In this document: positions 1-64,000 of the stretch, piece by piece | How positions within the stretch are numbered: position 1 is the first letter of the stretch | How the letters are laid out: each line of letters starts with the position of its first letter | NCBI GenBank assembly: GCA_964016885.1 | Contig: OZ024740.1 | Span: 426,994,001 to 427,058,000, forward strand | Length of the DNA: 64,000 bases | Source of the DNA: Eledone cirrhosa | Lineage: Eukaryota | Direction: 5' to 3' | Translations under genes and position numbers: made by a program | The notes under the pieces: model-generated | Database searches by the model: none | Told to the model about the DNA's origin: nothing | The model's input: only the letters and a program-made list of their open reading frames with translations

Positions 1-2513
1 AAGTTGGTAGCTAGTTGTTAGTAGGTCTTGTAATCATAGGTAAGTTGGTAGCTAGTTGTTAGTAGATCTTGTAATCATAGGAACGTTGGTAGCTAGTTGT
101 TAGTAGAGTTGTAATCATAGGTAAGTTGGTAGCTAGTTGTTAGTAGATCTTGTAATCATAGGAAAGTTGGTAGCTAGTTGTTAGTAGATCTTGTAATTAT
201 AGGTAAGTTGGTAGCTAGTTGTTAGTAGATCTTGTAATCATAGGTAAGTTGGTAGCTAGTTGTTAGTAGATCTTGTAATCATAGATAAGTTGGTAGCTAG
301 TTGTTAGGAGAGTTGTAATCATAGGTAAGTTGGTAGCTAGTTCTTAGTAGATCTTGTAATCATAGGTAAGTTGGTAGCTAGTTGTTAGTAGATCTTGTAA
401 TCATAGATAAGTTGGTAGCTAGTTGTTAGTAGAGTTGTAATCATAGGTAAGTTGGTAGCTAGTTGTTAGTAGATCTTGTAATCATAGGAAAGTTGGTAGC
501 TAGTTGTTAGTAGATCTTGTAATTATAGGTAAGTTGGTAGCTAGTTGTTAGTAGATCTTGTAATCATAGGTAAGTTGGTAGCTAGTTGTTAGTAGATCTT
601 GTAATCATAGATAAGTTGGTAGCTAGTTGTTAGGAGAGTTGTAATCATAGGTAAGTTGGTAGCTAGTTCTTAGTAGATCTTGTAATCATAGGTAAGTTGG
701 TAGCTAGTTGTTAGTAGATCTTGTAATCATAGATAAGTTGGTAGCTAGTTGTTAGTAGATCTTGTAATCATAGGAAAGTTGGTAGCTAGTTGTTAGTTGA
801 TCTTGTAATCATAGGAAAGTTGGTAGCTAGTTGTTAGTAGATCTTGTAATCATAGGAAAGTTGGTAGCTAGTTGTTAGTAGATCTTGTAATCATAGGTAA
901 GTTGGTAGCTAGTTGTTAGTAGATCTTGTAATCATAGATAAGTTGGTAGCTAGTTGTTAGTAGAGTTGTAATCATAGGTAAGTTGGTAGCTAGTTGTTAG
1001 TAGATAATGTAATCATAGGTAAGTTGGTAGCTAGTTGTTAGTAGATCTTGTAATCATAGGAAAGTTGGTAGCTTGTTGTTAGTAGATCTTGTAATCATAG
1101 ATAAGTTGGTAGCTAGTTGTTAGTAGATCTTGTAATCATAGTAAAGTTGGTAGCTAGTTGTTAGTAGAGTTGTAATCATAGGTAAGTTGGTAGCTAGTTG
1201 TTAGTAGATCTTGTAATCATAGGAAAGTTGGTAGCTAGTTGTTAGTAGAGTTGTAATCATAGGTAAGTTGGTAGCTAGTTGTTAGTAGATCTTGTAATCA
1301 TAGGTAAGTTGGTAGCTAGTTGTTAGTAGATCTTGTAATCATAGGAAAGTTGGTAGCTTGTTCTTAGTAGATCTTGTAATCATAGATAAGTTTGTAGCTA
1401 GTTGTTAGTAGATCTTGTAATCATAGTAAAGTTGGTAGCTAGTTGTTAGTAGAGTTGTAATCATAGGTAAGTTGGTAGCTAGTTGTTAGTAGATAATGTA
1501 ATCATAGGTAAGTTGGTAGCTAGTTGTTAGTAGATCTTGTAATCATAGGTAAGTTGGAAGCTAGTTGTTAGTAGATCTTGTAATCATAGGAAAGTTCGTA
1601 GCTTGTTGTTAGTAGATCTTGTAATCATAGGAAAGTTGGTAGCTTGTTCTTAGTAGATCTTGTAATCATAGGAAAGTTGGTAGCTAGTTGTTAGTAGATC
1701 TTGTAATCATAGGTAAGTTGGTAGCTAGTTGTTAGTAGGTCTTGTAATCATAGGTAAGTTGGTAGCTAGTTCTTAGTAGATCTTGTAATCATAGGTAAGT
1801 TGGTAGCTAGTTGTTAGTAGATCTTGTAATCATAGATAGTTGGTAGCTAGTTGTTAGTATATCTTGTAATCATAGGTAAGTTGGTAGCTAGTTGTTAGTA
1901 GATCTTGTAATCATAGATAAGTTGGTAGCTAGTTGTTAGTAGATCTTGTAATCATAGGAAAGTTGGTAGCTAGTTGTTAGTAGATCTTGTAATCATAGGT
2001 AAGTTGGTAGCTAGTTGTTAGTAGATCTTGTAATCATAGATAAGTTGGTAGCTAGTTGTTAGTAGATCTTGTAATCATAGGAAAGTTGGTAGCTAGTTGT
2101 TAGTAGATCTTGTAATCATAGGTAAGTTGGTAGCTAGTTGTTAGTAGATCTTGTAATCATAGATAAGTTGGTAGCTAGATGTTAGTAGATCTTGTAATCA
2201 TAGGAAAGTTGGTAGCTAGTTGTTAGTAGATCTTGTAATCATAGGAAAGTTGGTAGCTTGTTGTTAGTAGATCTTGTAATCATAGGTAAGTTGGTAGCTA
2301 GTTGTTAGTAGATCTTGTAATAATAGGTAAGTTGGTAGCTAGTTGTTAGTATATCTTGTAATCATAGGTAAGTTGGTAGCTAGTTGTTAGTAGATCTTGT
2401 AATCATAGGAAAGTCGGTAGCTAGTTGTTAGTAGATCTTGTAATAATAGGTAAGTTGGTAGCTAGTTGTTAGTAGATCTTGTAATCATAGATAAGTTGGT
2501 ACCTAGTTGTTAG
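1..2513. repeat. 41-bp tandem satellite (AAGTTGGTAGCTAGTTGTTAGTAGATCTTGTAATCATAGGT), about 61 copies, runs off the window start
   Basis: Unit repeats directly; 40-bp variants (AGAGTTG) are interspersed. Confidence 0.98.
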
Positions 2514-3149
2514 TGATGAGAGACTGTGAAGTGTCTGATTTTGAAAGGTTCAGACATACGCAGAGTTAGGTACTAACTCATCTCATTTTCATTGAAATAT
2601 ATGTTTGACACTCTAAAAGGTATGCTAAATGGACGTCAAAGAAAACGACGCCGGAACATGACTATAAAATACAGAGAGGGACTTTAGATATCACTTTTAA
2701 GTAGTAGAAACAGCGAATAAAGTCCTCGTTAGAGGCATTAGAGATAGTGACGAAGAATACTACGGATCATTCTACAAGAAGTGCGAACTTTTTGTTATAT
2801 GAAAATCCTTTGATAAATACTTTTTGTACATTTGTCAACAGAAGATTCTCTTCAGTAATATTATCCAAAAGAGGAATCAGCAAATTAAACTCGACACATT
2901 CTTCAAGCCAATTAGTTCCAACCTTACTACAAGTAAACCTGCTAACAGTAATGACTCTCCTGCCACAGAATCGGTCTCACATCAGACAACTTAGAATTCT
3001 ACAAATGGAAGACGAGTGGATCTTCATATCTCTATTAACTCAAAATGAGAATACATCCCCTCACCGTCTACTGGCAGGTCAACTACATGAAACGTACCTG
3101 TTATCTACCACATGTAACTTAAATACTGAGGTGTGTAGCACTGATTCAC

Positions 3150-3355
3150 CATTTATATGTGTGTATGTTTTTCCTCGTTCATTCCCCTTCTCACGCTCTA
3201 AATTTCTATTTCCTGTTTTATTTGTCATTCTATCTTCTCCTGAAAGACCAGTGTCTGAAACGTTAAGACTCTTCCCTCATCATTTCAAGCGTTAAACTAA
3301 TATATTTCTTCATTGTTCTGAGTCTTTTCCTTTGTTGCTTCTGTTTACTTTCTAA
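3150..3355 (+). mobile_element. Short repeat with degenerate minimal HHR-like motif (same family as 16790-16938)
   Basis: CTGAA-AGAC-cagt-GTCT-GAAACGTTA followed by TTTCAAGCGTTAAACTAATATAT, shared with the 16.8-kb copy; ends in (CA)n. Confidence 0.45.
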
Positions 3356-3581
3356 ACACACACACACACATGTACACACAAACCCACACACACACGCACA
3401 CAGACACACATAGACACACATACTCACAAACACACACACACACGGACACATAGACACACATGCTCACAAACACACACATGTACACACAAACCCACACACA
3501 CACGCACACAGACACATGTAGACACAGACTCACAAACACACACACACAGAAACACACACACATACACACATACTCACATAC

Positions 3582-3645
<64 letters not shown>
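3356..3645. repeat. Imperfect (CA)n followed by (TA)n microsatellite
   Basis: Seen directly. Confidence 0.95.
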
Positions 3646-3648
<3 letters not shown>

Positions 3649-3855
3649 TTCTTTCGTTGTTTTGGTATTGTATGGTTGGGTTTTGCCTGCCGCAATTTTC
3701 AATTTGTCAAGCTATCTAAACGTGATGTTATTACTCTGAGGACCTACCCTTATTGAGTGCTTTGCTACTCATTCCTAATTGTAGTTCGACTTTGCTTGAC
3801 CACAGCCAAAGCTTCGATTTTACTAAGCTTCCACTTGTATTATATATATATATAT

Positions 3856-4264
3856 ATTTTTGTCGAGCAAACCTGCCAAAACCACTTCTAAATTTTTTGG
3901 TGGTGTTAGTAGGCGTCTGTCATCTTACCATCCCATTCCTACTGACTAGCCTCTGTGTCACGTGATTGATTCTTTAGAATCGGCCATATGACCAGTGGCA
4001 GTGAGAATGTTCAGTACCTGGAATCCAGTCCTCGATAGCTGTTCCATTTACCGAATTATTATTATTTTTATATGAGTCCCCAGTGTCCGCGCATTGCCTG
4101 GAGACTTGGCTGAGAATGACCTCCCTGATGACGCAATGAAATTCTCAACAGTTCATTACGTAACTGTCTTTATCCCATTGCAGAAACTAATTAGTTGGAG
4201 TGAAAATTTAAGTAAGTAAGTAAATTTTTTTTTAATTTTTTAAAAACATTTTTCTTATTTTACG

Positions 4265-4270
<6 letters not shown>
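3856..4270 (+). mobile_element. Non-coding PLE-pLTR/retrozyme-like unit, homologous to 22378-22775, bounded by (TA)n
   Basis: Colinear similarity to the 22-kb copy (e.g. GTCACGTGATTGATTCTTT, CAGAAACTAATTAGT); contains an HHR. Confidence 0.75.
4121..4200 (+). ncRNA. Type I hammerhead ribozyme with minimal palindromic stem III
   Basis: Stem I CTCC/GGAG; CTGATGA 4125-4131; stem II GCAATG/CATTGC; GAAA 4183-4186; palindrome AACTAATTAGTT; GUU triplet. Confidence 0.75.
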
Positions 4271-4320
<50 letters not shown>

Positions 4321-4322
<2 letters not shown>

Positions 4323-4495
4323 GTTATTCCGGGTTGAATCGGAGGTAACCACAGTAAGTAAGGTACTCAATACATAGCAGAGTATAAAAGTTTTAATATA
4401 GATGAGATTCTACAGGACTAGAACTGTTTCATGATTTCTAATGAATGAAACAGTTCTAGTCCTGTAGAATCTCATCTATATTAAAACTTTTATAT
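4321..4495 (-). mobile_element. Fold-back mini-element (arms ~50 bp) plus unpaired tail, between (TA)n tracts
   Basis: 4383-4432 is the reverse complement of 4446-4495; arms carry GAAAC-N7-GTC (HHR 3' half). Confidence 0.7.
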
Positions 4496-5319
4496 ATATA
4501 TATATAAAGACGAATATTTTATTTAGACTGAGAATTTAATATTAATCCACATCGTTTATGATACAAAACGGGATAAGTGGTTCCCTTACTCAAAAGTGAA
4601 ATCTCCATAACTATTTAGGTGAAGTCATATGTCAAATACGACGAGAGAAATATAGGAGGTGGAAGCTGTATTCACACATTTTTTCTCGGCTGGATTTTCA
4701 TTTCTGAAAAATGATGAGAAATTGTTTAAATTGAACATTGTAGGGAAGCAAGTTGTTTTCAACAAGAAATTTACAGCGTAAAGGTTTCTTCAGATATCGA
4801 ATTGTCTGTAATTGTACAACGAATTCTGAAATGTTCCTCTACTTCTCCCGGTCAGAAATACGGATTTTTAAGAGAGGAGAGTCAGAGGGGAAAAAATGTT
4901 GTGTCAGAAGCTAGCATCAGCACTTAAGATCACAGCATTAGGAAATTGTCTTTGGATTCGTTGTTCAGTGAAACGAAGGAAAAAGTTCGTGTAAATGTTG
5001 AACAGTCTAGGTGAATTATAATTCTCAATAACAACATCCGGTTTGCACAGGAAATTAGACGCTGGAATGCATTATGTTGGCTTCACGACTTTTATTTAGT
5101 GATTTTGAACAGAGCAAAGATTTTAAGCTATTCTTAGTTTGATTTTCAAGTACTCTAAATTGAAAGGCTCGATCAATATTGCTATTGGTTACATTTAGGA
5201 AGATACACGTAAATAAAATAAGATTAATGCCTGCAAAACACAAAACTCACACAACACTTTAAAATATAAAAATACAACAAAAAAAGTAATAGATTATATA
5301 GAAGGTTGCGACGCTAATG

Positions 5320-5380
<61 letters not shown>

Positions 5381-5402
5381 CAGTTGTAGTAGTAGTAGTA
5401 AT
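5320..5402. repeat. (TAG)n microsatellite
   Basis: Seen directly. Confidence 0.95.
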
Positions 5403-6167
5403 AGGAAAATAGATCATTAATCTATTTGTTGTTAAGGGTTTTAAATGTCACTTTCTCTCCTCCCTTTCCTGAAGATTTAACATCAGTGACGGTTCTGTTA
5501 AAGCCTGCTGCGTAGAGAATGTAAGTTAGGTGGAGAGGTTTTTTCTGGTAACATTCAACATAACAGTGTGATACCAACGTGATATTTTATTGAGCACTCC
5601 CAGAAAAATGGCGACGGTGAGGATATTGTAGTTCAATCACCAGCTTTAATATCATTTCTCTTTTTGAGAGAGATAAGCTGTTGCTCTGTTAGACTAAATA
5701 TTCAAATTATGTTCATCATTGGCTTACACACACAATGCGTGAGTGTATGTCATATACATATACAGCAGGTCAGAACACCAAGGAACCAAACAGCCACTGT
5801 CATTGCCTTCATCTCTCCCGCTCTCCTCATCTCCAGCTGTTTATAACAAAAGAACGGGAAATGTTAACTCAAAGTAATAAACAGTTATGTTTTGCACACC
5901 TTCCACTATTTCAACACCAAGAAAACCTACGGCGTAAGGACAGACCTATTTTATCTATTTATATAATCTAAAACAAGACTATAGTAATACAAATTCTCCG
6001 CTGAGAAGTCTCTGGTACTATTTTTTTCTTGGTGGGATTGAGGGTTTTGTGCACTAATGAGTACATAGAATTAATCTGTCAGCTATCTACAACTCGACAT
6101 TAATAAGTTATTGATGGCGATTATGGCCTGATGAAGTTCTGTCATGTAATGCCAATATAGTGTGAAT

Positions 6168-6415
6168 GCGCATGGTTTAGTGGTTAGAGCATTGGGCTTG
6201 CAATGGAAAGCTTGTGAGTTCAATTCTCGGACCGGGTGCTGTGTTGTTTCCTTGAGCAAGACTTTATTTCACGTTGCTCCAGTTTACTCAGCTGCAGAAA
6301 TGAGATGATAGCACTGAGGTCCTTATCATTAAATCACCCAAGACACCTCCAACGAGATATGCCTCGGAGGAGGCCAGCTAAACCTGCATAGGTGTGAGCT
6401 GTCACACACACACAA
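6168..6415 (+). mobile_element. tRNA-derived SINE (family B)
   Basis: A box TGGTTTAGTGG, B box GAGTTCAATTC, TCCTTGAGCAAGAC core; near-copy at 50553-50790. Confidence 0.8.
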
Positions 6416-6639
6416 TATAGTGAATGGGGTTTAATACAATTGGTTTTTGAGTACTAACTATTTAGGTTTGTTATATTTAGATGTTGGGTAATGAACAATT
6501 ATGTATATTGCATCATGCCTCCGATACAGTATGAAATAATATCCTCTGTAATAAAGGATTTTACTGCTGCGGGTTTAATTTTAATTTTATTTAATTAGGG
6601 AATTGTATAATGTGTTGTGTGTTTTTGAGTTGTTTAATT

Positions 6640-6900
6640 TATTGTGTTGTTAGTCCGTCTCCCCATACTCATATTTAGAGGAGGTTAGGTGTTGGAATAT
6701 ATGTATGAGCTAGAGATTATGGGTGATGTCTTATCTCTAATATAGACATTTAGTTCATGATTGGCTCAGGTTTAACGAATGTAATTTTTAATAGTTTGGA
6801 ATCCGATGGTCTTGTCCACTAGATGTATCGTTTATTGTTAGCCTTGTTTTCCAGATGAATTAAGTACGTATAAGGCATTCGATGATTGCTTGTATTTGTG
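6640..6900 (-). pseudogene. Highly decayed Naiad-like GIY-YIG C-terminal fragment
   Basis: Broken-frame peptides HKYKQSSNAL / HLENKANNKRYIxW resemble the STALS...W region of the intact copy. Confidence 0.3.
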
Positions 6901-6912
6901 CTATATATAAAT

Positions 6913-6956
<44 letters not shown>

Positions 6957-7159
6957 ATATAGTGTATATATGTGTAGTGTAAGTGTGTGTATACATAGGA
7001 CAGTTATCGATGGTGAATAGACTGTTTGGAGCAATAACAGTCTTTATATATATAAAGACCCTTATATATATAGACACACACGCGCACACACACACATATA
7101 TATATATGTGTGTATGTAAGTAAGTATGTATGTATGCATATGTATATGCGTAAATATTT

Positions 7160-7348
7160 GTTTCTACTTTTGGCACAAGGCCAGCAAATATCCCAGTGTA
7201 TTACTGGTACTTTATTTTATCGACCCCGTAAGGATGACAGGCAAAGTTAACTTCGGCGGGATTTGAACTCAGACAGTAAAGGGCCGTAACTCTGTGCTGC
7301 AAAGCATGGCGTCAGACGCTCGACCGATAATGCCAATCCACCGCCCTT
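7160..7348 (-). mobile_element. tRNA-derived SINE (family A, octopus OK/OR-like)
   Basis: Reverse complement of GGCGGTGGATTGGCA...GAGTTCAAATCCCGCCGA...GGGGTCGATAAAATAAAGTACCAG...CCTTGTGCCAAAAGTAGAAAC. Confidence 0.85.
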
Positions 7349-7689
7349 ATATGCGTAAATAATGCCATCATTGCTCTAATCAATCTACCCACCTTCAGCA
7401 AATAAGCTAAACTAAACGTCAGCCTGTAACCATGATACCTGTCAAACAAAACGTACTCAGCCTCCAAATTCATCAAATCATACGCGGAGCACTTATTATC
7501 CCAAACTCTGCTTGCACAATCAGACCTTTAATAGCCACCTAATGTGTTTATGTGTGTGTGTGTATGCGTTTGAGAAAGTGTGTGTGTGTGCTTACGTGTG
7601 GTTGTATGGGTTTTTATGTGTGCGTGTGTTATATATTATTTGTGGGTGTGGAATATGGAACGGTAGACAATCGCAGAATAGAATTATTG

Positions 7690-8300
7690 ATGTGATGCAT
7701 TCAAGTTGTGGGAGTCGCTGTTAGAAGAGAATGAGGTACTGTTCCCTCTGGAGGCGCGCGTCTGGTGATCCCATGCTGAAGCCGAGACAGTGAAATGTTG
7801 TGAGGAGCAGCGTGCAGAATAGTGATTTGGGGCAATTAGTGACAGGTTGCGGAATGGAATTTCTGAAAATGTGCCCATGACCACCCCTGTTTTCCATTGT
7901 TATATCTCACCGGAGAAGGTAACAAGTTGAAGATGAGAATTCGCTTAACGAGGTAGAAACGGTTGGCGTATTGAATATTGGAGAATGGCTACCAAGTCTG
8001 TGATTATTGTGTCCAAGTAAGCGGAATTGAATTCTCTGTGACATAGAAGTTGGAACGGCCTGGTGTGACGAACTGTGAATGTTGTAGAGGAGATAGATGC
8101 TGGAGGTATGGGCTGGGTGGATGATGCAACTGTAGGAGGTAGAATAGAAGAGGTGACGTACTGGCGCGTGGTACAGGAAACTTGTTGCTGGTCGTGGAGA
8201 GTATGACCAGAGAGAAACATGAGGAGAGAGAGGGTATCACAGTGTCTCTGTTCTGTAGAGGTCAGTGGTTTCCTAAGCAGTGTCGTACTTTCGTTCCTTG
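7690..8300 (-). pseudogene. Possible decayed PLE endonuclease-region remnant
   Basis: GC-richer block; broken-frame peptide ...PQPVTN...DARLQREQYLILF resembles the GIY-YIG C-terminal R..EQ..I motif. Confidence 0.3.
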
Positions 8301-8467
8301 AAGAAGAAGAATTTCGTTGGAAATGTCAGCAATTTCGTGGCAAATTGAAGTCATCAAAATTTATCATGTGCGAGGATTTATTACACCTGACTGGCTGAGT
8401 CTTGTATGTTTCTAGTTAGCACAACTTGTAATATCTCGTCATTTGACTGTCGCTATTATTTCTACTC

Positions 8468-8790
8468 TGGCGGGGATTAGGCAGAATCATTAGAGAGGTC
8501 ATAATACTTGTCTCCGTATTTGTTCTGGATCTCTGTATTCTGAGTTAAAATTCTTGCCGAGGTCAACTTTGCTTGAAAAGTGGAGGTGGATTGACAGTAT
8601 CGGTGAAGCATCGGACAGCATGATTCATAGCATAGAGTTACATCCATTTACTTGTTCAAATCTTGCTTATATTAGCTTTGAATTGCATCATTATGGAGTC
8701 GATAAAATAATGTAGCGGTAATGCACTGGGGTCGATTTGATCGACTATCCCTTCCCCCAAATTTCTAGCCTTGTGCCTAACACAGAAACC
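8468..8790 (+). mobile_element. Two adjacent decayed family A SINE copies
   Basis: GGCAGAATCATTAG...GAGTTAAAATTCTTGCCGAGGTCAACTTTGC, then a second head at ~8581 with GTCGATAAAATAA...CCTTGTGCC. Confidence 0.7.
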
Positions 8791-10787
8791 ATTATTTTTA
8801 CTCTGGAAATATTTGAATCACCAATCTGATCCGGCAGTAGGTGCAGGTATTTGAACTGCTTAAAGGATCAATTAGATTACAGAAGTTCGATCTTATAGGT
8901 CTGGGGAAATTCATGTTTGTTTTTGTGTATTTCCACCTCTAAATGTGTATTTTTTCTTTTGGTTGGTTAAAATACATTTACACATTGTTTGTTCTAAATC
9001 ATATGCTTCTTGTATAACTCTTATAACTGCCTCTAAAGAAACTAATTGTGAGTGCATGTGTGTGTGTGTGCGTGCATGGGAATATATATATATATATTTA
9101 TATATATATAGTATTAAGGATACTATTTATGTTTATGTATATACTAAAATCTTTTATAGTTATATATATTTTAAACCCTATATAGTGAAAGACAGTAATT
9201 CACAGTTGTTTTACAGAGCAGTTATATAGAAATTACATGAATCAAAGTTCAGTTTAAATCATTTATTTGCTTACAAACCAGGGTTTGGATTCTTCGGAGC
9301 AATTATTTAGTGATTTTTTACATACTTGACCTCCTTTTCAACACAAGAGACATATAGAAACATATGTATATATTGACCCACAGTGGGTTAACATCCATCA
9401 TAATAATATAACATGGCAATTTACATACAAAGATTGCAGTCATATTAAAGGACAAAATTAAAGTTAAAATTAAAATTAAAATTAAAATAAAACATTGGCA
9501 GTTTATGAAGATAAAGCAAGAGGAAAGTTTGTAGTAGCCAGTGTATGCAATAGTCTCACGTGTGGCATGCACGCGTGTCCTATTTATACAAGATTATAGT
9601 GCGGCAGATTGTTACATGTAAAACAAGCAGTCAAAGCAGGCAATCAATAGCATCATGGGGGCTGTACTGTTAATACATTTTTCACACACACCTGTACGAT
9701 ATAGAGGCCCGTGTGTAGAGAAACACCAAAAATATCAAAAATATCAAAAATATTACAAATGAGAAGCAAAACAGCACCACTGTCCTCGCACACACCACCA
9801 CTCACACAATCCAGGAAACGCAATTTATAGACTACATGTCCATCACACAATCCACGATGATTCAACATTGGGTGCCTGGTGAACCGTGTTAGAAATCATA
9901 GCTTGTCGTTCTCTATTCGATTCTATAGAGCAGGTTGTTTTTGTTGTGAGAGTTGACATCGTATTATATTCCGGAAGTGTGTGTGTGATTAAGGGGAGTT
10001 AATGCGTAAAGGGAGTTAATGCGTAAGGGGAGGTAACTAACTGATTTCCATAGTTAAATATATTATCCTAAAGTACATTAATGGTGTTTCAAATCAGTCC
10101 CTATCATATAAGGTAATAAACAATTTCTAAATTTAAGTATCTTATCTATAAATTACAGTGTAGTCTATCAAGAAGTACTAAAGATGTTCATATTAGGATG
10201 ATTACCTTCTATCATGGAGTGCCACAACCGAACATTCTACATGAAGAGTCAGACCTCCAAATCAATGATCTTTGTAAGTGTAGTCTACCCGCAGAACCTG
10301 GCAGGGTCTTATTAGAATCATTTCTATATATGACTCCTGGTAAGCTCTGGGTCATTGTATGTCTGAATGCATGGCAAAGTTAAATATCACCAGGGTGGTC
10401 CAGAGATCAATTCTCTCATACAAGGACACTAATCTTACCATCAAGCCATACATATACCTATAACTCATACATCACCTGTACATAATACATTGCACTCAGC
10501 ATACAGATTATATAGCTCTTTTATGTTAATAAATTAATTACTTAATCTTCTATTTATCCGATGGTGGCACTCCATGCACAGGACAATGTTAGCACAACCA
10601 ATTCAGTGCTTACAGTTTACATTAATTATATATTGGTGCAATGTAGTCCAAGTAATTTAAGGCCAATATACCAAAAGTAGAAGTACATGGGGATATCTCT
10701 AGGGTAAAAGGTACTATGAGGGTGTCACTATTTGCGTTAAAGTGGATTAATAGGTGCGGAGATGAGGTGTAAGGTGTGCCCCTGATG

Positions 10788-11490
10788 TTAATTGCTAGAG
10801 GTGGTGACGGGTTCAAGTCTGACATTGTTATATATTGGGTTTAAAGTTTTGGAAGGAATGTCGGAAGCGGTTTGGCAAGACGCGAACACTTCTGATTTTT
10901 TATTAAGGATGTTATGGTTTGAGAAGATGATAGTATGGGTCTCTAGTAGACAGAGGTTACAAAATTTATTAGGTGGTTTGTACGATGTCGCATTACCTAT
11001 CACTTCCCATTTAAGTGTATATGGTTTACTTTTAGTTTTTAGATAGTGTATGTAGCTAGATAGTGAAGTGGAGTTGGCTAGACTGTGTTTTTTGAAAGAG
11101 TGGAGGTGCGAATTGTATCTAATTTTGAAGCAGTTAGAAGTAGAGCCTATATAGGTTTCAGAAGAGTTGTTAGTTGTGACTGTGCATGAGTATATGATAT
11201 CCTTGATTAAGCATTTTTTATCTAAAGGGCAGGTTCTATTTGATCTACACTTACAATTATTCTGGGTGTTAGTCTGCCGGTTATTATGTTGTGTAGAAGT
11301 CTGAATGGTAGCTATAGGGTTATGGTTATGTGGGTTGTCGTTCCCAGCGTTATTGTTTACACTAGTGCTATTACTATTATTTCTATTGATATTAGGGTTA
11401 GTTGCTATAATGTTATTTTGAAGGTTTATCGTCTGTTGTGATTTAGTTTGTTGGAAGTAAGAATTAATTTTTCTTTTATTGCTACTAGCT
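10788..11490 (-). pseudogene. 5'-truncated Naiad-type PLE: Asn-rich linker plus GIY-YIG endonuclease
   Basis: Open frame read by hand: NCKCRSNRTCPLDKKCLIKDIIYSCTVTT..ETYIGSTSNCFKIRYNSH..STSLS..KWEVI..CNLCLLE..LNKKSE; begins at (TA)n; probable 1-nt frameshift near the C-terminus. Confidence 0.9.
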
Positions 11491-12195
11491 ATATATATAT
11501 ATATATATTAGAAAGTGAGGTTTTTTTAACAAAATGAAAAATAACCGAGGTGTCCTACACGAGTGAAAGTATAAAGAAAAAAAGATGAAATCGAAAATGC
11601 AACTGGAGTCTTATTTTAAAAAAATATATATATTTATTTGGTTCATTTACCGGTTTCTGCTTTTCAAAAGTAGAGTTGAGATGGACGGTCTGTGGTTTTT
11701 CTCACATCTGGTTGGTCTCTGAATGTTACTTGTTTTATATGGAAAAAGTGGCTCGAAATGCCAGGTTTTTCGAGAAGTAATTTGATTGGTTGGTCAATAA
11801 TTATAATAAATTTCGCGGCAGTTCGCGTTACAAAGTTCTTCAAACAAGGGGGGGGGGGGTCACAGGTTGTGTTTTCATGTATGAGTGTTTGAATTTCTTT
11901 TTACTTAAAAAGGGGGCTCACGAACGCTTTCTTTTTAATAAACGTAATTTGATTGGTTATAAATGGAATTATGGATGTCACGTGAACAAGTTTCCATTAA
12001 ATTTGCGCGCCTTTATTTGGAAATCTATTCTGTAGCCTATTTAGAGAATTTTATGACAAGTAAAAGATAATGGTCAAGAGAAATGGGATTGGAGAATTGT
12101 TCTGGTTCAGTGGATATGGTTAGTTCGTTGGGGTGTCAGAATTCAGATTTTCTATTGAATAAAGAAAGTAAAGATATGTATGTTTATTTGTGTGC

Positions 12196-12236
<41 letters not shown>

Positions 12237-12247
12237 TGTGTGTGTGC

Positions 12248-12280
<33 letters not shown>

Positions 12281-12904
12281 TGTGTGTATTGGAAGATGAT
12301 TCTATTAGTAGAAATGGGGGAGGGAGTTGTATGTGTGTGTGTATATGGGTGTTATGTGTGTGTGTGTGGGAGTATGTTAAGATGGAGAGAATATATATTT
12401 TGTGTGTGTGTATATATGTGTGTAGGAAAGTGATTCTATTAGTAGAAATGGGGGAGGGAGTTGTGTGTGTATATATGGGTGTTATGTGTGTGTGGGAGTA
12501 TGTTAAGATGGAGAGAATATATATTTTGTGCGTGTGTATATATGTGTGTAGGAAAGTGATTCTATTAGAGAAATTGGGGAGGGGAGTTGTGTGTGTGGAT
12601 GTGGGGTTTGTTATGTGTGTGTATGGGTGTTATGTGTGTGGGAGTATGGTTACCATGTTAAGATGAAGAGAATATATATATATTGTGTGTGTGTGTGTGT
12701 AGGAAAATGATTCCTTTAGTAGGAATATTTTTGAATGAACATATTTTCCTTACTTATTCGTATTTGTTCTGTTGTATTGTCAGTGCAAACGTATGTTAAG
12801 GTTTATTTAGTTCGGGTTTTTATTTTCTAAAGTAGAAGGTGTTATGTGTGTGTGTATGTGTCTGTTTGGATGGGTAGCATGTTATGGTGTTGACATAATG
12901 TATA

Positions 12905-14094
12905 TTAAACCATATTAAATGATGGTCTATATTTTTGAATAAACATATTTTCCTTATTTATTCGTATTTGTTCTGTTGTATTGTTAGCGCAAAGGTAAAA
13001 TGGGAAGACTTGGAATTTGGGTGTATTATTACTTGCGCATATGTCTAGATGTGCGCTTAGTGCTATCTGTCTCGCGGTTGGATCTCGTAATTGTTGGCGA
13101 TGAACTGTCATTCTGTTTCTGAGTGTGAGTTTAGTTCGTCCTATATAATCTTCATTGCATCCTTTACATTTAATGGCATAAACTATATTTTTTGATGAGC
13201 AGGTGAAGTAAAATGTTGTCCTGATTTAAATGTATACGTGTTGCCTTCAATGAGGTGAGTGCAGGTTCCATAATTAGAGCGACCACATTTTTTTACACTT
13301 GGTTGTGGGTTTGTGGTAGGTAATTTGGCATTGGTGAGTAATGTTTTCAGTGATTTCGGTTGTCTTTTGCTTTTGATTATTTTGTGTGTTTCAAGGGCTT
13401 TTTTCATTGTTGGGTCTTGTTTTAGTAGTGGGATGTTCTTGTGAATAGTGTTGTAAGCTTCCGCATTTCTTGGGTTGTGTGTTGAGATATATCATAGAAT
13501 ATTGGACGTACCTTGAATTTGTTTCTGTTTTCGTAATTCATCAATGCCTATTGCTTTAGCCCTTTCTATTCCATTATTTATTAGTAATAGTGGGTACTCT
13601 CTTTCGAGTAGAATTTGATTTAATTCTTGAAGTCTTTTATTTCGCGTTTCATAATTGGAGACAATTGTGCACATTCTTCTTGCTAGGTTAAAAGAAATGT
13701 TCGTGTTCGTCTGCTTTGGATGGTTGGAGGTGAATAGCAGGTATTGTTTGGAATCTGTTGGTTTGTAGTGTATGTCAGTTTCAATATTTGTGTTTTTTTT
13801 TAAGATTAAGATGTCCAGAAATTGGAGTTGATATTGGCTGTATTCCATTGTGAATTGGATGTGATTATTGATGCCGTTTATTAAGTTTTTGAAATCCTTC
13901 AGTTGGTCGATTGTGTGGGACCGAAGAATGAGACAATCATCCAAGTAGCGTTTCCAATTCTCTGATAAATATTTGTGGAAGTTCAATCCGTATTTTGATT
14001 TGGACTGTTCATATATCTGGACATCTAAGTATGCCATGGCTAAGTTGGCATAAGTTGGAGCGGCTTTTGTACCCATCGCAGTCCCCGATATTTG
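12905..14094 (-). pseudogene. PLE reverse transcriptase C-half, Zn-linker and GIY-YIG endonuclease (one stop, one frameshift)
   Basis: GTAMGTKAAPTYANL, WKRYLDD, FLDI, KPTDSKQYL, STHNPRN, KRQPKSLK; then FTCSSKNIVYAIKCKGCNEDYIG..R.TVHRQQ..KE..FIQKY. Confidence 0.92.
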
Positions 14095-15753
14095 CTAATG
14101 CAATGAAGACTATATAGGACAAACTAAACTCACACTCAGAAACAGAATGACAGTTCATCGCCAACAATGACGAGATCCAACCACGAGACAGATACCACTA
14201 AGCGCATATCTAGACATATTCGCAAGTAATAAGACACCCAAATTCCAAGTCCTCCCATTTTACCTTTGCGCTAACAATACAACAGAACAAATACGAATAA
14301 ATAAGGAAAATATGTTTATTCAAAAATATAGACCATCATTTAATATTGTTTAATATACATTATGTCAACACCATAACATGATAACCATCCAAACAGGCAC
14401 ATACACACACACATAACACCTTCTACTTTAGAAAATAAAAACCCGAACTAAATAAACCTTAACATACGTTTGCACTGACAATACAACAGAACAAATACGA
14501 ATAAGTAAGGAAAATATGTTCATTCAAAAATATTCCTACTAAAGGAATCATTTTCCTACACACACACACACACACACACAATATATATATATATTCTCTT
14601 CATCTTAACATGCTAACCATACTCCCACAAACATAACACCCATACACAAACATAACAACCCCCACATCCACACACACAAAACTCCCCTCCCCCATTTCTA
14701 CTAATAGAATCACTTTCCTACACACATATATACACACACACAAAATATATATTCTCTCCATCTTAACATACTCCCACAAACACACACATAACACCCATAT
14801 ACACACACACACAACTTCCTCCCCCATTTCTACTAATAGAATCATCTTCCAATACACACACACACACACACACACAAGCACACAAATAAACATACATATC
14901 TTTACTTTCTTTATTCAATAGAAAATCTGAATTCTGACACCCCAGCGAACTAACCATATTCACTGAACCAGAACAATTCTCCCATCCCATTTCTCTTGAC
15001 CATTATCTTTTACTTATCATAAAATTCTCTAAATAGGCTACAGAATAGATTTCCAAATAAGGGCGCGAAAATTTAATGGAAACTTGTTCACGTGACAGCT
15101 ATAATTACCATTTATAACCAATCACATTACGTTTATTAAAAAAAATCCTTCGTGGGCCCCTTTTTTTTAAGTAAAAAGAAATTCAAACACACACACACAA
15201 CACATGCACAACACACAAACAAACAAGCACACAAATAAGCATACATATCTTTACTTTCTTTATTCAATAGAAAATCTGAATACTGACACCTCAGCGAACT
15301 AACCATAATCAATGAAAACAATTCTCCCATCCCATTTCTCTTGACCATTATCTTTTACTTGTCATAAAATTCTCTAAAAATGCTACAGAATGGATTTCCA
15401 AATAAGGGCGCGAAAATTTAATGAAAACTTGTTCACGTGACAGCCATAAATTAATTTATAACCAATCAAATTATGTTTATTAAAAAAAAAGCGTTCGTGA
15501 GCCCCCTTTTTAAGTAAAAAGAAATTCAAACACTCATATAAGAAAAAACAACCTGTGACATCCCCCCCCCCATCCCTTGTTTGGAGAACTTTGTAACGCG
15601 AACTGCCGCGAAATTTATTATAATTATTGACCAACCAATCAAATTACTTCTCGAAATACCTGGCATTTCGAGCCACTTTTTCCATATAAAACAAGTAACA
15701 TTCAGAGACCAGCCAGATGTGAGAAAAACCACAGACCCTCCATCTCAACTCTA

Positions 15754-15789
15754 CTTTTGAAAAGCAGAAGAACTGCGAAACCGGTAAAG
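15754..15789 (+). ncRNA. Minimal hammerhead ribozyme, U3-A8 core variant
   Basis: CTT-TTGAAAA-GCAG aagaa CTGC-GAAA-CCGG-TA-AAG; palindromic ACCGGT; GUA triplet; stem I only 3 bp. Confidence 0.55.
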
Positions 15790-16031
15790 GAACCAAATAA
15801 ATATATATATTTTTTTAAATAAGACTCTAGTTGCATTTTTGATTTCATCTTTATATATATCAGTTCCCGTCCCACCCTTGCAAGCAGGGAAAAGTGGACG
15901 TAAAGTGTTAAAAAAAAAAAAAAAATTATTCCCAACGCACACACACACATGCACACACAATTGGTTTCTTTAGAGGCAGTTATAAAAGTTATATAAGAAG
16001 CATATGATTTAGAGCAAACAATGTGTAAATG

Positions 16032-16095
<64 letters not shown>

Positions 16096-16235
16096 CATGC
16101 ACACATATATATATATATGTATGTATGGATTCACCGAACATTTATTATAATGCTCGGTTTGTTTGTAAACAAACATCCCGTATCAAGCCGTACAGTGTCT
16201 AGCAACCATCGTTGCTCATTTGTTCAACACTGACA

Positions 16236-16290
16236 AAGGAACGCTGTACTCGTTTCAAGCTTATTGGCTATCGTCAGCACCGTATACCTT
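16236..16290 (-). ncRNA. Minimal hammerhead ribozyme (inverted-arm copy, slightly decayed)
   Basis: ACGGTG-CTGACGA-tagccaataagctt-GAAAC-GA-GTA-CAGCGT. Confidence 0.65.
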
Positions 16291-16396
16291 CTTGCCAGAT
16301 GTGTGCCCGGCCGATTAATTCACGCGATATGCAAATTAGGCTGATCAGCCGTTAATATATAAGGATATACTTTCAGACGTTCAATCATCTGGCAGG

Positions 16397-16451
16397 AAGG
16401 TATACGGTGCTGACGATAGCTAATAAGCTTGAAACTAGTACATCGTTCCTT
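16397..16451 (+). ncRNA. Minimal type I hammerhead ribozyme
   Basis: Stem I ACGGTG/CATCGT plus AAGG/CCTT; CTGACGA 16410-16416; stem II AGCT-aata-AGCT; GAAA; palindrome ACTAGT; GUA, predicted cut after 16440. Confidence 0.85.
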
Positions 16452-16694
16452 TGTCAGTGTTGAACAAATGGCGACGATGTTTGCTAAACACTATACGGCT
16501 TAATTCGGGATGTTTGTTTACAAACACACCGGGCATTATAATAAATGTTCGGTGAATCTATACGTACATGTATATATGTGTGCATGTATCTACTGTACGT
16601 CTGTATACATATATGTATGTACGTATACATACTTATATTTAAGTAACAGCCGTACTAAGAGTGAGAAATAAAATTTCGTTTCATTTTTTCCATT

Positions 16695-16771
<77 letters not shown>

Positions 16772-16789
16772 TACACCCACACACGCCCC

Positions 16790-16938
16790 CCCAATCTATC
16801 TTATTTCTCATTCTTTCTTCTGGTGAAGGACTAGCGTCCAAAACGTTACGACCCTCTTCCAGCTATTTCAAGCGTTAACCTAATATATCCCTTCCATATA
16901 CTGTACCGATTGTGTTGTTATTTCTGTTTACCTTTTAC
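16790..16938 (+). mobile_element. Short repeat with degenerate HHR-like motif (same family as 3150-3355)
   Basis: CTGGTGA-aGGAC tagc GTCC-AAAACGTTA; shared downstream TTTCAAGCGTTAA.CTAATATAT and TTCTGTTTAC tail. Confidence 0.45.
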
Positions 16939-16958
16939 ATAATACATATATATATATA

Positions 16959-17024
<66 letters not shown>

Positions 17025-17048
17025 GTGTATATATATATATATATATAC

Positions 17049-17132
<84 letters not shown>

Positions 17133-17168
17133 TTAAACACACACACATAACGTATAGATATACGTATG

Positions 17169-17210
<42 letters not shown>
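16959..17210. repeat. (CA)n/(TA)n compound microsatellite
   Basis: Seen directly. Confidence 0.95.
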
Positions 17211-18153
17211 CATATATCTATACGCTATGTGTGTGTGTTTAAATATACATATGCTTTGCTTAAATGAAAAAAAGAATCAAGTTAATAATTTAAGGGAGGG
17301 AAATGAGAATAATATAATGTCTGATGTCTCATTCATTCATTTTTCAAAGTGAATTAGAAGATAAATGTCAGTAAAATGGATTCAATCCGAGATAGAAACC
17401 GTATTGTGATTTTATATTGATGGCCGATTGCTTATCGCGTTTGTCTGTAGCACTGGCTACTCTATGATTACATGTTAAAGTTTCCTCCTCCTATATTTCA
17501 CAGTGTATCAAACGTAATGTTATGTGGGTGTGCACTCCAGCTAGATAACAATTTATTCCGTCTTCTCCATAGAATCTTATCTTCCTTTAAAAACAAAACA
17601 CTAAACATATACACATATAAACAAACTAAACAGGAAGGGTAAAGCTATATAGTAGAGAGAGAAACCTAAAATGTTGTCTGCTCAAGATGTAATTGTAATG
17701 GTCGGAATATAAATACTAGACATATATTACCATCGTTCTGCATTGTTATGCAAGTAGAGGATACACGGACCATTACACTTGCAATAATTACTCCTCCGGA
17801 GATTCTGGGAATAGCAATGAAGACTTCACATATTTTCTTACATGCAGACTATTTGTTGTCAGTCAGCGAAACGATTAAAATGTTTCTCCCTTATATCCTT
17901 CTTGATGCATAACGAATTGGATCGACGTATTTCTTACGGATGCTTCCTGAGAACTGACCAGTGGGATATCATATTTATTGTATTTAGAAATAAACTGAGC
18001 TGTTAGCTATAATTAATGGTTTCTGTTCGTTGCTGCCCTGCATGAACCTATTCAGATTAGTAGAAATACGGCTGACATGACCGAACCCGCTCTATGAAAA
18101 CTAATAAACGAAGTGATTTCGTACGTACGTAGAAGAAAGATAAGATTTTTTAA

Positions 18154-18186
<33 letters not shown>

Positions 18187-18479
18187 AACACACACACGCA
18201 TATATATAGAGAGAGAAAGAGACAGACAGAAAGAGAGTGAGAGCGGGATAGAGCGAGAGAGAGACAAAGGAAGAGCGAGAGAGAAAGGGGTAAGAAAGAG
18301 AGAGAACGAGGGAGAGTACAATAAGTAAACGTTTCATAAATGTTGCTATTCATTCTCTCATAATTGCTTTATAGAGTTCAAGGTTTATGTAGTATGTAGT
18401 ATGGAGTGTATTTGGCTGGTTTGACATAAATAAAGGCCACGGTTGAATAAATTAAGTACCAGCACGTGAGATTATTGCT

Positions 18480-18823
18480 ATTACTATTATTATTATTATT
18501 ATTATTATTATGTTGTTGTTATTGCTGTTGTTGATGCTGTTGCTGTTGCTGTTGTTGTTGATGTTTATGTTGTTGTTGTTGCTGTTATTGTTATTGATGT
18601 TGATGCTGCTGCTGCTTTTGTTGTTCTTGCTGCTGCTTTTATTGTTGTTGTTGTTATGTTGTTATTGGTGTTGTTGTTATTGCTGCTGTTGTTGCTGTTG
18701 CTGTTGCTGTTGTTGTTGTTGATGATGTTGATGTTGTTGCTCTTGTTGCTGTTATTGTTATTGATGTTGATGTTTTTTGTTGCTGCTGCTGCTGTTGTTG
18801 TTGCTGTTGTTGTTGTTGTTGTT
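18480..18823. repeat. (ATT)n then mixed (GTT/GCT/GAT)n trinucleotide tract
   Basis: Seen directly. Confidence 0.95.
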
Positions 18824-20254
18824 GAAGTGCATAGACTCTACTTAAAGTGACTTCCATGAGATTGAGCTTTTACATAGTTTTACTGGATGAAATATATATT
18901 TTTACCTGTTGTATTATCTGGCAAACAGTGAACTTAATAACATCGGGGCAGCCATCCCGATAATTGGCATCAAAGTAAAGTATGTCGGTTTTTTTCTTCA
19001 AAAATGTCTTTGCTACTGTTTATGTAAAGACTGAAAATAATGGTGGTTCGAGGTGCAGTGAGAGGTATTATGTTTTTTATTATAAATACGTGTTGCAGGT
19101 ATCAATGAGCTCACATTCAAATGAAGGTATTTCATTTGTCTACAGAGATGTGGAGTACAAAACAGACTGCAAGTTCTTACTGTCTCAAATATATCTTAGG
19201 AGAAAAATATATTTATCCATCTTGATAGTTTAATTTGATCTGTGTTAGTTGCGTATCCAGTCAGTTCTCCGTTTTGATAACTAGAATTAACTGAACTAGT
19301 TTTAAAGAAACACTAGGTTCTCCCTCCACACAGATCTCCACCATATTAACTCTGACCTTTGTAGATTCTTAAGTTTGCAATAAACTATAAGCATAAGATT
19401 TCTGCATTCTGCTCTGAACTATAAGAAGAGGTTGCCACCCCTTTTCACTACTTCTACATAGGAGTGTGACGGACAGAAAGACGAAGAAACAGCGCTTTTT
19501 TTATTATATAAATTGTGGTAGCATATTCGTAATAATGAACGTTAACCCATTCTTATGAAAAGTAAGATTATTTCTCTATCTTAGCTGACAACGTAATGAT
19601 TTTTCCGTATTTCAAACCTGTTACAGATAAAAACCCAATATCATCCAAATCACACCTTCCCCTTCCAGGGGTAAAAAACATTAGATACTGTGCTTTAGAA
19701 AATGGCTGGGATGTCTTTGATTATAGATTTGCTAAACATTATTATAAATAATTGAATCACCAAATTATACGTACATTTTTTTAAACACTCTTCAAAGTCT
19801 AAAAGCTGTTAGTAAAATTTTGACGAATGACTTTCCTTTCCAATTGACACTTTAATTCATATTTTCGATGTGTACGTGCTTAGAATATGACGTTTCATAT
19901 TATTAAGTTTGTGTAAGAATTTAGTACATTGGGCACTCTAAATTCTTTTAGTCAGTCAGTGAGTTTATTTCAGCAACTTCGGAGACCATATTTACAAATT
20001 TCCCGATAACAAAACCTGGCAGACCTATCATCAAAGGCATTCCAAACGTAAACGTGAATCTTTTTGAGGAATATATGGCTGCTATTTGTATCAAGACAGA
20101 GGAACCTTATCCCCTTCTCCACCATGGAAGTGTTTTTCATTGTTAGAAAGGTTACAAATATGACTCCATAATCTTGCCCAGACAGTATTTGCCATTTTGT
20201 CGTGTTTTAAGGCCAACCTACGAGACATTAAATAGATCATTTAGCTTACCCATG

Positions 20255-20530
20255 GAGGTGCGTGGCATAGTGGTAAGGGCGTTGGATATACGATCATAAT
20301 GTCCTGGGTTTCGATTCCTGTGCTAAGTTGTGTGTTGTTTTCTTGATCAAATCACTTCTTTTCACGTTGCTCCAGTATAATCAGCTGAAAATGAGTATCA
20401 GAAGCAATAGCTAGGAGTTTAACCCTGCGATGGACTGGCGTCCTGTCCAGGGGTGAGTCTTGTACTCTTAGTCGCCTCACGTCACTGACACCGGGATAAA
20501 CACTGACCTGATGAGTCTCCGGGATTGAAA
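20255..20530 (+). mobile_element. tRNA-derived SINE (family B-related, V-SINE-like body)
   Basis: GCGTGGCATAGTGGTAAG, GGTTTCGATTCC, TTCACGTTGCTCCAG, CCCTGCGATGGACTGGCGTCCTGTCCAGGGG. Confidence 0.75.
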
Positions 20531-21365
20531 CAAATTGTAGAATCTTTTTATTAACCTCATCAGTCCTAGAAGAGCTACAGTATCTATATGAGAAATGCTC
20601 CTCTTTATGAGACTGTTTAAAACAAACAGAGATCAAAGTCTTGATATATCGATGATGGATGTTTGTTGCTTAATATTTGGTGAATTCGATCAATATAGCT
20701 GTTATTGTTTAGCCCAGGGTCAGCCTTGTTTGAGCAAATCTATGATGAAAGACATGTGACCATCCTGTCTTTATAGTGGTATCATACACGCTTTAACGGT
20801 CGTTATTTTAAGATTAGGGATCTCTCACCATCATAGAATTACGCATTCTCACTAACGCAATATTTTCCTGTACGAGAAGCTGTTCTGTTATGTTCCAGAT
20901 AACTGGAATTTCTTCAATCAGAGTTTAGTCTATAAATAATGGATGGAATCTGTCACAAATAAAAACAAAACTGCATAAATAAACAAAGAAAAAAAAAGCA
21001 AAATCTGTAAAGAGGTATCTTTTTGCCTTCTTTTAGGAATTGAAGCACGCTTTGCGCAGACAAAGTCATAATTTTTCTCTTAGATCATTGTTCATTGTTA
21101 GTTTTCGGCATTTATGAAAAACTGATACCAATTCGGAAGTTTACTTGAATCAAATAGAACTGACTATTTAAGCGTGTTAGCGAAGGCCCGTTTTAAATGC
21201 GTTAACTGTGTTAAGGGAGTTACTGCTATAAATCATTCTACAATTGCGTTAAGGGGCTTCGGGTTTAGACGTCGAACATCAAACAGCTCCATATCTCGAT
21301 CAAACCATGATATATTCAAGTTAAACACACACACTCACGCACCCACCCCCCACACACACACACAT

Positions 21366-21397
<32 letters not shown>

Positions 21398-21619
21398 TGT
21401 AGAATGAAGTGAGAGAGAAAGAGACAGAAAGAGAAAGAAAAAATGAGAGAGCAAGTTTACTATGTAGGAAAGAATGAGTGCGAAGGTAGTAATATATGTG
21501 GGAGAGAAAAATCAACGGAAATAGAGTGTATTTATACGTGTATGTGAGGTAAATGGAGAGAGTGTGAAAGGGATATATCTCGCAAAACAAATATATACGA
21601 GATATATATCCCTTTCATT

Positions 21620-21712
<93 letters not shown>

Positions 21713-21908
21713 GAGAAAGAGAAAATGACAGAGATCTGAAAGAGAAGACGTGAGGTATGTGAAGATATTCTGCTTAATGAGTGTTTCGTAAACAGATATA
21801 AACCAGTGCTATCATATATGTGGATTAGAATTGTCGTTATGTCTCATGTCTCATTTAAATAAGTTTCTCATCGATACATACACATATACACGTACTGGGG
21901 CAAGCACC

Positions 21909-21964
<56 letters not shown>

Positions 21965-22139
21965 TATACACACACATATCTATCTATCTATCTATCTATA
22001 TATATCTATTGGGGAAAATCGACTAACTTTTAAATTCCATCTGTGATAACATTTTACACGTTTTTATTGTATGTAAACTTCCCCCTTTGTATTTGTCCCC
22101 TTCTTTTGTGCCCCTGTGGCTAATAAAGAAATATATCTA

Positions 22140-22900
22140 TATATGAAAGACGTAAAATAAGAAAATTATAAAAGTTAACTTACTAAAATTTCACTTTTAG
22201 TAAGTAAGTTAATTTTTATAATTTTCTTATTTTACGTCTTTCATATAATTGTTCTGAATCCCCTTGCATTGAACCACAAAGTTACTAAGACAAAACCTAT
22301 ATATTTGCTAGCATAGGTATGCATCTGTATATATATGTTGGTAGATATACTAATTCTTTATAATTATCTCCAAATTATTTTGTTGAGCAAAAATTTGCCA
22401 AAACTGCTACTACAGTTCATAGTAATGGCTCGGCAACTGTCTTTTTAACACCCCACTTCTTACTGATTAACCTCGATGTCACGTGATTGATTCTTTTGAA
22501 TTTGCCACCGACCAAGTAGGCAGCGATTTTTTCAATGTCTTGGAATTTAGTCCACGTTTGCTTTTTTCCATCCACTGAATTTTATTCTTGTATAAGTTCC
22601 CTGTGTCCACGCATCGCCTGGTAACTTACCTGAGAACAGACTTCCTGATGACGAAACGGCTTCTCCATGCTTTCCATTTGGAAACCATGTTTATTCCCTT
22701 TCAGAAACTAATTAGTGGAGTGAAACTTTTGTAAGTAAGTTAATTTTTATAATTTTTTTATTTTACATCTGTCATATAATTGTTCTGCATCCCCTTGCAT
22801 TGAACCACAATGTTACTAAGTTAAAACCTATATATTTGCTAGCACAGGTATGCATCTGTATATATATATATATATGTTGGTAGATATACTAATTCTTTAT
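22140..22900 (+). mobile_element. Retrozyme-like unit: short inverted 5' arm plus ~531-bp monomer with terminal direct repeat
   Basis: 22196-22360 repeated at 22727-22900; 22140-22195 is inverted relative to it; one HHR. Confidence 0.8.
22641..22720 (+). ncRNA. Hammerhead ribozyme homologous to 4121-4200, lacking the H17 base (probably inactive)
   Basis: CTTC-CTGATGA-cGAAACGG...CCCTTTCa-GAAACTAATTAGT-GGAG; stem II covaries with the 4.1-kb copy. Confidence 0.65.
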
Positions 22901-23069
22901 CTATATATGTATATATATATATATAAGTAAGAATATTTTCGAAACAGCGAGCGAGTTTGAAATTATAAATATAAGCTATCGCCATATTTCGACTAAAGAA
23001 ATTAAAGAAATTATTTAGGCTGATAGTGGGGTTAAGAACCCACGGAGAAATGGAACAAACGATGAGTAT

Positions 23070-23140
23070 TGACGTACATGGGAGTCGAAACCACATCTTT
23101 GGTTATCCAGACCACTGTGCTACCATTACACCAACACATC
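23070..23140 (-). tRNA. tRNA-like sequence / pseudo-tRNA (anticodon loop CTGGATA)
   Basis: Acceptor GATGTGT/GTACGTC pairs with wobbles; D arm GTGT-AATGGTA-GCAC; TGGT/ACCA anticodon stem; GGTTTCGACTCC B box. Confidence 0.55.
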
Positions 23141-23370
23141 ACCCGTCTTCTTCATTCAAATTAGAAGCTATAATCTTAGCAACTTTTTCCATTTCTCCGA
23201 GGGTTCTTAACCCCACTATCAGGCTAAATAATTTCTTTAATTTCTTTAGTCAAAATACGGCGATAGCTTATATTTATAATTTCAAACTCGCTCGCTGTTT
23301 CGAAAATATTTTTACTTGACATTACAGTTGCTAAGATTATAGCTTCTAATTTGAATGGAAGAAGACGGGT

Positions 23371-23441
23371 GATATGTTGGTGTAATGGTAGCACAGTGGT
23401 CTGGATAACCAAAGATGTGGATTCGACTCCCATGTACGTCA
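23371..23441 (+). tRNA. tRNA-like sequence / pseudo-tRNA followed by a T6 Pol III terminator
   Basis: Same cloverleaf as 23070-23140; TTTTTT at 23451-23456. Confidence 0.55.
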
Positions 23442-23559
23442 ATACTCATCTTTTTTCATTTCTCCGAGGGTTCTTAACCCCACTATCAGGCTAAATAATT
23501 TCTTAAATTTCTTTAGTCAAAATATGGCGATAGCTTATATATATATATGTATATATATG

Positions 23560-23640
<81 letters not shown>

Positions 23641-24353
23641 AACACACACACACACATGGATCCTGGCATACATACATAGAAATGTGGTACGCAAATCGAG
23701 AAGACACTTTAACAGATGTTGTTCTTGTGTGTGAGTGAGTGTGTGTTTGTGAGTGTGTGTGTGTAGGAATTCTAATAACGGTATATGTATATAAGTGAAC
23801 ACTGGCGAGAACTGCAGGGTGGGAAAAACTCATCAGTACTCCAACACCATGCCATAATAGAACATAGGGGCACATTAGAGAATATAGAGATGAAAATATG
23901 CAATGCTCTGACAAATCACTGAGGCAACAAACATAAACGAAATCCAACCAAAATTAAACAGAAAACATGAGTGGAATAGCAACATCACAATTAATAATTA
24001 AGGACAAAACAAATCAAACACACACTGATAGAACAAAAAACCAACTAGTGACTAATAAATAGACACATAAATAAATAAAAACACACACAGACAACCCGGA
24101 TGTAACAAATGCGCAAATTAAGCACACAACACACAAAAACAAGATGGCGTAGGACAGAACAAAGGAGAAACACACAAGATAAAAACCTAGTTACTGAGGA
24201 GGTCACAGAATGTGTGACAAAAGAGCTTTGACAATATATAAACAACCTTCCGGTTACTGAAGCAACCAATCAACCGGAAATTTGTAATAAATTGAAGTGA
24301 AAACCAACAGCTGCGCGTATTTTTATTAGCAATATGACACTCACAAATTATAG

Positions 24354-24450
<97 letters not shown>

Positions 24451-24494
24451 CCGAAACTCGTACGGGTATATATATATCACTTTATAATATATAT

Positions 24495-24827
24495 ATATTG
24501 GTAAACGGAAAAGAAAATGCTGACAAATTGTTCACAGTGAAAAATAGTTTAATTAGGAATAAGTGAGAATTAGTAATAGTATTGGTTAGTATTCAGTTTT
24601 GGGTTTAAGTTTTACCGGTTGCGCATTTCTAATGATTTTCAAAAATAATTTTGAGATAGAGCATCCGTGATGTTTGCTCTAATCTGATTAGAGCAAACAT
24701 CACGGACGTTCTATTACTAATTCTCACTTATTCCTAATTAAACTATTTTTCACTGTGAACAATTTGTCAGTATTTTCTTTTCCGTTTACCAATATATCAT
24801 AACTTGTGTGTTACACCTCTATTCCTT

Positions 24828-24830
<3 letters not shown>
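24495..24830 (+). mobile_element. Fold-back element with a nested hairpin, between (TA)n tracts
   Basis: 24495-24579 inverted at 24711-24797; inner hairpin TCCGTGATGTTTGCTCTAATC/GATTAGAGCAAACATCACGGA. Confidence 0.75.
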
Positions 24831-24913
<83 letters not shown>

Positions 24914-25314
24914 AGTGAGATTGCAGGAGGCCAAATATGTTGAGTTTCCTTAATTATTTATTTCTGCTAACACTATGCATATTTCAGTGGCGCGGTTACG
25001 TAAGAACCTGGTGGCATCTTCAGGTGTAAATTGCGTAATAGATGTATACCAACGGAATGATGGTAGACTTTATGGAAACAAGCAAAGAAAAACAGAGAAG
25101 AAAAAAGTGTGTTCATGTTTTTGAGCCAGAGATGAACGAAACAGTATGTTGTTATCATGCCTCGCGGCCTCTGAGAATGACCAATTCTACCCAGTAGTAA
25201 ACCAGCAAATTTAAACGTATATATATACTGTTATACTTGGGGAGGGTCATTTTGTTATATATATACATTGTAATTATATACACTTATTAGTATTCATACA
25301 CACGCACTCATATA

Positions 25315-25349
<35 letters not shown>

Positions 25350-25355
<6 letters not shown>

Positions 25356-26245
25356 CAACTAGAAATTGATTGACACATATAAATATTAAAAATAAACTCA
25401 TGAAACAATCACAGGGGATAATTTGTAAAGTGGGTAATCACACATAGCTAGGTAGGTAACTAATTAAAGTTTAACTAGAGCTTCAAATATTACCTTATAA
25501 AAATGATTAATCCTCCTTGTATATATTTCATTAAAGAAATATATTTCACCAATAATCCGTAAAGTCACAGTAGTCAAATCTTGGATCTTAATCAAGGGGG
25601 AAGATTTAACTAACTGTGTTTACACATCAAATGCAAATCTGCGAGTGACCCGTCGCACGTGTTGAAATTCTAAACCACTAACAACATGCTAGCGTCCTCC
25701 CATTGGCGTGAATAGGGTGATCGATAGCTATAAATAGCAGCCGAGATTTAGCTCTACAATTAAGGAGCCGTTTATATATCCAAAATTAATTTAATTAATG
25801 TTGTTAGTAGTTTTAGAATTGCAACACGTGCGACGGGTCACTCGCAGATTTGCATTTGATGTGTAAACGCAGATAGTTAAATCTCCCCTCTTGCTGAAGA
25901 TCCAAGATTTGACTACTGTGACTTTACGGATTATTGGTGAAATATATTTCTTTAATGGAATATATACAAGGAGGATTAATAATTTTTTAAAAGGTAATAT
26001 TTGAAGCTCTAGTTAAACTTTAATTAGTTACCTACCTAGCTGTGTGTGCTTACACACTTTACAAATTATCCCCTGTGATTGTTTCATATGTTTATTTGTA
26101 ATATATATATATGTCAATCAATTTCTAGTTGATATAAAATGCTCGTATCTATTCATTGGAATCTTTGAGCTTATTCTACGGTGGATATGGCGCATGTCTC
26201 GGACATGACTCCCTTAATTTTATTTTATTAAATTAATTTCGGATA
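25350..26245 (+). mobile_element. Fold-back element (~335-bp arms) with HHR and 3' tail
   Basis: 25350-25687 is the reverse complement of 25798-26136; tail 26137-26245; flanked by (TA)n. Confidence 0.88.
25880..25977 (+). ncRNA. Full type I hammerhead ribozyme with complete stem III
   Basis: Stem I TCTTG/CAAGG; CTGAAGA 25894-25900; stem II CCAA/TTGG extended; GAAA 25939-25942; stem III TATATTTC/GGAATATA; AUA, predicted cut after 25966. Confidence 0.8.
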
Positions 26246-26479
26246 TATATATATATTTATAATATTCAACGTATAAGAATGACAAATAACGTAAGACAAG
26301 AATCTTCTTGATCAATGATATTACACAATAGATGATCAACTACATTGATATATTAAAGAACGATGAGAGGATGTTAAGGCCTCCATTCACACATCCTTCA
26401 ATGATATAGTCGAATTAGCTACCAACAGGTATAAGACCTGAATCCCTGACTCCCAAGATGTAAAGTTCATAGCACGCTG

Positions 26480-26870
26480 TATTTAAACTACATACTATTG
26501 ACTTTTTCCTTGTATCATGTCATTACAGCTATTTTGTACTACATTGAAACCATTAGATGCTTTTGACACCAAATATCTATAGAAAATCTTTGGCATCCGT
26601 TGGGATGATTTCATTACCTACAAAGATGTCTGTGAACGAACCCACCAAAGACGTGTGTCTAATATATGCACGCATCGACTTGGCAGTTTGGGACACGTCA
26701 CACCACTCCCAAGGGGGAAACATGCTAATAATCAAGTCCTGTATAAGTACCCTCATGGAAAATATGGAAGAGGACATTCCAAGATAAACTGGCGGTAAAC
26801 AATCGACAGAGACCTGAAAATCCTAAAAAAAAAGTTGGAATGGTTTATTGATAGATGCAACTGACAAAGA
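26480..26870 (+). mobile_element. Decayed RTE-clade LINE 3' fragment
   Basis: Broken-frame LDAFDTKYL.KxLGIRWDDFI..KDV...RL...GHV...GRGHSKINW. Confidence 0.65.
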
Positions 26871-27379
26871 AACATAAGATTTCTTTTATTCATTTCGGAC
26901 ATTATATCCCCTCATCAAAATTTCTGTCTACAAAGGAATAATACAATAGCAACGTTACATATGTAAAACAGAATGTAGAATTTCACCGAAATTATCCAAT
27001 TTGCATCGAGTGCACACATTTTGCAATGAAATATATTACATAATGTATATTTATGCTCGAACACAGCATACATTAAATATATGTAAGGTAAATGTGATGT
27101 AGCTATAACTAAAGTTTCTGAATTATAAGCATTCGCATTGAAAGGAATGAAGTGTAAACAATTTTAAGTATTCCTCTCTGCAAACGGAAACAAAAGAATT
27201 CGAATTTATTTATTTCGGAGGTTTCGCAGTAGGTAGGTGTATATGATTTTTGAGTTACATGCAAGAAGATAGATTTTCGGGTCTTAAAATTAGCATCTTA
27301 CTGACCGTGAGATACTTTCGCCTAATCATCTTATCAAATGTTCAAGTTAAGTAAAATGCAGTACGAAAACTGAACGCTT

Positions 27380-27860
27380 CTTGCTTGTGCAAATTGCCAT
27401 CGAGAAATTAAGTCCTCATGGCTGCATCGCTTTATGTTTTCCTTCGCAAAATTGGGAGTGGTGTATCTAGTTTAAGGAAGATAACTATAGGAAGACAGAA
27501 GCATTACCCCAACTAAACCAACACATAAATATAGTTATCTTGGGAAATGTCAACCTCTCTAATGTCAAATGGCCTGAAGACCATATTCTACCAGATATGT
27601 TGCTGCTTGAATAATGACAAGCAGAACATTCTTGCTTAATCTGTCTAACATTGTCCTTGGAACAAGTAATACTTCACCCAGCACAGACTAAACGTATTCT
27701 AGATCAGTTTCACAACCATCTCAGAGCACATACATAATGTGAAGGTAATTTTGATGATTTTCTCTGACCCCATCATAGAAGAGTTAACAATAACTGGTAT
27801 GATCCTTAAAGGAGCCCCTGTACATTACATCATGTAACACTTCACACAGATAGCTGGAAA
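27380..27860 (+). mobile_element. Possible decayed Gypsy pol (pre-integrase) remnant
   Basis: Peptide EQVILHPAQTKRILDQFHNH resembles the RV.IP....IL..LH..H motif. Confidence 0.3.
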
Positions 27861-27940
27861 ATTTATTTAATAAAAACTGTCCCCAAAATCTGTTTATACA
27901 AGTTATTAAAATATATGGTAAGTAATTTATGAGAATAATT

Positions 27941-28128
27941 GTTTCTACTTTTGGCACAAGGCCAGCAATTATGCCAGTGTATTACTGGTACTTTATTTTA
28001 TCGACCCCGTAAGGATGAAAGGCAAAGTTAACCTCGGCGGGATTTGAACTCAGATCATAAAGAGCCGTAACTCTTTGCTGCAAAGCATGGCGTCCTACCC
28101 TTTACCGATACTGCCAATCCACCGCCCT
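27941..28128 (-). mobile_element. Family A SINE
   Basis: Full reverse-complement copy of the family A consensus. Confidence 0.88.
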
Positions 28129-28299
28129 TAACTTATGACTAATTTATGATAATAATGCAAATTACATGCAATATTTTAATCCTAGAAAAACCAAAGTGAA
28201 ATTCCTAGAGACAGAAATTTCCTGAAACAGAAAAGAAAGATGTCTTATCGCGTCAATAAACAAAAGACAGCGGAAAACCCAAATTCAAAATAAACCTAG

Positions 28300-29190
28300 A
28301 GAATCTCATGAAAAGATGTGTAGTAAATGGAACCATGTTTATAGAAAATATTAAAATGTAGACTAGGGCTACAATCAATATACCACAAGATATGCCCAGC
28401 ATCTAATCCCACTACACATATTGAGTACCCATACCTCAAATTGAGTATATCGTATTGGTATTCTACCTTCTTGTTTTGTATATATTGAGATAGTAACCGA
28501 CTTTTATCCTCTTCCCTACTTACTAAAACCTTCGTCTTTGTTAAGTTTACTAAGCGCGATTTTGTTCCTACGTTCTGTTTCAACAAGAGGAATGTGTTTT
28601 CAAGAAAAAGACATCTGCCTCTATTTGTACTCCTTTCTAGAAAATCTCCTTTACTCTTATAAAAATGATTATACAGCTGATCCAATCGTTCGGTATGGTA
28701 CCATCATACATTACTTAATTGATAAGGCGGGAGACTAGCTCGAGTCTTCCCCGCATGATTGCACCTCTGCCGTTCCACCAGCTTTACTAATTTTCATCTC
28801 TCGGATTGCGACTTTGAATTTATAATAATCTATATCAATAGTCGGTCCCTTTTCTTGTGACACCTTCTCCATATTCCTCAAAATCTCTTAGTAGAATTTC
28901 CAGGCCTCTTTCATTTGACCATGATAGTGTAGCTATGTTGTTTGTATCATTCCAAACACAATTCTCCCTAACAACAAGAAGATTAACACTACTAGAATGC
29001 TTCCTAAAACAGAGCAATCCATACCGTTGTTTCTTGCACTGTGGCACATTAGTAAATCTTCTCCTTTCTTCTCTTCGCGCCAAGTAAATCTGTGATTCAG
29101 CTTCTGGTCAGCTACTTGGCATTGTTTTTTGTAACCCTAATTTTTTCCATTCATTATATGCTCGTGTCCTAATTTCAATGACGCTATTTA
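28300..29190 (-). mobile_element. Decayed RTE/BovB-like LINE ORF fragments
   Basis: Peptides VAIREMKISKAGG, FYKSKGDFLERSTNRG, LVNLTKTKVLVS. Confidence 0.65.
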
Positions 29191-29418
29191 TAATACTGTA
29201 CCACTAAGGTACGTTTCTCCAGCCACTAACCATATCCGAAGCCTAAAGTAGGTCGTCACGTAAGAACCTCCATTTTTCCTCTATGTCATACATATCTATA
29301 CCCCACACCCTTTATAGTTTCTTGCTCATTTCGCTACAAACAAGTGTCAGAAGAATAAAACGCCTAAACTTGTTCATCTTTATCCTTGTGGATTACATAC
29401 TCATGCATAGACACTTTT

Positions 29419-29489
<71 letters not shown>

Positions 29490-29565
29490 AAATATTTAAA
29501 AAATAATGAATAAACAAAGAAACAGTTCCTTATATTAAACAAAAAAAGTTCATTATTTTACGATC

Positions 29566-29608
29566 ATCGCTTATTTTCACATGGTTTTGCACTTTATAAA
29601 TTAACGAC

Positions 29609-29648
<40 letters not shown>

Positions 29649-29714
29649 TGCCACCATTTTATTTGAAAAATATAATATATGGTACATATATATATTACAT
29701 ATATATCTATATAC

Positions 29715-29789
<75 letters not shown>

Positions 29790-29835
29790 CATGTCGTTAA
29801 TTTATAAAGTGCAAAACCATGTGAAAATAAGCGAT
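29566..29835. repeat. Perfect ~50-bp inverted repeat enclosing microsatellites
   Basis: ATCGCTTATTTTCACATGGTTTTGCACTTTATAAATTAACGACATGTATA and its reverse complement at ~29785-29835. Confidence 0.85.
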
Positions 29836-30507
29836 TTCTTTATTAACTCTTAAACATTTCCTCTAGCCACCCTACATATTTTGCTGCTTATGTGGGTCAA
29901 CATTAATTCGTATAACTCGGTAAATTTCAAGTACAGACATTATGAAAATATTTTCAATGCTGGTTTCAACATTTTATTATTCTGAATATGTTTTAAATCC
30001 TGAAATCATCATACAAGCTAAATATTTGCTTATTATATATTATAAAATACAAAAATATTGAAATATCTGAATTGTTATATTTATGAGGCGTAGGATATTT
30101 TATGAATGTGACGTCCTTTTTAATGTTACAATGAGGTTAGTTAAAGATATTTCGAAAAATGAATAAAAGCGAAAATAAAAAGAAAAGTTGTTTAGAGAAA
30201 TATTTGAAATTCGATGTATGTTTTTTTTTTTATTCATTAAAATTCATTTATTTATTTTATTCATTTATTTAAGCTTAGAAAAGACCGGAAGCAGGAAGGA
30301 TGACAGCACGACAGCTACTCTGCGTGTGAACAGTTCTACCACAACATAACACTTGATTCATTAAATCACTTTTATTCTTCAATTATTGGAGATAACTGTC
30401 TGAAATGTTCATGCATGCACCAAAGAGGTGACGTTACACACACCTATCTTTCTATCGTATTTCTCATTGGCGCCATTTCTCTTCAATATCTTTTTTAAAG
30501 CCAAAAC

Positions 30508-30645
<138 letters not shown>

Positions 30646-30646
30646 G

Positions 30647-30694
<48 letters not shown>

Positions 30695-31732
30695 ATTTCC
30701 TCTATGAAATTTATTATTCATTATTTAGTAAACACAAATTAACCCCCCTCCGTAAATGTCTGCCTGATTTTTTTATGTAGAATGTTTGAAAATTAAATAT
30801 ATTTTTGCTGCTATGTATTTTGATAATATTATTGAAGCGATAGTGTTTGGCAGAATCGGTGAACAAAATAGCCAGTGTATTTCATTATGCTTATTCACCT
30901 TTTGCGATCATTGGCGGTCAATTTCGTCTTCCATTCTGGTATATATATATTTACGGAAAATTAAATATTTCTCTTTAATATTAGTTACGAATTGGCCTAG
31001 ATAAAAAAATATTGCCGAATTTACAGACAATTCTTAAGAAGAAACACTGATATAGTATAATTCGTAAGCAAAAAGTATAATTTATACTGGATTTCTAGAT
31101 GTAATTTTAATGAAAGCTGTCACTGAAGAAAAAACATATTCCATTTTATTCATAACGAAGTAAAAAGAGTGACGAAATTCTTACAATATTCTTTAGTTTT
31201 GCATCCAACTGTGCTTTCAAATTGGATGCGGAGAATTTCGTGTGATCTTGGCAATAAGACATGTCCAGATTCTGTGAGCAGCTCAAATACATTTGTCATC
31301 GAACAGCAATATTTTTTCAACATGTATTAATACTGTCATCAAATATATGAATCTGGTAAGTCGAAATATTACACACACGATGTTGTTTAAAGTTATGAAT
31401 ACAGTGTTTGGAACAACTTCTTAAAATTAAATTCTACTCGGTGGTGCAGGCATGAAAAAGTAGTATTTAGTATTTTTAATGGGTTAAGTATTAATTTAGT
31501 TTAGTACGAGATTCAAAACAAGGAAGATAACAAAGATGTCTAACACGAATAACCACTGTTCTTTTAATTGAATTTATTCTTTGAATCGTCTCTTGCACAT
31601 GGATACAAAAAAAAAAGAGAAAACAAATGCATTTTCTAGCCTTCCAAAGATAATTCACAGGAACTGCCCCGAGAATTATTGCATTACAGGTGAATTAACA
31701 GAAGATTATTTGACCATATATACTATATATAT

Positions 31733-31908
31733 ATAGGAAAATATTCAAGACCCCCGTCAGCAGAGCTCAAGCTGTTTTGACGTCGAAACGGCTTCAGCTC
31801 TGACGTCGGTGTCTTGAAAATTTTCCTATTACCCACTCTACTACCCTAAGTATTGAGTACTCTGGTGCGTTATGGTCCACCTGGTTCCTTACCACACTTC
31901 CTTCGTTA
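31733..31908 (+). mobile_element. Fold-back mini-element with tail (same family as 44442-44648)
   Basis: Hairpin centred on GACGTC ~31779-31784; tail CCCACTCTACT..CCTAAGTAT.GAGTA.TCTGGTGCGTTATGGTCCA shared. Confidence 0.8.
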
Positions 31909-31929
31909 TATATATATATATATATATAA

Positions 31930-32230
31930 AATTTCAGGTTATCAATAATGTAGTGATAATATATCGTTACGTTAGAGATGAACAGCGTACGTGCAGGTTT
32001 GCTCAACGAGTATAAATTATATTCCGGAGAAATGTAGAAAGGATGAATATAAAATGAAAGTGCTTTTGTTAAAAAAGGAATCTATTAGGTATTGACATAT
32101 GTTTCTGTAACAGACCGAATACCTATGTATCGCTGCTTGCGTAATCATATAATGTTAGCAAGTATTCGATAGCAAATGTATAATCAGTTGTCACTTCTTC
32201 AGAGATTTTGGATAAAGCATCCTTTCTATA
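31930..32230 (-). mobile_element. HHR-bearing element with a very short inverted 5' arm, in (TA)n
   Basis: CATCCTTTCTA at ~32218 is inverted to TAGAAAGGATG at ~32035. Confidence 0.6.
32090..32207 (-). ncRNA. Hammerhead core with long stem II; stem I poor
   Basis: CTGAAGA-aGTGACA...TGTTACa-GAAAC-ATAT-GTC; palindrome ACATATGT. Confidence 0.55.
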
Positions 32231-32465
32231 TATATATATATATATAATTAAGTTAAAAATGTACATCCACATATGTATACTGAAATACTAGTATGCATAT
32301 GAATACACACACGTGTACATATGTAGATGTACCGAGTTTTCACTGGTCACTTTACTGTGAGTGTCCAGCTATTCTGTATGTAAACACACAGACAAACCGG
32401 TTCTTAGAGTCATACTGGTTTTTGAGGAAACACCTTTCCTCTATTCTCCAGAAAGCCAGACAAGG

Positions 32466-32510
32466 AATATTGGACTAGTTTCGATGTTGTTACATCTCAT
32501 CAGCAATATT
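32466..32510 (-). ncRNA. Canonical minimal type I hammerhead ribozyme (copy 2)
   Basis: AATATTG-CTGATGA-GATGT aaca ACATC-GAAAC-TA-GTC-CAATATT: 7-bp stem I, 5-bp stem II, palindrome ACTAGT, GUC. Confidence 0.92.
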
Positions 32511-32930
32511 TACCTATCTTCCGGCTTCTCTAGAGAATCGTGAAAGCACATATCGTTATATGCTTTTTCTATGAAAATTAGTAGTGGGCAGACCAATTTG
32601 CATAGAGCGTGAGTACGTACCGGTTCAACGGAGACGATAAAAACAAATAACGAAACGAAATTAAATTTCGTTTCGTTTGTAACTCACTTTTGTATGACTG
32701 ACGCTTAAACAATTAAGTTAAAAATGTACATCCACATATGTATACTGAAATACTAGTATGCATATGAATACACACACGTGTACATATGTAGATGTACCGA
32801 GTTTTCACTGGTCACTTTACTGTGAGTGTCCAGCTATTCTGTATGTAAACACACAGACAAACCGGTTCTTAGAGTCATACTGGTTTTTGAGGAAACACCT
32901 TTCCTCTATTCTCCAGAAAGCCAGACAAGG

Positions 32931-32975
32931 AATATTGGACTAGTTTCGATGTTGTTACATCTCATCAGCAATATT
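32931..32975 (-). ncRNA. Canonical minimal type I hammerhead ribozyme (copy 1)
   Basis: Identical to 32466-32510, offset 465 bp. Confidence 0.92.
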
Positions 32976-33207
32976 TACCTATCTTCCGGTTTGTCTGTGT
33001 GTTTACATACAGAATAGCTGGACACTCACAGTAAAGTGACCAGTGAAAACTCGGTACATCTACATATGTACACGTGTGTGTATTCATATGCATACTAGTA
33101 TTTCAGTATACATATGTGGATGTACATTTTTAACTTAATTGTTTAAGCGTCAGTCATACAAAAGTGAGTTACAAACGAAACGAAATTTAATTTCGTTTCG
33201 TTATTTG

Positions 33208-33254
<47 letters not shown>

Positions 33255-33258
<4 letters not shown>

Positions 33259-33998
33259 TAAAATAACAGATTAAAGTTTAAGCAAAGAATCGCTGCTTTG
33301 ACCCTTAACGGGATCTTCTGAAACTAACAAAGTCAATCTGTAAACGCAGAAGTGGATATTTTAAAAAACGTTGCAACCGGAGGAAGACAGGAAGACGATA
33401 CTTTGGTTCGTGGAAACGTTCGCTGGCAAAGAACGGGAAAAAACGAATAAGATACGTCATTAATAGGAGCGGTGAAAAACAATTACGCGCAAAGACAGAA
33501 CCACGTTTATGGTATAAAAGAGGTCGTAGACTAATGTTCTCTTAGGTGGTTCATAGAGACGTTCTCTGGCAATGAACGAAAAAAACGAAGATAATACGTC
33601 ATATGTGGAGCGTGGAGAACAATAGCACGCAAAGACAAAACCACGTAAATGGTATAGCAGAAGTCGTAGACAAAAATCTAACTAGGAGACCGAATGAATC
33701 TCCGCTACAGAGTTAAAAACAAAGTAAATAAATACAATACAGAAGTAATAGAAATAAATAAATACATACACGCAAACAAATACGTACATACACAAGCATA
33801 CGCAAAACACTTACCATAGGTATACAAAACCACGCACATATAAATATGTGTGTGTGTGTATGCGTGCATACAAATAAATAAATAAATAATTATATAAACG
33901 TAGATAAATAAATAAATACGTATATAACAAGCGCACAAACATACCTACATACCTTATCGAGCCCTCTTTGGATTTTAGTCTTGAAATTTATTATTATT
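33255..33998 (-). mobile_element. Inverted pLTR copy of the 35505-37040 PLE family plus a direct tail tip
   Basis: 33255-33950 is the reverse complement of ~36260-36952; 33952-33998 matches 36991-37037 directly. Confidence 0.85.
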
Positions 33999-34539
33999 AA
34001 TCTGCTCAGTATTTTTATACTTGGAGCTTAATAGTTACAGGGTTCCAATTGAGTTTTAACTCTAATTTTCATATATATTTCTGCTCCCTCACAAGTTGAG
34101 CTTATTAAGTTGTGTGTGTTGGACTGTTGTTTCTGTTCAATACACGCTTACCACGTTTGACTAGCGGAGCACGAGGTGACAAATTCATCTTTCTGTGTGA
34201 ACGTTGGCAAATAGTGTGTGTTGCATTTAATCAGATTCTCTCGCTGATGATGCCCAGGATTATCTGTTACAAACACACTCAGGGCGAAACAGATTAGGGA
34301 TAATCTGTCCGAGAGATATAATGGTTATTGAGGCGGTTTGTATAATAATAATAATATATTTTTATTTTATCATTCTGTCTGCTTCTTGGTTAAATATTTC
34401 AAACAAATGTGGTTTTTCAACCCTTGTAATTTTAGACACACGGCTTACTGTGTTTCTTACTATATATTATTAATCGGCTCAGTATTTTTATACTTGGAGC
34501 TTAATAGTTACAGGGTTCCAATTGAGTTTTAACTCTAAT

Positions 34540-34548
<9 letters not shown>
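33992..34548 (+). mobile_element. Retrozyme-like 473-bp monomer with ~80-bp terminal direct repeats and one HHR
   Basis: GCTCAGTATTTTTATACTTGGAGC...CTAATTTTCATATATA at 34004 and 34477; ends in long (TA)n. Confidence 0.85.
34237..34316 (+). ncRNA. Full type I hammerhead ribozyme with three complete stems
   Basis: Stem I TCTCTCG/CGAGAGA; CTGATGA 34244-34250 plus an extra T; stem II GCCC/GGGC; GAAA 34286-34289; stem III CAGATTA/TAATCTG; GUC, predicted cut after 34309. Confidence 0.92.
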
Positions 34549-34631
<83 letters not shown>

Positions 34632-34670
34632 GATATTAACAAATGGAAACTATATTTATAAAACCATATT

Positions 34671-34735
34671 TATTTCATTATACATATTTCAAGGATACCA
34701 AGTTAAATTATGGTATGCCTTCATCAGACAAAATA
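34671..34735 (-). ncRNA. Minimal hammerhead ribozyme
   Basis: TATTTTGT-CTGATGA-aggcATACCA...TGGTATccttGAAA-TATGTA-TA-ATGAAATA. Confidence 0.7.
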
Positions 34736-35051
34736 CAATATATACCAGTTTTTTAAATAAACATTGACGTACCCTTTCAAAATGCGACCGTTACTTTTGG
34801 AAGACATCAGGATAGTGGTTTGTTTATTTTAGTAAGTCGTTGTGTTAAGGATAAGTAAAAAGACTGAGAGAGAGAGAGAAACGTGGAGAAAAGAAAGGGA
34901 GAGATAAATAAAGAAAAAGAAGAAAGAAAAAAAACTCAAGAGAGAGAAATATAGAGATAGAGAGAGGGGAGAGAACGAAAACCTTAAGTCATGTCATATT
35001 AAGTTGAGTTAACAATTGAGATGAAATGAATAACAATTTAAATAGAACTTT

Positions 35052-35092
<41 letters not shown>

Positions 35093-35377
35093 TCCTTTTT
35101 TCTTTCTTTTTATTTCCTCCCATCTATTTACCTCTTTCTTTTCTACATGCATTTCTCTCTCTCTCCGATATTTCTCCAGGTTTTTTTTCTCTCTCTCCTT
35201 CTTTCTCTCTACTTCTCTCTCTCCGTCTTTTCTTTCTTTCTCTCCGTCTTTTTCTAATTGTGCTTAAAACTATAACTAATAAAATAATAAACATCTCACT
35301 ATCCAGACAGCTTCCAAAAATAATGGTTGCATCTAATAGGGTACGTCAAAATTATTTATAAAACTGTTTATATATTG

Positions 35378-35442
35378 TATTTTGTCTGATGAAGGCATAC
35401 CATATTTTAATTTGGTATTCCTGAAATATGTATAATGAAATA
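35378..35442 (+). ncRNA. Minimal hammerhead ribozyme
   Basis: Stem I TATTTTGT/ATGAAATA; CTGATGA 35386-35392; stem II AGGcATACCA/TGGTATtCCT; GAAA 35423-35426; AUA. Confidence 0.78.
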
Positions 35443-35504
35443 AATATGGTTTTATAAATATAGTTTCCATTTATTAATATCGTATATATATATATATATA
35501 TATA

Positions 35505-37040
35505 TATTTATTAAAATAACAGATTAAAGTTTAAACAAAGAATCGCTGCTTTCACCTAGAGACGACTCTATTTGGATTAAAAAATCCAATAGTACCCCAT
35601 TCGATGTGTGTATGGGCGCCAGTGATTCTACGGAGGTTACTGATCTTATCGGCCTTTACCTTCTTTTCTCTATCAAGGACGAATTCCCCAACGCGGGCGG
35701 TGGTTTGTACCGTGACGATGGTCTTTTGACCATGACTAAGTGCGGACCTCGTGCTTGCGACAGGTTCAGAAAAGAACTCACAGCCTTCTTTAAAGGCTTC
35801 AACCTCTATACAGGTATACCTCTCGGTCGTTAATTACCTCGACGTTACCCTCAACTTATTGAATGGGTTGTATTACCCGTATAGAAAGCCGAATGATACG
35901 CTTAATTACATAAGTAAGCATTCCAACCATCCTGCCAGCATAACCAAGAACCTGGTAAGAAACGTTTCGTTGAGGCTTTCCCGTATTTCCACCAACGAGC
36001 GTATTTTGAACGACCATTCCACTTATTACAGGTATATATTATCCGTATGTTTTGTGAAGGTACGTATACTTTCTCGTACGTATATTTGATTGTTATGGCG
36101 TATCATTTTTTTTATATATTCTGGTACATATGGTTCGGCTATGTGTATGCGGGAGTTTTGCGTCTGTATGAGTATGCAGGTTCGTACGTATGTAAGGCGT
36201 GTGTATATGTGTACTTCATGTTTTGGTTGACTTACGTCTCCGAACATTTGGGTATTTACATGTAGGTATGTGTGTGCGCTTGTTATATACGTATTTATTT
36301 ATTTATATGTTTATATAATTATTTATTTATTTGTATACACGCTTACACACACACACACATATTTATATGTGCGTGGTTTTGTTTCCTATGGTAAGTTTTT
36401 GCGTATGCTTGTGTATGTACGTATTTGTTTGCGTGTATGTATTTATTTATTTCTATTACTTCTGTATTGTATTTATTTACTTTGTTCTTAACTCCGTAGC
36501 GGAGATTCTTTCGGTCTCCTAGTTAGAATTTAGTCTACGACTTCTGCTATACCATTTACGTGGTTTTGTCTTTGCGTACTATTGTTCTCCACGCCCCACA
36601 TATGACGTATTATCTTCGTTTTTTTCGTTCATTGCCAGAGAACGTCTCTATGCACCACCTAAGAGAACATTAGTCTACGACCTCTTTTATACCATAAACG
36701 TGGTTCTGTCTTTGCGCGTAATTGTTTTTCACCGTTCCTATTAATGACGTATCATATTCGTTTTTTCCCGTTCTTAGCCAGCGAACGTTTCCACGAACCA
36801 AAGTATCGTCTTCCTGTCTTCCTCCGGTTGCAACGTTTTTTGAAATATCCAGTTCTGCGTTTACAGATTGACTTTGGTAGTTTCAGAAGATCCCGTTAAG
36901 GGTGAAAGCAGAGATTCTTTGCTTAAACTTTAATCTGTTAATTTAATAAATATTTGCTCTACGGTTCTTATATATTTGATATATATTTATCCTTATCGAG
37001 CCCTCTTTGGATTTTAGTCTTCAAATTTATTATTATTACT
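35505..37040 (+). mobile_element. Naiad-type PLE, 5'-truncated with a 50-bp inverted pLTR tip and an internal deletion
   Basis: 35505-35556 is inverted to 36901-36952; RT fragment joins directly to the 3' non-coding region at ~36030; (TA)n on both sides. Confidence 0.85.
35557..36030 (+). pseudogene. Naiad-type RT fragment (one frameshift)
   Basis: W.KK..PFDVCMGASDSTEVTDLIGL..GGLYRDDGL / VNYLDVTLNL..PYRKPND..YISKHSNHPASI..RLSRIS. Confidence 0.9.
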
Positions 37041-37061
37041 ATATATATATATATATATATA

Positions 37062-37830
<769 letters not shown>

Positions 37831-38331
37831 AAGAGGAAAGAACGATTATACATAGTGATAGTGACGATAGTCAGAGTGAACGAAGAAATAAATTTTAATG
37901 GAAAAATATACAGAGCGTAAATATATCTAAGTGAAAGAAGAAGTGAAAAAAGAAATAAGATTAACTTGGAAGAATAATATTTAGAATGTAGGGTTCATTA
38001 CGTTGTGATTAAAATATATGTATATTTAAATATACATATATACATATATTTGATGTTGGTATCAAATTCTTAACAGAATATAAGAAGTCCCTACAAAGAA
38101 TAGTAACGGAACAATTATAGAAAAACAGGATTTCAAGGATAGAAGTCTGTAATGCTAGGAGTTCTCAGTCTTTCAGGAAAAGATATAATAATATATGTTG
38201 GAAATACAACCCTCCAAGTAATGGTAAATGTAGTTTCAAGACCCTCACATTTAGTGGTACCAGTTATAAACAACGGCAGAAACAGGATCAGCACTATAGA
38301 AATACAGCACAGTGTGTGTATTTTAGTGCGC

Positions 38332-38485
<154 letters not shown>

Positions 38486-39176
38486 GTGTACATATATATT
38501 TGTGTGAATAGGCATTGATATGATTTTATCATATGATCCTAGAATATATATTTATGGAAATACTAATAGGAACAACAGTTGATCCTATTACGTGTTTTGT
38601 GAAGTTGAGTAAATGTGAAGGTCATCACTAAAAGACTCACCATCTATTGTATGTGAATACATACCTATTGGATTATGATGATTTAGCTTTAGAGGTCATT
38701 ACATCTGTAGATGTAAAAACTAATGTTAAGTTAAAAGCTCATACATTAGATCTAAATTTGATACCCTTACCAGTATTTCAAGTCAATACATCTAGGGGTG
38801 GATGAAGACTTGGTTGTAGAAGGCCTCGTCAATTAACAGAACACAAACTGAACTGAGTATTTCACCGGGAGCTCCTAAATAGTATTGTTTCCTTTGCTCA
38901 CTTGAATGAATTACATTTTTCAACTCTATTTACCATGTAGTTTATTTTACTTCCATCATATCGTCTTTTGTCTGAACTTTTGAAAAGTGTTTAAAAAGAC
39001 TTTTCTAGTTTTTGTGAAGCAGATGTTGTTTTTGGCGTCGCGAAAAAATGTCTCCTTTCGTCTATTTCCTGTCTGTGTACCTTGTACATTATGTGTTAGA
39101 ACTCTTTGTTTAATAATGATTAAGGGACGATGGAGACATCGTTGTTCGTTTATACGATGTCTCACGTCTGTAGATC

Positions 39177-39246
39177 TTATATTTCGATCATCTGCCATTG
39201 TGTGAACTTCATCATGACACTGTTAAATTGCAGCCGCCGTAGATTT
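39177..39246 (-). CDS. Possible terminal coding exon of an unidentified host gene (..NLRRLQFNSVMMKFTQWQMIEI*)
   Basis: Strong acceptor TTTTTTTCCTTTTTCTATCTGCTTACAG immediately upstream; protein-like peptide ending in TAA; non-repetitive downstream sequence. Confidence 0.45.
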
Positions 39247-39301
39247 CTGTAAGCAGATAGAAAAAGGAAAAAAATCAACACAAAATCAGAAATTGAGAAT
39301 G

Positions 39302-39378
<77 letters not shown>

Positions 39379-40306
39379 CAAAGCTATCAGAAAGCTTCGT
39401 ACATTATCTCTTATCCTGCTGGAAATTCCATATGTTGAAGAATATAATGTTTTTGTGCGCAATTAATAGTTTTTGGAATATATATTCTTGTAGAATATCA
39501 ACAACATTATCCTGATTGATATTATTCATTATCAACATGAACTTAGAAAGCATGATATTGAACGTTTATAGATCAAAATTATATATATAGATGAAAATTA
39601 TACAGCAATAATCAACGCTCCAAAGTATGCATTAATGAACATGCTAGAAAAATGAATGTTTAAGTTGAAACACCAATACTTGAAAGAAGATGAAACAAAG
39701 GCGTTTGACAACCCCCATATTTATACCAAACTATATATATATAATGAATATCGATATGTAATGTGTATCTATATGTAATGTTTACCGATAGAGGCTTTTT
39801 CGTTGATTTAGGATTTAAATCTTTACAGATTTATAGAAATGTTTGTTTTTTTATTGTTTTTTCATAAATTATTTTTTATTTCGTAATATTTTCTGTTTAT
39901 CCAACCTCTAAATTTCGTTATTTTCAAAAATTTCATCGTATTTCTATAAATAATCATTATTCAGGGATGGCGGTGATGGAAGCTCTTCGGGTTTTACATG
40001 AATATATTTCTTCGTTTATCTGTTCAAATCTATATTTTATTAGAATTTTCTTTCATTTTCTCTATTCTATATTTTTCCTTATTACGAACAATTAAATGAA
40101 TAAAAACTATTGATGCAATAACAACAATACCCAACAGAATCCCATTAGCAGCAGATATAAAATACGAAGCAAACGAAAAAAAAAATTAAATACAAATTTT
40201 GAATAAATAAACAATCAAATTCAAACAAAAGTAAACGTATATATTTGTATAGAAACACTATTAAGAAAACAGAAAAATATCGACTGCTATAAAACAAAAC
40301 AATTTA

Positions 40307-40386
40307 TTGGGTTGTAACATAAATTCCCGCCGTCATTTTATTAAGAAGTTTTATAATAACGGCGGCAATCTATGTTACAACCTAAT
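40307..40386. repeat. ~80-bp imperfect hairpin
   Basis: GGTTGTAACATAAATTCCCGCCGT / ACGGCGGCAATCTATGTTACAACC. Confidence 0.7.
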
Positions 40387-40682
40387 ACATAGAAAAAATA
40401 TTATACATATCTACAAAATTGTTTTCGTTTTCCACTTCAGTGTGTAATGTTTAACACGTCAGTAACTGAACTAAAATAACAGACTTGCTTGAAACATTAC
40501 ATTTATCTACAAAGCTAGTCAGTTTTACCAGTTTCTACATGTAATCTTTTTTAGATGTTAATGTAATGAGTAGGTGTATCTTATTGAAACATGTTAACTT
40601 TGGAATCAAAATGACAAACGAAGAGATGAAAGACAACCCCTACAATATATATATAAACATACATATATATATATATATATAT

Positions 40683-41280
40683 AAATTGTTATACTTGGGG
40701 AGGGGAGGGTCATATTTGTGTAATATTGCCAGCATTAATAACAGAACACACTCACTCTTTGGTTGGTTTTCGATTTTCGCTTCTGTGATTTTTATATCGG
40801 TAATCTAATTTATTCGGTCCTCAATGTTGCCATTGACTGACCAACGGTCAAAGATAATACAGATACAATATAGACACAAACACATATATATAGTTTATCA
40901 AAGTTCTTTCCTTGCACATCTGCAACATCGTCAGTGCAAAAGATGGCGTAGAAAATACAATGCAACACGAGGAAACATAATAGCACCACTGACGATGTTG
41001 CAGATGTGCAAGGAAAGAACTTTGATAAACTATATATATGTGTTTGTGTCTATATTGTATCTGTATTTTTGACCGTTGGTCAGTTAATGGTAACATTGAG
41101 GACCGAATACATTAGATTACCGATATAAAAGACACAGAAGCGAAAAGCGAAAACCAACCAAACAGTGAGTGTGTTCTGTTATTAATTCTGGCAATATTAT
41201 TACACAAATATTACCCTCCCCATGTATAACAATATTTGTTTCGACACACACGATTTCATATCAAAGACCTCGCAAAACTA

Positions 41281-41282
<2 letters not shown>
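40683..41282 (+). mobile_element. Fold-back element (~250-bp arms); each arm begins at an HHR-like core
   Basis: 40685-40936 inverted at 40987-41230; CTGACGA-tgTTGCA gatg TGCAAg-GAAAG-AA-CTT at 40989-41022. Confidence 0.82.
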
Positions 41283-41359
<77 letters not shown>

Positions 41360-41547
41360 GGAACACTGTTGGCTTATATATATATATTATGGAATACTAA
41401 TGGTTTTCGCTACAATGTTTTCTATACCTTTCATTTATATATATATAAATATATATATGTATATATGGAATTCCTTTTATTAATATAATCTTTTATACAC
41501 AATCATACACACCCGTGTATATTTATTTATATCTATATATCTATATG

Positions 41548-44433
41548 TATTAGAAAGATCGAGTATCGAAAAATCGGCGCACGAGTTCACGATAAACAAA
41601 ATTCGAAATGAGCGGCAGAGGGCTCAATAATTCAGATGAATCAGAGCTATAACTATCGTTAAAATACCGTCTCATATAGAACAAGTCTACAATCAACCAT
41701 ACGATAAAAAATCGATAAAGGAAGATTCGGGACAAACAGATAAAAAATATCAATAAAACAATACATCAATAATTTAAATGAATGTAAAATCATACCCGGA
41801 CCCACTAGAAAGGTGTTAAATCTAGCTTCATGGGTTTCTGTAAATCCTTAGACTGTACTCTATCAGCTCACATATAAATATAAAAGCCTACTAGAGTAAG
41901 CGGAACGGAGTTTACTTTCTCAACGAGCTTTTTTCCTAGCGGAAAAGGGGCCAACTACCAGTGAAAAACGCACATGGCATTAGACAAGGGAGATAACCCC
42001 TATATCCGCGAAAACAATTCGAGGGAATGTGGAAATACACATATCGAATAAGAGTGCTCAATAGACATGTTAAAATAAAACAAAAGCTATTCATCACTCA
42101 ATAGAATCGACAAAAAATGAGCAATAAAATTAACTGGTGGATAGCTATGTCCAGAGCTAAAAATATTAGAAAGATCGAGTATCGAAAAATCGGCGCACGA
42201 GTTCACGATAAACAAAATTCGAAATGAGCGGCAGAGGGCTCAATAATTCAGATGAATCAGAGCTATAACTATCGTTAAAATACCGTCTCATATAGAACAA
42301 GTCTACAATCAACCATACGATAAAAAATCGATAAAGGAAGATTCGGGACAAACAGATAAAAAATATCAATAAAACAATACATCAATAATTTAAATGAATG
42401 TAAAATCATACCCGGACCCACTAGAAAGGTGTTAAATCTAGCTTCATGGGTTTCTGTAAATCCTTAGACTGTACTCTATCAGCTCACATATAAATATAAA
42501 AGCCTACTAGAGTAAGCGGAACGGAGTTTACTTTCTCAACGAGCTTTTTTCCTAGCGGAAAAGGGGCCAACTACCAGTGAAAAACGCACATGGCATTAGA
42601 CAAGGGAGATAACCCCTATATCCGCGAAAACAATTCGAGGGAATGTGGAAATACACATATCGAATAAGAGTGCTCAATAGACATGTTAAAATAAAACAAA
42701 AGCTATTCATCACTCAATAGAATCGACAAAAAATGAGCAATAAAATTAACTGGTGGATAGCTATGTCCAGAGCTAAAAATATTAGAAAGATCGAGTATCG
42801 AAAAATCGGCGCACGAGTTCACGATAAACAAAATTCGAAATGAGCGGCAGAGGGCTCAATAATTCAGATGAATCAGAGCTATAACTATCGTTAAAATACC
42901 GTCACATATAGAACAAGTCTACAATCAACCATACGATAAAAAATCGATAAAGGAAGATTCGGGACAAACAGATAAAAAATATCAATAAAACAATACATCA
43001 ATAATTTAAATGAATGTAAAATCATACCCGGACCCACTAGAAAGGTGTTAAATCTAGCTTCATGGGTTTCTGTAAATCCTTAGACTGTACTCTATCAGCT
43101 CACATATAAATATAAAAGCCTACTAGAGTAAGCGGAACGGAGTTTACTTTCTCAACGAGCTTTTTTCCTAGCGGAAAAGGGGCCAACTACCAGTGAAAAA
43201 CGCACATGGCATTAGACAAGGGAGATAACCCCTATATCCGCGAAAACAATTCGAGGGAATGTGGAAATACACATATCGAATAAGAGTGCTCAATAGACAT
43301 GTTAAAATAAAACAAAAGCTATTCATCACTCAATAGAATCGACAAAAAATGAGCAATAAAATTAACTGGTGGATAGCTATGTCCAGAGCTAAAAATATTA
43401 GAAAGATCGAGTATCGAAAAATCGGCGCACGAGTTCACGATAAACAAAATTCGAAATGAGCGGCAGAGGGCTCAATAATTCAGATGAATCAGAGCTATAA
43501 CTATCGTTAAAATACCGTCACATATAGAACAAGTCTACAATCAACCATACGATAAAAAATCGATAAAGGAAGATTCGGGACAAACAGATAAAAAATATCA
43601 ATAAAACAATACATCAATAATTTAAATGAATGTAAAATCATACCCGGACCCACTAGAAAGGTGTTAAATCTAGCTTCATGGGTTTCTGTAAATCCTTAGA
43701 CTGTACTCTATCAGCTCACATATAAATATAAAAGCCTACTAGAGTAAGCGGAACGGAGTTTACTTTCTCAACGAGCTTTTTTCCTAGCGGAAAAGGGGCC
43801 AACTACCAGTGAAAAACGCACATGGCATTAGACAAGGGAGATAACCCCTATATCCGCGAAAACAATTCGAGGGAATGTGGAAATACACATATCGAATAAG
43901 AGTGCTCAATAGACATGTTAAAATAAAACAAAAGCTATTCATCACTCAATAGAATCGACAAAAAATGAGCAATAAAATTAACTGGTGGATAGCTATGTCC
44001 AGAGCTAAAAATATTAGAAAGATCGAGTATCGAAAAATCGGCGCACGAGTTCACGATAAACAAAATTCGAAATGAGCGGCAGAGGGCTCAATAATTCAGA
44101 TGAATCAGAGCTATAACTATCGTTAAAATACCGTCACATATAGAACAAGTCTACAATCAACCATACGATAAAAAATCGATAAAGGAAGATTCGGGACAAA
44201 CAGATAAAAAATATCAATAAAACAATACATCAATAATTTAAATGAATGTAAAATCATACCCGGACCCACTAGAAAGGTGTTAAATCTAGCTTCATGGGTT
44301 TCTGTAAATCCTTAGACTGTACTCTATCAGCTCACATATAAATATAAAAGCCTACTAGAGTAAGCGGAACGGAGTTTACTTTCTCAACGAGCTTTTTTCC
44401 TAGCGGAAAAGGGGCCAACTACCAGTGAAAAAC
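41548..44433. repeat. 616-bp tandem array, ~4.7 near-identical copies
   Basis: Unit starts at 41548, 42164, 42780, 43396, 44012; one visible variant (CCGTCTCATA in units 1-2, CCGTCACATA in units 3-5). Confidence 0.97.
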
Positions 44434-44441
44434 TATATGTA

Positions 44442-44646
44442 TATAGGAAAACGTATGATCCCGACGGCAGACCTCAAGCCGTTTCGACGGCTATTTCTGG
44501 ACTAATTTAGTCCAGAAATAGCCGTCGAAACGGCTTGAGCTCTGCCGTCGGGGGTCATACTTTTTTCTATTTCCCACTCTACTGTCCTAAGTATGGAGTA
44601 TTCTGGTGCGTTATGGTCCATCTGGTACCTTACCACAATTCCTTTG

Positions 44647-44648
<2 letters not shown>
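44442..44648 (+). mobile_element. Fold-back mini-element with tail (same family as 31733-31908)
   Basis: Hairpin centred on ~44506 (GGACTAATTTAGTCC); shared tail; ends in (TA)n. Confidence 0.8.
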
Positions 44649-44711
<63 letters not shown>

Positions 44712-44891
44712 TTATTGCTCGCACCAACCTGAGGTATATGATTTTTAATGCGATGAAATACCAATGATGGTTGGAAAATCACTGACGAAGGACTATTTTT
44801 ATCATATGTACCCCATGAGCAACGACGCAGTATTCTTCTTTCTTCTCATGTTTTATATATATATATATATACATATAAACATACATTTTTA

Positions 44892-44936
<45 letters not shown>

Positions 44937-44938
<2 letters not shown>

Positions 44939-45363
44939 TCATTAGTTAAGCAAAACAACACCACAAATTTCCACTGAACCAGATCAATTATGATATATAG
45001 TCATCTGATCCAGAAATATTATATGGAGTAGCGAAACAATTGTAAACGGACATTATTATTATCAATATTATTATTATTATTATTATTATTCTCTACATTC
45101 CTTACATCAAACTAAAATATGTTGACAATCTTTTAATAATGTCTTCCTTGTGAACTTTGTGGTCTTGTTTTGCTTAACTAATGAATATTTCCAGCTCTGC
45201 GCACCTAACTTCTGCATGAACCCAGCTACCTGGCTGCTTTCTACTGCATATTGCACATTGAGCACATGCTTTTACGCTTTGGCTTCTAACTAATTCACCA
45301 ATCTCTCCTCTCATATCTCCTCTCCTATCTCCATCTCTCGCTTTAAGATTGGTTACTCTTGAA

Positions 45364-45367
<4 letters not shown>
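44937..45367 (+). mobile_element. Element with short inverted arms and a tail, between (TA)n tracts
   Basis: CATTAGTTAAGCAAAACAA.ACCACAAA inverted at ~45157-45184. Confidence 0.55.
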
Positions 45368-45451
<84 letters not shown>

Positions 45452-45562
45452 ATATGTATATATGTATGTACGTTTGTATGTATGAATGTATGTATGTATG
45501 AATGTATGTATGTGGAAAAATTCAACGGCCATCCAGAAATGTGTATATGTGTATATACATGT

Positions 45563-46894
45563 ATGCATAAAACATTGATAGAATTTAATGACCAACTATG
45601 GACCAGAGCAGATAGAGATAGCAATTTTGACATTACTATGGGATCATCCGACTCAGCTCAGGTAACTGACCTTGTGGGCTTATTTTTAATCAATTCGCTA
45701 CATAGGAAAATACCTGGTACTACCGGAGGTTTATATAGGGATGACATGCTTTTACTTATTAATAATAATAACCCTGAACTAAATAGAAAATGTAAACAAA
45801 TTACAAAATTTTTTAATTACTTTAACCTTAAAATAGAAATTGAGAACAACCATAGAATAGTCAATTTCCTAGATATAACATTAAATCTCAACACACGTCT
45901 CCACTATCCTTTTCACAAGTTGAATGAAAACTTAAACTATGTCAACTTTAACTCTAACCACCCCAGATCTGTCAAAAACACTATAGTAAACTCAGTTCAA
46001 AAACGTATCTCTAGGATCTCGTCGAATAGAAAGATTTTCGACGAAAAGGCCCAATACTATAATGAAGCATTAGCTAGGGCAGGATATGCTGATAAGATTG
46101 TGTACATAGATAATGATAGACAAACTAAACAAAGTAACAACTTTTTTAATTACGGCTACAACATTAACAACTATAATAGAAAGCATCACAATAATTCCAA
46201 AGGCCAAAAAAGAAATAGAACTAGGAACATAATTTGGTTTGCCCCCCCTTTCTCACTAAACATTAAAACCCACATCGCTAAATTATTTTTCAAAGCTCTT
46301 GATAATCGCTTCCCTAGAACACATAGGTATCACTCAATTTTCAATAGGCATACAATTAAATTAACCTACTCATCCACCAAAAATTTAGCACAAAATATTA
46401 ATAGGATAAATAATAGGAACTTAAAACCTAGTGATAATAGCATAAATAATATACAATTTAACAAATGTAACTGTAGAGATAGATCTAAATGTCCGTTAAA
46501 TAACAACTGCTTAGTTAAAAATATAGTATACAATTGTAATGTTAATACTGACTCTAATTCTTTTAATTACGTCGGTTCCACATCGACGGAATTTAAACTT
46601 CGCTATAATAACCACAAGAATTCTTTCACAGATCCAAGTAAAAAATCTTCAACGGCACTATCAGGCGTACTCTGGCAACTTAAGGTAGATAACGTTAGAT
46701 ATTCGACGGTTTGGAATATAGTTTCAAGAGGGATTCCTTTTAATTCATCCTCTGAGACATGTGACCTCTGCGCAGAGGAGATATTCTTTATACTAAAATC
46801 TAAAAATTCCCTTAACCTACGGACAAATTTATTCAGTTGTTGCAAACATAGATTAAACTCAACGTTTAAATATAAATTTAAATTTAAAATGTAG
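45563..46894 (+). CDS. Naiad-type Penelope-like RT (C-half) plus GIY-YIG endonuclease, 5'-truncated, 443 aa uninterrupted
   Basis: [91 protein letters not shown]. Confidence 0.95.
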
Positions 46895-48335
46895 TATATT
46901 TAGTTTGATTTATATTTATATGGGAAACTAGCCGATAAATTTTTGATTCCTAAATTTTTGATTCCTTCTTTATTCTTTTTTTTATTGTTTATTTTTATTT
47001 TTATTTTATTTTTATTTAAACATTCCTCATGAAAAATTAAGCTACCCTAAAAGCTGATGCTCCAAATTTTTTGAATAAACCTTACACTAGATAAACTTCT
47101 ATATTAAATATAAGAACATATGTAGACCAATTTGGACACCATAGACTTTTTGAAATGATCTTTGCTAGATGTGATTTGATAGATAATTTTTGGCTTTGTC
47201 TTGTAATGAACTTGGCAATATATTGTCAATTAATTTTGAAGGGTTGATCTTTGTGGTTATTTTTATTTTTATTTTTATTTTTTATTATTGTAGTATTTTA
47301 TAATATTTTTTATTTTTTATTTTTATTTTTAATATCTTTAATATGTAAATTTTTAATACGTAATATTTTTTAATACGTAATATTTTTAATATGTAATATT
47401 TTTATTATGTAATATTCTTTCGTAATATTTTTTTAGTTTTCTATTTTATTTTATTACTTATTTTTACTTATTATTATTATTGCTATCTTTTTTATTTTTT
47501 TAGTTATATTTTTTTAGTTTTGTTTCTGATATATATTTTTATTAGTATATTGAAATCTGCTCTCTATTTCTGCTTGATAGATAATCTTGTTGAGTAAAGA
47601 CAGGAATAATAATTAATACACATATATGTATGCTCAAATTTTTATACCACATTGAGAATGTTTTCCGTGAACTTAGAGTTTGCAGGGTGAATCATGTGGA
47701 TTCGCATTGATGTTTGTAGCTGTCACATAAACATATGAATTTTTTAAAACTAAACATAAGATAATTAATGTTCACACACTTTGGGTACTTGTCTCATTCA
47801 GGAATACTGATATTTACATTATAGTCTAAGTTTTATAAATACTAATACATTAAAACATAGGGTTTTTACGCCTCGAATATATCTGGCTATTTTTAAATTT
47901 TTTTCTCTCGCTATCTTTTCCTCTCTCTATATTCTTTTCTCTCTCTATATATCTCCCTTACATTAATACTTGAGCTAAATAAATAAATAAATAAATAAAT
48001 GTATCATTGATACATTTACTCAAAATGACCTCCCACTACCTAATTTTCTATATATATATGTATCTATCTCTATTTCCTCTCTCTCTATATATATATATAT
48101 CTCTTTCTGTTTCTTTACATGAAGTTCTTCGCTTTATCTATCTTTCCCTCTCTCTATTTTGTTCCATGCATTTCTTCTTTTTCTTCCTTTTCTTCGTTTT
48201 CTGTCTTTCTTTCTTTTTCTCTTTTTCTTTCTCTCTGTGTAAAATTTTTTCACTGCCAGCGTAAACCTCTCCAAATGGAAGTCGGTGTTTATAACGGTAT
48301 GTCGAATATATTTATCTATAAAACTGTTTATATTG

Positions 48336-48401
48336 TATTTTGTCTGAGGAAGGCATAGCATATTGTTAATATGATATCCCCGAAATATATATAATGAAAT
48401 A
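48336..48401 (+). ncRNA. Minimal hammerhead ribozyme in the pLTR
   Basis: TATTTTGT-CTGAGGA-...CATATT gtt AATATG...-GAAA-TATATA-TA-ATGAAATA. Confidence 0.7.
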
Positions 48402-48531
48402 AATATGGTTTTATAAATATAGTTTCCATTTATTTAATATTGTAAATATACTCCAAATATTTGTCGAGTGCTTTTATATCAGTTATAAATATTTACTAGT
48501 TGTAACCCAACAATTTTAAATATAACTTTCC

Positions 48532-48590
<59 letters not shown>

Positions 48591-48591
<1 letters not shown>

Positions 48592-49525
48592 TAGCAGCAG
48601 TACCCAGCGTTGCCTGGTTAGGTAAAATAATATTTGCTTTGATGAAAAGGTGTTGATCTTAGCGACTGCTTCTCGATGACCACACTTCATCTATGGCCAC
48701 ACACAGGCGATGCGGCGGAGGGTGGTGATGACCTCTATCACCTAGAAATGCACGAAATGGTTGAAAAATGTGGGAGTTAATGATAGGTCGCCGTCCCTGA
48801 ACAAAAAAATGGAAAGTGTAAAGCTACTATAAGATGTGCAATGATAGTTTCTATCGTAGTATAAAAGTTGAACCACATAAATTGATTTACGTGTGAGGTA
48901 GAGCCGAAGTTTCGAATTTGAACGAAATCGGTTGAAAAATGATGGAGCTAGAGTCGAAAAGGCGGACATTTGAGCGAAAAGGTGGTATTTTTGAATATTT
49001 AAGCGGCTGCCACGAACGTTCTGGGAACAAAAATCCAAAATATAAAGCCACTTCAAGACGTGAAATAATCAGATCTAACTTAGTGTAAAATTTGAACAAA
49101 GTAGGTTGATTAATGTGGGAGCAAGAGCCGAAAAAGTGGACATTTGAGTCTAAAAGTGGTACTTTTGAATATTTAAGCGTCTGCCACGCCGTCCCTGAAA
49201 AACAAATGCAAAATAGAAAGCTATTACAGGATGTGCAATAATAAATTCTATTTTGCTTTAAAATTTGAACGAAATCGGTGGCAAAATGTGGGAGCTAGAG
49301 CCAAAAATCTTATTTTTCGATACCTAAAAAAAGGTGACCCCCTATCGATTTTTATCTGCAGAATGACCCCGGAATAAAAAAAAACATACGCTGATATATG
49401 GAAAACACTCCCCGATGACTAATCTATGAGCCTGTAAATTTTCATGAAAATCGGTCGTAAGATGTAGGCCCCTATAGGTAATACACAGACACAGAGACAC
49501 ACACTTACTTAATTTTATATATAGA
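48591..49525 (-). mobile_element. Non-autonomous Helitron-like element with internal ~172-bp subrepeats
   Basis: Minus strand starts TCTATATATAAAA and ends in hairpin ACCAGGCAACGCTGGGT then CTAG|T; repeated AATTTGAACGAAATCGGT.G.AAAATGTGGGAGCTAGAG. Confidence 0.75.
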
Positions 49526-49528
49526 CAG

Positions 49529-49672
<144 letters not shown>

Positions 49673-50161
49673 AAAAGGTAAACAGAAATATATATATATA
49701 TATATATACATAGACATATATATTGTGAATTATGACCACGATATTTCAAAGTTCCGGAGCCGTTTATAATAGGCGTGAAACGTATTTATTAAGACACCAA
49801 TTAATGCCACTTCATTCTCTGCCCTGATCATCTTTCCTATCCGACATAGCATCCCTTTATTTTTAATTTGATGTGACGTTTATGGTTCCAGCTGTGCTAG
49901 AGTATAAACCAGTCGTGTATGACTAGCTTTACACACGTACATACATCGTTCAAGCTGCTCTACTTATTTTAGTTTCCATGTGTACTTCCAGATAAGTTGT
50001 ATGTCCCACCATTTTATCTAAGCAACTCTGAATTATGGAGTCGGTGCATATATCTGTTGATGAGCACGGTATTGGTATCACGTCGTATTTAATGAGTTAT
50101 TTTCTTCAGCAAGACATTTGTTTAATCCACTTTCAAGGGAAATGTTTAATATTATTTTCCC

Positions 50162-50349
50162 TGGTCGGTGGATTCGCAGTATCGGTAGAGGGTCTGAAAC
50201 CATGCTTTGACGCATAGAGTTACGGCCCTTGCCATTCTGAGTTCAAATCCCGCCGAGGTTAACTTTGCCTTTCATCCTTACGGGGTCGATAAAATAAAGT
50301 ACCAGTAATGCACTGGGTAATTGCTGGCCTTGTGCCAAAATTAGAAACA
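50162..50349 (+). mobile_element. Family A SINE
   Basis: Matches the family A consensus. Confidence 0.88.
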
Positions 50350-50552
50350 AACAATATTATTCTCCCTGATATCCAACATAAACCTAAATTGTACACGCTT
50401 TGTAATTGGTAATATCTAATCATCGTTGCTATCTAAACATTTTGGTAGCTGCTCAATACATACAATGTGAATTATATTCAAATCTGGAATCCTCGATAAT
50501 CGTTTGTAACACATAGTATTTATTATATTAGGCTCACTTAATTATATGGTGA

Positions 50553-50790
50553 AGGCTTAGTGGTTAAAGCATTGGGCTTGCAATCGAAAGGTTGTGAGTT
50601 CAATTCTCGGACCGGATGATGTGTAGTTTCCTTGAGCAAGACACTTTATTTCACGTTTCTCCAGTTTACTCAGCTGTAGAAATGCGATGATAGGACTGGG
50701 GTCCATATCATTAAATCATCCAAGACACCTCCAACGAGATATACCTTGCAGGAGGCCAGCTAAACCTGCATAGCTGTCATACACACACGC
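50553..50790 (+). mobile_element. Family B SINE
   Basis: Near-copy of 6168-6415 including the AAGACACCTCCAACGAGATAT tail. Confidence 0.8.
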
Positions 50791-51179
50791 TTAATTATAT
50801 GATTTTCAGTAGCATTTTGGAAATCATACAAAGTCGTTTTTTAACCAGCGATAGTTTTTATAATTCCCCAAAATTTTTAGATGCAATAAGTACGAATAAC
50901 GCCGTTGTTAAGTGAGATCTAAACAAGCTGGAGGGTACTTGGCAAAGCTTATAGTCACTTCCTACACATGCGTCATTTTTATTAAATTTGGATTAGCTCT
51001 ATTGATGCCATGTTTAGATGTAAGGCCAAACGTGCGTAACGTGTAGAGGATATACATATTCAAATAACTTGACGAATATTGAAACGATAACATTGATTTC
51101 AACTTTTTACTTGACACCAATGGATTGAAGAAAGATGTACTATTTTCAACTGCATATTTAAGTCTAATATCTGTCCCGA

Positions 51180-51390
51180 GCCCGGTGGTTCATCAGGCCT
51201 GCCCTTATCCTGGTTGCCGTGCCGTCAATCGACTGTAAGTACAAGATTCCCCGTTGTATATGATGTCAGTCTATCGCCGAGTTAAACCCCCAGCTATTGC
51301 TAGTACTCATTTTATGTTACGTGAAATAAATTGTTTTGCTCAAGAACATAACACAACCCAATCCAGGAATCGAATCTGATACCATTTCAA
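51180..51390 (-). mobile_element. Decayed SINE related to 20255-20530
   Basis: TACTCATTTT, CGTGAAATAAA, GCTCAAGAACA, CAGGAATCGAA in reverse orientation. Confidence 0.55.
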
Positions 51391-51491
51391 CGATCATCAG
51401 TTTCCTTCTTTGATGTCCAAATATAAACATCATGGAACCTAATAGAATCTACTGAGCTCGCACTACATACTATTGTTCATTGTTAAAATAA

Positions 51492-51873
51492 GTGGATTGG
51501 CAGTATCGGTAGAAGGTCGGACGCCATGCTTTGGAGCAAAGAGTTACGGCTCTTTATGGTCTGAGTTCAAATCCCGCCGAGGTTAACTTTGCCTTTCATC
51601 CTTACAGGGTCGATAAAATAAAGTAGCAGTAATACACTGGGATAATTGCTGGCCTTGTGCCACAAGTAGAAACAATTATTAAAATAAGGTGGTGGATTGG
51701 CAGAATCTGTAGAGTGCTAGACACAATGCTTTGCAGCATAGACTTACGGCCCTTTACTTTCAGAGTTCAAATCCCTTCGAGATTAAGTTTGTCTTTCATC
51801 CTTATGTGGTCGATAAAATAAAGCACCAGTAATGCATTGGGGGTAATTGCTGACATTGTGCCAAAAGTAGAAA
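51492..51873 (+). mobile_element. Two head-to-tail family A SINEs
   Basis: Copies at ~51492-51675 and ~51687-51873. Confidence 0.88.
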
Positions 51874-52038
51874 TAATTATTATAACAACGAGATTTAGGG
51901 ATGATATTAGCTTCAGCGGGATTTGAAATTAGTTGCTAAAATACTATTATATTTTTACTCGGATCCTCTACTGTGTTGCTCGTTACTAAGGGAAATATTT
52001 ATATCTTACCAGAAAAATTACTAGATATTTATACCACT

Positions 52039-52268
52039 GAGTATAAATCTGAGAGACCGTTGTCGTTTCATACGACCATATTAATATAGAATAGCTCAGA
52101 GTATAAATCTGAGAGACCGTTGTCGTTTCATACCACCATATTAATATAGAATAGCTCAGAGTATAAATCTGAGAGACCGTTGTCGTTTCATACCACCATA
52201 TTAATATAGAATAGCTCAGAGTATAAATCTGAGAGACCGTTGTCGTTTATTACGACATATTAATATAA
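52039..52268. repeat. 60-bp minisatellite, ~3.8 copies
   Basis: GAGTATAAATCTGAGAGACCGTTGTCGTTTCATACCACCATATTAATATAGAATAGCTCA repeated. Confidence 0.92.
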
Positions 52269-52361
52269 AATAAATGAATTAGCTACAAATTGGAATCGAA
52301 GCTGACCACGTAATCGGCCTGCAAACGGCCTCTTTGCTCCATGGCACTTCCTACACTGATA

Positions 52362-52575
52362 CTGGTTTCTGATTTAGCAACAAGGCCAACAATTTTGGGA
52401 GAGGGAGAAGTCGTTGAAATCGACCCCAGTTCATTACTGGTACTTTATTTTAGCGACCTCCATAAGAATGAAATCCAAAGCTTACCACACCGGGATTTGA
52501 ACTCAGAACGGAAAGGTCTATAACTGTATGCCGTAAAGCTTGTTGCGCGACGTTCTACCGATACTGTCATTCCAC
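52362..52575 (-). mobile_element. Family A SINE (long variant)
   Basis: ATCGACCCCAG, CTGGTACTTTATTTT, GGGATTTGAACTCAG. Confidence 0.75.
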
Positions 52576-53554
52576 AGTAACCAGTAAACTAACTATTAAA
52601 CTGTCATTGCATTTTAACGACTTGGATCCGTCCCTTGTTGCTGATTTATTTTTATCCACCAGTCGGTCGCAGAAAGAATAGAAATTTAAATGTATATCTA
52701 AGTAATACTTGAATACTCCAAACAGTTAGCAAACATCGACCAGCATCAATTTTTACGCATAGCGTTTGGATTCTACAATTTTTAGCGTTATAAGTGAACA
52801 CAACAGAACAGGAAATTATATTCATTGAATTTCGTTTCCCTTTTATAACTCATTTACTTTACTAAATATAATTTCTCCACTGGTTGCTAGTCCAACCACC
52901 TTTGAAATATGTTTGTTAATATTTTGTATCATTGGTTAAAACTATAAATGTTGCTTGCAAACTTTTGATAATCGCAACATTTTTTCCTCTATAACAAGCG
53001 CCAATCTAATTATCCTTCTGATCTTTGCAAAATGTCAAATATATGTATTATATCTAACTTAGCTTCACAATATTTGATAATCTCTTTTCAAATTTATCAA
53101 ATAATATACTACCGTGAAAAATTAGAGTTTTTGAAGTTTTTGTTTTCGTATATTGATTTCATAGCAGTTGACTTATGAAACTATTGTATTAGTTCTAGAG
53201 TTCTCCGTAATTAAGTTTCACCATGCACACGTCAGAAACATAAACAAGAGTCATCATTTTTACGTAAAACATCGAAAAATTAGCCTCTAGCATGGTCATA
53301 TATACTGTTTAGATTGCTGCATAAAGACTTCAACATAGTTACGCACAAATGATGACTGTGTTTATTCGAGCTTGGTCCCTAATATTAAATGTTTTCTCGG
53401 TTATGTCATAACGAAATTGTTTAAAATGTAATTGAAACAAAACACATATTAACGATTTAATTATAATATATTGCTAATCTCTCTGAGAAAGATCTATAAT
53501 GCAAGATGCTATCAAATGGTTTCTGTTATAGACATACGAACACAAACACAGACA

Positions 53555-53664
<110 letters not shown>

Positions 53665-54993
53665 CATAGATAAATACAAAGCATACACATTAGATATATA
53701 TACATATAGAATATTGTATTGAAAGTGGCGTCTAGTATCGTGTTTAAAGTAAAGAGTCTTCTGACTCTTCCAGCGCATTTCCCCTATCATCCTCCGGGGA
53801 AACGCTTTCTCCATTCTGTCTACCGCGGCTGTGGGGCAGCCAGAATGTGGGACCCGATTTTCTCACAATACTGAGAGATGGGGATGGTGAGAGTAAGGGA
53901 GGCGATGACAATGGGAGTTCGGCTCTTCCGTGTCGCACACATTGCACCTGTCACATGCTTCTCTAAGAACTGTATATATATAGTTATGTGTTACGTAATT
54001 CCAAAGGAAAAGCAAAGGACAAAAGAGTGCTCTATGTATAGAACAGAGCTATTTAATTAGAAAGTGAACAACACAAAATATATTTTCATATCTTTTATCT
54101 ATAACATCTATGTCTGACGAACGATCCAGACGTATATATTGTTATCGTCTTTGATCCAGAAACCTTTGGTAATGGAGTAGTTATATTTTGTGTTGTTCAT
54201 TTTCTAATAAAAAATATATATATAGTTATAATATAACATCGAAATATGACTAACTAATTTTCTTGATTACATGTTTTTTATAAATGCTGCAAATTTGGGA
54301 AGCTATCCCAGAGGCCGCACATAAAGAAGCCTATCTAATTTTCGTGGGTCTGCGAATACTACCTAGTTGGTGACTGGCGCAAAGATGGCGGCCAAACACT
54401 GCAATATGGCCAGAAATATATCACAGATAGCGTATTTATTTTGTTTCATATGTCTATCTGTATAGAGACAAAGTTACATTGAAGCCATTTACCCTCAGAC
54501 ACACACATGCACACACACACACACATACACATACACACACACACATAGACACACACACATACACATTCACATACCCCCCCCACACACACACACAATGTGG
54601 TAGCTTTAGATAGTCTATGCTATCTCAAGTGGTTCGTGCCCTCCTAAGCGGTGTCTTGGCACACTGGTGTTTAGTAAGAGAGGCTCGGTAGCCGTTTTCG
54701 AAAATACTTTCTTGCTGGTGCATTCGTCTTTATTATTGTTGAATTTCTGACGTATACGGGAGAACTCGTTCCGTGGGTATGTCATTTTGGCTCCGCAGGG
54801 ACGGGCAGAACTGTGGTATACAAATATTTCCCCGCGGGTATGTTTTTTTTATAAACTCTGCTGTATATAGAACCCATCATCGTATGAAGTCGAGCTAGGA
54901 GAGGGATTAGGTGATATCTGGGTTCTCAATTTGAAAGTTTATTTGGCCGTTAACGTTCTTGAAATTATTATATATGTTGACGTTTATTATATA

Positions 54994-55175
54994 GGGTGGT
55001 GGGTTGGCAGTATCGGTAGGTCGGACACCATGGTTTGCAGCAAAGAGTTACGACCCTTTATGGTCTAAGTTCAAATCCTGGCGAGGTTAACTTTGACTTT
55101 CATCCTTACGGGGTCGATAAAATAAAGTACCAGTAATACACTGGAATAATTGCTGGTCTTGTGCCAAAAGTAGAA
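54994..55175 (+). mobile_element. Family A SINE
   Basis: Matches the family A consensus. Confidence 0.85.
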
Positions 55176-55691
55176 AAAATTATATATGTTGACGGCCCCA
55201 TCGCATGTTGAATCGATCATGGGGATATAGTCTAGGAACCTGGAGAAAAAATAACAGGAGCCGTAGATTGTAAGTGTTCCACGCTCCAACTGGTCAATGT
55301 ATGTAATGGCCCGCAGGCCTGAGAAATTTGTCCCTATCGGCCGTCTCAAGATCTGTTGTCCGACCCTGTAGTATAATCAAGGATTATGATGCTTAAGGAC
55401 AGAACATTACCAGACTCACAATGACGCCGAGCGTGTGCATAGTAGTATTAATTCCTACTTGTGTGTTCTGAATACAACATAACATTGAGGCCAAACTTTA
55501 CTGTCATATTCTCTAGATACTAAGACAGAGTATCAGTAAAATACTAGGACAGACCCCCCCCCCTGTTAGAATGTGCTGCGCTCTGAGAGGATGCAGGAGT
55601 CCCACCACAGTAATCTTTTCCTCCAAGACAACAATTTCTATTCTATCGAAATTGAAGAATGTTTTGGTGAGGTTATGGCTGAGTATGGCAT

Positions 55692-55795
55692 ATCATTATC
55701 ATCATCATCATCATCATTATCATCATCACCATCACCATCACCATCACCACCACCATCATCATTATCATCACCATCATCATCATCAGCAGCAGCAT
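55692..55795. repeat. (CAT/CAC)n microsatellite
   Basis: Seen directly. Confidence 0.93.
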
Positions 55796-57339
55796 CCATG
55801 TAATGAATCTATAACTGTAGACAACGACGTTTATGAATTCCACTTGGCAGCAATGTGATGTCTATGGAATTATATGTCAACAAAAACGTCTTCTATGGAA
55901 ACAGTTGATGTAATATTCCTTGAACATCTTAAAATATCCATGATAATACATAACTTCCGTTTGGTTTTATTATTTACGATCAATAAATTAATTAGTTGCG
56001 ATGAATCTATTATATTTGGTTGGATAAAATATATTTTAGAAACATATCATCACAGTTTCAGACCTCTTAAATAAAAACCAGATAAATTAGTTACGATGTG
56101 ACATTGTTGTCTATATACAGTTAACATAGTTTAGACTGATCTCTACCTGGTCTGATTTATATCAGATTAATCCGTTTGGTGATAAAGCTGGCAAGACAAC
56201 ATTCGTTTAAGCACTGTACACTACTAGATAGAGCTAAATCAGAGATTCTCTTATTTATATGAGTTTCTAAATGTTTAAATAGACTAGAGGAATGTTAGAA
56301 GCCGTATCAATATACATAAGCTTTATATTCTGATTTCTAGGAGCCAGCTATATATCTCTATTTATATCTATATTTACGTCTGGATAGGTGAATGCCCGTA
56401 TTCGCAAATGATTATAATTCTATACCGGACTCCATGAACATAATGATTAAAGACATTACTTTTATTGGTTGACAAAACATATCGATTCTCTGGTGAGTAT
56501 ATCAATTTCTCTAAGATTGTGTTTAACGGTATAATGTATCGTATTGAAATCCACATACTTAAGATTGCATTTGGAAATAGAAGGTTAGAATTAAAAACTT
56601 GTATACGTTTCTTCATAATACTATAAATCTAACTATAGCATTAGCTTGCATTACTATTATTTTACTGATAAAAGTTAAATACTTTCCTAGTGTTAACATT
56701 GAAATTATGTTGAATATGTCTAATGATAAACCTGTGTTCAGTCTTCACACTGATTAAGAGACTGAGCTGAATATTCTCATGTTATTGTAATATAAGATTT
56801 AATCATGGTTAAATGTTCAGTATAACATCTAGCTTTAATATGGACGGTATAACCTCATCTTTGATATTAGCAGCGTTATGCTATTTACATTAGCTTACTA
56901 GGCGTATCTTAAAGCTCTAAATAGAATCGTGGTCCTGAATCTGTGGTGAGTATGCATCAACCGCTCCCCACGGACGAAATGTTAAAGGCATTACAGCGGA
57001 GAATGGTCCGAGGCACCTGCTGCAATAACCAAACCACCCCACGGGGTTCCCTCCTCAAACGGGTCACCGTCTTTCTGATTTTACGAATGAAATCAGCAAT
57101 GGGAGAATAAGGACACCAGAGGTACCTTATTAATCAAACTAATGTAATAGAAGTGAGATTTAAAAATTTAGATTACTACTATATAGTAGATATCTTTGTC
57201 ATTCAGAACAAGGAATTCTCGAGAACTTAAAGCACAGAGAAGATATAGCAGCTGTTGTTTGTGTGGTAGATGTTTGTCATTGCCTCTATCAACGTATCAA
57301 TGAATACTGCCATCAATATTTGAAAATAGTCTCTGTTTC

Positions 57340-57680
57340 GGTGTTGTATTTATTTAGCCAGTTGAGTATGTGCTGCCACTCGTTCTCCGCCTTCATCTTT
57401 GTCATTTCGGACAAAAACCCGGGCTCCACTGTTACCAATGCAGAGGAGAGGAATATATTAAAAAAGCCGGGCCTAACAAACCGCTTCCTCTTTGTATCGG
57501 TCTCCGTCGAGACCTCTTGTACCCTTGGTCCATTCACTGATGATTTCCTCTATAAAATCGGAAAGACATCAGCCCACTTGAGGACGGTGTCCCACGATGA
57601 GGGGTGATTGTTACAGGGTGTGTCACTGATCATTCTTCGCGGAAATGCCTTTGCTATTTTATCCATGGGGCGAAGCTTAG
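57340..57680 (+). pseudogene. CRE-like non-LTR retrotransposon restriction-like endonuclease C-terminal fragment
   Basis: NAEERNILK..L..RFLFVSVSVETSCTLGP...FL.KIG, then frameshifted LLQGVSLIILRGNAFAIL. Confidence 0.7.
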
Positions 57681-57875
57681 GCACCGCTCAGACTGGGGAG
57701 TATTGTTTTCCCCTCACCATTCTTTTCGTTGCTTGTTTTTTTCTTTTTCTTCTTTTCATTTTCTCTTTTTGTTCACTTTATCAGTGTTTTTTACTTTTAG
57801 TATATACAAATCCTTGCGATGTATTAATATTATGGTTGTTATCATTATGCTTACTTTTATTATTTTTTGTCAGGT

Positions 57876-58083
57876 GAGGGCGGTGGATTGGCAGTATCGG
57901 TAGAGAGTCGGACACCATACTTTGCAGCATAGAGTTACGGTCTGAGTTCAAATTCCACCGAGGTTAACCTTGCCTTTAATCCTTACGGGGGCGATAAAAT
58001 AAAGCACCAGTAACGTATTGGGGTCGATTTAATCGACATTCCCCTCACCCAAATTACTGGCCTTGTGCCTATATTAGAAATCA
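57876..58083 (+). mobile_element. Family A SINE (long variant)
   Basis: Consensus plus GGGGTCGATTTAATCGAC insert. Confidence 0.85.
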
Positions 58084-58089
58084 TTATTT

Positions 58090-58530
58090 TATGTCAGGTC
58101 ACTCTTGAGTGCTACAGGTAGCGTATAATCCAGTACAACCTGTCGCATGGCCGGGTCGTTGACGACTAAATGGGCAACCCCACCAAGTTTACTTGATGAG
58201 GAGGGTGATTTTGGACACCCTGCAGGACAATAAACAAAACCTGACAAAGGGTGGAAGAACTTATAAGAGTCAACTGCCATCTAAAAAAAGAAAAAACTCC
58301 TGCCAAATCAATGGGTGGCAGTAGTTCCAGCTGCACACATCAAAAGACTGGTGTAGTGGTTCTGCGAACAATGCGGCTTTGCGGATGATCAATGCAAATT
58401 GACAATGGAAAGGCGCTCCCGCTCGAGTTAGAAGAGAACTATTGACCTTCAGGAGACGCAACAACCCCTGATTGTATTCAGCAACCGAAACAAATATGGA
58501 GTACACCAAATCCAATGCTCCTAGGGGCGG
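58090..58530 (+). mobile_element. Probable LINE (RTE-like) 5' UTR fragment
   Basis: GC-richer non-coding block whose motifs recall RTE 5' ends; recognition only. Confidence 0.3.
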
Positions 58531-59142
58531 CCCTGGTTCTTCTTATTTGCGAGTGTAAACTCGGCCAGATTATATAGATTAGATTAGATTATTATTTTAC
58601 TGCTTCCAGACTTCCAGTCAGTTGACAACGGCCAAGCTGTGGCACAATGTACGAAGTGTTTCCATCACTTTATCACCACCTACGACAAAATGCTTTGCCT
58701 GAAAGTCACCTTATCTTATCGAGAACGATAGGCACACATAACCTGGAAGTATGATGTGGTGATTATATAAAATATTATATTAATTAGATAACTATATCAA
58801 TAACAATTATTGCTACTATCATATATTGAATACTATTACTAGATTTGTTTATTAATATAATGATTACCGCTGCAATCAGATATTAATATTCATATATGTA
58901 TAATGCACACACAGATACTGACTTACTCTCACATACACACACATACACACTCACATACGCACATACATCTATGTGTGTGTGCGCACGTGTGTGTGTGTAT
59001 ATGTATGTTTGTACATCTCTATTTATGTATACACATACACACACATATATATATATTGGCTTGCTGAATACAAGCTGAACTCGCTTGGCGCCGCGGTTGT
59101 GTGTACACCGTTCTCTCTCTGACCCTCCCTCTCCGTCTATTC

Positions 59143-59163
59143 ATCTATCTATCTATCTATCTG

Positions 59164-59222
<59 letters not shown>

Positions 59223-59245
59223 GTCTATCTGTCTATCTATCTATA
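59143..59245. repeat. (ATCT)n microsatellite
   Basis: Seen directly. Confidence 0.95.
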
Positions 59246-59399
59246 TGAGTGTGTGTTTGTACATAAAACTGGAATCCAATCCTAAATATGAGAAACTATT
59301 TCGTGATAACTAAGATAAATTAAATTAAAATAAGATTTAACTAAAAAGATAACAACATCTAAATTGAACTGATATCTTAGTTATGAGTTATTAAATGAA

Positions 59400-59556
59400 G
59401 CACAGTCGAAAACGCATGGCATTGAGTTACGGCCGTTTACGTTCTTAGTTCAAATCCCACCGAGGTTATCTTTGCCTTTTATTCTTACGTGGTCGATAAA
59501 ATAAAGTACCAGTAATGTACTGGTTATTGCTGGCCTTGTGTCAAAAGTAGAAACAA
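59400..59556 (+). mobile_element. 5'-truncated family A SINE
   Basis: AGTTCAAATCCCACCGAGG...GTCGATAAAATAAAGTACCAG...AAAAGTAGAAAC. Confidence 0.8.
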
Positions 59557-60949
59557 TTATCGAGTACTGGATGTATGCTAACACCTACCTTGAATTATGG
59601 ATGAACCTAGGTTCTTGAAGAAAGCTAATCCATAATTCATACACTACAAAAGATTAACATGAATGTCTGTGAGAATGTCTGAAAGAACATGACAGTCTAT
59701 CATTATAGTTTCTTAGTTTTTTATAATTCTGTTACTTGGCAGACGTCTGGTAAAAATCAACACTGTAATTTCAACCGGAATGAGAGAAGTACATGCATAC
59801 ATACAAATATTTTACTGGTTTTAGTCATTGGACCTTAGCCATGCTGGAATGTCAGATTTCATTTATTCTCTCTTACATATGTGGAACCAAGTAGATTTAT
59901 TATGTACCGTAATTATAATCAAAAGCCGCGCAGTTTTATTAAGATCACCATTATAATTATCATGAGTGCCACCGAACTAAATTCACGACTTTGTTTGAAA
60001 TCACTTCAAATGTGACATTAACACATCTGTGAAAGGTATGTACTCGACAAAATTGAATCCGTATTTATTCTATATATGTTGGTTTCTGCCTAAATAACTA
60101 AAAAATATTTGAAACGAGCGTAGTGTCTCGATAAACCGTAGTGCTGTCCCGGTTTTATTATCTTTATGAAACCATGTATCATTTTAGTTCAGTTTTACTA
60201 GTATAGTGTTTGAGAAAAGTCATGTATCCAAAACAACCTCTAATACCTAAATTCCTGAGAGGACATTACTATGGCGATATTTATCTTGTTTTTACCACAC
60301 AGCACACACTCCCCCCTCTCTCTCTCTCTCTCTCTCTGTACTTCTTTCTCAACTTTTCGTAGGAGAAATATAGTTTCGATTCACGAACGATTCGGGCCGA
60401 CGAACGGACTTCAGAAACGAATTAGGTTTGTGAACCTAGGTTCCTCTGTTCAACAGACGTTAGGTTTCACTAAGAATATTAATATATTATCCAGCATGTC
60501 GGGAATTCTCTCTTCTAATTGCCCTCAAAATTAAAATCAATATCATCTATTGACTAATATTGATTTTTTCTCTCGCGGCATATTTATTTCGCTTTTAATT
60601 TTCACCGCTTTTTTATATCGAAGATAACCATTTTCAGGACCTCGTTATTGTTGGAAGCAAAGAGTGTCGTGGGGTACTTTCAACCCAGAGACATTGCTCG
60701 AATGCTTGCAACAGAATCGGCACCGCTAAAGGCTTCCAAAACGAGGCAGAGTTGTTAAATCTTAAAACAGATTACGTCTACCACTCAGTAGACAACGCAA
60801 ATAGCCAGATCAAATATTTCTAATCTAGAGACAAGGTCTGAAAATTTAGGGAGGAAAGGAAATGTTAGTTAAATCAACCCCCAACACTTAACTTTTACGA
60901 ATTTATTCGGATAATCATTTATACCAGGTGGTATGGTTTCATCAAAAAC

Positions 60950-61308
60950 AAATAAATCCCTCATTGAACCTACCAATGACGTATGTCTAAAATCATGTGT
61001 AAGTATCGACTTGGCTGGTTGGGAGACGTCAAATACTCCCAACTGAGGGAAATGCTAATCAGGTACGAAGATAGAAATTGGTGAAGAGGACGCCCTAAGA
61101 TAAACTAGCAGTAGACAACAGGGACTTGAAACCCGTCAACAAAAGTTGGAACGATGTATTGATAGATGGAACTGACCGTGGTCATTGGAGCACTTTGGCT
61201 GTCTCATGTATCAAGATGTGGGATGTATTGATAGATGGAACTGACCGTGGTCATTGGAACACTTTGTCTCGTGTGTCTCAAGACATGGGAACGTCTACTT
61301 CTAAGTAA
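60950..61308 (+). mobile_element. RTE-like LINE 3' end with a 69-bp internal duplication
   Basis: Similar to 26640-26870; GATGTATTGATAGATGGAACTGACCGTGGTCATTGGA occurs twice; TAAGTAA tail. Confidence 0.6.
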
Positions 61309-61309
61309 A

Positions 61310-61850
61310 AAAGTTGATATCGGTAGGATTTGAACTGATAACGTAAAGAACCAGAACAAACACACCAAAAGTATTTTTTCCGGCGGTCTACCAATTCTGT
61401 CAATCTACCACACTAACCGAAACAAATATTAGTTTGTGATTTAGGCACAAGAAAGACCAACCATTTTGGAGTGGGGGAAAGTTGATTAGATCGACCTCAG
61501 TGCATTACTGGTGCTTTATTTTATCGACCACATAAGGATGAATGGCAAAGCTAACTTCGGCAGAATGTGAACACATATCGTAAAGGGACGTACCTATATG
61601 CCAAAAAGCGTGTTATACCATATTCTACCGAAACTGCCACTCCACCTCCTTGCTAACCGAAACAAATATCACAAAGTATTCCATTAGCGACTCCATTGAT
61701 ATCTACAATGTATTGCTATATACTGGTAATCTCTCAAACACCGGAAGGAGAAAAAGCCAAGTTTACCTCGAAGGGATTTGAACTCAGAAAGTGAGAAGCC
61801 GGAATAAATACAATAAGGGATATCGTCTGACACTGCAACACTTCTTCGTA
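61310..61850 (-). mobile_element. Cluster of decayed family A SINE copies
   Basis: Repeated GGATTTGAACT, TTTATTTTATCGACC, CTACC..A.TGCCA.TCCACC. Confidence 0.65.
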
Positions 61851-61891
61851 TTCCATGTGTTAAATATGTTAGCATTAAGTTAGTTACAATA

Positions 61892-62019
61892 TAGGGTAAG
61901 TCTCCAACGTTCCAAGAAGCCGTTCGTAAGTCGATTTGTTCGTAAGTTGATGGTCTAACGCAGTACGTACCAGTTAGCCCATAAATGTTACTTTGATACT
62001 ACAGGTTTCCATATAAGTG

Positions 62020-62050
<31 letters not shown>

Positions 62051-62306
62051 GGCGGCCTCAGCCGAACTGAACTCAAGAATTGATCTCCACGTGGGTCTGT
62101 CGTTCATTGCCGTTGCCAAGTCCTGGATTTCAATACCAGAATCTCTGGAGGTGATATCGGGATAGGAGAGTTTGTGCCCCATGTTATTAGTGACTGCTTG
62201 TGGTTTCCAAAGCAATAATGGGGACACAGCCTCGTAGGTGGCACGATGGCAGTGGCCCACAATCTTACTCTCTTTTTACGAGTGATATATGAGTGACATA
62301 TATATA

Positions 62307-62395
<89 letters not shown>

Positions 62396-62696
62396 CACTT
62401 ACACACACAGTATATATAGAGATATATATATAATATGTAATAATGAATTTAAATACCTTAATGCTAATGACAATTATTTTTTAAATTTTATTCAATTCTG
62501 TGACAGCAGAAGGCTATCGGATACCGTAGCTACGTTTTCGGCTTGTTTTTATGCTACAAAAGAAGGAACCCGGAGCCTTAAAGAGCCCAGAAGAACGCGA
62601 ATTTCAAAATCAGACATTGTTTTGTCTTTATGCGACTGTTCGTATCTGCGAAAGTTCGTTCATAAGTCGTATATTCGTAAGGTGGGGACTTACTAT
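61892..62696. mobile_element. Tigger/pogo-like MITE interrupted by an RTE fragment and microsatellites
   Basis: Left GTAAGTCTCCAACGTTCCAA; right TTCGTAAGGTGGGGACTTAC; internal GTTCGTAAGT repeats; TA flanks. Confidence 0.55.
62020..62230 (-). mobile_element. RTE LINE 3' end with (TGA)n tail
   Basis: KLSYPDITSRDSGIEIQDLATAMNDRPTWRSI...* followed by (TGA)n. Confidence 0.75.
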
Positions 62697-63041
62697 ATAC
62701 AAGTTTTAGGTTTATACAACAAAAGATAAACTTCTGCGACAGTTTACTGGTTTCTCTTAGTTTTACGTCATATTGCCGCTATCTACACATTCCTCTTCTT
62801 GTTGTTGGTGTCATTGTCGTCAAACTGCAGATTCTTGTTATTGTTGTTGTCGTCACCATCAGCAATGTTGTTGTATTTATTTTATTTTATTTTTCTTGCT
62901 ATCATCGACATTTCTACCATTAAATTCTAGTGTATTTAGTTTCCGCTCTGAGTGACAATTTACTAGTTTTAAACCTGAATAATAAAAGCACCAACATCAT
63001 CACCATCAGCACTACCATCGCCACTATTATCACCACTGCTG

Positions 63042-63042
<1 letters not shown>

Positions 63043-63126
<84 letters not shown>
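63043..63126. repeat. (ACT)n(GCT)n microsatellite
   Basis: Seen directly. Confidence 0.95.
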
Positions 63127-63632
63127 GTCTGTATTCTACTTTTCAATCAGTTTCACTCATTTGTGTTGCTTTATTTTGCATGTTTGTTCCTGTGTTACCC
63201 ACATAAGAAGTAAGTTTGGTAAATTTGGGGAATGAATCTTAGTGACTGGCACTCATCAGCAGATAAAAGTCTGAGAAACGCTACAGTTTAATCATTTCAT
63301 TATTAACAGCTTTTACATGAAACTCGATCCTCGACTCGTTATAGTAATGTATATACATACACAATAAACAATTGATGAAGCTGTCGGCAAAAAACAAACA
63401 AGGATTACTTAATTGTAAAGATCTACAGAATTTCGAGAGGAAATTATGTTTGGAAGTAAAGACGAAAGAAAAATAACTAACAACGAGAATACAATGAAGA
63501 TAAAGACAAAACAACATAATGAGTTGAGAGAAAATATAAAGATCAGAATTTCAATGAAAAAGCACTGAGAGTTTTTATAGAATTATTACTAAATTAACAT
63601 CCGTTGTATAGGGAGTGTATATAGATTGTTTT

Positions 63633-64000
63633 GATAATGATGGTAATGATACCAATGGGGATAATGGTGATAATGATGATGATGATGATAATGAAAATGA
63701 TGATGATGGTGATAATGATGATGATGATATTGCTGATAATTGTGATAATGGTGATAATGGTGATGGTAATGATAATGATGATAATGCTGGTGATGATGAT
63801 GATAATGATGATGATGTTGATGGTGATAATGATGATGATGATATTGATGATAATTGTGATAATGGTGATAATGGTGTTCGAGGATAATAATAACGATGGT
63901 AAATGGTGATAATGATGGTAATGATGATGATAATAATAATGATGGTTTCTTTATTATAATAATAATAATGATGATAATGATGATGATAATGATGATGATA
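63633..64000. repeat. Degenerate (GAT/AAT/GGT)n trinucleotide tract
   Basis: Seen directly. Confidence 0.93.

What the first reader, a model, noticed from the sequence alone, without database searches (positions are those of the whole stretch)
22925..23540. tRNA-like gene with terminator carried inside a 266-bp tandem/inverted mobile unit
Seen: a 71-nt cloverleaf with A and B boxes and a T6 tract 9 nt downstream. It has ~45 bp of conserved upstream flank and ~150 bp downstream, arranged as inverted arm plus partial tandem in (TA)n like the HHR units, but no HHR is visible on the sense strand. Unlike a SINE, the tRNA is internal. The loop CTGGATA (GGA anticodon, pyrimidine 37, short variable arm) is non-standard. 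Inference: the tRNA fold may replace the ribozyme as a processing signal (RNase P/Z) or supply a Pol III promoter.
Basis: partly seen in the sequence, partly recalled or inferred. Interest (0 to 1): 0.7.

Follow-up and report, generated by a model that had tools for sequence, protein, structure and literature searches.

The report
Penelope-type mobile unit carrying internal tRNA
A short, protein-free jumping element in an animal genome carries a tRNA look-alike in its middle, where such elements normally carry a self-cutting RNA, which suggests another way for these parasites to get their RNA made or cut to size.

Summary
22925-23540 is one insertion in (TA)n made of a 267-bp circularly permuted unit: an inverted arm plus a partial tandem, both 3' ends outward, with an optional ~40-44-nt tail. 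That is the anatomy of Penelope-like elements (PLEs). Each unit holds an internal cloverleaf (Rfam tRNA 38 and 43 bits) and no hammerhead. It is not a working tRNA-Ser.

Public reads show an abundant family (3287 contigs in one run). The family majority restores the B box, has T5 rather than T6, and mostly continues upstream of the tRNA, so it is not a SINE head. New here: leader and trailer form an 18-bp helix that closes the cloverleaf (9 G-U, 0 A-C over 39 pairs), so the T-tract is part of a stem.

Best reading: a non-autonomous, PLE-mobilised, retrozyme-like unit without a ribozyme, whose tRNA module is a Pol III promoter carried together with its upstream flank, a PLE analogue of Helenus/Cassandra. 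RNase P processing into unit-length or circular RNA is the bolder rival. No RNA data, no genome, and only one fully assembled insertion. I found no description in 10 paper searches; Repbase and Dfam could not be checked.

The parts
22925..23184 (-). Inverted arm, 260 nt: one lap of the unit less 8 nt (leader, cloverleaf, body, tail); 3' end runs into (TA)n
   Evidence: (I1, I3)
22925..22968 (-). Tail of the inverted arm (44 nt; 1 mismatch to 23274-23317)
23070..23140 (-). tRNA-like cloverleaf, left copy; T at position 53; its closing helix is disrupted by 1 deletion and 2 insertions
   Evidence: (42.7 bits)
23184..23317 (+). Central 5'-truncated copy (134 nt), starting at the T5 tract and ending with the tail; joined head to head to the inverted arm at 23184
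23274..23317 (+). Optional tail, about 40-44 nt, between the two 3' end sites; absent from the terminal copy
   Evidence: (TA)n behind 23317 (116 X9 reads) and 23319 (X4); 231 of 392 X9 molecules end at 23278 with loose-end agreement 0.37
23318..23325 (+). 8-nt tail-to-leader junction that closes the 267-bp lap
   Evidence: spanned by a diverged contig in X1 (record 2, 23295-23460, 19 other letters)
23326..23370 (+). 45-nt upstream flank (leader) carried with the tRNA module
   Evidence: homologous variants seen as loose ends before 23377 and 23384
23353..23370 (+). 5' strand (purine-rich) of the 18-bp helix that closes the cloverleaf
23371..23441 (+). tRNA-like cloverleaf, right copy: A box 23378-23388, anticodon loop 23401-23407 (GGA, U37), 4-nt variable region, B box 23420-23430 (A at position 53 in this copy, G in the family)
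   Evidence: (38.2 bits)
23444..23461 (+). 3' strand of the closing helix, containing the T tract (T6 here at 23451-23456, T5 in the family majority)
23462..23540 (+). Variable body of the terminal copy; ends without the tail, merging into (TA)n through a short TA overlap
23541..23640 (.). Right (TA)n flank; no target-site duplication can be read
22898..22924 (.). Left (TA)n flank

Best explanation
A non-autonomous retroelement family with a 267-nt circularly permuted unit, copied in trans by the reverse transcriptase and GIY-YIG endonuclease of a (TA)n-targeting Penelope-like element. SHOWN: the anatomy (head-to-head inverted arm, partial tandem, two 3' end sites separated by a tail, (TA)n flanks), the abundance, the internal position of the tRNA module, intact A and B boxes in the family majority, and an 18-bp leader:trailer helix. 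INFERRED: the endonuclease nicks both strands in (TA)n; reverse transcription starts inside the RNA at one of two sites (tail end ~23317, or ~23273-23278) and copies a multimeric or circular template; the two cDNAs are joined head to head. INFERRED, least sure: the tRNA-derived module is an internal RNA polymerase III promoter. Because the unit is permuted and tandem, each new insertion also receives the 45-nt upstream flank that a SINE would lose, the same logic as Cassandra and Helenus LTRs. Most transcripts would stop at T5; those that read through give the template. The fold, no longer usable for translation, is kept at the RNA level. My confidence that the element is PLE-mobilised, whatever the module does, is about 0.8.
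For: Anatomy matches the PLE description in PMC8557442 (partial tandem, inverted 5'-truncated copy, 30-40-bp tail at one end, (TA)n targets; passages) and the two internal RT start sites that bound the tail in PMC11167929. The hammerhead unit 32246-33214 in the same window is the mirror image: tail on the inverted arm and at the inner junction, none on the terminal copy. In the window units at 32246, 34602, 16040 and 40685 the hammerhead-type core points outward, as the tRNA does here. Family: 3287 contigs laid in X1, 2980 reads in X9; 10 of 15 listed joints switch strand, at 10 different pairs of places; recurrent (TA)n behind 23317/23319; depth falls towards the 5' side. A 239-nt contig in X5 holds body, 89 other letters, then leader and tRNA: the same permutation (record 17). 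B-box G at 23421: 181391 of 182678 depth in X1, 971 of 1135 reads in X9. The left arm has 11 T3 runs and no T4 or longer (59 and 60 of 2000 shuffles do as well; 7 control units 302-1946 of 2000). Majority letters give 29 Watson-Crick, 9 G-U, 1 G-A and 0 A-C pairs over 39. Two window ORFs carry the CxCx5C linker of the (TA)n-targeting Hydra clade.
Against: T5 lies 10 nt after the cloverleaf and should stop most Pol III transcripts before the RT start sites; read-through is assumed, not shown. The T4 test is post hoc, on one copy whose T5 is itself broken (p about 0.03). Only one insertion is fully assembled; family evidence comes from short contigs and RAD reads, with 40 of 85 differences, 15 of 30 joints and 22 of 385 loose ends shown. 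Majority letters are per position, not haplotypes; both window copies and about 19% of X1 depth have a C-A mismatch at 23366. The closing helix alone has 4 G-U to 0 A-C (p 0.06), and some cloverleaf G-U pairs may be inherited from the parent tRNA. ViennaRNA gives the cloverleaf pairs probabilities of 0.08 or less in the window copy. No sequence shared with a PLE 3' end in the window (nhmmer), so no partner is identified. PMC11167929 found hammerhead cleavage dispensable in vitro, so a module at this place need not do anything.
Confidence: 0.42

Rival explanations
1. Same element, but the module is chiefly a processing signal that replaces the hammerhead. Host RNase P cuts each cloverleaf of a read-through multimer at +1, giving a 267-nt monomer whose 3' end (leader) is held next to its 5' end by the 18-bp helix, ready for ligation into a circle that serves as the RT template. 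This is the topology of helix I in type I hammerhead retrozymes.
For: The closing helix forms across one natural lap folded as a circle (17 of 18 pairs at probability 0.6-1.0); right-copy duplex -16.6 kcal/mol, 10 of 1000 shuffles. The 4 listed differences within its 36 positions keep or restore pairing, while 3 of the next 4 positions (23462, 23464, 23465) vary freely. Leader-trailer pairing promotes RNase P cleavage of the tRNA-like mascRNA (PMC8457004). The left arm stops 8 nt short of a full lap and 3 of 10 listed strand switches lie at 23331-23337, as a circular template might give.
Against: PMC8457004 finds that a bulge 5' of the cut is required; here position -1 is paired and the 3-nt bulge is on the 3' side. 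A second subfamily appears to have a remodelled, shorter acceptor stem (inferred from the loose ends of X4 record 11). No pile-up of ends at 23371 among the rows shown. RNase P ends (5'-phosphate, 3'-OH) do not suit RtcB, the ligase that circularised retrozymes in vitro in PMC7229834; the end chemistry is established knowledge, not tested. The left window copy's helix is no better than shuffles (643 of 1000), and 96 of 1883 X9 reads carry 3 extra T at 23450.
Confidence: 0.18
2. Same element, but the module is passive cargo: a host pre-tRNA gene or SINE head with its natural purine leader and T terminator, captured once and amplified because the flanking body and tail are recognised by the PLE enzyme.
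For: PLE terminal repeats mobilise unrelated captured sequence in trans (PMC3846280, passages). Extended acceptor stems occur in ordinary pre-tRNAs (as cited in PMC8457004). Depth rises from 1153 to 1814 in X9 across the 3' end of the cloverleaf, so many copies lack the module.
Against: The anticodon loop has drifted out of use (U37; C at 33 in 17% of X1 depth) while stems keep their pairs and both boxes stay intact. The body varies more than the cloverleaf (10 listed differences in 44 nt against 3 family polymorphisms in 71 nt).
Confidence: 0.15
3. An ordinary tRNA-headed SINE that was locally duplicated and inverted, or inverted by twin priming.
For: A and B boxes, short length, abundance; depth in the leader is 4-8 times lower than in the cloverleaf.
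Against: The lost depth is largely reads that go on in homologous leader variants (197 reads at 0.96 agreement before 23377, also in X4 and X5; 197 at 0.83 before 23384), giving about 75% continuation. The tail-to-leader junction recurs in diverged copies. The window's real SINE pair starts sharing sequence at 50554, 6 nt inside its cloverleaf.
Confidence: 0.08
4. The unit is the pseudo-LTR of a long autonomous PLE (for example a Naiad, which lacks hammerheads and targets (TA)n), seen here as truncated pieces.
For: Naiads lack canonical hammerheads, target (TA)n and occur in Octopus (PMC8557442). The hammerhead unit at 35352-35490 resembles 48312-48450, downstream of a PLE ORF, so short units here can be PLE ends.
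Against: After the tail comes the leader again, not an ORF; X1 depth over the junction (14943) is close to that of the leader start (18070), and the X5 contig closes the lap in about 240 nt.
Confidence: 0.07
5. A Helenus-type TRIM (tRNA inside an LTR) in tandem, with the purine run before the tRNA as its polypurine tract.
For: A purine-rich run followed by TG lies at 23354-23371. Animal Helenus exist, including in bivalves, and some form tandem arrays (PMC10886601).
Against: No primer-binding site: all 6 TGG in the lap lie in the leader or cloverleaf. Ends are at (TA)n-fused sites, not TG...CA; no 4-bp duplication; inverted arms at many places. The purine run is explained by pairing with the trailer.
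Confidence: 0.05
6. A DNA-level element (MITE or rolling-circle derivative) in which the leader:trailer complementarity is a subterminal inverted repeat.
For: Short inverted repeat, AT-rich targets, tandem copies.
Against: Pairing is strand-specific through G-U pairs (module -28.8 kcal/mol sense, -16.7 antisense); 5'-ward loss of depth and variable inversions fit reverse transcription.
Confidence: 0.03
7. A functional tRNA-Ser(GGA) gene family.
For: ARAGORN and Rfam calls.
Against: Short variable region and A73 do not fit serine identity, position 37 is a pyrimidine, and eukaryotes decode these codons with IGA (established knowledge). U33 is polymorphic, both window copies lack G53, and the family is a decaying repeat.
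Confidence: 0.02

Closest known systems
Non-LTR retrozymes and non-autonomous PLE derivatives (PMC7229834; bioRxiv 10.64898/2026.07.22.740005; MRC1 and other non-autonomous Chlamys in PMC8557442)
   Same: Short non-coding unit in the 170-400-nt range, head-to-tail copies, PLE insertion anatomy, a structured core closed by a long helix, on the outward-pointing strand.
   Different: No hammerhead on either strand; the core is a tRNA-derived cloverleaf with A and B boxes. Retrozymes are reported not to harbour promoters (PMC7761336).
Helenus, Ajax and Cassandra (TRIMp3; PMC10886601, PMC7215508)
   Same: Small-RNA-derived Pol III promoter inside the repeated unit of a non-autonomous retroelement; isotype and anticodon disagree; tandem arrays.
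   Different: Those are LTR elements with PBS, PPT and 4-5-bp duplications, moved by Copia or Gypsy, with conservation reported around the boxes. This one has PLE ends, a tail, inversions and (TA)n targets, and keeps stems plus an 18-bp closing helix.
tRNA-derived SINEs (SINEBase definition, PMC3531059)
   Same: Under 700 bp, non-autonomous, tRNA-derived A and B boxes, many dispersed copies.
   Different: The tRNA is not the 5' head; 45 nt of upstream flank travels with it; permuted tandem and inverted arms; no LINE-type tail seen. The three octopus SINEs of Ohshima and Okada 1994 were seen only as a reference entry and could not be compared.
MALAT1 mascRNA and MEN-beta menRNA (PMC8457004)
   Same: tRNA mimic inside a longer RNA, with a purine-rich leader paired to the trailer.
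   Different: There the extension is 7 bp with a bulged A at -1 and RNase P cleavage is shown, in a single-copy host gene. Here it is 18 bp with a 3-nt bulge on the 3' side, in a mobile repeat, and cleavage is untested.

Membership tests
PLE-type insertion (non-autonomous) | Partial tandem with an adjacent inverted 5'-truncated copy, head to head | tested here: met
   10 of 15 listed joints in the family switch strand
PLE-type insertion (non-autonomous) | Optional 30-40-bp tail at one end, from two RT start sites | tested here: met
   40-44 nt, on the inverted arm and inner junction only; ends at 23317-23319 and a boundary at 23278 recur. Whether the tail-less end at ~23273 recurs is not settled.
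PLE-type insertion (non-autonomous) | Microsatellite target, (TA)n, without a readable duplication | tested here: met
   (TA)n behind 23317 in 116 X9 reads and behind 23319 in X4
PLE-type insertion (non-autonomous) | 3' sequence shared with an autonomous PLE partner | tested here: inconclusive
   No match to PLE ends within the 64-kb window; no whole genome held
Non-LTR retrozyme | Type I hammerhead in each unit | tested here: not met
   0 cores on either strand (4 found in control units); no ribozyme family at E up to 5 in 22000-24500
Non-LTR retrozyme | Tandem units of about 170-400 nt | tested here: met
   267-nt period; about 240 nt in X5
Non-LTR retrozyme | Expressed as linear and circular monomer RNA | not testable with these tools
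   No RNA run was listed for the stretch
tRNA-SINE (SINE2) | tRNA-derived head at the 5' end of copies | tested here: not met
   45-nt leader in both window copies; about 75% of X9 depth at the D arm continues into leader-type sequence; a minority starting at the head is not excluded
tRNA-SINE (SINE2) | Internal Pol III promoter (A and B boxes) | tested here: met
   A box in both copies; G53 in 99% of X1 depth. Sequence only; activity not tested
tRNA-SINE (SINE2) | Reverse transcription by a partner LINE (LINE-like tail) | not testable with these tools
   No repeat library or genome available
Helenus (TRIMp3) | tRNA-like sequence inside the repeated terminal unit | tested here: met
Helenus (TRIMp3) | Two LTRs with PBS and PPT between them, 4-bp duplication in animals | tested here: not met
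   No TGG outside leader and cloverleaf; ends fused to (TA)n; a purine run before TG is present but pairs with the trailer
Functional tRNA-Ser | Long variable arm, G73, purine 37, U33, G53 | tested here: not met
   4-nt variable region, A73, U37; C33 in 17% of X1 depth; G53 lost in both window copies

The most novel reading that the evidence does not exclude
A ribozyme-free retrozyme: the element has swapped the hammerhead core for a tRNA mimic inside the same closing helix. The mimic both recruits Pol III and lets host RNase P cut multimers into 267-nt monomers whose ends are clamped for ligation, giving a circular RNA that a Penelope-like RT copies into (TA)n.
Probability: 0.15. Interest if true: 0.82.

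Novelty: new variant of a known kind. Interest (0 to 1): 0.58.

Why it matters
Pol III-type small-RNA modules are known in LINE-dependent elements (SINEs) and LTR-dependent ones (Cassandra, Helenus, Ajax). A counterpart moved by Penelope-like elements would fill the missing third case. It also bears on an open question stated in PMC8557442 and PMC11167929: what the hammerhead in PLE repeats is for. A family with the same anatomy but a tRNA mimic in its place lets one test whether the slot needs a cut, a promoter or only a fold. In practice, such units inflate tRNA gene counts and would be mislabelled as SINEs or tRNA-Ser genes.

Tried and rejected
No whole genome is held, so copy number and full copies could not be had. 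Exact-pattern scans found 0 copies in metagenome contigs, viral contigs and prokaryote genomes. No RNA holder listed; this says nothing on expression. X4 and X5 (organisms B and C) gave only 12 and 5 contigs; they may be relatives or traces of organism A, so I do not count them as proof of conservation across species. A phage search for the parent isotype was uninformative (best E 0.04, mixed Met, Trp, Pro, His); the parent tRNA is undetermined. The MIR7533 hit (85.6 bits against 230) is the inverted repeat itself. A degenerate antisense hammerhead near 23200-23225 was considered and failed the core and stem test. Whole-monomer folding is no better than shuffles (linear z 0.19; circular 43 of 200). 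Depth steps at 23432 in contig runs were set aside as assembly-graph boundaries; the cluster of strand switches at 23431-23439 (4 of 10) may reflect RT stalling or short palindromes there and is not used as evidence for RNase Z. Summed contig depth was not turned into a copy number. Earlier findings by sequence and place returned nothing. Pfam gave 0 families for the long PLE ORF and sub-threshold RVT_1 and GIY-YIG hits for two others.

Full report
Observation. The window is animal DNA rich in microsatellites. The stretch 22925-23540 holds two cloverleafs, at 23070-23140 (-) and 23371-23441 (+), the only 2 Rfam hits at gathering level in 64 kb (42.7 and 38.2 bits against 29); ARAGORN calls both Ser(GGA). 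Three corrections: the period is 267; the B box lacks G53 in both window copies; and T6 belongs to the right copy only. The cloverleafs are supported by the covariance model, not by free energy (z +1.64 and +0.25).

Anatomy. Reading on the tRNA strand, the unit is leader (45 nt), cloverleaf (71), trailer and body, tail (about 44), and an 8-nt junction back to the leader. The insertion has three pieces: an inverted arm of 260 nt (one lap less 8 nt, ending with the tail), a central copy of 134 nt (T tract to tail), and a terminal copy of 215 nt that stops before the tail. Both 3' ends point outward into (TA)n. The pieces differ by 2-4 of 84 nt in the body, 2 of 71 in the cloverleaf and 1 of 44 in the tail. 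This is the PLE layout of PMC8557442 (passages): partial tandem, inverted truncated copy at the 5' end, a tail often at one end only. PMC11167929 (parts 1-2 of 4) explains the tail as the stretch between two internal RT start sites and shows both target strands nicked and extended. The hammerhead unit at 32246-33214 is an internal control with the mirror layout: period 465 and a 75-nt tail on the inverted arm and inner junction only.

No ribozyme. A core-and-stems scan found 4 hammerheads in the window, in the units at 32246 and 34602, and 0 on either strand of this unit. Rfam at E up to 1 found HH9 only at 32450 and 32915. The scan missed looser cores listed, so a very divergent ribozyme is not excluded.

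Family. Four of 11 listed runs were laid on 23184-23536: 3287 contigs in X1, 2980 reads in X9 (RAD, so biased and with duplicates), 12 contigs in X4, 5 in X5. Identity spreads from over 99% to under 90%. The tool showed 40 of 85 differences, 15 of 30 joints and 22 of 385 loose ends, so all counts are partial. The majority has G at 23421 (181391 of 182678 depth in X1; 971 of 1135 reads in X9), G at 23374, C at 23456 (T5, 99% in X1) and C at 23311. (TA)n follows 23317 in 116 X9 reads and 23319 in X4. 231 of 392 X9 molecules end at 23278 with mixed flanks (agreement 0.37), the inner edge of the tail. 10 of the 15 listed joints switch strand, each at different places. The tail-to-leader junction is spanned by a diverged X1 contig, and a 239-nt X5 contig closes the same lap.

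Not a SINE head. Depth drops 4-8-fold upstream of the cloverleaf, but the largest loose ends there are shared leader variants (197 reads at 0.96 agreement before 23377, the same in X4 and X5; 197 at 0.83 before 23384). With reads aligned through, about 75% of D-arm depth continues into leader. By contrast the window's ordinary SINE pair begins to match at 50554, inside its cloverleaf at 50548.

The closing helix. Leader 23353-23370 pairs with trailer 23444-23461. In the right copy the duplex is -16.6 kcal/mol (10 of 1000 shuffles), and in a natural lap folded as a circle 17 of 18 pairs have probability 0.6-1.0. With majority letters it has 14 Watson-Crick and 4 G-U pairs and no mismatch; over all five stems the count is 29, 9 G-U, 1 G-A and 0 A-C. 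Neutral transitions would give G-U and A-C equally (2^-9 = 0.002 overall, 0.06 for the closing helix alone), so the fold looks selected on the tRNA strand. Against this: majority letters are not haplotypes; both window copies and about 19% of X1 depth keep a C-A mismatch at 23366; the left copy's helix is broken (643 of 1000 shuffles); cloverleaf pairs score 0.08 or less in ViennaRNA; and no change on both sides of a pair was seen.

Not a working tRNA. A 4-nt variable region, A73 and U37 do not fit tRNA-Ser (established knowledge), U33 is C in 17% of X1 depth, and the parent isotype could not be found.

Mechanism. The template must extend 99-143 nt past the cloverleaf, so the T tract cannot be its 3' end. 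I rank an internal Pol III promoter first (0.42): both boxes are intact in the majority, the left arm has 11 T3 runs and no T4 (59-60 of 2000 shuffles; controls 302-1946; post hoc), and the permuted tandem lets the upstream flank be inherited, as in Cassandra and Helenus. The weak point is T5 ten bases downstream. Second (0.18) is RNase P cleavage at +1, which would give a monomer with ends clamped by the helix, the topology of type I hammerhead retrozymes. PMC8457004 (part 1 of 5 and passages) shows leader-trailer pairing helps RNase P on mascRNA but needs a bulge at -1, which is not evident here, and cites a paired trailer as inhibiting RNase Z. Third (0.15) is passive cargo (PMC3846280, passages). 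The first two can both be true. A (TA)n-targeting machine is at hand: ORFs 45347-46894 and 10788-11507 carry the CxCx5C linker of the Hydra clade (PMC8557442 section 11), but no partner was shown. Of 84 homologues of the long ORF, 5 carry an organism name and 4 of these are octopods, at 36-50% identity; this hints at a cephalopod host and does not identify it.

Known and new. It works like a non-LTR retrozyme or non-autonomous PLE (PMC7229834 passages; bioRxiv 10.64898/2026.07.22.740005 parts 1-3 of 5) but fails retrozyme membership for lack of a hammerhead. It shares the idea of Helenus (PMC10886601 parts 1-4 of 6) and Cassandra (PMC7215508 passages) but fails LTR membership. It fails the SINE head test (definition in PMC3531059 passages). 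Ten paper searches listed no PLE-type element with an internal tRNA; most hits were seen as listings only, subscription papers are missing, and no supplements were read. An Octopus vulgaris annotation lists 893 unclassified recently active SINE families (PMC13282606 passages) and the giant squid paper about 17,000 tRNA-derived loci (PMC6962438 passages), so the family may already sit unlabelled in a library. One earlier scan note from another genome describes a tRNA-shaped module in a 406-base repeat; I did not test it.

Verdict. A real, abundant mobile family; new variant of a known kind; interest 0.58. The element class is fairly well supported (about 0.8). The role of the tRNA module is inferred and can be tested directly.

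Noticed in passing
window 23421 (+) and 23090 (-): Both window copies have lost the B-box G53, to different bases (A and T), although 99% of family depth in X1 has G. Coincidence or local silencing of the promoter; unexplained.
   Followed up: partly
window 32246-33214: Hammerhead unit (Rfam HH9, 38.9 bits twice) with a 465-bp period, an inverted arm and a 75-nt tail, longer than the 30-40 bp usually described; copies 99% identical.
   Followed up: partly
window 45347-46894 (+), 10788-11507 (-), 13492-14094 (-): Penelope-like ORF pieces; two carry the Hydra-type CxCx5C linker. 48312-48450 downstream of the first resembles the hammerhead unit at 35352-35490.
   Followed up: partly
window 16128-16558, 37153-37386, 40685-41233: Inverted units in (TA)n with looser hammerhead-like cores that neither Rfam nor my stem test called.
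   Followed up: no
window 24361-24912, 25351-26136, 29566-29835, 33251-36953, 44443-44570: Further inverted or fold-back units, most next to (TA)n, with no core found by the pattern.
   Followed up: no
window 6174-6413 and 50554-50788 (also 20331-20395): Ordinary tRNA-headed SINE family (weak Rfam tRNA hit at 50548-50614, E 0.09); used as a contrast.
   Followed up: partly
window 41548-44433: Tandem array with a 616-bp period, copies 99.8-99.96% identical.
   Followed up: no
window 1-2514: 41-bp satellite, 61.5 copies, 94% matches.
   Followed up: no
window 7153-7349, 27934-28130, 50163-50351, 51492-51881, 54988-55186 and others: Dispersed repeat of about 190 bp with at least ten copies in the window, both orientations.
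   Followed up: no
window 22193-22900: 531-bp-spaced direct repeat with a hammerhead-like word at 22645, related to 3858-4241; the tRNA unit sits in its terminal (TA)n.
   Followed up: no

What the first reader, a model, noticed from the sequence alone, without database searches (positions are those of the whole stretch)
32246..33213. Intact retrozyme-like element: two identical minimal hammerheads 465 nt apart
Seen: the minus strand reads (TA)n - inverted arm - HHR - 465 nt - identical HHR - (TA)n. Each HHR has a perfect 7-bp stem I, 5-bp stem II, canonical core, GUC triplet and palindromic ACTAGT in place of stem III. No credible ORF is present, and the repeated segments look identical. Established: minimal HHRs with a palindromic loop III cleave as dimers, and animal non-LTR retrozymes give circular RNA monomers. 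Inference: a recent, probably active element releasing a 465-nt circularisable RNA mobilised in trans by a PLE RT. I do not know of this being described for cephalopods.
Basis: partly seen in the sequence, partly recalled or inferred. Interest (0 to 1): 0.9.

Follow-up and report, generated by a model that had tools for sequence, protein, structure and literature searches.

The report
Twin-primed Penelope-type hammerhead retrozyme insertion
This is one very young copy of a 465-base non-coding repeat with a self-cutting-RNA motif that sits in thousands of places in this animal genome as two back-to-back arms ending at two fixed sites, which a Penelope-type jumping-gene enzyme likely wrote from both sides of a DNA break, probably by running round an RNA circle.

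Summary
Observation confirmed: two identical type I hammerheads 465 nt apart, between (TA)n tracts. The 'inverted arm' is not a terminal repeat but a second, opposite-facing copy. The family has at least 9,294 hammerhead cores and about 2,000 insertions. In 136 insertions examined, arms point away from each other; 84 of 90 two-armed insertions end at site S1 on one side and S2 (about 70 nt further) on the other, none at the same site twice. A young coding Neptune element shows the same rule (7 of 7). Both arms share private variants, inner joints fall anywhere on the unit, and locus-fixed changes are A>G-skewed (26 vs 7 T>C), unlike later DNA mutations (45 vs 59): one RNA was copied from both sides of a break, most often likely a circle. 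Against circle-only: 5 of 67 loci needed a two-unit linear template, long arms grow by DNA duplication, and the A>G skew fades in the strictest subset. Cleavage, circles and the partner enzyme are not shown; this copy itself is probably not self-sufficient. The scan noted the same layout earlier on other DNA of this genome.

The parts
32226..32245 (.). (TA)n target remnant, left side
   Evidence: sequence
32246..32472 (-). terminal partial unit m1-m227 of the minus arm; ends at site S1 (short end, inferred RT start site 1)
   Evidence: same end in 84 of 90 two-armed insertions
32466..32510 (-). hammerhead 2 (type I; predicted cut between 32473 and 32472)
32473..32937 (-). complete 465-nt unit, cut site to cut site (m1-m465); predicted fold brings both ends together through an extended stem I
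32560..32603 (-). candidate internal promoter or hairpin: octamer ATGCAAAT at 32603-32596, an inverted octamer-like partner and an ATATA box, kept in a 64%-identical sister family
   Evidence: function inferred
32637..32711 (-). the 'tail' between S1 (m227, 32711) and S2 (m301, 32637); includes the 13-bp hairpin 32649-32677; most conserved stretch after the ribozyme core
32727..32797 (-). long hairpin m141-m211 just upstream of S1
32931..32975 (-). hammerhead 1 (identical; predicted cut between 32938 and 32937)
32938..32989 (-). 5'-truncated start of the minus arm, m414-m465
32986..32989 (.). head-to-head joint of the two arms, 4-nt overlap
32986..33214 (+). second arm, m73-m301, facing away; ends at site S2 (long end with tail, inferred RT start site 2)
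33212..33258 (.). (TA)n target remnant, right side

Best explanation
This is a young insertion of a non-coding hammerhead repeat whose two opposed arms end at two fixed sites, likely written by a Penelope-type reverse transcriptase that primed both ends of a cut in (TA)n on one RNA, most often probably a 465-nt circle. Steps: (1, inferred) multi-unit arrays are transcribed, probably from an internal octamer-type promoter; (2, predicted) neighbouring hammerheads pair through the palindromic ACUAGU, cut after GUC/GUU and release 465-nt units whose ends are held together by the extended stem I and are ligated; (3, inferred) some RNAs are A-to-I edited; (4, shown as footprint, enzyme inferred) a Penelope-like RT/GIY-YIG protein acting in trans cuts both strands of (TA)n and starts one cDNA at S1 and the other at S2 of the same RNA; (5, inferred) both run on through the ribozyme junction for a random distance, round the circle or along an uncut precursor; (6, shown) the two cDNA ends are joined head to head through 0-5 nt of overlap; (7, shown) long arms later also grow by block duplication in DNA. 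The window copy is such a product with arms of 744 and 229 nt.
For: Layout: 84 of 90 two-armed insertions with both ends in view have one S1 and one S2 end, 0 S1/S1, 0 S2/S2, 6 have a damaged end. 7 of 7 two-armed copies among 13 fetched of a coding Neptune element follow the same rule with a 41-45-nt tail. A Penelope-like protein cuts and extends both strands and starts at two internal RNA sites that bound the tail (PMC11167929). One template: same-arm and cross-arm divergence match, 0.00% in L045 and L088 while the family spans about 11%. RNA passage: changes on terminal branches, carried by two or more copies in a locus, are A>G 26 vs T>C 7 of 70 (p = 0.0007); single-unit changes are 45 vs 59 of 436; 21 of 26 A>G sites are paired in the predicted fold. 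Monomer template: A>G fixed in all 21, 19, 23 and 14 copies of both arms in L059, L088, L104, L192; inner arm ends uniform on the unit (116 ends, KS p = 0.83, 3 near the cut); 517 crossings of the cut site show no added bases; length does not rise with age (rho -0.19, n = 75). Selection on the ribozyme: core least changed region, an A-U to U-A swap in stem II in 9 of 22 sequences, stem I re-paired in the sister family.
Against: In 5 of 67 testable loci the outermost units of both arms share an allele that inner units lack (L037, L046, L203, L212, L226), which a single circle cannot give. The longest arms show 3- to 6-unit block duplications (L039, L048, L061, L074, L104), so length alone proves nothing. 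The A>G skew is marginal or absent in stricter subsets: 15 vs 6 of 38 (p = 0.05) for three or more copies over both arms, 6 vs 4 of 19 (p = 0.54) for two or more copies in each arm, 31 vs 21 (p = 0.17) on internal branches; private variants may also be inherited from unsampled donors. No coding partner shares sequence with the unit: two young Neptune families (30 and 20 loci) and 30 GIY-YIG loci gave none, and the two families show no hammerhead in their 3' UTR. 229 of 517 junctions carry GUU, recalled as a weak triplet. In the anole element the hammerhead was not needed for insertion and uncut RNA was the main substrate; 8 of 9 Xenopus dimers did not cleave.
Confidence: 0.6

Rival explanations
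1. Same twin priming at S1 and S2, but the template is normally an uncut linear multi-unit transcript; long uniform arms come from long young donors and from DNA-level duplication, and the ribozyme only trims RNA or is a passenger.
For: Mirror alleles in the outer units of 5 of 67 loci; block duplications in long arms; a giant array of at least 68 units with 2-3% internal divergence; uncut RNA is the substrate in vitro for the anole element; strictest A>G subset not significant.
Against: Editing of a linear multimer should leave unit-specific A>G; single-unit changes show none (45 vs 59) and none of the mirror alleles is A>G. Five of the 12 youngest loci have two or more units in both arms. 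The ribozyme core is the most conserved part of the unit.
Confidence: 0.28
2. The template is the cut linear monomer and the RT jumps from its 5' end to the 3' end of the same or another monomer at each pass.
Against: No pile-up of arm ends at the cut (3 of 116, about 2 expected); no added bases in 517 crossings (which would miss large indels); arms are not mosaics of subfamilies.
Confidence: 0.06
3. The inverted arm arises by fold-back self-priming on an antisense template, as proposed for rotifer Penelope copies, not by priming from both sides of the break.
For: Proposed in PMC3846280 from palindromes at inverted joints; a few joints here are near-palindromic (L095, L089, L036).
Against: The two inner ends are mostly unrelated positions and either arm can be the longer; fold-back does not by itself give one S1 and one S2 end; the A>G skew lies on the hammerhead-sense strand.
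Confidence: 0.04
4. Debris of ordinary pLTRs from a coding Penelope-like element, or a DNA satellite/MITE with no RNA stage.
For: Penelope-like ends; terminal hairpins.
Against: No copy runs into an ORF; perfect head-to-tail units of one length; strand-skewed A>G; variable inner joints and multi-unit arms do not fit a MITE.
Confidence: 0.02

Closest known systems
Metazoan non-LTR retrozymes (Cervera and de la Pena 2020, PMC7229834: passages and Discussion read; Li, Clavereau and Pollet 2026, 10.64898/2026.07.22.740005: parts 1-3 of 5 read)
   Same: ORF-less tandem units of a few hundred bases with one type I hammerhead each, low GC (37%), dimers to long multimers, thousands of copies; Penelope-like RT and a circular template proposed there.
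   Different: The parts read describe head-to-tail arrays only ('inverted' has 0 occurrences in PMC7229834); they do not report opposed arms, two fixed end sites used one per side, or editing scars. Their families were linked to pLTRs by sequence (Xenopus); here no such partner was found. Circles and cleavage were shown there, not here.
Endonuclease-bearing Penelope-like elements, Neptune clade (Craig et al. 2021, PMC8557442: passages; Arkhipova et al. 2013, PMC3846280: passages; Frangieh et al. 2024, PMC11167929: parts 1-2 of 4)
   Same: Partial tandems, an inverted 5'-truncated copy, a tail at one end only, (TA)n targets, two internal RT start sites bounding the tail.
   Different: No ORF; tail about 70 nt instead of 30-40; both arms can hold ten or more units; the one-site-per-side rule is counted here (84 to 0), whereas in vitro no strand difference in start site was seen.
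LINE-1 twin priming
   Same: Both ends of the target break prime cDNA on one RNA, giving an inverted arm joined by short overlap.
   Different: In LINE-1 the second primer anneals at a variable internal site and the arms copy different parts of the RNA; here both start sites are fixed, 70 nt apart, and both arms copy the same sequence repeatedly.
Newt satellite 2 (snRNA-type promoter; seen only as a passage and reference in PMC2220036; the paper itself not held)
   Same: Hammerhead satellite with weak helix III and an internal promoter; here a conserved octamer lies about 100 nt upstream of the ribozyme.
   Different: Promoter function here is untested and the motif also forms an RNA hairpin.

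Membership tests
Metazoan non-LTR retrozyme | type I hammerhead in each unit of a head-to-tail repeat of a few hundred bases | tested here: met
   period 463-470 nt (150-450 in PMC7229834, 51-972 in the 2026 preprint)
Metazoan non-LTR retrozyme | no ORF, no true LTR pair, GC below 50% | tested here: met
   longest ATG frame 61 codons; 171 of 465 bases G or C; PBS/PPT not searched
Metazoan non-LTR retrozyme | target-site duplication longer than 4 bp where visible | tested here: inconclusive
   hidden in (TA)n; one copy outside (TA)n, L053, has a 12-nt direct repeat on both sides
Metazoan non-LTR retrozyme | self-cleavage of the transcript | not testable with these tools
   only conservation and compensatory pairs
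Metazoan non-LTR retrozyme | accumulates as a unit-length circular RNA | tested here: inconclusive
   no run on record as RNA was listed; genomic footprints favour a monomer template but 5 of 67 loci needed a linear one
Penelope-like element (EN+) | ORF with RT and GIY-YIG endonuclease | tested here: not met
   no ORF in unit or between arms: it is non-autonomous
Penelope-like element (EN+) | tandem plus inverted 5'-truncated copy, tail at one end only | tested here: met
   84 of 90, none with the same end twice
Penelope-like element (EN+) | insertion bias to simple repeats, (TA)n | tested here: met
   flanks (hammerhead-selected loci); 2,088 S2-(TA)n joints
Penelope-like element (EN+) | sequence shared with the pLTR of a coding element in the same genome | tested here: inconclusive
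   none in 30 + 13 loci of one Neptune family, 20 of a second, 30 GIY-YIG loci; most of over 10,000 GIY-YIG candidates unseen
Minimal PLE hammerhead (min-HHR, PMC4209133) | no helix III, long helix II (7-8 bp), short helix I (4-5 bp) | tested here: not met
   helix I 7 bp, helix II 5 bp, 2-bp helix III with palindromic loop; the dimer-dependent canonical metazoan form fits instead

The most novel reading that the evidence does not exclude
A dimeric Penelope-type RT loads on one edited 465-nt RNA circle at two hairpin-marked sites and copies it by two rolling circles at once, one from each end of the cut target, so every insertion is a fossil of double rolling-circle reverse transcription; the same one-site-per-strand rule would explain the long-puzzling inverted, one-tailed shape of all Penelope insertions.
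Probability: 0.5. Interest if true: 0.8.

Novelty: new variant of a known kind. Interest (0 to 1): 0.6.

Why it matters
That retrozymes spread by a Penelope-like RT copying a circular RNA was proposed in 2014 and 2020 and is still untested; how Penelope elements get their inverted, one-tailed shape is also open. This family supplies a short defined substrate with two mapped start sites, a counted rule (one site per side, 84 to 0, shared with a coding Neptune element) and editing marks that trace the template. An RT that primes both ends of a break at fixed internal RNA sites and copies circles would also be of use as a gene-writing enzyme. Eight literature searches found no paper describing two-armed retrozyme insertions or retrozymes in cephalopods; most subscription journals and the papers' supplements were not seen.

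Tried and rejected
Rfam gathering search: no hammerhead family reached threshold; not evidence against, the motif is short. Sequencing runs: no RNA holder listed. Two runs of unrecorded kind from two other studies each hold the unit as a single closed-cycle contig of 495 and 496 nt (unit plus 30) and no contig on the abundant Neptune ORF; a tandem DNA array gives the same cycle and the blank may be false, so this is not counted. Partner search: the Neptune ORF beside L065 is a neighbour in a shared (TA)n tract, not attached; two Neptune families and 30 GIY-YIG loci share no sequence with the unit. Apparent arm ends exactly at the cut site in the BLAST map were alignment-phase artefacts. Bacterial promoter scan: at chance level and not relevant. 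Long arms as proof of rolling-circle copying: rejected, since block duplications exist. The S1 count (568 forward, 1,414 reverse) multiply counts reverse hits; only the forward figure is usable. The newt promoter paper was not held. Look-up of earlier notes by sequence returned nothing.

Full report
Observation. The minus strand holds two identical type I hammerheads at 32931-32975 and 32466-32510, 465 nt apart. I number the unit from predicted cut to cut, m1-m465 (window 32937 to 32473). The element is a minus arm m414-m465, m1-m465, m1-m227 (744 nt) and a plus arm m73-m301 (229 nt); they meet head to head through a 4-nt overlap and both outer ends run into (TA)n. The repeated parts have 0 differences in 218 same-arm and 350 cross-arm columns, and the copy is identical to the majority sequence of another locus, L064, so it is very young. 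The unit has no ATG frame over 61 codons and folds far better than shuffles (z = -9.2), with its two ends paired through a long extension of stem I.

The family. The exact core occurs 1,633 times, a version allowing four subfamily positions 9,294 times, reversed controls 0. The long end joined to (TA)n occurs 2,088 times. I fetched loci from the hammerhead searches and from the two end searches, mostly the first 165 Mb of contig C1, and mapped 136 insertions after dropping seven loci (three overlaps, two empty, one segmental duplicate, one inverted segmental duplicate). This is a small and partly end-selected sample. No insertion has a coding region between its arms or runs on into one; nearby RT ORFs belong to other elements sharing the (TA)n tracts.

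The rule of ends. Of 136 insertions, 44 show one arm of 40 nt or more (several have a tiny opposite arm), 1 is cut by the edge, 1 is nested, and 90 are two-armed with both ends in view. Of these 84 have one end at S1 (m220-233) and one at S2 (m296-303), 42 in each order; none has the same site twice; 6 have a damaged end. Penelope-like elements are known for an inverted truncated copy and a tail at one end only (PMC8557442, passages; PMC3846280, passages), and a purified one cuts and extends both target strands, starting at two internal RNA sites that bound the tail (PMC11167929, parts 1-2 of 4). A young coding Neptune family in this genome (RT, CxxC linker, GIY-YIG) obeys the same rule in 7 of 7 two-armed copies among 13 fetched. 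Each site here follows a hairpin, and m212-m301 is the least changed stretch after the ribozyme core. I infer that both 3' ends of the cut target prime, one at each site.

One RNA for both arms. Same-arm and cross-arm divergence track each other locus by locus, and are 0.00% in L045 and L088 although subfamilies differ from the window unit by up to about 11%. Inner arm ends are uniform over the unit (116 ends, KS p = 0.83; 3 within 3 nt of the cut), joined by 1-5 nt overlap in 30 of 58 joints and bluntly in 9. Of 517 crossings of the cut site none shows added bases and at most 3 lose one base nearby; the method would miss large indels. So copying does not pause at the cut: the template is a sealed circle or an uncut precursor.

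Circle or linear. On a tree of 85 loci, changes on terminal branches carried by two or more copies are A>G 26, T>C 7 of 70 on the hammerhead strand (p = 0.0007); single-unit changes, taken as later DNA mutation, are 45 and 59 of 436. Private variants fixed in both arms are A>G in 10 of 26 (against 45 of 436, Fisher p = 0.0003; against T>C alone 10 to 4, p = 0.18), including all 21, 19, 23 and 14 copies in L059, L088, L104 and L192. An edit made once and present in every unit is what a circle predicts; a linear multimer predicts unit-specific A>G, which is not seen. Array length does not rise with age (rho -0.19, p = 0.10, n = 75; end-selected only rho -0.14, n = 50). Against this: the skew is 15 to 6 (p = 0.05) with three or more copies over both arms and 6 to 4 (p = 0.54, n = 19) with two or more in each arm; internal branches give 31 to 21 (p = 0.17); 5 of 67 testable loci have outer units that share an allele absent from inner units, which needs a template with two different units or conversion between arms; and the longest arms show 3- to 6-unit block duplications. 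The simplest reading is mixed: the enzyme recognises S1 and S2 on whatever RNA carries them, mostly circles, sometimes uncut precursors. I put this at 0.6.

The ribozyme. Cleavage was not testable. The core has 4 changes in 31 positions on the tree, the fewest of ten regions; stem II carries a double swap in 9 of 22 aligned copies, probably one event; a sister family 64% identical keeps stem I with A-U to G-C and U-A to C-G changes and the same palindromic loop. Weak helix III with a palindromic loop is the form that works as a dimer (PMC4209133, passages). Nearly half of the junctions carry GUU (229 of 517), which I recall as slow; incomplete cutting would fit the linear templates seen.

Is this copy active? 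Both families keep an octamer, an inverted partner and an ATATA box about 60-100 nt upstream of the ribozyme (63 of 69 informative loci intact). A newt hammerhead satellite has an snRNA-type promoter (passage in PMC2220036; the octamer link is recalled). The motif also forms an RNA hairpin, so its role is open. If it is the promoter, this copy has it only between its two hammerheads and could release a unit only by read-through, which would first transcribe a perfect 229-nt antisense arm. It is better seen as a fresh product than as a source.

Partner. Not found. Two young Neptune families and 30 GIY-YIG loci share no sequence with the unit; over 10,000 GIY-YIG candidates exist.

Comparison and verdict. 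It works like, and meets the sequence-level features of, a metazoan non-LTR retrozyme (PMC7229834, passages and Discussion; preprint 10.64898/2026.07.22.740005, parts 1-3 of 5); cleavage and circles remain untested. It is not a coding Penelope element but carries its insertion footprint. The circle-copying route is proposed in those papers, not shown. Searches found no account of two-armed retrozyme insertions, of the one-site-per-side rule or of retrozymes in cephalopods; supplements (species tables, the model figure of PMC7229834, the closed preprint supplements) were not seen and could bear on this. The scan has noted the same layout for 310-, 422- and 467/468-nt units elsewhere in this genome; the last may be this family. 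New variant of a known kind; interest 0.6.

Noticed in passing
window 34630-35483: A second, unrelated hammerhead element (cores at 34727 minus and 35386 plus) with the same back-to-back layout between (TA)n tracts; relatives in L113, L120, L160, L167, L178.
   Followed up: partly
window about 16230-16750; L217, L211, L098, L083, L076, L168: Sister family, unit 480-490 nt, 64% identical over 331 columns, same ACUAGU loop, re-paired stem I, same octamer and hairpin order; two-armed in L217 and L098.
   Followed up: partly
window 35528-36089 (+), 33251-33950 vs 36260-36953: Broken RT fragment that looks like a Naiad-type Penelope element (motifs recalled; Pfam gave no hit) with a 700-nt inverted duplicate; the finding sits in the (TA)n at the end of that duplicate.
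   Followed up: partly
window 23070-23140 (-) and 23371-23441 (+): Two tRNA-like sequences back to back inside an inverted repeat, perhaps a tRNA-derived element with the same two-armed insertion.
   Followed up: no
G000:C1:95640000-95672000 (L157, L067, L159, L068, L158): One arm of this family has grown into a satellite of at least 68 units, ends not reached, 2-3% internal divergence.
   Followed up: partly
L149:4248-6908 and L111-L152; L161-L180: Two very young coding Neptune families (96-99% protein identity among the best-scored copies, intact ORFs) without a recognisable hammerhead in the 3' UTR; the second carries long (TA/TG)n tracts inside its 3' UTR.
   Followed up: partly
L079:2-3500, L043:558-2190: A coding Penelope-like family with an asparagine-rich N-terminal stretch and a hammerhead core in its 3' UTR, ending in (TA)n.
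   Followed up: no
L053:4846-5284: The one copy seen outside (TA)n: single arm, S2 end, 12-nt direct repeat on both sides, suggesting a staggered cut.
   Followed up: yes
L236: One subfamily's two-armed insertion nested with another's.
   Followed up: no
window 1-2514: 41-nt minisatellite, at least 61 copies.
   Followed up: no

Follow-up and report, generated by a model that had tools for sequence, protein, structure and literature searches.

A candidate off-switch in loop II of a hammerhead ribozyme from a likely retrozyme family of Eledone cirrhosa

The hammerhead motif at positions 34237–34316 (+) of the window, a 64,000-nucleotide stretch of Eledone cirrhosa contig OZ024740.1, belongs to a repeat family in which loop II of the ribozyme is complementary to the strand just upstream. 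From folding models, we propose with about even confidence that the locus is a dispersed copy of a non-LTR retrozyme whose loop II serves as an off-switch by pairing with this upstream strand (U). The original prediction had read loop II as a mimic of the substrate strand. The pairing capacity of this mimic stands, while the repeat family and a stronger partner upstream had gone unnoticed. The features of the locus are listed in Table 1.

Table 1. Features of the element and its ribozyme (window positions).
Feature	Position	Strand	Description
Element	33992–34551	+	560 nt, ~1.17 units of a ~468–473-nt noncoding repeat
Upstream strand U	34214–34232	+	In-register complement of loop II 34258–34276
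Stem I, 5' strand (TCTCTCG)	34237–34243	+	Pairs with CGAGAGA 34310–34316; 7 bp
Core C3–A9 and extra nucleotide	34244–34251	+	CTGATGA 34244–34250, extra T 34251
Stem II and loop II	34252–34285	+	GCCC 34252–34255 / GGGC 34282–34285
Mimic (conserved loop II segment)	34257–34268	+	Can pair with the upstream strand or the stem III 5' arm
ACAAACAC	34269–34276	+	8-bp partner of 34214–34221; 7/8 in this copy
GAAA, stem III, and GUC triplet	34286–34309	+	GAAA 34286–34289
Stem I 3' strand, bulge, and stem I extension	34310–34334	+	Extension pairs with 34220–34237 in the active fold
(TA)n tract at element 3' end	34544–34630	.	Likely insertion target

Architecture of the ribozyme

Direct reading of the sequence reveals a complete type I hammerhead, in which the core (CUGANGA, GAAA, and UH) joins three helices and stem I is open. 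The three complete stems, the GUC triplet, and the extra U after A9 of the original prediction are all borne out. Stem II is 4 bp in length, with G10.1-C11.1 intact, and encloses a 26-nucleotide loop II (34256–34281). The strands of stem III (CAGATTA, 34290–34296, and TAATCTG, 34301–34307) are joined by the loop GGGA, and the stem comes to 8 bp when A15.1-U16.1 is counted. Cleavage is predicted between 34309 and 34310, after the GUC triplet. The hammerhead is the minimum free energy fold of 34225–34330 (−27.2 kcal/mol, z −2.09), and stems I–III are completely paired in the majority sequences of all five subfamily classes. The extra U is standard in Penelope hammerheads (PMC4209133); this nucleotide is A instead of U in 10 of the 15 young copies found by pattern. 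The Rfam hammerhead models did not match the motif at the gathering threshold, nor at E≤5 within 32000–35000, and the long loop II together with the insertion is the likely cause as judged from the sequence. Eight of nine predicted Xenopus retrozymes did not cut in vitro (10.64898/2026.07.22.740005).

The element and its repeat family

The first 87 nucleotides of the element (33992–34078) are repeated at 34465–34551 with 98.9% identity, forming a partial tandem that resembles a pseudo-LTR. The locus carries a single ribozyme, as compared with the at least two consecutive ribozymes of elements termed 'active' by Li et al., and is a solo offspring copy. With one ribozyme, it could be cut once and would not be released as a unit by double cleavage.

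Related copies are numerous in the 3.0-Gb genome. Exact-pattern searches gave 220, 319, and 905 matches, the last with the stem III pattern, and none in the reversed controls. A DNA similarity search returned 1335 candidates, and among the best 40 scored, full-length copies were 98–100% identical. Elsewhere in the genome, copies occur singly or in tandem arrays with a spacing of 466–468 nt, and both orientations are present in 59 of 120 fetched loci (overlapping loci counted separately). Nine distinct natural monomers, taken from cut to cut, are 424–487 nt in length, and at the level of the family each tandem unit carries a type I hammerhead. No open reading frame of at least 130 amino acids lies over the element, and the GC content is 0.32 in 34001–36000, which agrees with the low-GC, noncoding character of non-LTR retrozymes. 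The family also has the partial-tandem ends, inverted 5'-truncated partner, and microsatellite target typical of nonautonomous Penelope-like elements; 84 of 118 distinct 3' ends in the fetched loci lie at (TA)≥5. These elements are likely non-LTR retrozymes moved by Penelope-like elements.

The nucleotides at 33952–33999 are the end of a far more abundant repeat. This end is usually followed by (TA)n, into which the element appears to have inserted. A 700-nt inverted repeat (33251–33950 and 36260–36953, 95% identity) flanks the element and its neighbors. Sequencing contigs of a second organism contain a GGGA-type ribozyme region identical over 34256–34350.

An autonomous parent was sought among Penelope-type sequences, with one abundant family compared in detail, and none was identified. 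One very abundant young family (69163 candidates with the query fragment L004:1792-2994) has many open reading frames of ~784 amino acids, and its best 144 scored candidates are 94–100% identical. We take this family to be 'Hydra-type' from its CxCx5C motif and TA targeting. Both traits are described for the Hydra clade (10.1101/2021.04.23.441226). No homology to the unit was seen in the flanks of this family: 30 of its loci contained no match to the unit other than inserted units. No family-wide hammerhead was detected by motif scan within 1.5 kb of its matches, Pfam gave no real match for two fragments, and 31 loci with Penelope-type fragments had no consistent open reading frame directly upstream of the units. 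Within the window, a 515-codon open frame at 45347–46894 (+) is 5'-truncated after a (TA)n tract. Its 3' part resembles a Penelope-type reverse transcriptase thumb, CxCx5C linker, and endonuclease, and is 33–34% identical to the L004 fragment.

Subfamilies and inversion of loop III

The copies fall into five classes by loop III (AATCTC-type, AATCCC/A, 5-nt, TCCC, and GGGA), with a mean divergence of up to 0.228, between the AATCTC-type and GGGA classes. A 58-row tree with midpoint root places the GGGA copies together in one clade (100/99) that arises from among the TCCC copies. GGGA is the reverse complement of TCCC, which marks the loop of the GGGA class as an inversion of the ancestral TCCC loop. 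GGGA is the largest class listed, with 40 exact copies and 4 one-letter variants among the first 100 of the 905 matches, as compared with 5 for TCCC.

Two side observations concern the extremes of this series. A young GGGA sub-branch (L102, L103, L105, and L107) has A in place of the extra U, 17 of 19 pairs in the upstream duplex, and a weaker stem I extension. The strongest block is predicted for these copies (stem II probability 0.002), which are nevertheless common and tandem. In the two oldest classes (e.g., L140, L141, and L146), the 5' part of loop II is ACGGATTATCTGTT, a near-palindrome identical at 12 of 14 positions to stem III minus its loop, which might permit pairing between tandem units.

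Conservation of loop II

Conservation was assessed in 69 distinct copies from loci found by patterns that left loop II free; 30 loci picked by similarity and those from protein searches were set aside. The mimic is conserved among these genomic copies, as the original prediction had asked, with its 11-mer exact in 60 of 69. The class-majority base is constant at 11 of 11 mimic positions, as compared with changes in 98 of 268 background columns (P about 0.007). Other invariant runs of 9–12 nt occur outside the ribozyme, at 34097, 34170, 34416, and 34444, so conservation alone is not special; by itself, it names no partner.

These runs also count in favor of a reading in which the complementarities of loop II are relics with no role in switching. 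Local inverted copying by the reverse transcriptase would then have made loop II complementary to both of its neighbors, and the loop would have been kept, for example, as an internal promoter, a binding site for a protein or the reverse transcriptase, or a tertiary contact. The inversion of loop III demonstrates that such events happen in the family, and the lack of covariation described below fits this explanation as well. Against it, complementarity to the upstream strand is kept at 15–17 of 19 positions while 37% of background columns have changed, and the variable upstream positions are mainly those that are mismatched or wobble. We regard this explanation as distinctly unlikely.

Pairing of loop II with the upstream strand

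U and loop II form 15 of 19 possible pairs in this copy and 15–17 of 19 in all five class majorities. A typical copy has 15 Watson-Crick pairs among the 19 (shuffle P=0.001 over the unit), and 418 exact genomic matches contain both duplex strands together. The 8-mer GTGTTTGT is invariant in all classes, with variable flanks. Beyond the 8-bp helix, 7 of 11 further positions pair in register (P=0.007–0.019). Class changes at paired sites mostly keep the pair and are one-sided (U-A to U-G, A-U to G-U, and G-U to A-U), although one class loses a G-U pair. No double-sided covariation occurs in the duplex among the five classes, and most pairs never vary; pairing is thus not proven by covariation. 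The mimic positions 34263–34264 are conserved yet unpaired in the duplex. The G at 34218 is a private change of this copy (T in the family; 41/41 and 22/22 sequencing reads) and weakens the helix between U and loop II to −11.7 kcal/mol, as compared with −15.4 kcal/mol in L058. Across copies, this helix has energies of −10 to −18 kcal/mol, versus −6 to −12 kcal/mol for pairing with the stem III arm.

The 3' part of U also takes part in the stem I extension, through pairing with 34320–34334 (11–14 of 14 pairs, with one A-U/U-A swap). As U is common to both helices, the two folds compete. Eleven of the 19 U positions pair in the stem I extension as well, which provides a second explanation for their conservation. 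The full 19-position helix would be incompatible with stem II on geometric grounds, since the linker between its far end and the stem II 3' strand is a mere 5 nt in length.

The first six nucleotides of U are unpaired in the stem I extension, yet invariant across classes. This pattern would be explained by a different role for the upstream strand, in which a 6–8-bp pseudoknot between upstream GTGTTT(GT) and loop II (AC)AAACAC acts as an activating clamp in the folded ribozyme. Such a clamp would hold stems I and II parallel and replace the usual contact between loops 1 and 2, with the mimic as a conserved linker running along the stem I extension. A rough estimate of distances would permit the helix. 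About 40% of hammerheads are predicted to have a pseudoknot between stems I and II, and such contacts are described as needed for fast cleavage (PMC3088659). A clamp leaves the seven further in-register pairs (P=0.007–0.019) unexplained. We consider it possible but doubtful as an explanation on its own; it is also compatible with the off-switch.

Folding calculations favor the off-switch after cleavage. These were carried out with ViennaRNA, which omits pseudoknots and Mg2+-dependent tertiary contacts, both of which favor the active fold. In the 5' cleavage product, the median probability of loop II pairing upstream is 0.87, 0.77, 0.80, 0.74, and 0.39 by class, the last being the oldest, and that of stem II is 0.00. 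For the nine natural monomers folded as circles, stem II has a probability of ≤0.23 in 9/9, and loop II pairs upstream at ≥0.59 in 7/9. In the remaining two, the mimic occupies stem III, at 0.12 in one and at 0.99 in the other, whose core and upstream strand are broken. When the six outer upstream nucleotides were replaced in silico, the probability of stem II increased in 7/7 copies tried; in the copy at 34237–34316, it went from 0.36 to 0.94. Before cleavage, loop II pairs upstream at only 0.01–0.02 in the two oldest classes and at 0.28–0.46 in two others, and other registers compete with the duplex. The result shifts with temperature and with the edges of the folded segment: in this copy, stem II is at 0.71 in 34200–34345 versus 0.36 in 34195–34350.

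Two other partners for loop II were rejected. CAGAT (34232–34236) pairs with ATCTG at 0.59 in the full element here, but is variable among classes and so does not serve as a general partner. Pairing of loop II ATTAT with a downstream ATAAT had a probability of 0.000 and is broken in the oldest class.

Pairing of loop II with stem III

The mimic is nearly identical to the substrate strand at 34298–34309, as had been pointed out, matching it at 10 of 12 positions (loop shuffle P=0.0004, post hoc). Within stem III alone, the match is 7 of 9 (P=0.035, loop shuffle, post hoc). Equally, the mimic can pair with AACAGAT, to which it is Watson-Crick complementary over 7 nt (shuffle P=0.004, or 0.009 allowing any strand; post hoc). 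The original prediction proposed on this basis a two-state switch or auto-inhibition, in which loop II would enter stem III in place of the substrate strand. In the older subfamilies, loop III would provide a toehold for such invasion.

The seven pairs are present in all five classes, and in the four older classes they extend into loop III. There, the complementarity of loop II covers both the stem III 5' arm and loop III, at a median of −8.6 to −12.1 kcal/mol (shuffle P≤0.003), and comes to 11–12 pairs in example copies of three of these classes. In the GGGA class, only the 7 pairs to the stem III arm are present, at −6.2 kcal/mol. The toehold was thus lost by loop inversion in what is the largest listed class, and is therefore dispensable for spread. 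The seven pairs themselves never vary, and stem III is conserved in any case.

Folding divides along the same lines. TCCC copies folded without upstream sequence place the mimic on stem III at a median probability of 0.56–0.58, with values >0.1 in 6/7 copies, and nascent TCCC transcripts do so at 0.22; one decayed monomer, noted above, does so at 0.99. For this class folded alone, the displacement put forward originally is upheld. It fails for the copy at 34237–34316, where stem III stays >0.9 in all folding contexts tried and the probability of the mimic helix falls from 0.012 in the 80-mer to 0.009 in a 146-nt segment and 0.001 in the complete 560-nt element, whether linear or folded as a circle. 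In the 80-mer, the ensemble with the mimic helix lies 2.5 kcal/mol above the three-stem fold. More broadly, the mimic helix exceeds 0.05 in 9 of 80 aligned copies with context and 0.1 in 4 of 27 old copies. Once the upstream strand is present, its median is ≤0.008 in every class, with 3/7 TCCC copies remaining >0.1. By these models, the mimic on stem III appears to be a real ancestral side fold that is dispensable and weak at 34237–34316, and we consider a switch that works through stem III invasion very unlikely.

A tandem duplication as the origin of stem III, also suggested originally, found no support. The GGA of the match derives from loop inversion, so that 3 of the 10 letters common to the mimic and the substrate strand are of recent origin. 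No resemblance extends into the flanks. The ancestral relation between the two segments reads as an inverted match and not as a tandem copy.

Proposed mechanism

In the off-switch that we favor, tandem copies would be transcribed, and the strand 3' of the cut site would pair in stem I and its long extension, occupying U. The ribozyme is then predicted to fold and to cut after GUC. Departure of the 3' product would free 34214–34232 to pair with loop II over up to 19 positions, and this helix would exclude stem II, such that the core falls apart and stem III stays. By analogy with the retrozyme literature, the unit-length RNA would be closed by a host ligase into a mostly blocked circle, which a Penelope-type reverse transcriptase/endonuclease would copy into (TA)n sites. 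The mimic would be the 5' part of the loop strand that pairs upstream, and in the GGGA subfamily it would engage stem III only as a minor side fold.

The upstream and stem III partners may also be combined in a three-strand switch, in which loop II has two exclusive partners, the upstream 19-mer and the stem III arm with loop III. The upstream helix would clamp the active ribozyme as a short pseudoknot, zip up to 19 positions after cleavage, and lock the circle off; across the subfamily series, one partner would have been lost through loop inversion as the other grew stronger. We think this composite unlikely.

Comparison with known systems

As in metazoan non-LTR retrozymes (Cervera and de la Pena 2020, PMC7229834; Li et al. 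2026, 10.64898/2026.07.22.740005), the family has a type I hammerhead in each short, low-GC, noncoding tandem unit, occurs as monomers to multimers, and co-occurs with Penelope-like elements. The unit of 463–487 nt is at or just above the 150–450 nt quoted for them, and the 26-nt loop II sets the family apart. Stem III has 8 bp, where most animal motifs have 1–2 bp, and the ribozyme does not need to dimerize. The family is predicted to be blocked by self-pairing, which among animal circles is reported only for some from mussel (PMC7229834).

Plant LTR retrozymes (PMC4918200) and hammerhead viroids (PMC7229834) likewise have a ribozyme whose most stable fold is predicted to be blocked through pairing with a complementary strand. 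However, those ribozymes are type III and this one is type I, and the plant elements have LTRs where this family has tandem units. In addition, the blocker here pairs with loop II and leaves stem III in place, whereas that of plant retrozymes and viroids pairs with most of the motif.

In comparison with the pseudo-LTR hammerheads of Penelope elements (PMC4209133; Hydra clade, 10.1101/2021.04.23.441226), which have the minimal form, the ribozyme here has a full monomeric stem III and a 6–7-bp stem I. The unit also has no reverse transcriptase/endonuclease open reading frame, and it did not match the flanks of the single abundant autonomous family with which it was compared. Its insertion structure is nonetheless like that of Penelope-like elements (10.1101/2021.04.23.441226). 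As in pseudoknotted hammerheads (Perreault et al. 2011, PMC3088659), loop II could form base pairs with the stem I region, but the complementarity here spans 19 positions, and a helix of this length could not form together with stem II. A literature search that covered few subscription papers found no account of this family or of a natural substrate mimic in loop II. A pattern scan of metagenomes gave at least 120 matching stretches, which are probably due to chance.

Other sequences in the window

A second, unrelated hammerhead family is represented by a pair of identical type I motifs of the HH9-like kind (32450–32521 and 32915–32986, −), with a spacing of 465 nt and an Rfam score of 38.9 bits (E 1.2e-07), below gathering. 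They have a palindromic ACTAGT stem III in a dimer-type layout, and their unit carries an inverted segment. With two tandem ribozymes, the locus at 32450–32986 could release a unit. Minimal hammerhead-like motifs (CTGANGA...GAAA with an AT-rich palindromic stem III) occur at 35386 (+), 34727 (−), and 37260 (−), two of them within an inverted repeat (34595–34775 and 35338–35518); these are probably other Penelope-type ends. Near-identical tRNA-like sequences in inverted orientation (23070–23140, −, and 23371–23441, +) are likely heads of tRNA-derived SINEs or pseudogenes. The window also contains 61 copies of a 41-nt satellite (1–2514) and an array in which a 616-nt unit is repeated five times (41530–44293, ~97% identity); a motif scan detected no hammerhead in the array.

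Significance

How the circles of animal retrozymes avoid cutting themselves is stated to be open in the Discussion of PMC7229834. Most animal circles are predicted there to have a free hammerhead, and a block other than self-pairing is inferred. Elements of this class, an extra nucleotide in the core, and hammerheads blocked by self-pairing have all been described before. To these, our models add what is likely a new retrozyme family, with an unusually long stem III and a block in cis. The gain is a well-defined test case rather than a new kind of system: the family offers a short, testable candidate for a cis block, and its five natural subfamilies, among which the two competing helices vary, lend themselves to parallel assays.
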